Positions 1-32,000 of a DNA stretch of 32,000 nucleotides are shown one piece after another. Below the pieces are notes generated by a model that did no database searches, was not told the DNA's origin, and worked only from the letters and a program-made list of their open reading frames with translations. Within the stretch, counting starts at the first letter, position 1. Every line of letters begins with the position of its first letter. Source of the DNA: Candidatus Omnitrophota bacterium (GTDB lineage Bacteria > Omnitrophota > Gorgyraeia > 2-01-FULL-45-10); the NCBI GenBank assembly GCA_023818895.1, contig JAMWCX010000001.1, positions 673,692-705,691 on the forward strand. The letters are read 5' to 3'. Made by a program: the position numbers and the translations under genes.

Positions 1-553
1 TAACGTAAGCCGAGTAAATGTCCTTCGCGTGGCCCATGGTGAGGTTTTCCTGCATCGTCATAAGGGCCTTGCGGGCTGTCATATCTTTTTTAATCTCTAT
101 CACATCGGTTGTCATAATGCTTCCGGCTGTGCCTTCTTTATATTTAAGGAGTGTTTTTACATTGTAGGCCTCTTCGCTTTTAAGCAGGTTTAAGAATTTT
201 TTCATCACTTTGGCGGGAAGGTCTTTGAAAAGTTTGGTCCTTTCGTCCGGCGCCATGTCATTCAATAACGACGAGACTTCCTCATTGTTAAGGTTATTTA
301 GAAGATAAGATTGATCTTCAAATCTCAAATCCTCAAAGACTTCCACAGCTTTTTTGGGCCCAAGAAGCTTGAAAATTATAATCCTCTCTTGCGGACTCAA
401 AAGACGCCATTCCTCTGCCATATCGATCGAATTAATAGTTCTCAGTATATCTTTCAGGTCAGCGAAATTCTTTGACGCGATCAATTCCTTTATTTCCGGA
501 AGAAAAAGCGATAAGACCCTGACTTTTTTCGAGTTATTCAACTGCGGCTGCAT
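1..553 (-). CDS. mgtE: Magnesium transporter MgtE, N-terminal portion only (CDS continues past the left window edge)
   Basis: Absent from the supplied ORF track because no stop lies in the window. My reverse-strand translation from the ATG at 551-553 is open to base 1: MQPQLNNSKKVRVLSLFLPEIKELIASKNFADLKDILRTINSIDMAEEWRLLSPQERIIIFKLLGPKKAVEVFEDLRFEDQSYLLNNLNNEEVSSLLNDMAPDERTKLFKDLPAKVMKKFLNLLKSEEAYNVKTLLKYKEGTAGSIMTTDVIEIKKDMTARKALMTMQ... This is the helical MgtE_N pattern followed by the start of the CBS pair (AGSIMTT). An in-frame GTG at 563-565 is an alternative start. Confidence 0.8.
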   Translation of the reverse strand, partial: MQPQLNNSKKVRVLSLFLPEIKELIASKNFADLKDILRTINSIDMAEEWRLLSPQERIIIFKLLGPKKAVEVFEDLRFEDQSYLLNNLNNEEVSSLLNDMAPDERTKLFKDLPAKVMKKFLNLLKSEEAYNVKTLLKYKEGTAGSIMTTDVIEIKKDMTARKALMTMQENLTMGHAKDIYSAYV

Positions 554-617
554 GATCTGCCCCACAATAATAATAGGTCATTGCCCGGTCAAAAAGTCCG
601 TAGACGCTGATTCGCGA

Positions 618-1121
618 TTATAGCCTTTTTCTGAATACGCTGACCATGAGCAGCGTCAACGCAAAAAGCGCCACGGCAAGGCCTATTCTCCTTTTATCTA
701 TACGTTCTTCTTTTCTGAACCCTCTCTCAATAACGGTTATCTTTATGCCGTGTATATCAAGTTCGCCTCCGTGGGCTGAACACGCCCTGCTGAAGACGCC
801 CTCAACCTCTACCACATCCCCTCGACACTTATAATCACCGAGGAAATGTATGTCTTTAAGAAGCGACGTTTTGCACCACACGCCGATGGCATTATATCCA
901 TCATAGACGTTAACCCATGAATAATCGCCACGTCCCATTATCGCGGCTATCACTTCGCCCCTATAGGTAAGAAGCTTGCCGTCCAGGAGTTTTGAGTTCT
1001 CTATAAGGTCCCTGCTAGTAAAAGACGCGGCGGTTGAGCAAAAAGAGTGGAGAGTGAAAATAAAAATTAAAATCAATACGACTTTTAACCGAAAATAATG
1101 AATCTGCCGTCCATCAATCAT
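618..1121 (-). CDS. Hypothetical membrane-anchored protein (N-terminal signal/TM helix, beta-rich Cys-containing middle, C-terminal TM helix)
   Basis: 167-aa ORF with a hydrophobic N-terminus (VVLILIFIFTLHSF) and C-terminus (IGLAVALFALTLLMVSVF). Its ATG overlaps the trkH stop (ATGA at 1118-1121), which suggests translational coupling. I recognised no family. Confidence 0.55.
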   Translation of the reverse strand: MIDGRQIHYFRLKVVLILIFIFTLHSFCSTAASFTSRDLIENSKLLDGKLLTYRGEVIAAIMGRGDYSWVNVYDGYNAIGVWCKTSLLKDIHFLGDYKCRGDVVEVEGVFSRACSAHGGELDIHGIKITVIERGFRKEERIDKRRIGLAVALFALTLLMVSVFRKRL

Positions 1122-2641
1122 CTTTTCCCCTTCAGCGTGGCAATGACAAGACCACCTAAAGTAAGTATGGCGATGAACTCAAGCCTGCCTGCCCACATCT
1201 GGAACATGTAAACGACCTTCAAAACAGCGGGCATGGATGGTGATGTAACGCCGCAGGAAAGCCCGACGTTGGCGGCCGCCGATACGGATTCGAAAGCGGC
1301 CTCGCTTAAGCTGTAGCCATAGAACATCGTTATTATAGCTCCAAATAGATAGAGCGCCGCGTAGGAAAGGAGTATCAGAGCGGCCATCCTAACATGCCTG
1401 TCTTCGAGTATCATGTCCTTTATGTGATGCAGTTTCTGGACCAAAACGGCGCTTTCAGGTATCAGTAACTTTTTTATATCCTGTCTTAGGGCTTTGTATA
1501 GTATTCCAAGGCGTAGCACCTTTATCGCGCCGGTGGTGGAACACATGCTTCCTCCAACGGCCATGGCAAGCGTCAACCCAAACATGCCAAGTTGCCCCCA
1601 CTCATTAACAAACTGCCTGGCGTAAAGCGTCGTATAACCTGTGCCGGTATGGCCAGAAAAAAGCTGATAGAATACCCTCCTGAAGAAAGGAACCGCATCG
1701 GGGTATACGAGACGGCTTGCCACCCCCCAAGCCGTTATGGAAAGCGTTACAAGTATACTCATGAAGAGCGTTATTATCTCAATATTTCTGTATATCTCCC
1801 TACGGTTGCCTGTCCAAAGAACATAATGCAGCGCGAAATTAATAGCACCCAGCATCATAAGAGATGTCGTAATAAGCTCGAAAGGAAAATTGTGATAGAA
1901 AAGGATATTCTGTGACTGTGGGGTGAAGCCACCTGTATCGAAAGCCGCCATAAACAAGCACACAGCATCAAAAGCGGCTTTCGCCGGCTTCAAGCCTCCG
2001 CATATACCGGCAATGGTAAGGGCGGCGCTGCCAAGCACAAGATACACCAAGCTCACAAGCCATATGAACCGCGCGGTCTCTATAACATTCGGCAGTATCC
2101 TCTCATCGCGCGCCTCCCCGACATACATCCTGAACGCCCCTGCCGAACCCTTGAACAGAAATGTTAGAGCTATCACTACTATGCCCTGGCCGCCGACGAA
2201 CATAGTGAGGTGCCGCCAGAAATTATACGAATTGGCCATGTGGTCAACATCTGATGTCAGAGTGAGGCCTGTGGTGGCATAACCGCTCATCGTCTCAAAA
2301 CACGCGTCAAGAAAACAACTGTAGTGACCGCTTAAGTATAAAGGAATAGCGGAAACGAACATCGCGGCTATCCATGAGAGCGCCGCCACACACATCGCAT
2401 GACTTGTTCCCATATCTTTTTTGGTATGGAACAGGCCTGAAAGCAATGTGCCTGCCAAAAGAGTCGCTCCCATGCTTAATAGAAAGTCGATCGCGGGCGC
2501 TATCTCACCGTAAATAAAAGCGATGGCAAGCGGAATTAGCATCAAAAGACCCAGTCCTATAGTTATCTTGCCGAGATAGTAGCCTATGATTTTGTAATCT
2601 TCGGTCGTGGGTTTTAATATCACGTGAATATACCCCACCAT
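1118..2641 (-). CDS. trkH: TrkH/KtrB-family K+ transporter membrane subunit
   Basis: 507-aa polytopic protein. It has four pore-loop-like glycine motifs typical of the TrkH/KtrB/HKT superfamily (MSGYATTGLT, FDTGGFTPQS, CSTTGAIKV, AAANVGLSCG) and lies directly downstream of two RCK/TrkA genes. Confidence 0.9.
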   Translation of the reverse strand: MVGYIHVILKPTTEDYKIIGYYLGKITIGLGLLMLIPLAIAFIYGEIAPAIDFLLSMGATLLAGTLLSGLFHTKKDMGTSHAMCVAALSWIAAMFVSAIPLYLSGHYSCFLDACFETMSGYATTGLTLTSDVDHMANSYNFWRHLTMFVGGQGIVVIALTFLFKGSAGAFRMYVGEARDERILPNVIETARFIWLVSLVYLVLGSAALTIAGICGGLKPAKAAFDAVCLFMAAFDTGGFTPQSQNILFYHNFPFELITTSLMMLGAINFALHYVLWTGNRREIYRNIEIITLFMSILVTLSITAWGVASRLVYPDAVPFFRRVFYQLFSGHTGTGYTTLYARQFVNEWGQLGMFGLTLAMAVGGSMCSTTGAIKVLRLGILYKALRQDIKKLLIPESAVLVQKLHHIKDMILEDRHVRMAALILLSYAALYLFGAIITMFYGYSLSEAAFESVSAAANVGLSCGVTSPSMPAVLKVVYMFQMWAGRLEFIAILTLGGLVIATLKGKR

Positions 2642-2760
2642 AAAATACAGACGGCGAACGCCGCGAAGATGAATAACACTGTCATGAGGACTTCGAGGCA
2701 GATGCCCATCACCCCGTTAAATATCGACCTTAAAAAATGCCTTATCGTGGGATTCGCCAT
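2620..2760 (-). CDS. Candidate 46-aa single-pass small membrane protein between trkA and trkH (below the ORF-track size cutoff)
   Basis: My translation is MANPTIRHFLRSIFNGVMGICLEVLMTVLFIFAAFAVCILWWGIFT*. The ATG (2758-2760) shares its A with the trkA TGA stop (TGATG). Its 3' end overlaps the trkH start by 22 nt. It has one clear hydrophobic helix. There is no homology evidence. Confidence 0.35.
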   Translation of the reverse strand: MANPTIRHFLRSIFNGVMGICLEVLMTVLFIFAAFAVCILWWGIFT

Positions 2761-3425
2761 CATTCTACCTTGCCGACGAGCGTGTCAAGAAGCTGCTGTT
2801 CGTTCTCGATCATGGTAAGGGCTATGATGTCATCTCCCTTTTTCAATACCGTATCGCCCTTAGGGACCACTATATTATCTCCGCGCAGGATTGAAACTAA
2901 GACCGAATTTTCCGGCAGGCTTATATCTTTCACTTGTTTATCAATGACCGGCGACTCAGCGGTGATATCCACCCTCACTAGAGCAAGCTTACCCCTTTTG
3001 AATGTCACAAGATTTATGAAATCCTCGAAAGACACTTCCTCTTCGATAATCTTGGCTATTATCTTGGTAGCGTTCACCGGCACATCAACACCTAACTCTG
3101 TAAAGATGTGCTCATTGTGGGGATTATTAACCCTCGAGACCGTCCGGCGCACGCCAAATACCTCCTTGGCAAGCTGGCATATTATAAGATTGTCTTCGTC
3201 ATCCGCCGTAACCGCGGCCACGACATCTGCCCTGCCGACCGCGGCGTCCTCCAAAAAACGCGGCTCACAGCCATCGCCGTTTATGACCAGCGCGTCTAGC
3301 GCCTGAGATATCCGTTCGCAACGCTGCGGATCTTTCTCGATAACGGTAACGGTGTGCTTATCCTGCACCAATTTCTGCGCGAGACTGAACCCTATCTTCC
3401 CTGCTCCTACAATGACTATGTACAT
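2760..3425 (-). CDS. trkA: Trk/Ktr system RCK-domain protein (half-size TrkA/KtrA-like), copy 1
   Basis: 221 aa. It has an N-terminal Rossmann motif (MYIVIVGAGKIG, TrkA_N) and a C-terminal TrkA_C-like segment (LPENSVLVSILRGDNIVVPKGDTVLKKGDDIIAL). A GAGGAG SD sits about 10 nt upstream. Confidence 0.9.
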   Translation of the reverse strand: MYIVIVGAGKIGFSLAQKLVQDKHTVTVIEKDPQRCERISQALDALVINGDGCEPRFLEDAAVGRADVVAAVTADDEDNLIICQLAKEVFGVRRTVSRVNNPHNEHIFTELGVDVPVNATKIIAKIIEEEVSFEDFINLVTFKRGKLALVRVDITAESPVIDKQVKDISLPENSVLVSILRGDNIVVPKGDTVLKKGDDIIALTMIENEQQLLDTLVGKVE

Positions 3426-3466
3426 AAAACTTGATCTCCTCAGATGCGCCTGGGCTACACGGCGAC

Positions 3467-4111
3467 TTATAATCTAAATATCTTCTTCACCTTGTCCAAA
3501 CTCGACGTTCTGACAACTCCCATCACCTTGTCATCCACCTCAAGCCTCGTATCCGGCTGCGGAATTATAACCCTTTTACGCCTCTCGATAACAGTTACGA
3601 GGAATTCATCGGGCATGTTTATCTCCTCCACCTTCCTACCCTTAAAGTCTTCTCCCACGACAAGCTCTATCACGCCAAGCTCACCTGTTTCCACCAGATA
3701 GCTGGTAAAACGGTTTTCTATTATCTTATCCCTCATCATGGCAGCCACAAGAGACGTGCCGCTTATGACGTCCAGGCCGAGCTTTCTGAATATATCAGCC
3801 CGTTTTGGGTCGTAGACACGCGCGATGACACGCGGTACTTTGAATATCTTCTTCGCTATCTGGCTAGCCATAAGGTTTGTGTTATCACCGCTGGTGACAG
3901 ACACAAAGGCATCCTGTTTTTCTATCTTGAGCTCCCTCAACAAACTCTCGTTAAAAGCGTTACCCGTCGCTGTGATACCGTTAAACGTGCCGCCAAGTCG
4001 CTTGAACGAATCAGGGTTTTTGTCAATTATTGTGACGTTATGGTCTTCCTGGGAAAGAAGAAGCGCAAGTTGTGAACCGACCCTACCGCATCCTATTATC
4101 ATGATATTCAT
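3467..4111 (-). CDS. trkA: Trk/Ktr system RCK-domain protein (half-size TrkA/KtrA-like), copy 2
   Basis: MNIMIIGCGRVGSQLA is a Rossmann motif, and the C-terminus is TrkA_C-like (MPDEFLVTVIERRKRVIIPQPDTRLEVDDKVMGV). The track starts at a TTG (4117). I prefer the ATG at 4109-4111, which lies 9 nt after a GGAGG. Confidence 0.88.
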   Translation of the reverse strand: MNIMIIGCGRVGSQLALLLSQEDHNVTIIDKNPDSFKRLGGTFNGITATGNAFNESLLRELKIEKQDAFVSVTSGDNTNLMASQIAKKIFKVPRVIARVYDPKRADIFRKLGLDVISGTSLVAAMMRDKIIENRFTSYLVETGELGVIELVVGEDFKGRKVEEINMPDEFLVTVIERRKRVIIPQPDTRLEVDDKVMGVVRTSSLDKVKKIFRL

Positions 4112-4223
4112 CGCCAATAACCTCCGAAAAGATATTTATCAATATATAATTCGTAAAGCATATTCGGTGATTTTCGTCTTTTGATAAACTTTGTGCGTCC
4201 AGGGCTCGACGAGCTCCTTTTTA

Positions 4224-4655
4224 CTATTTACTAACTCCCTTCACCGCCGCCACGCTGATCTTCCGTATATTCAGCTCGTTAATGACATCAAGCGCTGTCA
4301 CAACACTGTTGAACCGTGATGAGCTGTCAACTTTTAACATTACCGCTATCTCCGGATTATCTTTAATCCTTGATTTAAGCGCGTTTTTGAGGTTTCCGCG
4401 CGATACTTTCTCGTCGTTTATGAAATATTCCCCCTTCTTGTTTATCGCGAGAATAACCTTTTCTGAGCCTTCAAGGGCAATTACGCTCGATGCCTTCGGA
4501 AGTTTTACCTCTATCCTGGACATTCGAGTCTCGCTGAACGTGTAGAGGAGACTGAAAGATATAAAGAAGAATATGAACATATTAAGCACTATGTCCGTCA
4601 TCGCGACAGACTCAAGGGCTACAAGGTAATTCTTGGTGCCTTTAATGCTTATCAT
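4224..4655 (-). CDS. exbD: ExbD/TolR-family biopolymer transport protein
   Basis: 143 aa with a single N-terminal TM helix (MTDIVLNMFIFFFISF), then a VKLPKASS motif and a periplasmic domain. Its start abuts the exbB stop (4655/4656). Confidence 0.85.
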   Translation of the reverse strand: MISIKGTKNYLVALESVAMTDIVLNMFIFFFISFSLLYTFSETRMSRIEVKLPKASSVIALEGSEKVILAINKKGEYFINDEKVSRGNLKNALKSRIKDNPEIAVMLKVDSSSRFNSVVTALDVINELNIRKISVAAVKGVSK

Positions 4656-5270
4656 CTACTGCTTCCTCATCTCAGCCAAAACCTCTACAAGCCGCGTCGA
4701 TGCATCGTTCAGCTCATAAGATATATATTTTATCTTGGATATTATGAAATTGCAGATAAGATAATACGGCACAGCCACCGTAAGGCCCGCCGCGGTCGTG
4801 ATCATGGCCTCGTAAATGCCGGAGGCGAGCTGTGAAACCGTTATGGCGGAGCCGGCCCTCTCCCAAGCCATGAACGCCTTGATCAATCCAGTTATAGTAC
4901 CTAAAAAACCGAGAAGCGGTTCTATGCCTATTATTGATATAAGGCCGCCTATATGCTTTTCGAGAGAGTGGACCTGGCTGTTACCGGCCCGCTCAAGAGC
5001 CTTCTCAATCTCATGCGGGGCAAGATGCCTTTTCTCTATACCTGCCTTGAGCGTGGCGCCAAGCGGATAATTTGAGTACTTTTCGCATAGTTTTTTCGCT
5101 TCATCAAATTTTTTTTCGGCCACTTTCGATAAAACGGACGATGTAAAGTCCTCATAGTCCATCCGAATCCTGAAAAGCATCCAAAGCTTATCCAGTATTA
5201 TGGCAAGACCGAGCACCGAGCCGAGAAGTATCGCTATCATCACCGGCCCACCTTTTATCACCCAAAACAT
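4656..5270 (-). CDS. exbB: MotA/TolQ/ExbB-family proton channel
   Basis: 204 aa with three TM segments. The C-terminal signature SGIYEAMITTAAGLTVAVPYYLICNF is typical of the ExbB/TolQ family. Confidence 0.85.
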   Translation of the reverse strand: MFWVIKGGPVMIAILLGSVLGLAIILDKLWMLFRIRMDYEDFTSSVLSKVAEKKFDEAKKLCEKYSNYPLGATLKAGIEKRHLAPHEIEKALERAGNSQVHSLEKHIGGLISIIGIEPLLGFLGTITGLIKAFMAWERAGSAITVSQLASGIYEAMITTAAGLTVAVPYYLICNFIISKIKYISYELNDASTRLVEVLAEMRKQ

Positions 5271-5279
5271 ATCTTAATC

Positions 5280-5924
5280 CTATCCTTTCTTTAAAACAGC
5301 CCCAAACAGCATAAAAAGGCCTATTAGAGATATAGCCGCACCGCTCAGTTTTGGAATCAGATGCTCGGCCTTTTGGCCGTACCTGTTCCTAACCAACGTC
5401 AGTATGCCGCCTACTGCAAAACCAAACGGCAAAAGAGATATCATTGTTCCAAGACCGAAGACCGCCACCAGAAGGCCGCCGTACAACGCACTCTTCGTGG
5501 AAGCCGCCATAACTAATATAGCCATCTCTATGGGGCACGGCGGCAGACCCCTTATTATACCGAAAAGAAGCATCGAAATATCCCCTTTCAATCCGCCGAA
5601 ACCTTTTAGGTAACAATGCGATTCCAGTTGATGGGTGTGAGTAAAGACCAACATTCCGAAAGCCACTGTAAAAGAGGATGCGATTATCTCAAGGTGTTTT
5701 GAGAATTTGGCAAGGTATTGCGCCCCTATGAATCCAAAGACAACACCGAGAACTGTGTCGGCTATCATCATGCCCAGACCATACAAGAAGACAAGGAACA
5801 ATATCTTCTTCGTGCCCCTGCCCAATATGGTGGCATAGAGGCTTGCGACTGCTTTATCCTCGCACGGTTCAAGGACATGCAGAAGGCCTATAAAGAACGC
5901 TGATAACAAAGTAATATTATCCAT
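5280..5924 (-). CDS. Polytopic membrane protein, NicO/RcnA-like (or DsbD_2-like) putative metal transporter
   Basis: 214 aa. GLLHVLEPCEDK resembles the HALEPGHGK motif of Ni/Co transporters, and GLPPCPIEMAIL resembles the second G-x-x-PCP motif. It has a His-rich loop, FTHTHQLESH. The function assignment is tentative. Confidence 0.6.
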   Translation of the reverse strand: MDNITLLSAFFIGLLHVLEPCEDKAVASLYATILGRGTKKILFLVFLYGLGMMIADTVLGVVFGFIGAQYLAKFSKHLEIIASSFTVAFGMLVFTHTHQLESHCYLKGFGGLKGDISMLLFGIIRGLPPCPIEMAILVMAASTKSALYGGLLVAVFGLGTMISLLPFGFAVGGILTLVRNRYGQKAEHLIPKLSGAAISLIGLFMLFGAVLKKG

Positions 5925-5927
5925 CGT

Positions 5928-6530
5928 TTAAGCCGTTTTTTGTGCAAGAAAATACGCTATGCTGTCGACAAGGCCCTTACGTATCATCATAACGGCTATG
6001 GCCGCCAGGAGCAGGTGCGCTATCTTCGATACTGCCTTGGAACCCGCCCTACCCAGGATATTCGATATGTTATCGGCATATAAAAAAACGACCCACGTGA
6101 TAGCGAGATTGGCTATAAATGACGATACTGTTAGTAAAAGGCCATGGGTATCAACCATCATGACGATGGTGGTAAGGACAGCCGGACCAGTGACGAGCGG
6201 CGTGCCGATGGGAACAGCCCCCATTGTCTGGGCTGAAAGACGCGGCTGAGGCCCGCGCTGTAGGATATCTCTGAGCGCTATCGCCAAAAGAACCGAGCCG
6301 CCGGCTATCTTGAAATCGGATACCATGACGCCGAGAACCTTAAATATCCACGTTCCCAGAAACAGAAATATTATCCCGATTAGGAAGGCTGTAATCATCG
6401 ATTGAGTGATTATGCGGCGCTTTTCCCGCTTCTTGAGATGTTCCGTAAAAGCCAAATACATCGGCATGACGCCGATGGCGTCCATGGCTACAAATATTGG
6501 TATGAAGGAAAGAAGAAATGATTTTATCAT
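5928..6530 (-). CDS. MarC-family (UPF0056) integral membrane protein
   Basis: 200 aa. The N-terminus FLLSFIPIFVAMDAIGVMPMYLAFT and the internal FKIAGGSVLLAIAL match the MarC family pattern. Confidence 0.8.
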   Translation of the reverse strand: MIKSFLLSFIPIFVAMDAIGVMPMYLAFTEHLKKREKRRIITQSMITAFLIGIIFLFLGTWIFKVLGVMVSDFKIAGGSVLLAIALRDILQRGPQPRLSAQTMGAVPIGTPLVTGPAVLTTIVMMVDTHGLLLTVSSFIANLAITWVVFLYADNISNILGRAGSKAVSKIAHLLLAAIAVMMIRKGLVDSIAYFLAQKTA

Positions 6531-6548
6531 ATTATATAATTACATGAA

Positions 6549-6576
6549 ATTATATCATATAATCTCGCAAAAACAA
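6549..6576 (-). promoter_or_regulatory. Possible promoter upstream of the MarC-family gene
   Basis: The minus strand reads TTGTTT-N16-TATAAT, preceded by TGA (extended -10). It lies only about 18 nt before the ATG at 6530 and has no SD, so it would give a near-leaderless mRNA. That lowers confidence. Confidence 0.3.
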
Positions 6577-6606
6577 AGGGTATTGGCTCAGTTGCACAAA
6601 CAAATA

Positions 6607-6632
6607 GGGCCGAACTCATTCCGGTCCGGCCC
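6607..6632 (-). terminator. Putative rho-independent terminator after the DUF2934 gene
   Basis: A GC-rich hairpin gggccgaac...ccggtccggccc has a 6-bp perfect stem GGGCCG/CGGCCC plus 2 more pairs. On the minus strand it is followed by TATTTGTTTGTG. Confidence 0.45.
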
Positions 6633-6656
6633 CATCATCATTATGCCTAATGCAAC

Positions 6657-6842
6657 CTATTTGGAAAGCTTCCCCTTTATTATTCTCTCCGCCTCTAGCC
6701 AGTCGTCCAAGGCATGGCCACTTCTGCGGCCCCTCTTTTCATAAAGTTCATAGGCCTTTTTCGCTATGAGAGCGTTGAGATCTTCTTTGGACATGACAGG
6801 ATTGGATGACTTTCCTAATTTGAATGAGGGCGTTCTTGGCAT
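6657..6842 (-). CDS. DUF2934-domain small protein
   Basis: 61 aa. IAKKAYELYEKRGRRSGHALDDWLEAERII matches the DUF2934 signature (AYxLxExRG...DWxxAE). Confidence 0.7.
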   Translation of the reverse strand: MPRTPSFKLGKSSNPVMSKEDLNALIAKKAYELYEKRGRRSGHALDDWLEAERIIKGKLSK

Positions 6843-6902
6843 ATTTACCTCCTCCTTTCTTCTGGAATTTAAAGCGTAATCAATTATACATACAGAAAAG
6901 AA

Positions 6903-8567
6903 TTATGCAATAGAAATCTTAAGGAAATCCGGAATCTCTTTTCCCATGAGGGTATATATGTTTTTAAGATGCGTTCTGTACAACCGGTCGAATGGGTTTT
7001 CATTGCCCACATGGGCCTTGCCGCCGTACCACCAATTCCAGTCACTCCCTTCGGCTATATAAAGCTCTCTCCACGCTTGGCGTATTTTCGCGTCGTCTGC
7101 CTTAATGCCCTTCTTCTGAGCCTGGCGTGTAAACCTAACCAGATCCTTACGCACCCTGTCCAGGTAGCTCCAGGAAATGTTATCCTGCTCCTGGCCTATC
7201 CATATTTCGAAATTGTGATTGATCCATGAGCCTGGAAACACGTTGGAGATGGACCTCTTAGGACTTTCGAGCGATAGAAAATCGCTTATGGTGGTAGTTC
7301 CTATATTCTCTTCCTTGTCGATATTGCCGTAAAGTGTTTCAAAAAACAGCCTGCCGTTATCCTTGTAATATTCCCAAGCATTCTCTCCATCCATAACAAT
7401 GGTAAGAAGTCCTCTATCTGTATCGCGCCTCAGGCTGGATTCTATGTTGTTGCAGTGATTGATGAGATCCCATGCCGCCTCATCCTGGTCCCAGGCATTG
7501 TAATTGAAGCTTATTATATCCGAGAGGTTCTTATCGCGGAATATCATGGTAATATGGCCCGAGGCGTTTTCGTACCGGTAAGGCCTGTATATTATTCGCC
7601 TGTCGAATTGAGTTACGCCTTTATACTTTTTGTCATAAAGCGAAAGGCTTCTGAAAAGTATGTCCTCATCGGTAGCAACCCACTTTATGCCGCTTCTTAT
7701 CAGGACGTCGAGCGCCTTGTCTGAAACGCTTCCCTCCGAAGGCCACATGCCGGCCGGCGGAACGCCAAACTGTTCTGTGTGATATTTTATAGCCTCCGTG
7801 ACATGCCATTCCGCATCCTCAGGGTGCGAAAATCTCTTCGGCAGCGGACTGCCAGGCAGTGACGGCCTGGCGTCGTTGGTGTCGCAGATGAGCGGCAGTA
7901 TCGGATGATAAAAAGGCGTTGTTGTTATTTCTATGCGACCCTCATCCTGCAGCTTCCTGTATAGCGGTATAATACGGCTCATTATCTTTTTCTGACACGC
8001 GATGATGTATTCTTTATCCTCTTCCGTGTACCCCTCTTTCTTGGCGACTAGCTCCTTTAGGTTAACATCCTCCTCTATATTTATTGAGTGAAACCACGCG
8101 AGGTTAAAAAGCGCCTGGAGATCGAGGAAATCTTGGCTCGAGAAACTCTTGACCACTTTCTTTAAGGCGGAGCCGGCGAGTGTTTTCACGCCTTTCTTAA
8201 GCAACAAAGATTCATAGCGTTTGTTCGGCTCGATGAACTGTTTGAAGTTTACCTTGAAAAAGTTATTGAGTATAGCCACCTTCTGTTCGAATGTGAGCGC
8301 GGTGGCTTTGACGGCAGTCAGGTCAAGGAAGGTGTCTTTTGTTTCATTATGGACATAATCGTTTATCTGCTCAACAAGAGAGGGAACCAAGTTGAATGTC
8401 ACCCTGACCGGCGCGAAATCTTCCACAAGGGCGGCCATCGGGTAGTAGTCCTTGACGCCGTGTAGCCGTACCCACGGCATCTGGTATTTTCCGGTCAGGG
8501 GGTCTTTGTAGAAGGGCTGGTGCATGTGCCAGAGGAATGCGACCCCGAGTCGTTTGGAGATATTCAT
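6903..8567 (-). CDS. Glycoside hydrolase family 57 protein (alpha-glucan-active; specificity not assignable)
   Basis: GH57 conserved regions are present: FLWHMHQPFY (region I), GMWPSEGSVS (nucleophile Glu region), IVMDGENAWEY (acid/base Asp region) and IAEGSDWNWWYG (region V). The track begins at a TTG (8579). I prefer the ATG at 8565-8567 (MNISKRLGVAF...). Confidence 0.85.
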   Translation of the reverse strand: MNISKRLGVAFLWHMHQPFYKDPLTGKYQMPWVRLHGVKDYYPMAALVEDFAPVRVTFNLVPSLVEQINDYVHNETKDTFLDLTAVKATALTFEQKVAILNNFFKVNFKQFIEPNKRYESLLLKKGVKTLAGSALKKVVKSFSSQDFLDLQALFNLAWFHSINIEEDVNLKELVAKKEGYTEEDKEYIIACQKKIMSRIIPLYRKLQDEGRIEITTTPFYHPILPLICDTNDARPSLPGSPLPKRFSHPEDAEWHVTEAIKYHTEQFGVPPAGMWPSEGSVSDKALDVLIRSGIKWVATDEDILFRSLSLYDKKYKGVTQFDRRIIYRPYRYENASGHITMIFRDKNLSDIISFNYNAWDQDEAAWDLINHCNNIESSLRRDTDRGLLTIVMDGENAWEYYKDNGRLFFETLYGNIDKEENIGTTTISDFLSLESPKRSISNVFPGSWINHNFEIWIGQEQDNISWSYLDRVRKDLVRFTRQAQKKGIKADDAKIRQAWRELYIAEGSDWNWWYGGKAHVGNENPFDRLYRTHLKNIYTLMGKEIPDFLKISIA

Positions 8568-8673
8568 AAATGAATCCAAACATCAAAAATCAATCATCAA
8601 AATGACTTTTTTAAAATTCGGAATTTTTTGATTCTACGCCGTAGCTCTGATTTTGCGGACCTTAAATTTTAAA

Positions 8674-10263
8674 CTAGGTACAGTAGATTGTGTAATCTAT
8701 GTCCGGGAATATGTTATTTTTCCATTCCAGGCGCCTGGTGTATTCCTCGTCGAGAGAGCCGCTCTTCACGTCTTCGTAGAGATTCGTGAAGTTTTCCGCG
8801 TGCCCCCTAAAACGCTCCACGGCGTAGGGTACATGGGAGCCTGTCTTCATTATAAAGGCCCAATCGCTTGATTGCGCCAGAAGAAGCTCTCTTGCCATCT
8901 GGTTTAAGACCCTTGCCAAAAGCCCTTTCGCGTTGCGATTTTCATTCGCGACCTCGACCATCCGTTCTACCATCTTGTGAAGATGCCGGTATATCCAGTC
9001 GTTCGAGCCCTCAAGCCACACTTCGCTGTAGCCCTTCCATCCCCAGCTGGAGAAAGCCGGCGTCAGCACCTGGTAACTCTTATGCATCTTAAGATACTCG
9101 CCGGGAGTCGTAAGCGCTATGTTCTTCTGGTCATATCGTATCTTCCTTATAAGAAAGTCAAGCCACATAGGTCCTTCAAACCACCAGTGGCCGTAAAGCT
9201 CAGCGTCGTAAGGAGCCACGACAATCGGCTTTCTGTCACCCATACCACCCGCAAGGTATTCTATCTGTTTTTCGCGGTTGAACATGAAATTACCTGCATG
9301 CGAAGCCGCTGTTTCGCGGGCCGCGTCTGGGTTGTACGGCTCCTTGTGATTGGTTTTACCTGTAATCCTGTAATACTTTATACCGGTGTTTATCCTTACA
9401 CCGTCGGCGTTTATATACGGCCTGATATATTCATAATCAAGGTCGAATCCCACATCGCGATAAAATTCTCTGTAATTGTAATCGCCAGGATAACCCTCTT
9501 CGGCGCTCCATACCTGCTTTGATGATTCGGTATCCCTTCCGTATACCGCCACCCCTGACTTGCACATATAAGGGTTGAACACGCCAAATCTGGGACGCGG
9601 AGTTCCGAAAAGTATGCCATGCGTATCGACCAGAAAATATTTTACGCCTTCCCGCTTGAGGAATTCGTCATCTCCTGGAACGTAACCGCACTCGGGCAGC
9701 CATATGCCGGCGCTTTTCCTGCCGAACACCTTCTGATACATATCGGTGGCGACCTTCACCTGCGCCCTTACCGAAGCGGCCCGTTCAACCTCCATGAGCG
9801 GCAGATATCCGTGGGTGGCACAGCAGGTTATGACTTCGAGATTGCCTGTCTCCTGAAAGTGTTTAAAAGCGTTCACGAGGTTGCGGTGGTATTGGTCTAC
9901 AAAGATGTGGCGGGCTTCCCAGAAATTGTTGTGATACATGTGGGCAAGCCTGTTGAACTGAGGCTCCCATGCAGTCCGCTCTATCTCTTTTCCAGAAAGT
10001 TCTATAAGCTTATCGAGGTGTTTTAGGTATTTATCTTGAAGATGTTCGTCCATCAGCATGGTCATGAGCGTCGGCGACAAGGATATGGTAAGCTTATAAT
10101 CGACTTTGTCGCGCTCAAGACCTTGAAGGACCTTTATGATGGGAATGTAAGTCTCGGTAATGGCCTCGAACAACCAATCTTCTTCAAGAAAATCTTCGAA
10201 CTCCGGATGGCGCACGAAAGGAAGATGCGCGTGGAGGACTATCGCTAGGTAACCTTTTGGCAT
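8674..10263 (-). CDS. GH57-type 1,4-alpha-glucan branching enzyme (GH57 + DUF1957-like C-terminus)
   Basis: 529 aa. Motifs seen are GYLAIVLHAHLPFVRHPE, FEAITETYIPII, GIWLPECGY (nucleophile Glu), VAPYDAELYGHWWFEG (acid/base Asp) and LLAQSSDWAFIM. This pattern is characteristic of Thermus/Thermococcus-type GH57 branching enzymes. Confidence 0.85.
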   Translation of the reverse strand: MPKGYLAIVLHAHLPFVRHPEFEDFLEEDWLFEAITETYIPIIKVLQGLERDKVDYKLTISLSPTLMTMLMDEHLQDKYLKHLDKLIELSGKEIERTAWEPQFNRLAHMYHNNFWEARHIFVDQYHRNLVNAFKHFQETGNLEVITCCATHGYLPLMEVERAASVRAQVKVATDMYQKVFGRKSAGIWLPECGYVPGDDEFLKREGVKYFLVDTHGILFGTPRPRFGVFNPYMCKSGVAVYGRDTESSKQVWSAEEGYPGDYNYREFYRDVGFDLDYEYIRPYINADGVRINTGIKYYRITGKTNHKEPYNPDAARETAASHAGNFMFNREKQIEYLAGGMGDRKPIVVAPYDAELYGHWWFEGPMWLDFLIRKIRYDQKNIALTTPGEYLKMHKSYQVLTPAFSSWGWKGYSEVWLEGSNDWIYRHLHKMVERMVEVANENRNAKGLLARVLNQMARELLLAQSSDWAFIMKTGSHVPYAVERFRGHAENFTNLYEDVKSGSLDEEYTRRLEWKNNIFPDIDYTIYCT

Positions 10264-10269
10264 AAAGGG

Positions 10270-11109
10270 TTATTCTGTCTTTCTCGTAACTATCGGCGTT
10301 ATGCGGCGCTTATCGATACCGTCGTTAGATGTCGCCTCGACAGGGATAACCTGCTTTCCGTCAGGGAGAGCAAACCGCAGAGTAAACGTCCCGTCGGACC
10401 GGAGATTGATCTGCTTACCCTGAACGGTCACCTTAGCATCGGGCTCGGTAGCTCCGTATACTATAAGCTCGCAATTTACCACGAGCCAGAATTTTCTTTC
10501 TATCGGCTTTCTGTAGAAGGACGCGCCGCTTGATATCCCTCCGGAAGAGATCTGTTCCTCAAGCCGCCTCTTTATCAATTCCCGGACCTCAAGCGAGCCC
10601 TTGCCCACGCCGAAACCTCCGGAGAGGCTGAACATCTTCCAGTACTCCTCCTCTGGAATCATCCACTCCGCGTCAAGTTGGTCGGACATCCCGAACCGAG
10701 GTGTCTTGACCATATTTGAACGCGCCAGCACGTGGAAATCGCCTTTTTTTGTGACAATACCTATATCTACTATCCACGAGCGGTCCGGTTTCCCAACGTT
10801 GATATACCAGTTGTTCGCCAGGCCCCGCAGGTCTATATCAAAGTATGAATGGGCGTTATGGCCGTTGAAATTGATGTCGGTAACATCATAGACCCGCAGA
10901 ACGGACTTTACCATGCTCTCGCCTGAATGCTCGATCTTCCTTACAACCTCTTCTTCTTTGTCCCTACGGATCTCCCAGTAAGCGAATATCCACCAAGGAT
11001 CTCTGACGAGTATTACTATCCTATTGTCGCCATAACCCGGCGGAAAACGAAATTCCCTGCGTTCCTTAACACCATAAACACTGTTTGTGCCTGCAGTCTT
11101 ATTTGCCAT
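10270..11109 (-). CDS. DUF4912-domain protein
   Basis: 279 aa. YGDNRIVILVRDPWWIFAYWEI is the DUF4912 hallmark. This family commonly neighbours GH57 branching enzymes. A GGAGGG SD lies 9 nt upstream. Confidence 0.75.
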   Translation of the reverse strand: MANKTAGTNSVYGVKERREFRFPPGYGDNRIVILVRDPWWIFAYWEIRRDKEEEVVRKIEHSGESMVKSVLRVYDVTDINFNGHNAHSYFDIDLRGLANNWYINVGKPDRSWIVDIGIVTKKGDFHVLARSNMVKTPRFGMSDQLDAEWMIPEEEYWKMFSLSGGFGVGKGSLEVRELIKRRLEEQISSGGISSGASFYRKPIERKFWLVVNCELIVYGATEPDAKVTVQGKQINLRSDGTFTLRFALPDGKQVIPVEATSNDGIDKRRITPIVTRKTE

Positions 11110-11126
11110 GGCCCATGCCCTCCCGC

Positions 11127-11300
11127 TCAGACACCTTCTTCCTCGTCTTCTTGTATATAGTTACTTCGTCGTTTAAAGCCGCCGCCTGTCTTACCGTCGC
11201 CGTGGCACACAGAATAGTCAGGGCAACTGAGGTAGCATAGATCGCTTAAATGATTGTCTTCTTCGCAAACAGAATAGCGAGGACAGATCTCGCAGCACAT
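11127..11300 (-). CDS. Candidate 57-aa cysteine-rich small protein (below the ORF-track size cutoff)
   Basis: My translation is MCCEICPRYSVCEEDNHLSDLCYLSCPDYSVCHGDGKTGGGFKRRSNYIQEDEEEGV*. It has seven Cys, a duplicated C-x3-C-P-x-Y-S-V-C motif and an acidic tail. It fills the otherwise empty gap between two co-oriented genes (24 nt after one, 17 nt before the next). The SD is weak. Confidence 0.4.
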   Translation of the reverse strand: MCCEICPRYSVCEEDNHLSDLCYLSCPDYSVCHGDGKTGGGFKRRSNYIQEDEEEGV

Positions 11301-11324
11301 TGCTTTAACTTAACGTAACAGTCC

Positions 11325-11744
11325 CTATTCTCCCGGCGGTACAGCTGCTGGCCCTTCTCCTGCCGGCTCTGTAACCGGCTGGACCTCTTCCTTTTCGACC
11401 ATTATGAGCCGCGCGACATTTTTCCCACCGTTGATGACATAAGTGACATCCGCCCAGTCACCCTTTTTTATATCGCTTAATGTGTTAGCGTTTTCCAGCT
11501 TAGATTCCTTATCCACGATGATAGTGGCGGTCTTTTCGCTATCTGAATCATAATCATAGTATTGGATATCTATTGTTCCCGCTGCTGTGTCAACGGCCTG
11601 TATTTCGCCATAAATCGCTATCTCTCTTGGCGCCGCCGTGGCAGCGCTTACCGCCTTGTCCTCGGTCTGCGACGATGCCGTTAATGCGAAAGATACGGTA
11701 AAGATTGTGGCAACCAATATAGCTATGAAATAATTCTTCCTCAT
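11325..11744 (-). CDS. Secreted hypothetical protein
   Basis: 139 aa with a signal peptide (MRKNYFIAILVATIFTVSFALTASSQ) and a Pro/Gly/Glu-rich C-terminus. A GGAGGG SD lies upstream. I recognised no family. Confidence 0.6.
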   Translation of the reverse strand: MRKNYFIAILVATIFTVSFALTASSQTEDKAVSAATAAPREIAIYGEIQAVDTAAGTIDIQYYDYDSDSEKTATIIVDKESKLENANTLSDIKKGDWADVTYVINGGKNVARLIMVEKEEVQPVTEPAGEGPAAVPPGE

Positions 11745-11828
11745 CCTGCCCTCCTAAATTTAATTTTTCATAATTCCAGACGCAGCATGTATGACACCAA
11801 ATGTATCTGTCACAGATTCCTCTTTTTC

Positions 11829-11857
11829 TTTATATCAGATTATAATATAAAAGTCAA
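11829..11857 (-). promoter_or_regulatory. Sigma70-type promoter with extended -10, upstream of the secreted-hyp/Cys-rich/DUF4912/GH57 operon
   Basis: The minus strand reads TTGACT-N17-TATAAA, with TG one base upstream of the -10 (ctGAtataaa, i.e. TGATATAAA). It sits in the intergenic gap just after the GT2 stop, about 85 nt upstream of the ATG at 11744. Confidence 0.45.
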
Positions 11858-11861
11858 TGAT

Positions 11862-12623
11862 TTAAAAAGTCAATTTCCTGCCTGTTTCATCAAATATGCG
11901 CCATTTGCCTAAATGATGTTTCTGAAGCATATATTTCCACGCCGTGCTCAAGACGCCCAGGCCGTAAATCACACTTCTGGGAAAATTTATTGAGGACGAC
12001 TCCTTTGTATAGCTGGACGGACAGGTAATCTCAGCCACCCTGTATCCGAAGTAAAACGCTTGCAGCAGCATCTGGTTGTCGAATACAAAATCGTTTGAGT
12101 TCTCTAGGATAGGCAGCTTCAGCAGGACCTCTTTTGAAAATGCCCTGTAGCCGGTATGGTATTCGGAAAGCTTCTGGCTTATCATATTATTCTCGATCAG
12201 TGTCAGCAGACGATTCGCTATATATTTGTAAAGTGGCATACCGCCTTCCAGCGCTTTGTTTCCAAGTATCCTTGAGCCAAGCACAACATCGAACATGCCT
12301 GATGTAATAAGGGCGGCCATCGCCGTTATAAGTTTGGGGGGATATTGATAGTCGGGGTGCAGCATTACCACGACATCGGCTCCTGCCTTCAGGGCCTCAG
12401 CGTAACAGGTTTTCTGGTTTCCGCCGTAACCTAAGTTCTCGGGATGGACAAATACCTTTAGTCCAAGTGAGCGCGCCACCTGCACCGTTCTGTCTGCCGA
12501 TTTGTCATCGGTCAGGATTATCTCGTCAACTATATCTTTGGGGATTTCGTCGTAAGTCTTGCGCAGCGTCTTCTCGGCGTTGTAGGCTGGCATCACGACA
12601 ACTATCTTTTTCCCATTAAGCAT
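11862..12623 (-). CDS. Glycosyltransferase family 2 (polyprenol-phosphate sugar synthase-like)
   Basis: 253 aa. Motifs seen are VVVMPAYNAEKTL, ILTDDKSADRT (DxD-type) and GYGGNQKTCY. The size and layout are typical of Dpm1/GtrB-like soluble GT2 enzymes. Confidence 0.85.
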   Translation of the reverse strand: MLNGKKIVVVMPAYNAEKTLRKTYDEIPKDIVDEIILTDDKSADRTVQVARSLGLKVFVHPENLGYGGNQKTCYAEALKAGADVVVMLHPDYQYPPKLITAMAALITSGMFDVVLGSRILGNKALEGGMPLYKYIANRLLTLIENNMISQKLSEYHTGYRAFSKEVLLKLPILENSNDFVFDNQMLLQAFYFGYRVAEITCPSSYTKESSSINFPRSVIYGLGVLSTAWKYMLQKHHLGKWRIFDETGRKLTF

Positions 12624-12640
12624 GATAGACCTCAGTCACC

Positions 12641-12689
12641 AAAAAAACAAGAGCACGCCTCGTTATCATGGCGAACACTGGACGTGCTC
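12641..12689 (-). terminator. Putative rho-independent terminator after the coiled-coil lipoprotein gene
   Basis: The inverted repeat is GAGCACG (12651-12657) / CGTGCTC (12683-12689). On the minus strand the hairpin is followed by TTGTTTTTTT (plus-strand A-run 12641-12647). The 25-nt loop is long, hence moderate confidence. Confidence 0.4.
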
Positions 12690-12748
12690 CCTACCTTGTA
12701 ATATTTATCTTAAGATCTTTTAAAAATATTTAGGACGAAGCGCTTCGA

Positions 12749-13078
12749 CTACAGCCCCTTTTCCGCCTGGAGCTTATCATAAGCGGCTTTGATGGCCACC
12801 TTTTCGTCCAGTATTTTGTCGTATTCGCTTTTGAGCGCGGCCTTTTCATTCGTGACCGTCTCTAGCTTCATCGCAAGATCCATCTTTTCGGCAAGCAGGT
12901 TATCGTATTCCTTCTTAAGAGCCTCTTTTGCTTTCGTCAGAACGCTAACTTTTTCTTCCAGCATAATCTTTTCATTAAGAAGAGATTCGTACTTGTCCTT
13001 TGGCACGCCGCAGCCAATTATGGCAACCAAAGAAATGACTACGCAGATAAGCGCGATTGACTTTATATTTTTCTTCAT
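12749..13078 (-). CDS. Coiled-coil lipoprotein
   Basis: 109 aa with a lipobox (LVAIIGC|G). The rest is heptad-like K/E/L-rich sequence containing an internal repeat (KEYDNLLAEK / SEYDKILDEK / AAYDKLQAEK). Confidence 0.65.
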   Translation of the reverse strand: MKKNIKSIALICVVISLVAIIGCGVPKDKYESLLNEKIMLEEKVSVLTKAKEALKKEYDNLLAEKMDLAMKLETVTNEKAALKSEYDKILDEKVAIKAAYDKLQAEKGL

Positions 13079-13113
13079 CTAATTGCTACCCTCCCCATAT
13101 ATTTTTAGGCCTT

Positions 13114-13572
13114 TTACTGTTTTATAAGATGTTTTTCAAGCGCTGCCCACGTCTTTGGCCCGACTTTCCCGTCAACTTTAAGACCGTTGGCCTGCTGGAA
13201 ATCAAGGATCGCCTTTTTGGTCCTCGGGCCTATCTTGCCGTCTATGGCGCCGTTGTAGAATCCGGCATTCTTTAAAGCGGTTTGTATCTGCTTGTTCTTA
13301 TCCAGCGCCGCCTGGCTGACTGCGGTAAGTGGCTTCTCGGCAATCTGGGGTGCGGCCGCGGTAGGCGGAATGGTCTCCGTCGCCACTGTCTGTGCCGGCT
13401 CTATGACGGTTGCGTCCGCTTTCAGAGCGGCTTCTGTCATGGGCGCCATCATTTCGGCGGTATCCATCATCGTATCTTCCGCCGGCTTCTCGGTCTTGGC
13501 CTTGCACCCGAGAACGGCTAGCGGCAGCACAAAAAGAAGCGCCAGAATTAGCCGTAAAAATCTCATTTGCAT
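13114..13572 (-). CDS. Lipoprotein with C-terminal peptidoglycan-binding domain (PG_binding_1), paralogue 1
   Basis: 152 aa with a lipobox (LAVLGC). The C-terminus IQTALKNAGFYNGAIDGKIGPRTKKAILDFQQANGLKVDGKVGPKTWAAL is the classic PG_binding_1 pattern. An AAGGAGG SD is present. Confidence 0.8.
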   Translation of the reverse strand: MQMRFLRLILALLFVLPLAVLGCKAKTEKPAEDTMMDTAEMMAPMTEAALKADATVIEPAQTVATETIPPTAAAPQIAEKPLTAVSQAALDKNKQIQTALKNAGFYNGAIDGKIGPRTKKAILDFQQANGLKVDGKVGPKTWAALEKHLIKQ

Positions 13573-13634
13573 CTTCTTCCTCCTTTCAAGAAACGTCTAT
13601 ATAATAAAAGTTTTCGATAATATTCGTAAACCCG

Positions 13635-13662
13635 ATTATACCGCCACCATTTTCTTTGTCAA
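13635..13662 (-). promoter_or_regulatory. Consensus sigma70-type promoter upstream of PG-binding lipoprotein 1
   Basis: The minus strand reads TTGACA-aagaaaatggtggcgg-TATAAT, with perfect -35 and -10 hexamers and a 16-nt spacer. It lies in the 118-bp intergenic gap, about 63 nt upstream of the ATG at 13572. Confidence 0.55.
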
Positions 13663-13690
13663 GCGCTATTCCTAACGATATAAAAGCCGC

Positions 13691-14533
13691 TTATCGTTTG
13701 GATGTTCCGAACCTTGTCACTAGCACCGCTCCGAAACCGGCGACCAGCAAGAAAAGCCGCACCAATGTCCCGACTACGGGGACGAAACCTATCAGATACA
13801 ATATCACTATGCCTAGTATGGCGTTAAAAATAGGTATCGTCGCCTTCCTGGTAGACAAGAATATCCTATCGCCTATAAATATGGCGGCTGATACGCATCC
13901 CATTATCATCGCGAGGGCCACGATAAGTATCTCAAGCGGTATCAGGAATATCCCCACGATGCTTATGGCGAGAAGTATGGCCACCGGCACTATGAGCATC
14001 ACTCCGAGAATTCCCCATGCGAGCATTCCCAAAAAGGACTTCTCCAGCGCCCCGACCACTGTATTCACGTGCTGTGGTATTATCGCTATGAGGATAAGAG
14101 CAAGGCCGGCAAGCCCTAAAAATATAAGCGCGCCGAGGGCCAACCAGATCGAGATCCATCCGCCATGCAAAATGCTGATAAGTGCCGGTATCAAGACCGG
14201 CACATATATTTGGGTTATCCTTCCTGCCACAATCGCATATGGATCCTTAAAAACTTTACCGCCGACCGTGATGACATCGCCGCCTACATAAGAGCCGTCT
14301 TTCAGGAAAGCCGAGCCGCCGACCACAATGACGTTTTTCTCCACCCGACCAATGATAGTTGCATGGCCATCGATGACTATAACATCGTTGACAGTAATGT
14401 CCTTGTCTATCTGCATGTCTTTCTTAAGCTTTATTACGTCGGGCGGTTCTTGGGCAAATGCTACAGATACTAAAAACAACAAGCTTGACACTACAAGGAA
14501 TAGCGCCAGTCTTCTATTCATCATAACCTCCAA
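13691..14533 (-). CDS. Exported bactofilin-like beta-helix domain fused to a polytopic membrane domain
   Basis: 280 aa with a signal peptide (LALFLVVSSLLFLVSVAFAQ). Short V/I-x-G repeats follow (VIVIDGHATIIGRVEKNVIVVGGSAFLKDGSYVGGDVITVGGKVF), then about 170 aa of consecutive TM helices. Confidence 0.7.
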   Translation of the reverse strand: MEVMMNRRLALFLVVSSLLFLVSVAFAQEPPDVIKLKKDMQIDKDITVNDVIVIDGHATIIGRVEKNVIVVGGSAFLKDGSYVGGDVITVGGKVFKDPYAIVAGRITQIYVPVLIPALISILHGGWISIWLALGALIFLGLAGLALILIAIIPQHVNTVVGALEKSFLGMLAWGILGVMLIVPVAILLAISIVGIFLIPLEILIVALAMIMGCVSAAIFIGDRIFLSTRKATIPIFNAILGIVILYLIGFVPVVGTLVRLFLLVAGFGAVLVTRFGTSKR

Positions 14534-14619
14534 AAAGTAAGAACCTCTCTAAATTAAAATCCAAACCCTAAAAGTCAAAAAGATAAACAAAAATTTAGAT
14601 TTTTTAATTTATCCTGTAA

Positions 14620-15774
14620 TCACCTCAACGACTTAACAAACCTTTCCATCCTCACAAACGCTTCTTTAAGCCTATCATAACTTGAGGCGTACGATATCCT
14701 CAGATATCCTTCGCCGAGAGAGCCAAAGGCCGTCCCGGGGACAACGGCCACCTTTTCCTTCTTAAGAAGCTCCCTGGCAAAATCCATTGATGAAAGGCCT
14801 GTTTTCCTAATGGAAGGGAAAGCGTAGAATGCGCCCTCCGGCCTGTGGCAAGTTAGACCTATCTCATTAAGCCGCGACACAACGAACTCGCGTCTGCGCG
14901 CATATTCGCGCTTCATCTCCTGAACGCTTCTTTCGCCGCTCTTCAAAGCCTCCTGTGCTGCCATTTGGGAGATGATGGATGCGCAAAGCATTGTATACTG
15001 GTGTATCTTAGTCATGCCGCTAATAAGGTTCGCAGGACCGCAGGCATAACCTATCCTCCAGCCGGTCATCGCGAAAGACTTAGAAAAGCCGTTCAAGTAT
15101 ATAGTCCTCTCCTTCATACCGGGCAGAGTAGCAAAAGGCGTATGATCGAAATCATATGTGAGATCGCAGTATATCTCGTCTGATATCATCACAAGATCGT
15201 GTCTGACGATCTCAGCAGCTATGGCCCTAAGCTCCTTTTTCGAATAAGAAGCCCCTGTGGGGTTATTAGGATAATTTAAGATCATCAACTTAGGATTCTT
15301 ATCACAGTATGCTGCTATGTCCTTCGGGGTAACCTTGAAACCATTATCGGGGCTGGTCCTCATATATATGGGCTTTCCGCCGCATAACATAGTAATGGGA
15401 CCATACGAAACGTACGACGGTTCTGGTATTAGAACTCCATCACCCCTCTCTATCAAGGCGCGCAAGGAAAGATCGAAAGCCTCGCTTACTCCAACGGTGA
15501 CAAGCACCTCCTCTTCCGGATCGTAGTCAAGTCCGTATCTTTGTTTAAGATATTTCGATATATCGCGCCGCAGCTCTATGAGCCCTTTATTTGAAGTGTA
15601 GGAGGTATGGCCTTCTTCGATGGCGTATATCGCCCTCTCTCGGATATTCCATGGCGTGATGAAGTCCGGCTCTCCCACCCCAAGAGAGATGACATCCTTC
15701 ATGCCGAGGACAAGATCAAAAAAGACCCGTATCCCCGAAGGAGGCATTTGTTCGACTGTTTTTGATATTCTCAT
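14620..15774 (-). CDS. PLP-dependent aminotransferase, class I/II (aspartate/aromatic aminotransferase-like)
   Basis: 384 aa. Motifs seen are LGVGEPDF, YPNNPTG and NGFSKSFAMTGWRIGY (PLP-lysine motif). Confidence 0.9.
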   Translation of the reverse strand: MRISKTVEQMPPSGIRVFFDLVLGMKDVISLGVGEPDFITPWNIRERAIYAIEEGHTSYTSNKGLIELRRDISKYLKQRYGLDYDPEEEVLVTVGVSEAFDLSLRALIERGDGVLIPEPSYVSYGPITMLCGGKPIYMRTSPDNGFKVTPKDIAAYCDKNPKLMILNYPNNPTGASYSKKELRAIAAEIVRHDLVMISDEIYCDLTYDFDHTPFATLPGMKERTIYLNGFSKSFAMTGWRIGYACGPANLISGMTKIHQYTMLCASIISQMAAQEALKSGERSVQEMKREYARRREFVVSRLNEIGLTCHRPEGAFYAFPSIRKTGLSSMDFARELLKKEKVAVVPGTAFGSLGEGYLRISYASSYDRLKEAFVRMERFVKSLR

Positions 15775-15823
15775 TTTTCAATTCAAATGGCTAAACTTTA
15801 TCTTTGGGCTTTGATTTTTAACT

Positions 15824-16309
15824 TTACAAAGATATCGCCGGTCTTTTCGATCTCTCCGGCTGCTTTAAAATATCGCCATCTTCCTTGTACTTCTTTAATA
15901 TGAAATGCGTCACTGTGCCACGAACGTTCTCCATAGCGGCCAGTTTTTCCGAAACAAAGCTTGACACGGTATGTATATCCTTGCCTTCGACCACGACTAG
16001 CAAGTCATACGTGCCAGACATCAAATAACAACTTGTCACTTCTGGAAATTGATAGATGCGTTCGGCTAGATGGTCGAAGCCGACATTCTTCTGGGGAGTA
16101 AGTTTTACTTCTATCAAGGCGCGCACATCCCTGTGCTCGTCCTTGACCATCTCCTTGTTTATTATAGTTTTGTACTTCAGTATGACACCGTCTTTTTCGA
16201 GCTTGGCAATAGCCGCTCTCACCGCTTTCGGCGTCATCCTGAGCATCCTAGCTATCTCTTCGGGGGTAGTTCTGGCGTCCTTCTCAAGTATTTCAAGTAT
16301 CTGGTTCAT
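15824..16309 (-). CDS. Lrp/AsnC-family transcriptional regulator
   Basis: 161 aa with an N-terminal HTH (ILEILEKDARTTPEEIARMLRMTPKAVRAAIAKLEKDGVI) and a C-terminal RAM/AsnC_trans_reg-like domain. It sits immediately upstream of the aminotransferase. Confidence 0.9.
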   Translation of the reverse strand: MNQILEILEKDARTTPEEIARMLRMTPKAVRAAIAKLEKDGVILKYKTIINKEMVKDEHRDVRALIEVKLTPQKNVGFDHLAERIYQFPEVTSCYLMSGTYDLLVVVEGKDIHTVSSFVSEKLAAMENVRGTVTHFILKKYKEDGDILKQPERSKRPAISL

Positions 16310-16359
16310 CTATCGTCCTTTCTCCTTACTCCAGAGTAAAAACTAACGACCAATAACTA

Positions 16360-16392
16360 GAAGGGGCTCCCTTCATAGGAGGGCGCCCCTTC
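16360..16392 (-). terminator. GC-rich hairpin (putative terminator) between PG-binding lipoprotein 2 and the lrp gene
   Basis: gaaggggctccct-tcatagg-agggcgccccttc forms a 13-position stem with one mismatch (8 perfect GC-rich pairs at the base) and a 7-nt loop. The T-tract on the minus strand is weak (TAGTTATTGG...TTTTT). Confidence 0.45.
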
Positions 16393-16418
16393 CAAAACTA
16401 ATAATTAATAACTAGCAA

Positions 16419-16928
16419 TTATTTAATATCCGCCCCTTCATCCCTACCAGAAGACGCCCGCGCTGAATATAAATACTGGTTCAATGCTTCCCATGTTTTA
16501 GAGCCAACAACGCCATCTGCCTTGAGGCCGTGGGCTTTTTGGAAATCTCGTATAGCTTTACGGGTAGCCTTACCTTTTATGCCATCTATGCTTCCTGTGT
16601 AGAAACCGGCGTTCTTAAGAGCAATTTGTATATCTTTCATCTTCTGGCTTGAGCGTTCGTCTCTTGTCTTTATGCTGATGTTAGATCTGGACATCACCGG
16701 TTCTTTAGAAGACCTTATCTCTTCGAGAGCCTGCGCCTGTTCGGCTGTCATGCGTTCAACCTCTGCCTGCTTTGTTTCGATACCCTCTACTCGCGACTCC
16801 AAGGTATCCACTCTTGTCTTAATCCCGGTGACTTCCTCTTTCATTTTTTTAGGGGTGGTGCTGCATCCCGAAATCATCACAACTGTCAGCATCCCCATCA
16901 AAACGTAAGGTGCGATCTTTCTTCCCAT
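16419..16928 (-). CDS. Lipoprotein with C-terminal peptidoglycan-binding domain (PG_binding_1), paralogue 2
   Basis: I place the start at the ATG at 16926-16928 (MGRKIAPYVLMGMLTVVMISGC, lipobox), which is preceded by GGAGGGAGAAGG. The 23-codon track extension is not credible. It has a coiled-coil middle, and the C-terminus IQIALKNAGFYTGSIDGIKGKATRKAIRDFQKAHGLKADGVVGSKTWEAL matches PG_binding_1. Confidence 0.8.
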   Translation of the reverse strand: MGRKIAPYVLMGMLTVVMISGCSTTPKKMKEEVTGIKTRVDTLESRVEGIETKQAEVERMTAEQAQALEEIRSSKEPVMSRSNISIKTRDERSSQKMKDIQIALKNAGFYTGSIDGIKGKATRKAIRDFQKAHGLKADGVVGSKTWEALNQYLYSARASSGRDEGADIK

Positions 16929-17005
16929 ATCCTTCTCCCTCCAACAATAATTTAATGATTTACTTAAAAGTATACGATAGTAAATTATAAAATGCAAATG
17001 TAATT

Positions 17006-17782
17006 TTATTTAATGTGTTTTGCGGCTTCTTCGACCGACGCGCCATCGTGGACTATCGCCCTTATGGCCTTTATCATGCCTACTGCTTTTGGCGACTGCC
17101 ATATATTCCGGCCCATATCTACGCCCTTGGCGCCTGCCTGCATCGCTTTGTACGCAAGTTCAAGAGCATCCATCTCCGTATCAAGTTTAGGGCCTCCGGC
17201 TATGACAAGCGGCACAGGGCACGATCTGACAACCTTCTCGAAATTGTCACAGAAATACGTCTTGACAACCTGCGCACCCAGTTCCGCGGCTATGCGGCAG
17301 CACAATCCCAGAAATCTTGAATCGCGCTTTTCAAGCTCTTTACCTACAGCCGTGACCGCGAGGACTGGCATGCCGTAGCGCTGCCCCTCATTCACAAGTT
17401 TTCCCAGGCAGGTGAGGGTCTGGTTTTCGTGTTCTGTCCCAACGTATATCGAAAACGCCACCGCGGCTGCGTTCAGGCGTATCGCCTCTTCCATGTCGGT
17501 ATGTATGCTCTCATTGGAGAGCGCCGGCCCTATTATGGAATTGCCGCCGGACACTCTCAGGATAAATGGCATGTCGATACTGGCGTCTACGCAGTTGCGC
17601 AGGACTCCGCGCGTAAGCATCAGAGCGTCGGTGTATGGGATAAGTGGCGCTATAGTCTTAGTCGGCTCCTCCAACTTTGAGATAGGTCCAAGAAAATATC
17701 CGTGGTCTACCGCAAGCCAGACGGCGTTGCCGTCCTTGGGTTTCATCAGTCTTGAGAGTCTGTTCTTCATTCCCCAGTCCAT
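17006..17782 (-). CDS. Class I aldolase of the DhnA/FbaB (DeoC/LacD-like) family, probable fructose-bisphosphate aldolase
   Basis: 258 aa. Motifs seen are LAVDHGYFLGP, VVKTYF (Schiff-base Lys context) and VIAGGPK. Its position next to PEPCK fits a gluconeogenic role. An AroA-prime-type activity cannot be excluded. Confidence 0.85.
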   Translation of the reverse strand: MDWGMKNRLSRLMKPKDGNAVWLAVDHGYFLGPISKLEEPTKTIAPLIPYTDALMLTRGVLRNCVDASIDMPFILRVSGGNSIIGPALSNESIHTDMEEAIRLNAAAVAFSIYVGTEHENQTLTCLGKLVNEGQRYGMPVLAVTAVGKELEKRDSRFLGLCCRIAAELGAQVVKTYFCDNFEKVVRSCPVPLVIAGGPKLDTEMDALELAYKAMQAGAKGVDMGRNIWQSPKAVGMIKAIRAIVHDGASVEEAAKHIK

Positions 17783-17840
17783 GTTTTCCCCTCCTGACTA
17801 TACCTTAAAGAAGGCGAGAATCGTAACCAAAGACATTTGG

Positions 17841-19616
17841 TCATCTTCCTTTAAGCCTTGCCTTAAGGCCGTGCAGTTCTTCCATCAATTCCGTCGGGAA
17901 ACGATCGCCGAACTTGCCGAAGAACTCTTCGGCGTCCTGGGCTTCCTTCTGCGATTCGTGAACGTCTATCGCGAATAATCTTTCCAGATGTTCCTTAGAA
18001 ATCGAAAGGCCGCTCAAGTCCAGGTCTGAAAGATGCGGCAAAAATCCGATCGGAGTTTCCCTGACGCCCACACTGTTATTCACACGATCAATGATCCATT
18101 TGAAGACACGTATGTTATCGCCAAATCCCGGCCACATAAATTTTCCGTTCTCATCTGTCCTAAACCAGTTTATTGAGTATATTTTGGGAGGGTGTTTAAG
18201 CCTCCTGCCTATGGAAAGCCAGTGCCTGAAATAATCTCCCATATTGTAGCCGCAGAAAGGAAGCATAGCCATAGGATCGCGTCTTAAGACACCTTCCTTG
18301 TGGATGGCCGCCGCTGTTGTTTCAGAACCCATTCTCGCGCCCAGGAACACACCATGAGTCCAGCTTCTCGATTCTGTCACGAGAGGTATGGTGTGAGTCC
18401 TTCTTCCGCCAAAGAGGATAGCAGAGATAGGCACGCCTTGGGGATTGTCAAATTCTTTTGAGAGCATGTCGCACTGGTATACGGAAGCTGTGAACCTGGA
18501 ATTCGGATGCGCCGCTTTTTGTCCCAATGCCGGATCAAACTTCTTCCCCTGCCAATCCAGAAGGTGCGCCGGCGGATTACCGTCCATACCTTCCCACCAT
18601 GGTTCGTTTGTTTCGGCATTAAGCGCGGTATTGGTAAATAGTGTCGGGTAAAACGTGCCTTTAAGCAGCGTCTTTAGCATATTGGGGTTGGTCTTCATCG
18701 AGGTTCCGGGCGCGACCCCGAAGAAACCGGTCTCGGGGTTTATAGCCCACAGTCTGCCGTCAGGCCCTACGTTTAGCCAAGCGATGTCATCGCCAAGCGT
18801 CCATACCTTATATCCCGGCAGAGTTGATTGCATCATCGCCAGATTTGTCTTGCCGCAGGCACTCGGAAGCGCCGCCGTTATGTAGGTAATATTCCCTTTC
18901 GGATCCTCAACGCCCATTATGACCATGTGCTCAGCCAGCCAACCCTCCTGCTTACCCAGCCACGAGGCGATCCTAAGGGAAAAACATTTTTTGCCGAGGA
19001 GGGCATTACCACCGTATCCGGAACCGATCGACCAGACGAGATGCTCATCCGGAAAGTGCATGATAAAACGCTTATTGGGGTCGAAATCCCCTACAGAATG
19101 TATCCCTTTTACGAAATCTTCGGACGAGCCTATTTTAGCGATCACATCTTTTGACATGCGCGTCATTATGCGCATGCTCACTGCCACATAAGAGATATCG
19201 GTAAGTTGTATACACGCCTTAGCGTACGGCGACTTGGGATGGCCCATCATGTAAGGAAGCACATACATAGTCCTTCCGCGCATACAACCGTCGGACAGCT
19301 TCGTCATTTTTTCTTTCGCTTCTTTCGGGTCCATCCAGTTATTGTTCGGACCTGCTGTTTCTCTGTCCGGATGGCAGACGAATGTCAAATGCTCGGTGCG
19401 CGCGACGTCTGTCGGATGGCTGCGGTGGAGGTAGCTATTAGGATATGTCCTATGGTTTAGCTCATAGAATACGGGCTTTCCGGCTATCTTCTCTTCTTTC
19501 AAACCGGCCTCAACGATGCGGCGAGCCTCCTCTTCGGAGCCATCGCACCAGTATACTCTATCAGGCTTTGTCAGCCCTGCTACTTCATCGACCCATTTTT
19601 CAAGTGGTGTTGGCAT
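17841..19616 (-). CDS. pckG: Phosphoenolpyruvate carboxykinase (GTP)
   Basis: 591 aa. Motifs seen are RVYWCDGSEEE, FPSACGKTN-type kinase-1a (LPSACGKTNLAM), WLAEHMVIMG, GDDIAWL and FGGRR. This is an unambiguous GTP-PEPCK pattern. Confidence 0.95.
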   Translation of the reverse strand: MPTPLEKWVDEVAGLTKPDRVYWCDGSEEEARRIVEAGLKEEKIAGKPVFYELNHRTYPNSYLHRSHPTDVARTEHLTFVCHPDRETAGPNNNWMDPKEAKEKMTKLSDGCMRGRTMYVLPYMMGHPKSPYAKACIQLTDISYVAVSMRIMTRMSKDVIAKIGSSEDFVKGIHSVGDFDPNKRFIMHFPDEHLVWSIGSGYGGNALLGKKCFSLRIASWLGKQEGWLAEHMVIMGVEDPKGNITYITAALPSACGKTNLAMMQSTLPGYKVWTLGDDIAWLNVGPDGRLWAINPETGFFGVAPGTSMKTNPNMLKTLLKGTFYPTLFTNTALNAETNEPWWEGMDGNPPAHLLDWQGKKFDPALGQKAAHPNSRFTASVYQCDMLSKEFDNPQGVPISAILFGGRRTHTIPLVTESRSWTHGVFLGARMGSETTAAAIHKEGVLRRDPMAMLPFCGYNMGDYFRHWLSIGRRLKHPPKIYSINWFRTDENGKFMWPGFGDNIRVFKWIIDRVNNSVGVRETPIGFLPHLSDLDLSGLSISKEHLERLFAIDVHESQKEAQDAEEFFGKFGDRFPTELMEELHGLKARLKGR

Positions 19617-19624
19617 ATCTTTTC

Positions 19625-20653
19625 CTATTTTTGCGGTTCTATTATAACCTTCATCGAATCCTTTGCTTCCGCCACAAGCCTGAACCCTCTTCCGGTCTCC
19701 GCCAGCGGTAAGCGGTGTGTAATCATATCATAAACGCTAACTTTTCGCGAGCGTATTTTTTCCATCGCCTCAATATGGTCCTGCGGGCTTCCACCGTAAG
19801 AGCTCGTGACGGTGACCTCATTTCGCCAAAAGATATCGTTTATCGGAACCGGCATCATCGCGTCTTTTGTCGCCGCGGTGAAAATAAGGACCGTGCCGCC
19901 GCGTTCAACCGAACGCAGGCCCTGCTCGAAAGCGCTTTGCGCGCCGGCGCAGATTATCACCAGATCCGCCAGATAACCGTCGTTGAGCTCCTTAAGATTC
20001 TGCGGCTTATATGAGTCGGCGTGTATCGCGTGCTCAGCGCCGGCTTTTCGGGCCATTTCCAACCTAAATTCGGAAATATCTGTGGCGATTATGCGCCTTG
20101 CGCCGTTCGACTTCGCGAGCTTTATATGAAGGATGCCTGATATACCGCTTCCCACAACCAGAACCGTCTTGCCCTTCTTTAGATTGGCAAGTCTCTGGCC
20201 GCGCAGCACGCAGGCGAGAGGCTCGACGAACGTGGCCTCCTCAAAAGAGACGCTGCGCGGTATAAGGAATATTCCCTTCTCGACGTTTATCTTGGGAACG
20301 CGCACAAATTCGGAGAATCCGCCCGGGTCGTAATTTGTCGCGCGCAGTGTGTCGCAGGTCGTTTCGTGGCCGTCACGGCAGTAGCGGCATTCGCCGCAAG
20401 GCACGTGATGGGCAACGACAACCCTGTCGCCGGCCTTGTAGCTTCTGACACGCTTTCCTGTTGCCACAACGGTGGCCGCGATCTCGTGACCGAGAACGAG
20501 CGGCACCTTGTGGCTGCGATACCATTCCATGACATCGGATCCGCAAATGCCGCTCGCCTCGACCCGGACGAGCATTTCGCTATCGCCTATCTCGGGCTTT
20601 GCCATCTCCTGGATACGAATATCATTATTGGAATAGTACATTGCAACTCGCAT
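19625..20653 (-). CDS. Zn-dependent medium-chain alcohol/polyol dehydrogenase (threonine/sorbitol dehydrogenase-like)
   Basis: It has the catalytic Zn motifs GICGSDV and GHEIAATV, a structural Zn site CGECRYCRDGHETTC, and an NAD fold VVGSGISG. I place the start at the ATG at 20651-20653 (MRVAMYY...) after AGAGGG. The track's 11-codon extension is unlikely. Confidence 0.88.
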   Translation of the reverse strand: MRVAMYYSNNDIRIQEMAKPEIGDSEMLVRVEASGICGSDVMEWYRSHKVPLVLGHEIAATVVATGKRVRSYKAGDRVVVAHHVPCGECRYCRDGHETTCDTLRATNYDPGGFSEFVRVPKINVEKGIFLIPRSVSFEEATFVEPLACVLRGQRLANLKKGKTVLVVGSGISGILHIKLAKSNGARRIIATDISEFRLEMARKAGAEHAIHADSYKPQNLKELNDGYLADLVIICAGAQSAFEQGLRSVERGGTVLIFTAATKDAMMPVPINDIFWRNEVTVTSSYGGSPQDHIEAMEKIRSRKVSVYDMITHRLPLAETGRGFRLVAEAKDSMKVIIEPQK

Positions 20654-20765
20654 CTTGTTTTGCCCTCTTTGCAATCTATGTCGCAAAGCGCCAAAGGCTA
20701 CGATAAGTTAGCATATCTTATTTTAGCGCCGGCGGCTCTTCTTAGGATCTTTGCGCGATTGGCTA

Positions 20766-21245
20766 TTATATGTATTTTGTTAAGCTTTTTACTATGAAAT
20801 CGGTATTACCTTGAGTTCTGTCAGGTATATTTACCTCGTCTACATGGGTTATGCCCTTCGACTCAAGGACAACTCTTATATTTCTGAAGCATTTCCCCAC
20901 ACCTAGACCGCTCCCGGAAGTAAGAAGGACGATCGCGCGTTTGCCGTGCAGGCCATTTACCTTATCCAAATATGTATTCATTGCTGGCACAGGGGCAAAT
21001 GCCCAGACAGGACAACCGATTACTATGAGGTCATAATTGCTGGCATCAAAATCTATGCCGTCCTGAAGCTCAGCTCGTTGTCTGGTAAATGCCGCGTAAC
21101 ACTGAGCACCGAATGTCATTATCTCCTTAACGGGCTTAAGCCTCTGGATAACGACCTCGCCCTTTTCCTTGAGCTTTTCGGCCCATAAGTTGATAACTCT
21201 ATCCGTATTACCGCTAAATGAGTAATAGGTAATGATGGTCTTCAT
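20766..21245 (-). CDS. Flavodoxin-like fold protein
   Basis: I place the start at the ATG at 21243-21245: MKTIITYYSFSGNTDRV, an FMN phosphate-binding S-x-S-G-N-T loop. LIVIGCPVW is also present. The track's TTG extension (to 21317) is hydrophobic junk running into the AT-rich intergenic region. Confidence 0.8.
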   Translation of the reverse strand: MKTIITYYSFSGNTDRVINLWAEKLKEKGEVVIQRLKPVKEIMTFGAQCYAAFTRQRAELQDGIDFDASNYDLIVIGCPVWAFAPVPAMNTYLDKVNGLHGKRAIVLLTSGSGLGVGKCFRNIRVVLESKGITHVDEVNIPDRTQGNTDFIVKSLTKYI

Positions 21246-21411
21246 AATAGATTGCCTTTCTATAAAAATAAAAAATAATATAATATGCTGTGGGCTAATT
21301 GCGGGATATATTAACAAATAATAAATATAAAGTCAACTTGCACGGCCAATAACCATTTCCTCGCCTACCACTACCATTGTCCACTACAAGATAGGCGATT
21401 AGCAAATTATG

Positions 21412-21420
21412 TGGTATACT
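21412..21420 (+). promoter_or_regulatory. Possible extended -10 promoter element for the FecR / GT-C-TPR gene pair
   Basis: TGGTATACT (TGn + TATACT) lies 30 nt upstream of the ATG at 21450, with the AAGGAGG SD in between. The -35 position (TAGGCG) is poor, as is common for extended -10 promoters. Confidence 0.35.
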
Positions 21421-21449
21421 TAGTAAATTAAAAAAGGAGGATTGATACG

Positions 21450-21920
21450 ATGAAAGTGATTAGGGTCACTATAACTATCATACTCATTTTTTTCGCAGCT
21501 GTCCCATCTTTTGCGGCCAACGCAAAACGAAGCGCTGTGATTGCCGCCGTGCGGGGAAGCGTTGAGGTTAAGCCCCTGAAAGGCGAATGGGTACCGGCAA
21601 AGGCCAACACAACCCTTGCAGAGGGCGACTTTATAAAGACAGGCAAAGACTCCTGGGTCCTGATAAATATAGACGACTCTGGCGAGACCGCTTCTGTCGA
21701 GCTGAAAGAGAGTTCCAACATGGAGCTTTCGCTTCTCTCGATAGACGAGAAAACCGGCGCGACGAGGACGCTACTTGATATGTACGCCGGAGAGGTGATG
21801 GTCAAGGCGAAGAACCTCGGCGGCAAGAAATCCAAATTCGACGTCAAGACCCCGACCTCCATAGTCGCGGTCAAAGGCGACAGCGCCTCGTTTTCCGTCA
21901 AGGTCGAACGAATAGAATAG
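21450..21920 (+). CDS. Secreted FecR-domain protein
   Basis: 156 aa with a signal peptide (IILIFFAAVPSFAANA). The pattern G-S-V-E-V...L-x-x-G-D-x-I-x-T-G...V-x-L-x-x-x-S...F-D-V-K-T-P-T-S-I-V-A-V-K-G-D matches FecR (PF04773-like). A strong AAGGAGG SD lies 9 nt upstream. Confidence 0.8.
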   Translation: MKVIRVTITIILIFFAAVPSFAANAKRSAVIAAVRGSVEVKPLKGEWVPAKANTTLAEGDFIKTGKDSWVLINIDDSGETASVELKESSNMELSLLSIDEKTGATRTLLDMYAGEVMVKAKNLGGKKSKFDVKTPTSIVAVKGDSASFSVKVERIE

Positions 21921-21931
21921 ATGAGGAGGCA

Positions 21932-23812
21932 GTGAAACCGGCCCCCGCTAGAAAAAATATCTCTTCCCTACTCGTCCCTGTATTGCTTATTATCGCCCTC
22001 GGGTTCGCGGTATACGGAAACTCGATAACAGGTAAGTTCGTCTGGGACGATGAATACCTCATAAAATTTAACGGCTTTATACGCAATCTCTCTCGCCTTA
22101 ACATATTATTCCTCACGGATATCGGTGCCGGATCCGGAAGGTGGTTCGGGTTCTACCGACCTCTGCAGATGGCCTCTTATGCATTGAATTACCGGTTCGG
22201 TGAACTGGACGAAAGATGGTATCACATTACTAATATTGTCCTGCACATTCTGGCCGCTCTCTGCGTCATGGCCCTGGTCAGGACGCTATTTAAAGACGAC
22301 CTTGCGGCTTTTTTCACATCTGCCCTATTCCTGGTGAGCCCCCTGCAGACGGCCGCCGTCACTTACATATCGGGAAGGGCCGACCCACTAGCGGCTGTCT
22401 TCTTTTTCCTTGCCCTCATCTTATATATAAGGAATATCGATAGCGAAAATGCCTTCGCTTACGTGGCGATGATTCTTTGCTACGCGGCCGCGCTGCTTTC
22501 AAAAGAACTGAGTCTTGTGCTTCCGCTACTTCTACTACTATATCATTACTCATTCAAGCGGAAGATCAAGGTATGGTATATCATGCCAATGGTAATCTTG
22601 CCCCTTATATATATCGCCTTGCGATTGACGGTCCTGCGTTATACGCTCGCGTTCGGCACAACAGCCCAGGCTAAGACGACTCTACTTCAAAGACTGCCGG
22701 GTTTTTTGGTCGCCATCGTCGAATATACGCGGCTTTTACTTGCGCCTGTCGGTCTTCACATGGAATATGGTAATGTTCTCTTTTCTTTTTTAGACTGGAG
22801 GGCGGCAACCGGCGCTCTTATACTAGCAGGCCTCATAACTCTTATGGTAAAAAACAAAGACAGGAGTTTGGTAATATTCGGCATCGGATTTTTCCTAATC
22901 ACACTTCTTCCCATGTCAAACCTATATCCTATAAACGCCTATATGGCGGAACACTGGTTATACTTGCCCTCTATAGGCATATTTCTTCTGGCCGCAAGTG
23001 GTATAAGCCATCTTGCAAAGAAGAAAGGTGTTGGAATCCTCGCCATCGTCGCAGCTGCGATGGTGGTGGCGTTTTGGTCATACCTTACGGTAAGACAGAA
23101 TACCTACTGGAAGGACCCCATAACGTTCTACAAGCGCACCCTGCAGTTTTCGCCGCGGTCGATACACGCCCTCAATGACCTCGGCAGAATATACGAGGCC
23201 GAAGGAAGGGTCGAAGAAGCGATGGCGCTTTACGAGAAGGCGATAGAGACTGATCCGAAGTTCCCCCTTCCTTATAACAACCTTGCGGTCCTTTACCATA
23301 ATATTGGTAAAGATGAGGAGGCAATCCCCCTTTACGAAAAGGCGTTGAAACTCGATCCAAACTACGGCGACGCATTGAACAACCTGGCGGTCTCGTATAA
23401 CGCGGCCGGAAGAAGCGAAGACGCGATAAAACTCTACAAGAAGGCGATAAAGGTAAACCCGAGTTTCGCTGGCGCATGGTCAAACCTCGGAAGCGTCTAT
23501 TCGTCTTTGGGAAGAAATGACGAGGCGATAGCCGCATTCAGGAAGGCGATAGAAATAGATCCGCGTTTTGCTGACGCCTACTATAACCTGGGATTATTGT
23601 ACTCGAAGATGGGAAATACTGATGAGGCATTTGTTCAATACAGAAAGGCCGTTGCCGCAAACCATAAGCATGGTTTATCGCACATAAGCCTCGCTGTTAT
23701 ATATTATTATAACAGAGAATATGCGAGGGCGATAGCGCACTGCGACGAGGCTGTGCGGCTGGGGATAAAAGTAAAGCCAGAATTTCTTGAAGAATTAAAT
23801 AAATTCCGATAA
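21932..23812 (+). CDS. TMTC/PMT-like GT-C membrane glycosyltransferase-like protein with C-terminal TPR array
   Basis: 626 aa with a GTG start after GAGGAGG. The N-terminal roughly 390 aa is polytopic and has the first-loop motif GKFVWDDEYLI (F-x-W-D-D, as in TMTC/DUF1736 and PMT_2-type GT-C enzymes). The C-terminus has about six 34-aa TPRs (A-x-x-x-Y-x-K-A-I-x-x-x-P repeated). Confidence 0.85.
   Translation: MKPAPARKNISSLLVPVLLIIALGFAVYGNSITGKFVWDDEYLIKFNGFIRNLSRLNILFLTDIGAGSGRWFGFYRPLQMASYALNYRFGELDERWYHITNIVLHILAALCVMALVRTLFKDDLAAFFTSALFLVSPLQTAAVTYISGRADPLAAVFFFLALILYIRNIDSENAFAYVAMILCYAAALLSKELSLVLPLLLLLYHYSFKRKIKVWYIMPMVILPLIYIALRLTVLRYTLAFGTTAQAKTTLLQRLPGFLVAIVEYTRLLLAPVGLHMEYGNVLFSFLDWRAATGALILAGLITLMVKNKDRSLVIFGIGFFLITLLPMSNLYPINAYMAEHWLYLPSIGIFLLAASGISHLAKKKGVGILAIVAAAMVVAFWSYLTVRQNTYWKDPITFYKRTLQFSPRSIHALNDLGRIYEAEGRVEEAMALYEKAIETDPKFPLPYNNLAVLYHNIGKDEEAIPLYEKALKLDPNYGDALNNLAVSYNAAGRSEDAIKLYKKAIKVNPSFAGAWSNLGSVYSSLGRNDEAIAAFRKAIEIDPRFADAYYNLGLLYSKMGNTDEAFVQYRKAVAANHKHGLSHISLAVIYYYNREYARAIAHCDEAVRLGIKVKPEFLEELNKFR
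23159..23770 (+). repeat. About six tandem TPR units (coding repeat within the GT-C/TPR gene)
   Basis: The 34-aa periodicity is visible: EEAMALYEKAIETDPKF / EEAIPLYEKALKLDPNY / EDAIKLYKKAIKVNPSF / DEAIAAFRKAIEIDPRF / DEAFVQYRKAVAANHKH / ARAIAHCDEAVRLG. Confidence 0.8.
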
Positions 23813-23814
23813 AA

Positions 23815-23836
23815 GAGCGCCTCTTAAAAGGCGCTC
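23815..23836. terminator. Hairpin in the convergent gap between the GT-C/TPR gene and ORF B (possible bidirectional terminator)
   Basis: GAGCGCC-tcttaaaa-GGCGCTC has a 7-bp stem and an 8-nt loop. It is flanked by A-rich sequence upstream (gataaaa) and CCTTTAAAT downstream. It lies 3 nt after the plus-strand stop. Confidence 0.45.
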
Positions 23837-23882
23837 CCTTTAAATCAAAATCTCCGTATGTGAACCGATTGTTTATGCTTTC

Positions 23883-26800
23883 CTATTCCCCCCTCTCCTC
23901 TACTATATTAACGGCATTTGCCGCTATTAAAATAGCGACATCTTTTGACGCGGCAGGATAAAGAGTATTAATAATTGTGGAGCCGGGATTATTTCTGCCA
24001 GGCGTAGTATCGCGCTCGTAGGAATTCGAGCTTGTCAGGCTGCTTTCATCCTGCTTTTGCGGCGCGGGCGGTGCCGGAGGCGCTATAATAATCCAGTTGG
24101 TGTTGTTGCCTCCGTCTATAGAGTTCTGAGCGGTCACGGCTGGCCCCGCGTTATTAGAATTTGAGATATTCACATACGACACACTTGCCGCACCCTGCGG
24201 ATCTATAGTCCACTGGTCGACTCCCGCTCCGCCACTTCTTGAAAGCGTCAGGTAGTTATTGGCCGCTCCTGTAAGCGTAAGGGCGCCTGTCAATGTCTGG
24301 GTTGAACCGGATTGGAAAGAAAGCGTCTTTCCCGCGGTCGTGCACGTCAGGTTATTGAAGTTATTGTCATTACCCGAGATAGTGGATGTGCCGCCGCCGG
24401 CGAAGATGACATTTGAGGTGCCGGCATTGAACGTGCCGTTATTCGTCCAATTTCCGCCTATCGTCCATGTTGAGCCATTCGCGGCGTTTACTATCACCCC
24501 TGCGCCTACCGACAGCGACCCTGCAAGCGTCACGTTACCGCCGAAGCCGGCGGTATTCGCACTAAGTATGTCGAGCGAATTAAGAGCGAGATTTCCTCCT
24601 ACAGCGCCTGTGACAGATATATTCGCGCTTCCTGAATCGAGCGCAAGATTACGGTTTGAACCGGAACTATCGAGGGTGCCGGTAATAGTGATTGCGCCAT
24701 CCGAGCCAGCCGTGTTAGTGTCTATGGTAACGTCCGATGCAAGTTGTGTGTTGCCTGTAAGGGTAACTGTGTTGCCGGCGGCATTAGAAGTCGTTATATT
24801 GCCTGCGAGAGTTATCGTCCCACCGCTCAGGGAAACCGTGTTTATCTCGTCGCCCGAGCCTATAGCGCCTACAGAGACCGCTCCTGCGCCGGCATTGACC
24901 GAAAGGTCTTCGCTTGAGGTGCCGCGCACAGCGCCTAAAGCTACATTGCCTCCGCCCGTAGTTATAGTAAGGTCCGCCCCGTCGCTCAAAGTAGTCGTTC
25001 CGGCATTCATTGTGACAGCGCCGTTATTGGCTCCTGTATTTATGGTAAGGGCATTGCGCACCTGCACAGCTCCGGCTATGTTGACGTTATTTGACGCAAG
25101 GTTGGAGGTCGTGATATTGCCGAACAGGTGCACCTGGCCCCCTGCCAGGCCCACAGTGTGTATCTCATTACCGGAACCAATCTGTCCCGCGTAGATGGTG
25201 CCTGAACCGGCGTTCACCGTAACATTCTCTGACGAGGTGCCTCGCAGTGTCCCAAGAGAGACATTTCCGCCAGCCGTGTTAACTATGAGGTCTGAACCGT
25301 TGGAAAGATGAATCGTGCCCTGAAACAAAATATCGTCACCGCTAGATGTAAAGGTAGTGGCGGCATTACCGCTTATATTCAGGTCGTCGCCTGTCGGGTC
25401 ATACGTCTGCTTGTTTGCGTTATAATTCGTCCCAGCCAGGGTGACCGCCGTTACACCTGTCACGGACGTGTCGCCCGTTACGCCCGCCGCACCCGAGGTG
25501 CCGATGTTCGCAAGCGATATCTCATCGCCTGTTGCGGTGAAAGATGAAAGCGCGCTTGAGCTTCCTATAGCGCCTGTGACGGTAATATCGGCGCTTCCTG
25601 AGGTAAGCGTAAGATTACGCGCGCTTCCACCTGAGGAGTCTATCTTGCCGTCAATCGCTATGGAACCGTCGGCGCCTGCGGTGTCGGTATCTATGGTAAG
25701 ATCGTTTTCCACCTTTACAGTACCCTCTAGCGTCACGGTGTTGCCAACAGCGTTAGAAGTGGTAATATTGCCATAGAGATGTATCTCGGTGGCCTCTATC
25801 TCCACCGTATTTATTTCGTCTCCCGCGCCTATAGTGCCCACAAAAACGTTTCCCCCCGCATTCACGGCAAGGTCTCTGTGGGAACCTGCGCCGCGGATGG
25901 TGCCAAGCGATATATCCCCATCCGAGGCGCTGGTATCTATGGTAATATCTCCCTCCAGATATACGGTGCCGCTCGCGTTAAAGGTGGATCCGGCAGCAGA
26001 TCCTGTTATGATATTGTTATAAAGATGTGCCTCCGCGCCAGCAAGACTCACTGCATTTATATTATCACCTAAAGCGGTACCGATAGACCCTATAAAGATA
26101 TTACCGGTGCCGGCATTCACTGTAAGGTCTTTGGCTCCTGTGCCGTGCACATCCCCAAGACCGATGGTGCCGTTTGATGCCCTAACGACAAGATTTGCGC
26201 CATTATTGAGTGTTATGGTGCTGCCCCAGTTTGCTAGCTCGATAGAGCCGCCAGTAAAAACGTTCTCGATGATAATGTCATCGGCGGCGGCATTTGAGGG
26301 ATCTATGATGATAGGAACCGAATGGTTCACAATGTTGCCGCCATCAACGGTAAGATTGGCTCTGAATGTCATAGAAGTACCGCCCCAATCCGTTACGGTG
26401 CAGGAATTGATGTAGAAATCGCTATCCACTACGGTGGTAAGCCTGCCCGAACCCTGTGCGGCATTGAAGATGACATCGTCATCGGCTCCCGGCGTAACAC
26501 CGGTAGACCAGTTGGTGCCAACAGACCACAGATCAGAAGTCGTGCCCCACCAGTAGACGGTAGGATCCCAGTTAAAGTTATTGCCGCGTCCCGACGAATT
26601 AGTCATAACTATTTTTTTATCGCTTAAATTGTATGAATCTTTGACCCACACATATTCAAGATCACGGATTCCGCGTGGATCGATAAACCATTGTCTTCCG
26701 TCTTCGGCAGAAACAAGTTTTACGAGTTCCGCGTAAGCACCTTTCACTTTCAGGTTGCCGAGAACGGTAAATATCTTGCCAGGCTCAAAATATATTTCTC

Positions 26801-27767
26801 TTCCAGGGACGATACATTCAAAATCAAGAACAGTCACATCCCCGTAAAAATTATAAGAGCCTGCGCCGTTAAGCACCGTCTTTGGCGCGTCATACTCCGA
26901 CTTACGCACCCTCACAGCTGCAGAAAGCGATATCTCGCCATTTGAGTGTACTTTTAGTTCATCAGCTGAGATATTTCCGCTGAGGTTAATAGCCTTTGTG
27001 AAAATGCCGGTAATGCTCTGGGCGTCGAGAGTAACGATGCCGCCTTCGGCGTTCAGCAAACCGGTGTTCTTAATAGCCTCCGTGATCGGGCGACCCTGAA
27101 AATCATAAACAGTACCTGCCGCCTTCTCTTCTATCGCCACTGAGACAAGTCCATTATTTGAAATGTCAAGCCTGATGGCGTCACCGGAAGCAAGGTGTAT
27201 CCTGCCTATAGGAGCCGTTATTGTGCCTGAATTTTCTATTGCGCCCGATATAAGGACACCGAAGCCGCCATTCGAAATATTTATTGTGCCAGCATTTACA
27301 AGAAGCGAGTCGAGTTCCTGGGCGCTTACCTTACGAAAAACGAACTTACTATCCAGAAAATCCCGGCTATTTATGTCGCGAGTGGAAAGAACGACCGAAC
27401 CTGCGTTTAGACTCGCAGTGGGAGCCACATAAATGCCGGCTGGGTTTATGAGGATGAAAAGCCCATTACACTGCAGCATGCCGGCAAGATTGCTAAAATT
27501 CCCACCGACATCCCTGTTTAATATCGAACTTGAGGCGCCGGGCAAGGTGATAATAACGGACTCACCGGTCCCTATATTAAAAGACGAGTAGTTAATGATC
27601 GCCTTGTCAGAGGCATTTATAGTCATAGTGCCTCCGCTGACCTCTATGATGGCGGAACCTTCTTCAACAGCTGGATCGGTGGGAAGCGAATAAACCGTTT
27701 GGCCAAGCAATGTCATAATGGTAATCGCTGTTGTGAGGATTTTTTGTGAAAGCGATAACTTATTCAT
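23883..27767 (-). CDS. Giant secreted beta-helical protein with N-terminal TPS/haemagglutination-activity domain (TpsA-like exoprotein), ORF B
   Basis: 1294 aa, rich in G/T/N/S/A. It has a signal peptide and a TPS domain (see sub-feature), followed by Trp-motif WWGTTSDLWSVGTNWSTGVTPGADDDVIF. It then has four ~90-105 aa repeat units, two copies of the shared module, a PAPPAP linker and a 58-aa tail. An AAGGA SD lies upstream. Confidence 0.9.
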   Translation of the reverse strand: MNKLSLSQKILTTAITIMTLLGQTVYSLPTDPAVEEGSAIIEVSGGTMTINASDKAIINYSSFNIGTGESVIITLPGASSSILNRDVGGNFSNLAGMLQCNGLFILINPAGIYVAPTASLNAGSVVLSTRDINSRDFLDSKFVFRKVSAQELDSLLVNAGTINISNGGFGVLISGAIENSGTITAPIGRIHLASGDAIRLDISNNGLVSVAIEEKAAGTVYDFQGRPITEAIKNTGLLNAEGGIVTLDAQSITGIFTKAINLSGNISADELKVHSNGEISLSAAVRVRKSEYDAPKTVLNGAGSYNFYGDVTVLDFECIVPGREIYFEPGKIFTVLGNLKVKGAYAELVKLVSAEDGRQWFIDPRGIRDLEYVWVKDSYNLSDKKIVMTNSSGRGNNFNWDPTVYWWGTTSDLWSVGTNWSTGVTPGADDDVIFNAAQGSGRLTTVVDSDFYINSCTVTDWGGTSMTFRANLTVDGGNIVNHSVPIIIDPSNAAADDIIIENVFTGGSIELANWGSTITLNNGANLVVRASNGTIGLGDVHGTGAKDLTVNAGTGNIFIGSIGTALGDNINAVSLAGAEAHLYNNIITGSAAGSTFNASGTVYLEGDITIDTSASDGDISLGTIRGAGSHRDLAVNAGGNVFVGTIGAGDEINTVEIEATEIHLYGNITTSNAVGNTVTLEGTVKVENDLTIDTDTAGADGSIAIDGKIDSSGGSARNLTLTSGSADITVTGAIGSSSALSSFTATGDEISLANIGTSGAAGVTGDTSVTGVTAVTLAGTNYNANKQTYDPTGDDLNISGNAATTFTSSGDDILFQGTIHLSNGSDLIVNTAGGNVSLGTLRGTSSENVTVNAGSGTIYAGQIGSGNEIHTVGLAGGQVHLFGNITTSNLASNNVNIAGAVQVRNALTINTGANNGAVTMNAGTTTLSDGADLTITTGGGNVALGAVRGTSSEDLSVNAGAGAVSVGAIGSGDEINTVSLSGGTITLAGNITTSNAAGNTVTLTGNTQLASDVTIDTNTAGSDGAITITGTLDSSGSNRNLALDSGSANISVTGAVGGNLALNSLDILSANTAGFGGNVTLAGSLSVGAGVIVNAANGSTWTIGGNWTNNGTFNAGTSNVIFAGGGTSTISGNDNNFNNLTCTTAGKTLSFQSGSTQTLTGALTLTGAANNYLTLSRSGGAGVDQWTIDPQGAASVSYVNISNSNNAGPAVTAQNSIDGGNNTNWIIIAPPAPPAPQKQDESSLTSSNSYERDTTPGRNNPGSTIINTLYPAASKDVAILIAANAVNIVEERGE
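24087..24419 (-). repeat. Shared giant-protein module, copy B2 (ORF B aa 1117-1227)
   Basis: SNVIFAGGGTSTISGNDNNFNNLTCTTAGKTLSFQSGSTQTLTGALTLTGAANNYLTLSRSGGAGVDQWTIDPQGAASVSYVNISNSNNAGPAVTAQNSIDGGNNTNW. Confidence 0.75.
24573..26132 (-). repeat. Four diverged ~90-105 aa coding repeat units in ORF B (aa 546-1065)
   Basis: The unit core is (D/N)L(T/A/S)VNAG-x-G-x-(I/V)-x-(I/V)G-x-IG-x-G(D/N)EI(N/H)TV-x-(L/I)-x-(G/A)-x-x-(I/V)-x-L-x-GNITTSN-x-x-(G/S)N-x-V. It starts at about aa 546, 631, 846 and 952. Units 2 and 4 also share the extension TIDT-x-TAG-x-DG-x-I-x-I-x-G-x-(I/L)DSSG...RNL-x-L-x-SGSA-x-I-x-VTGA. The units are diverged at the DNA level. Confidence 0.8.
26562..26870 (-). repeat. Shared giant-protein module, copy B1 (ORF B aa 300-402, most diverged)
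   Basis: NGAGSYNFYGDVTVLDFECIVPGREIYFEPGKIFTVLGNLKVKGAYAELVKLVSAEDGRQWFIDPRGIRDLEYVWVKDSYNLSDKKIVMTNSSGRGNNFNW. Confidence 0.6.
27348..27683 (-). other. TPS (two-partner secretion) / haemagglutination-activity domain of ORF B (aa 29-140)
   Basis: The segment is LPTDPAVEEGSAIIEVSGGTMTINASDKAIINYSSFNIGTGESVIITLPGASSSILNRDVGGNFSNLAGMLQCNGLFILINPAGIYVAPTASLNAGSVVLSTRDINSRDFL. It follows the Haemagg_act consensus position by position (aIInW.sFNIg.GE.v.F.qP...s.iLNRVtGg..S.ilG.L.aNGqvfLiNPNGI...ga.vnvg.lvaST.di). The only notable deviation is NPNGI to NPAGI. Confidence 0.85.
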
Positions 27768-27841
27768 ATATTTTTCCTTAAGTATATCATGAAAAACCGG
27801 TTGTGTTAATATTCAAATTTTTTTGAGCTCTGCGCTAACTA

Positions 27842-30800
27842 CTATCTAACCTCGCCCGTATGAACCGCCTTCTTGCCATCTGTCAAAAGCACCGTCTTAT
27901 CCTCTATGATGCCTTTTTCGTCGTAAGGCGACACGGCAACCTTCCCTTCAAAAACTATTACTGTTGTTTGGTATTTTCCGCGAGGGTAATTCTTATATCT
28001 CTTGCCAACCTCCTCGCGATCCACAAAATCAACGGAAAATGATATTTGGGGTCCTATGGTCATCGGTTTTACAACATCAGGCGTTGGAGGCTGAGGCGGA
28101 TTTATGACGATAGGCGGAATATACGGATCGATCACCACGATCCCTGAATGTGTGGCGCTTATTCCTGTCGCGGGATCCGCAACAGTTAGAGAATATACCC
28201 CCGCCACGCTGAAGACAATCCCTCCGAACTGTCCAGTTCCGTTATTCAAGGCTGCCGAGGCCGGCAGGCTGCCTGAGCCGTTTGAGCTGAAGGCGACCTG
28301 ATCGGCGTAATTTGTCTTCAGGTTCGCATACGGATCGAACGCCGTCACGGTGCACGAAAGGCTAGTTCCCACGACCTGGCCGCTCGTGATGCCGGAGATC
28401 GTGAAGCTCGCAAGGCGCGCCGGCAGAACGAGGATCGGATCAGTGGTCTTTATCACACCGTCATGCTCGACGGTAAGAACGGGCGTCTCGGACGAGTTGA
28501 AGAATGTTATATGGGATGTCTCGAAGACTCCTGTTCTCAGGTCCACAAGCGCAAGCGCGCCGTCGCGTAGGTCATCATCGGCTCCGAGCGTAGGCCTTGT
28601 TCCGTTCGGCGATACTGTAGCACTAGTCGTATAAGTGAATATCTCCCGGTCGGTAAAGTAACTTGCGTCGACATCCTTTATCGTGATGTTACCGAAGATA
28701 TCATAGGCGGAGATTACAATTGTAAAGGGCGTCCCTGCAACCTGATTTTCTATCGCGACCCATCCGAAATGGTGGAGGCCGGCGCATTCAACGGTAATAG
28801 CCGTATCCTCGCCGAACTGGTGGCCGACCGTATCCTCTACCCTTACCGTATGCTCGCCGGCCTTTCTCAATATAAGGGAATTCGCGAATACGTGGATACC
28901 GGCGTCGGAAAGCGAGAACTGATAGTCAGACGGCAGGGTCGCGGAAGTGTCTGTGGCGCTGAATGTTACAATGCCCTGATAGTCGTATTTGAGGTTCTGA
29001 TAAATATCAAACGCGCTTACCTTGGGCGATGCAGCAACTCCCGCCACTATCGGATCCGGGATATCCTCTATTGTAAAGTAGTTTAAGTCTGTCGGCTTGA
29101 CCAGAAGGTCGAGGTCATAGGCTTCATCGCCGAACGAGTTGCGTCTTGAGTCTTCAACGTCAACGCTCACTGTCTCTGCCCTGTAAGCGATAAGCGTAGC
29201 GGCTCCTAAGGCAGGATCAGAGACGCCTTCGGTAAAGTTGATATTGACCCAGCCGCCCACATTGACGCCTTCGACCGTCGGGATGCTTACACCGTCGGGA
29301 GCAATGCCGGGGCCGTAGAACCTCATTTGTTGAGTTCCCGTAAACGAGAGCGCAAGCCCACCGGTGCCGTCGAACGCCCGCACGGTGAGCTCGTTTGTCT
29401 TTCCCGCCTCCATCTCGGATGCGCCTTCGACAGTGAAGTGGTGGACGAGATACCAGCCGGTATTATTTCCTGAGTCGCGCGAGTTATCGTTTATAATTGT
29501 CATGCCGCTTGCGTTTTTGGAGTCTTTTACATCGATATAGCTTACGACAACTGATGAGGCTTCGATCTCCCACTGAACGCCATCTGTGGAGCTCCTTAAG
29601 ATAAGGAGGTTATTTATATCGTCTCCGGTGAGAGTAAGGGTACCGGCAACCGTCTGCCTTTCACCTGAGCCGAAGCGCAGCTCCTTTCCAGCTGCCACGC
29701 ACTCAAGGTCATTGAAGGTGGTCTGGCCGGATATCCTGGAAAGGCCGGTGCCTGTGAATATAACCTTACTTGCCCCTTTGTCGAAGGTGCCTTTATTGTC
29801 CCAATCGCCGGTTATCGTAATGGTATTATCTCCTGCTATTAGGGTACCTTCGTTGAGGAGGCTTCCCTCTATATCTACCTGCCCTGCCGGTAAATAGGTA
29901 AATCCGGCGGGAGTCCAGACTGTCTGATTATCCGCAAAAGTAGCCGTACCTGAGCGTACTTTGAAATGGACATTGGCATCGGCTATCGCCACGTCCGCAA
30001 GATAGGCGTTCGTCATCGCAGTTGTCGACTCACTGCGCAGCGCTATGCGGCCAACGTACATCTCAAGGCCGGTGATATCGGTAACAGAATCAGACGCAAG
30101 CGTAACAAGGTTCGCCTCGTACAGGCCTGAGTTCAGATAAATGAGTATCCTGTGGTCGGCCTCTACGGGAACGCCTTCGAACTTGAAGTTGTAGCTTCCC
30201 TCGTCCGAGGTCAGGATCGAATCAATCCACGTATTCTCGGTGCCGTCGTGGACGTAGATATTCATGACATAACCATCGGCAAGGAATACGCCCGGGCTTA
30301 AATAGATGATACCGGATACATCGACTCCGAATATCCATCTCGGATCTCCCTCGCGACAGTCTGTGTTGCCGCTATTTATCGAGTAGCGGGCGAAGATATT
30401 ATTGCCCGATATAACTTCAGAGTTCCGCACATCGACGAAGAATACCGTCTGGACGTTGTTTGGGTTGGCTATCTTGAAGCGGTCGGCCGGCGTGTCGCCG
30501 GAGCTCGTGCTGCGCAATAATATCTCGTCGCCTTCGGACCACGAAGGATCTCCTAAGGTGAGAGTGCCGTTAATGGTCTGGGTCGAGCCGGACTCGAATA
30601 TCAGGGTCTTGTTCTTTGTCTGGCAGGCGAGGTTGTTAAACATGGTCGAGCCGCGGATCTCGGAGGAGCCTGTGCCGATGAATTCGACGGTCGAGCCGGT
30701 TGTAGTTACCGTCGGCCCGGCGGTGCGAGACCAGTCGCCGGTAAGCTTAATGGTCCTATTGGTGATATTGAGGGCCGCGTCAGCGCTTGATGTCTCAATG

Positions 30801-32000
30801 GAAATCGAGCCGATGGTCACATCATCGATAATGGTGAGTTTTCCCTTATTCTGCAGGCGGACGATGACGTTACTTATATCGCCCAGGCCGGCGGAGCGCA
30901 GTTCCGTGACGGTGCCTGCGGCTGTAGCGACATTATTATTGATGATGAGCTCGCCACCGGTAGGATATTGCGAAGCTGTTTGCGTAAATATTGTCCCTGC
31001 GGCGCCGCTAGCAATTGTGCCCGATCCGCCGTAAGCGGTCATAGTTAGAGATGACGGTATTAAATCATTCCCGACGATAGATATCCTGCCGCCGCCTCCG
31101 CCGTAAACACAACTATATCCTGTGGTAGGACCGCCACCGTTTGCCCTTATGATTCCGTTTCCACTCAGCGTGCCGGCATCTATCCAGACGCTTCCGCCGG
31201 AGCCTCTTCTGCCTAAAATCGTATGGGTGCCATCGGCGCTGATAATTCCATTTACCGTGACTACGGCTGCTACTATCTTTATCGCTCCGCCGCCGTAAGC
31301 AGGGCCGTATCCATAATCCTGCTGGCCTCCTGAACCTAATGAAACCGGTTCATCGAATGAGCCATAGGTAGCATCCTCGCTATTTCCTCCTCCTTTGCCT
31401 CCGTATGTTCCGCCGTAAGTAGAGCCTCCCGGGCCCTGGGTGGTCGTAAATCCAAAACCGTCTGCGCTAATCATCGCGCCAAGCTCTACCGTGAGGCTTC
31501 CCGAGATGTTCAGTATTCCTCCCGATCCTTCATACAGCCCTGTCTGCGGATTCAAATTGTCATAGACATCCCCGTCTATATATAGCTTACCGGCATCAAA
31601 CGTCCCATTACCGTTTAAATCGGTAAAAGATTCTCCGGTATCCCATTGTCTGTTGTTATTTGAGTCAATAAACGGTTCTGCTTTTAATGTCAGGATATTA
31701 AAGTCGTAAGAGATATCGTTGCCCAAATACAGTGTATTCCACAACTGAAATGTTCCGTTTCTTACTTGGTCGTTAAAGTAAATCGTTCCGGCACGTCCTC
31801 TGTCAATAGACGCCCAGCCGCCAATTACTTGCACAAGGCCTGTGAAGCTGTAGGTGGTGGTTCCTTTGAAGCTTATCCTGCCGCCGCCTCCGCCGTAAAC
31901 ACAACTATATCCTGTGGTAGGACCGCCACCGTTTGCCCTTATGATTCCGTTTCCACTCAGCGTGCCGGCATCTATCCAGACGCTTCCGCCGGAGCCTCTT
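27842..32000 (-). CDS. Giant surface protein, ORF A, 5'-truncated by the window edge (at least 1385 aa in window)
   Basis: The track reports 1330 aa from a GTG at 31834. I translated the 55 codons upstream to base 31999 (…RGSGGSVWIDAGTLSGNGIIRANGGGPTTGYSCVYGGGGGRISFKGTTTYSFTGL-VQVIGG…) and found no stop, so the real start lies outside the window. It contains Gly-rich beta-helix-like repeats, EF-hand/dockerin-like loops and 2 shared modules. It also has a CarboxypepD_reg-like segment (SGIIY...TSDEGSYNFKFEGVP), 4 Ig-like repeats, a Pro-rich linker and a 73-aa C-terminal domain. Confidence 0.85.
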   Translation of the reverse strand, partial: RGSGGSVWIDAGTLSGNGIIRANGGGPTTGYSCVYGGGGGRISFKGTTTYSFTGLVQVIGGWASIDRGRAGTIYFNDQVRNGTFQLWNTLYLGNDISYDFNILTLKAEPFIDSNNNRQWDTGESFTDLNGNGTFDAGKLYIDGDVYDNLNPQTGLYEGSGGILNISGSLTVELGAMISADGFGFTTTQGPGGSTYGGTYGGKGGGNSEDATYGSFDEPVSLGSGGQQDYGYGPAYGGGAIKIVAAVVTVNGIISADGTHTILGRRGSGGSVWIDAGTLSGNGIIRANGGGPTTGYSCVYGGGGGRISIVGNDLIPSSLTMTAYGGSGTIASGAAGTIFTQTASQYPTGGELIINNNVATAAGTVTELRSAGLGDISNVIVRLQNKGKLTIIDDVTIGSISIETSSADAALNITNRTIKLTGDWSRTAGPTVTTTGSTVEFIGTGSSEIRGSTMFNNLACQTKNKTLIFESGSTQTINGTLTLGDPSWSEGDEILLRSTSSGDTPADRFKIANPNNVQTVFFVDVRNSEVISGNNIFARYSINSGNTDCREGDPRWIFGVDVSGIIYLSPGVFLADGYVMNIYVHDGTENTWIDSILTSDEGSYNFKFEGVPVEADHRILIYLNSGLYEANLVTLASDSVTDITGLEMYVGRIALRSESTTAMTNAYLADVAIADANVHFKVRSGTATFADNQTVWTPAGFTYLPAGQVDIEGSLLNEGTLIAGDNTITITGDWDNKGTFDKGASKVIFTGTGLSRISGQTTFNDLECVAAGKELRFGSGERQTVAGTLTLTGDDINNLLILRSSTDGVQWEIEASSVVVSYIDVKDSKNASGMTIINDNSRDSGNNTGWYLVHHFTVEGASEMEAGKTNELTVRAFDGTGGLALSFTGTQQMRFYGPGIAPDGVSIPTVEGVNVGGWVNINFTEGVSDPALGAATLIAYRAETVSVDVEDSRRNSFGDEAYDLDLLVKPTDLNYFTIEDIPDPIVAGVAASPKVSAFDIYQNLKYDYQGIVTFSATDTSATLPSDYQFSLSDAGIHVFANSLILRKAGEHTVRVEDTVGHQFGEDTAITVECAGLHHFGWVAIENQVAGTPFTIVISAYDIFGNITIKDVDASYFTDREIFTYTTSATVSPNGTRPTLGADDDLRDGALALVDLRTGVFETSHITFFNSSETPVLTVEHDGVIKTTDPILVLPARLASFTISGITSGQVVGTSLSCTVTAFDPYANLKTNYADQVAFSSNGSGSLPASAALNNGTGQFGGIVFSVAGVYSLTVADPATGISATHSGIVVIDPYIPPIVINPPQPPTPDVVKPMTIGPQISFSVDFVDREEVGKRYKNYPRGKYQTTVIVFEGKVAVSPYDEKGIIEDKTVLLTDGKKAVHTGEVR
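28130..29443 (-). repeat. Four tandem Ig-like (bacterial Big-type) coding repeats in ORF A (aa 798-1235)
   Basis: The recurrent pattern is h-x-h-F-x-h...AG-x-x-h-x-h-x-h-x-A-(F/Y)-D-x-(Y/F)-x-N. Examples are HHFTVEG..AGKTNELTVRAFDGTG; LNYFTIEDIPDPIVAGVAASPKVSAFDIYQN; LHHFGWVAIENQVAGTPFTIVISAYDIFGN; LASFTISGITSGQVVGTSLSCTVTAFDPYAN. Confidence 0.7.
29444..29779 (-). repeat. Shared giant-protein module, copy A2 (ORF A aa 686-797)
   Basis: GASKVIFTGTGLSRISGQTTFNDLECVAAGKELRFGSGERQTVAGTLTLTGDDINNLLILRSSTDGVQWEIEASSVVVSYIDVKDSKNASGMTIINDNSRDSGNNTGWYLV. Confidence 0.75.
30329..30703 (-). repeat. Shared giant-protein module, copy A1 (ORF A aa 378-502)
   Basis: TGSTVEFIGTGSSEIRGSTMFNNLACQTKNKTLIFESGSTQTINGTLTLGDPSWSEGDEILLRSTSSGDTPADRFKIANPNNVQTVFFVDVRNSEVISGNNIFARYSINSGNTDCREGDPRW. 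Confidence 0.7.
31082..31208 (-). repeat. Perfect 127-bp direct repeat, copy 1 (in-frame inside ORF A)
   Basis: The base-by-base comparison with 31874-32000 is identical (tatcctgccgccgcctccgccgtaaacacaactatatcctgtggtaggaccgccaccgtttgcccttatgattccgtttccactcagcgtgccggcatctatccagacgcttccgccggagcctctt). The offset is 792 bp, or 264 codons. Confidence 0.95.
31874..32000 (-). repeat. Perfect 127-bp direct repeat, copy 2 (truncated by the window end, may extend further)
   Basis: It is identical to 31082-31208. Positions 31873 and 31081 differ, so the repeat boundary on that side is defined. The other boundary lies beyond the window. Confidence 0.95.

Follow-up and report, generated by a model that had tools for sequence, protein, structure and literature searches.

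Two-partner secretion systems and other very large surface proteins

In two-partner secretion (TPS, type Vb), the exoprotein gene tpsA and the transporter gene tpsB mostly lie side by side, although this linkage is not a requirement (PMC5422565). Bordetella FhaS and FhaL are TpsAs without an adjacent transporter, unlinked to FhaB/FhaC, and orphan TpsAs of Neisseria meningitidis are secreted by TpsB2, one TpsB serving in trans (PMC10449530, PMC5422565).

The window, i.e., the whole 32-kb stretch of DNA analysed, belongs to a metagenome-assembled genome (MAG) of an Omnitrophota bacterium, and two of its genes, ORF A and ORF B, are considered here. Like Bordetella and Neisseria, this MAG encodes several TpsA paralogues. 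FhaB and ORF A both possess a C-terminal element apart from the passenger, but the FhaB prodomain comprises about 1200 aa and the ORF A tail 65 aa, and their sequences are unrelated. Unlike in the Bordetella and Neisseria proteins, no Fil_haemagg repeats are detected in ORF B, and for this locus we infer secretion in trans.

The etpBAC operon of enterotoxigenic Escherichia coli includes its TpsB and a glycosyltransferase. The secretion domain of EtpA, the exoprotein of the EtpA/EtpB system, is the best match of that of ORF B, and both are long exoproteins without a toxin end, a beta-helix being presumed for ORF B. In contrast to etpBAC, no tpsB accompanies ORF B within the 32 kb. The two passengers have unrelated repeats, and a module of about 95 aa, which belongs to no curated family, is present twice in ORF B. 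CdiA of the CdiA/CdiB system shares the N-terminal TPS domain and a large passenger, here presumed to be beta-helical, whereas the VENN/pretoxin motif, C-terminal toxin and immunity gene are absent here.

The giant ORFs of Omnitrophota exceed 20 kb and encode multiple predicted transmembrane helices (Seymour et al. 2023, PMC10066038); a role in adhesion was proposed for them (PMC10066038; West-Roberts et al. 2023, bioRxiv 10.1101/2023.11.21.568195). The genes described here belong to the same phylum and are likewise very large, poorly annotated, presumably surface-exposed and fragmented by assemblies, but their lengths are only 3.9 kb (ORF B), at least 6.6 kb (gene A) and 17 kb (P0391), and they belong to the TPS route or look akin to it. 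The word "hemagglutinin" is mentioned in neither of these two papers, and a literature search returned no indexed paper joining Omnitrophota and two-partner secretion. A further group comprises Gly-rich proteins of Planctomycetota, Verrucomicrobiota, Lentisphaerota and Omnitrophota (P0122, P0125), with units 29–48% identical to those of ORF A and its GenBank neighbour P0128. They also carry the ~95-aa module, but end in another conserved C-terminus, whereas ORF A ends in putative Ig-like repeats and a TpsA-type tail.

Genomic organization of the locus

ORF A lies upstream of ORF B on the same strand.

27842..32000, minus strand: ORF A, 3' part (1385 codons) of the larger gene A (GenBank identity)
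27781..27809, minus strand: sigma-70-like site TTAACA-17-TATACT, TG, within the spacer between ORF A and ORF B, 10/12 match, the best of the region
23883..27767, minus strand: ORF B, complete tpsA gene, 1294 aa (GenBank identity, TPS domain matches)

The initial annotation placed ORF A 74 bp upstream of ORF B, and the spacer from the ORF A stop to the ORF B ATG indeed measures 74 nt. No terminator-like site was seen in this 74-nt spacer, and the total of sigma-70-like sites in the region does not exceed chance level. The designation of both genes as giant was overstated, ORF B being 3.9 kb and gene A at least 6.6 kb long.

ORF B is identical to MCM8790742.1, a [quoted passage not shown] of a Candidatus Omnitrophica MAG. 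ORF A is likewise identical to MCM8790743.1 (NC938_03475; P0121), recorded in GenBank as "partial" with exactly 1385 aa. The next GenBank protein, MCM8790744.1 (P0128), comprises 788 aa and is partial at both ends; the three accessions are consecutive. Upstream of P0128 the same scaffold encodes the tail-bearing protein P0391 (NC938_03490; 5671 aa, 17 kb). Its N-terminus aligns with the post-TPS parts of TpsAs, and at its annotated start both the signal peptide and the TPS domain are lacking. Other contigs of the MAG encode at least two further TPS proteins, P0012 and P0016.

A search of genome and metagenome contigs with ORF A retrieved only the distant loci L001 and L002. Tandem arrays are present in relatives: L007 contains three tpsA genes, and L008 and L012 contain tandem giant genes. 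The contig of L003, the nearest relative with synteny, opens with a 65-aa fragment 50% identical to the ORF A tail, located just upstream of the ORF B orthologue. The locus belongs to a series of very large genes for secreted adhesin-like proteins of the well-known TPS type, with a presumed beta-helix fold. The region is probably the 3' end of a tandem type Vb array, in which ORF B is a TpsA, gene A most likely another, and the transporter gene is unlinked.

ORF B is a complete TpsA exoprotein

The following features were identified in ORF B:

27687..27767, minus strand: Sec signal peptide, aa 1–27, MNKLSLSQKILTTAITIMTLLGQTVYS then LP (by eye)
26922..27668, minus strand: TPS secretion domain, aa 34–282 (PF05860, TIGR01901, PDB sequences)
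26568..26846, minus strand: shared module copy 1, aa ~308–400 (module HMM)
24372..26567, minus strand: Gly/Thr/Asn/Ala-rich repetitive passenger, aa ~401–1132 (composition, repeats)
24084..24371, minus strand: shared module copy 2, aa ~1133–1228 (module HMM)
23886..24083, minus strand: Pro-rich linker and own C-terminal tail (..YERDTTPGRNNPG..) (sequence comparison)

Inspection of aa 1–27 revealed the n-, h- and c-regions of a signal peptide, and its "...(A/S)LP" junction recurs in relatives. The TPS motifs named in the initial annotation (SFNIG, ILNRDVGG, LINPAGI and STRDI) were all found. The assignment to TpsA-type exoproteins is borne out by curated models: PF05860 (Haemagg_act) matches aa 34–282 far above chance (E 4.5e-21; 76.3 bits, cut-off 33.5), and TIGR01901 scores 55.3 against 29.1 (E 4.5e-15). 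Among PDB sequences, EtpA is the best match (aa 29–271, 1.7e-27), followed by HMW1 (1e-17) and HxuA (7e-16).

Besides the TPS domain, no Pfam family matched ORF B at E<=0.1; hence no Fil_haemagg/FHA repeats were detected. The passenger, presumed from its sequence to form a beta-helix, contains a diverged internal repeat with a 57-nt match at 81% identity between copies 966 nt apart. The C-terminal tail is conserved in P0002 and P0003 and is distinct from that of ORF A. Judged by its sequence, ORF B is a genuine TpsA exoprotein without a toxin or immunity module. Since it contains no toxin or enzyme domain, it would function as an adhesin or a surface fibre.

Gene A is interrupted by an assembly break

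As noted initially, ORF A is open at the window edge: it ends with a stop codon at 27842–27844 and contains no in-frame stop up to 31999, over 1385 codons. A 127-nt sequence at this edge is repeated inside the gene.

31874..32000, no strand assigned: window-edge 127-nt segment, 100% identical to 31082–31208
31082..31208, no strand assigned: internal copy of the 127-nt repeat (exact repeat)

The exact 127-nt edge repeat is the signature of a break in a de Bruijn (k=127) assembly, and the copy number of the 792-nt unit of ORF A is ambiguous in this assembly. P0128 begins with 42 aa that recur at its aa 316–357, and it ends with 41 aa identical to aa 187–227 of ORF A. Gene A therefore comprises at least ~2210 aa, to which the missing N-terminus must be added, and ORF A is its C-terminal ~63% or less. 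No TPS domain occurs in the 2173 aa of the ORF A fragment and P0128, the N-terminus of gene A being outside this sequence. The open gene end and the absent transporter gene result from the assembly break and the gene arrangement and represent no new biology. Of the earlier interpretation, the TpsA assignment and the absence of tpsB, toxin and immunity genes from the window stand, while the link to giant ORFs does not.

Domain composition of the ORF A product

The encoded part of gene A comprises Gly-rich units, shared modules, beta-rich repeats and a C-terminal tail.

30680..31999, minus strand: Gly-rich units, aa 1–440 (predicted all-beta, solenoid-like)
31595..31666, minus strand: two DxNxNxxxD (EF-hand/dockerin-like) motifs, aa 112–135 (non-conserved, low-confidence insert)
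30326..30655, minus strand: shared module copy 1, aa 449–558 (module HMM, model)
29441..29731, minus strand: shared module copy 2, aa 757–853 (module HMM, model)
28115..29434, minus strand: four tandem beta-rich repeats of ~105 aa, aa ~856–1295 (repeat analysis; model pLDDT <50)
27845..28039, minus strand: C-terminal tail, aa 1321–1385 (profile searches, alignment)

The Gly-rich unit is uncharacterised and widespread, with more than 1500 matches. The structure model of aa 1–460 is all-beta with short strands (pTM 0.83). In Foldseek searches against the PDB with both ORF A models (aa 1–460 and aa 440–1385) nothing was significant, no match lying below E 0.066; those of the first model are all beta-helix adhesins or tailspikes, but at E>=0.066, so that the beta-helix fold is supported only at the class level. 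The model of aa 440–1385 is confident solely for the two shared modules, the helix between them and the tail.

Some of the domain names proposed initially were not confirmed. The "EF-hand-like loops" correspond to the two DxNxNxxxD motifs in a poorly modelled insert and the label is without support, and the "CarboxypepD_reg-like sandwich" received no HMM support and a low-confidence model. The "Ig-like repeats" were based solely on the four-fold ~105-aa repeat and one weak He_PIG match (E 0.002), which was the sole Pfam match at E<=5 when ORF A and ORF B were scanned as ten segments; an Ig-like nature of these repeats is plausible. The observation that the passengers do not look like those of FHA, ShlA, CdiA or HMW agrees with the lack of matches to curated models.

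The module common to both proteins, reported earlier, was recovered in two ~95-aa copies in each, with domain E values of 1e-38 to 1e-41 to an HMM built from the five copies themselves. It is also present in 72 of 240 homologues.

A conserved C-terminal tail of Omnitrophota TpsAs

The ORF A tail follows a Pro-rich linker and matches the consensus KYxKxYxxGKYRTVVIVFEGKVxVAPYDEKGP..LTAG.KA..GEIK-stop; its E value with the local profile is 7e-30, and it scored 98 bits when the library was searched. Five TPS proteins (P0004, P0005, P0011, P0015 and P0017) have C-termini that align with this tail, which is absent from ORF B. Searched against 1.84 billion representatives, the tail profile retrieved 228 clusters at E<=1e-3, and 128 of 144 full tails were located within 20 aa of the C-terminus. 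Among tail-bearing proteins that are 700 aa or longer and start with a signal-like sequence, 18 of 19 contained a TPS domain, and Pfam confirmed it on five N-termini. In P0483 (4736 aa) the TPS domain, Gly-rich units, shared modules and tail occur together, the Gly-rich units being 36–38% identical to those of P0128 and ORF A.

The profile and alignment data mark the 65-aa tail as an apparent hallmark of Omnitrophota TpsAs, placed at their extreme C-terminus. As the tail accompanies the TPS domain in 18 of 19 cases, gene A probably encodes a TpsA too, with a signal peptide and TPS domain at its N-terminus, and the pair most likely consists of two TpsA genes rather than a TpsA and something else. 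Neither of these two recurrent modules, the shared module and the tail, is covered by a curated family.

Transporter, toxin and immunity genes

No POTRA, ShlB or Omp85 domain was found in any ORF of the window, in agreement with the initial annotation, and a six-frame scan of the window with an Omnitrophota TpsB HMM revealed neither a TpsB gene nor a remnant (best E 0.56). Within the phylum TpsB is plentiful: hundreds of TpsBs were recovered with a profile built from two Omnitrophota sequences, although no MCM879... accession occurs among the 120 best, which include six NCBI/nr-sourced proteins. The tpsB gene is adjacent and convergent in three related loci (L004, L005/6 and L010) and is not in view within the sequenced flanks of L003 (13 kb), L007, L008, L011 and L012. 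The missing adjacent tpsB, correctly reported for the window, is thus not unusual, five of eight related loci lacking one in their flanks, and these comparisons suggest that an unlinked tpsB is common in this phylum. TpsB would be encoded either ahead of the array or at another site of the genome and serve several TpsAs in trans, the window representing about 4% of the scaffold.

Other secretion determinants were likewise absent. No ABC, MFP or TolC genes occur in the window, the sole membrane-energy genes being ExbB/ExbD, and no C-terminal beta-barrel or RTX nonapeptides were matched by Pfam in ORF A and ORF B, whole or in segments. The absence of a toxin end was confirmed: both proteins lack VENN or similar motifs, and no toxin family of Pfam or NCBIfam matches them. 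An immunity ORF would not fit, as also stated before, because the interval between ORF B and the convergent gene measures only 70 nt.

Genes downstream of ORF B

Two genes on the opposite strand are located downstream of ORF B.

21932..23812, plus strand: polytopic membrane protein with C-terminal TPR repeats, candidate neighbour only (domain scan)
21450..21920, plus strand: small secreted FecR-domain protein, 156 aa (domain match, synteny)

The first was correctly described as convergent. It occupies the slot of tpsB in relatives, and its product is no beta-barrel. Its N-terminal 410 aa have no Pfam or PDB sequence match; that it could be a GT-C glycosyltransferase acting on the exoproteins is a guess.

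The FecR-domain protein is 63% identical to its counterpart beside P0002 in L003 and 49% identical to that between tpsA and tpsB in L005. Sequence and synteny point to a conserved companion of TPS loci, overlooked in the initial annotation. In relatives the FecR genes stand with a CHASE2-GGDEF sensor, which suggests a possible regulatory link; no paper linking FecR, CHASE2 and filamentous hemagglutinin was found. The tail as a FecR-fold fragment pairing with the FecR-like protein was rejected at the sequence-profile level (hhalign probability 0.2%, E 0.3).

Proposed secretion route and alternative explanations

ORF B would be exported by Sec, after which the POTRA domains of TpsB, an Omp85 transporter of the FhaC type, may receive its TPS domain. 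The Gly/Thr/Asn-rich passenger would then pass through the barrel and form a beta-helical fibre on the outside. The FecR-domain protein is a putative periplasmic companion of TPS loci.

The identity of gene A could be otherwise. If only ORF B is a TpsA, gene A may encode a member of the widespread family of Gly-rich beta-helix surface proteins similar to P0122 (PVC superphylum), with an ordinary signal peptide and another outer-membrane route, the module and tail having been gained by domain shuffling. Many full-length proteins with Gly-rich units (such as P0122, P0123, P0126, P0127, P0142 and P0164) indeed have a plain signal peptide and no TPS domain, one relative, P0229, has a prepilin-type N-terminus, and the Gly-rich unit is absent from all 120 TPS proteins listed for the ORF B search. 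No second TPS protein of the 732,676-bp scaffold appears among these 120 matches either, which is weak evidence because the search was limited by a word prefilter. The P0122-like proteins, however, lack the tail and end in another C-terminal motif, the tail and the TPS domain occur together in 18 of 19 N-terminally intact proteins, and P0483 combines TPS domain, Gly-rich units and tail. We therefore regard a P0122-like gene A as unlikely and two TpsA genes as the better reading.

It is far less probable that the genome truly lacks TpsB, leaving secretion-incompetent orphans or exoproteins that employ BamA/TamA or a lineage-specific route. No tpsB was recovered from the 32 kb or from 13 kb of the closest relative L003, nor was one of this MAG among the 120 best TpsB matches. 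On the other side, nothing in ORF B looks damaged, its signal peptide and TPS motifs being canonical, and three or more intact TPS proteins persist in the MAG. TpsB is moreover frequent across the phylum, three related loci have it next to tpsA, and the window shows just a small part of the scaffold. The notion that these genes are CdiA-like contact-dependent inhibition toxins, or pieces of the giant-ORF predation proteins of Omnitrophota, could draw on the TPS N-terminus, the Omnitrophota origin and the 5671-aa scaffold neighbour. It is effectively refuted for ORF A and ORF B by the lack of a VENN/pretoxin motif and of toxin Pfam/NCBIfam matches, by the 70-nt gap that leaves no space for an immunity ORF, and by gene size: giant ORFs exceed 20 kb and encode transmembrane helices (PMC10066038), whereas ORF B (3.9 kb), gene A (at least 6.6 kb) and P0391 (17 kb) do not reach this length, so that the kinship with giant ORFs proposed earlier is not upheld. 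An array of TpsA genes with an unlinked transporter remains the preferred reading.

Implications

In MAGs, repeats of k-mer length routinely break up large repetitive exoprotein genes; therefore, where a giant ORF seems to run off a contig or a partner gene seems to be missing, an assembly effect should be considered first. In very long proteins of low complexity the TPS domain can also escape HMM scans of the full length: P0483 as a whole matched no families, while its first 330 aa alone scored 70 bits. TPS proteins are therefore under-annotated in such lineages. The general picture of two-partner secretion is unchanged by this locus, and these practical lessons outweigh the locus itself.

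A more far-reaching scheme, which we consider improbable, is a TPS subclass of Omnitrophota in which the 65-aa tail remains periplasmic as a stopper or handle and is read by the FecR protein, which signals to the CHASE2-GGDEF cyclase, the tandem giant TpsAs being host-attachment fibres. The window holds the FecR gene and the tail, and the cyclase and transporter would lie elsewhere. If this scheme were true, engagement or loss of a surface fibre, e.g., upon host-cell attachment, would be coupled to c-di-GMP signalling, and the tandem giant TpsAs would be attachment fibres of ultra-small, possibly epibiotic bacteria. The shared module, the tail and the FecR and CHASE2-GGDEF neighbours represent a recognisable Omnitrophota flavour of type Vb secretion, which could bear on nanobacterial attachment to other cells.

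TPS exoprotein gene and adjoining genes

Two long ORFs, separated by a 74-nt spacer, lie on the minus strand at 23883-32000 and are flanked by two plus-strand genes:

21450-21920, plus strand: secreted FecR-domain protein of 156 aa (PF04773, E 9e-7)
21932-23812, plus strand: TPR membrane protein of 626 aa, with about 10 predicted membrane spans and C-terminal TPR repeats
23883-27767, minus strand: ORF B, complete, 1294 aa
27842-31999, minus strand: ORF A, stop codon at 27842-27844, open to the last full codon at 31999, 1385 codons with no in-frame stop

ORF B encodes a TpsA exoprotein and is already annotated as such, being identical to GenBank MCM8790742.1, [quoted passage not shown]. Its TPS domain matches PF05860 at aa 34-282 (Pfam, 76.3 bits, E 4.5e-21; cut-off 33.5) and TIGR01901 at aa 58-132 (NCBIfam, E 4.5e-15), and is preceded by a signal-peptide-like N-terminus. 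Among solved structures, its sequence is closest to the secretion domains of EtpA (1.7e-27), HMW1 (1e-17) and HxuA (7e-16). Every TPS motif cited in the initial annotation is present, and the reported lack of a toxin end and immunity gene was borne out, with no VENN-type motif in ORF B and no room for an immunity gene beside it. No other curated family was matched in ORF B (Pfam, NCBIfam).

Assembly breaks and tandem gene array

In GenBank, ORFs A and B each have an identical protein, both from one Candidatus Omnitrophica MAG and encoded on a scaffold of 732,676 bp. The counterpart of ORF A, MCM8790743.1 ("hypothetical protein NC938_03475, partial"), comprises the same 1385 residues. The window closes with 127 nt (31874-32000) that repeat 31082-31208 at 100% identity; 127 is the customary maximum k in de Bruijn assemblers. 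The scaffold continues with:

P0128 (MCM8790744.1, NC938_03480): next protein after ORF A, 788 aa, partial at both ends
P0391 (MCM8790746.1, NC938_03490): two locus tags upstream of P0128, 5671 aa, carrying the conserved 65-aa C-terminal segment (tail) of ORF A

P0128 ends in 41 residues that match ORF A aa 187-227 exactly and begins with 42 residues identical to its own aa 316-357. The window edge and both ends of P0128 thus coincide with exact repeats, and all three breaks are therefore attributed to exact repeats of k-mer length. ORF A is a fragment made by the assembler. The simplest path would join P0128 and ORF A via about 37 residues into a gene A of at least ~2210 aa, with a missing N-terminus and a 264-aa repeat whose copy number is not fixed by the assembly.

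P0391 comprises GLUG repeats, three copies of a module shared by ORFs A and B, and the same tail as ORF A. The annotated N-terminus is made up of GLUG repeats, which in other proteins sit downstream of the TPS domain, and neither a signal peptide nor a TPS domain is found at the annotated start, suggesting that the start was mis-called or that a further break occurs there. The presence of this tail-bearing protein on the same scaffold indicates that an array of very large TpsA-type genes in tandem has its 3' end in the window. The tandem pattern is also found at related loci L007 (three tpsA genes), L008 and L012. The same break problem accompanies it in other assemblies: in L008:1-9828, the gene just upstream of that for P0483 bears the tail, codes for 3273 aa or more and is interrupted by a 100-N scaffold gap, and L012:13132-20722 contains an ORF of 6168 aa or more just downstream of the gene for the TpsA P0462.

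Composition and assignment of gene A

Pfam and NCBIfam searches with gene A, whole and in ten segments, matched no family except a weak He_PIG (E 0.002). The first ~440 visible residues of ORF A are Gly-rich units, which recur in over 1500 large uncharacterised proteins from Planctomycetota, Verrucomicrobiota, Lentisphaerota and Omnitrophota. AlphaFold models aa 1-460 as an all-beta structure of short, regular strands (pLDDT 78, pTM 0.83); Foldseek matched this model weakly, below significance (best E 0.066), and exclusively to beta-helix adhesins or tailspikes. The shared module of ~95 aa (consensus F.NL.C..GK.L.F..G.TQT..G.LTL.G...L.L.S...G..W.I...SYVDV.DS.N....A..S.D.GNN.NW) occurs twice in each of ORFs A and B, once in P0128, and in 72 of the 240 homologues retrieved with either ORF; in ORF A it is modelled at pLDDT >90. 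Four ~105-aa repeats follow, plausibly Ig-like, where the model has pLDDT <50.

The 65-residue tail of ORF A can be aligned with the extreme C-termini of P0004, P0005, P0011, P0015 and P0017, all taken from the match list of ORF B (TPS), and with a 65-aa fragment opening contig L003, the closest syntenic relative. In a search of 1.84 billion representatives, a profile built on seven tails retrieved 228 clusters at E<=1e-3, 135 of them at E<=1e-10; in 128 of 144 full-length matches, no more than 20 residues lie between the end of the match and the C-terminus. The tail proteins with a length of 700 aa or more include 19 with a signal-like N-terminus, 18 of which contain a TPS domain (verified by Pfam on five of the N-termini); the 22 with neither feature appear N-terminally truncated. 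One protein unites all of these parts:

P0483 (L008:10001-24211): 4736 aa, carrying the tail, four copies of the shared module, a TPS domain and Gly-rich units that share 36-38% identity with those of P0128 and ORF A

Pfam hmmscan of whole P0483 returned zero families, while its first 330 aa alone gave a TPS match of 70.3 bits; TPS domains are therefore systematically missed in very long low-complexity proteins. The precomputed Pfam column is likewise blank for P0483 and for the 2277-aa TpsA of L007.

Since the tail goes with the TPS domain and P0483 unites all parts, gene A is judged probably to encode a TpsA. Counting against this, and in favor of a gene A without a TPS domain, full-length proteins with Gly-rich units mostly have none, and no second TPS protein from the same scaffold is among the matches listed in the ORF B homologue search. 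The proposal of a "giant ORF"-type locus was not supported. ORF A is a piece of a larger gene, probably another TpsA.

Transporter

The initial annotation was correct as an observation (two long minus-strand ORFs, a TPS domain, no tpsB). No POTRA, ShlB or Omp85 domain was found in any ORF of the window, and its six-frame scan with an HMM from 60 Omnitrophota TpsBs yielded nothing. The position of tpsB in relatives is occupied by the TPR membrane protein gene (21932-23812). A tpsA with convergent tpsB is present at L004, L005/L006 and L010, and no tpsB was seen in the available flanks of L003, L007, L008/9, L011 and L012. At least two further TPS proteins of the same MAG are encoded on other contigs, P0012 (MCM8791089) and P0016 (MCM8791144). 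Among the 120 best matches to an Omnitrophota TpsB profile, none was identified as coming from this MAG. Export of orphan TpsAs via an unlinked TpsB is established in Bordetella and Neisseria (PMC10449530, PMC5422565). A reading as an anomalous partner-less system was not supported. The window holds an annotated TpsA whose transporter is expected either past the assembly break or at an unlinked site, a common situation in Omnitrophota.

Many Omnitrophota TpsBs (e.g., P0248, P0265, P0268, P0272) are ~700 aa instead of ~575 aa long, and some of these have an extension that is unusual in this family, with TPR repeats (PF00515/PF07719) in addition to POTRA_2 and ShlB.

Gene neighborhood and FecR association

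The TPR membrane protein carries a KFVWDDEYLI motif after its first span, and we take its layout to resemble a TMTC/PMT-type (GT-C) membrane glycosyltransferase; its N-terminal 410 aa matched neither Pfam nor PDB sequences. The gene order of 14620-21317 is kept in L003:5223-12437 (GCA_964352425.1): flavodoxin, Zn-ADH, GTP-PEPCK, DeoC-type aldolase, PG_binding_1 protein, AsnC regulator and aminotransferase. The segment from flavodoxin to tpsA differs, with FecR and then the TPR membrane protein in the window, and a 302-aa unknown and then FecR in L003. Two adjacent GH57 genes at 6903-11109, one with a branching-enzyme C-terminal domain, lie beside the gene of a DUF4912/glucodextranase-B protein and appear to form a glycogen or alpha-glucan cluster with no relation to the TPS locus.

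An ORF of nearly equal length (21428-21901, minus strand) overlaps the FecR gene and is considered spurious, since only the plus-strand ORF has a family match and orthologues. The FecR protein shares 63% identity with the counterpart next to the L003 orthologue of ORF B, and 49% with that encoded between tpsA and tpsB in L005. L010 has the order FecR, CHASE2-GGDEF, tpsA, convergent tpsB, and in P0008 a FecR domain is fused onto the C-terminus of TpsA. A relation of the tail to FecR was rejected by profile comparison. Literature searches found no published account of the association of TPS, FecR and CHASE2-GGDEF in Omnitrophota.

What is new here is modest: two uncurated modules, the shared module and the tail, and the repeated occurrence of a CHASE2-GGDEF diguanylate cyclase and a small FecR protein beside TPS loci in Omnitrophota (L005:15273-19302, L007:10001-24460, L010:5634-16509).
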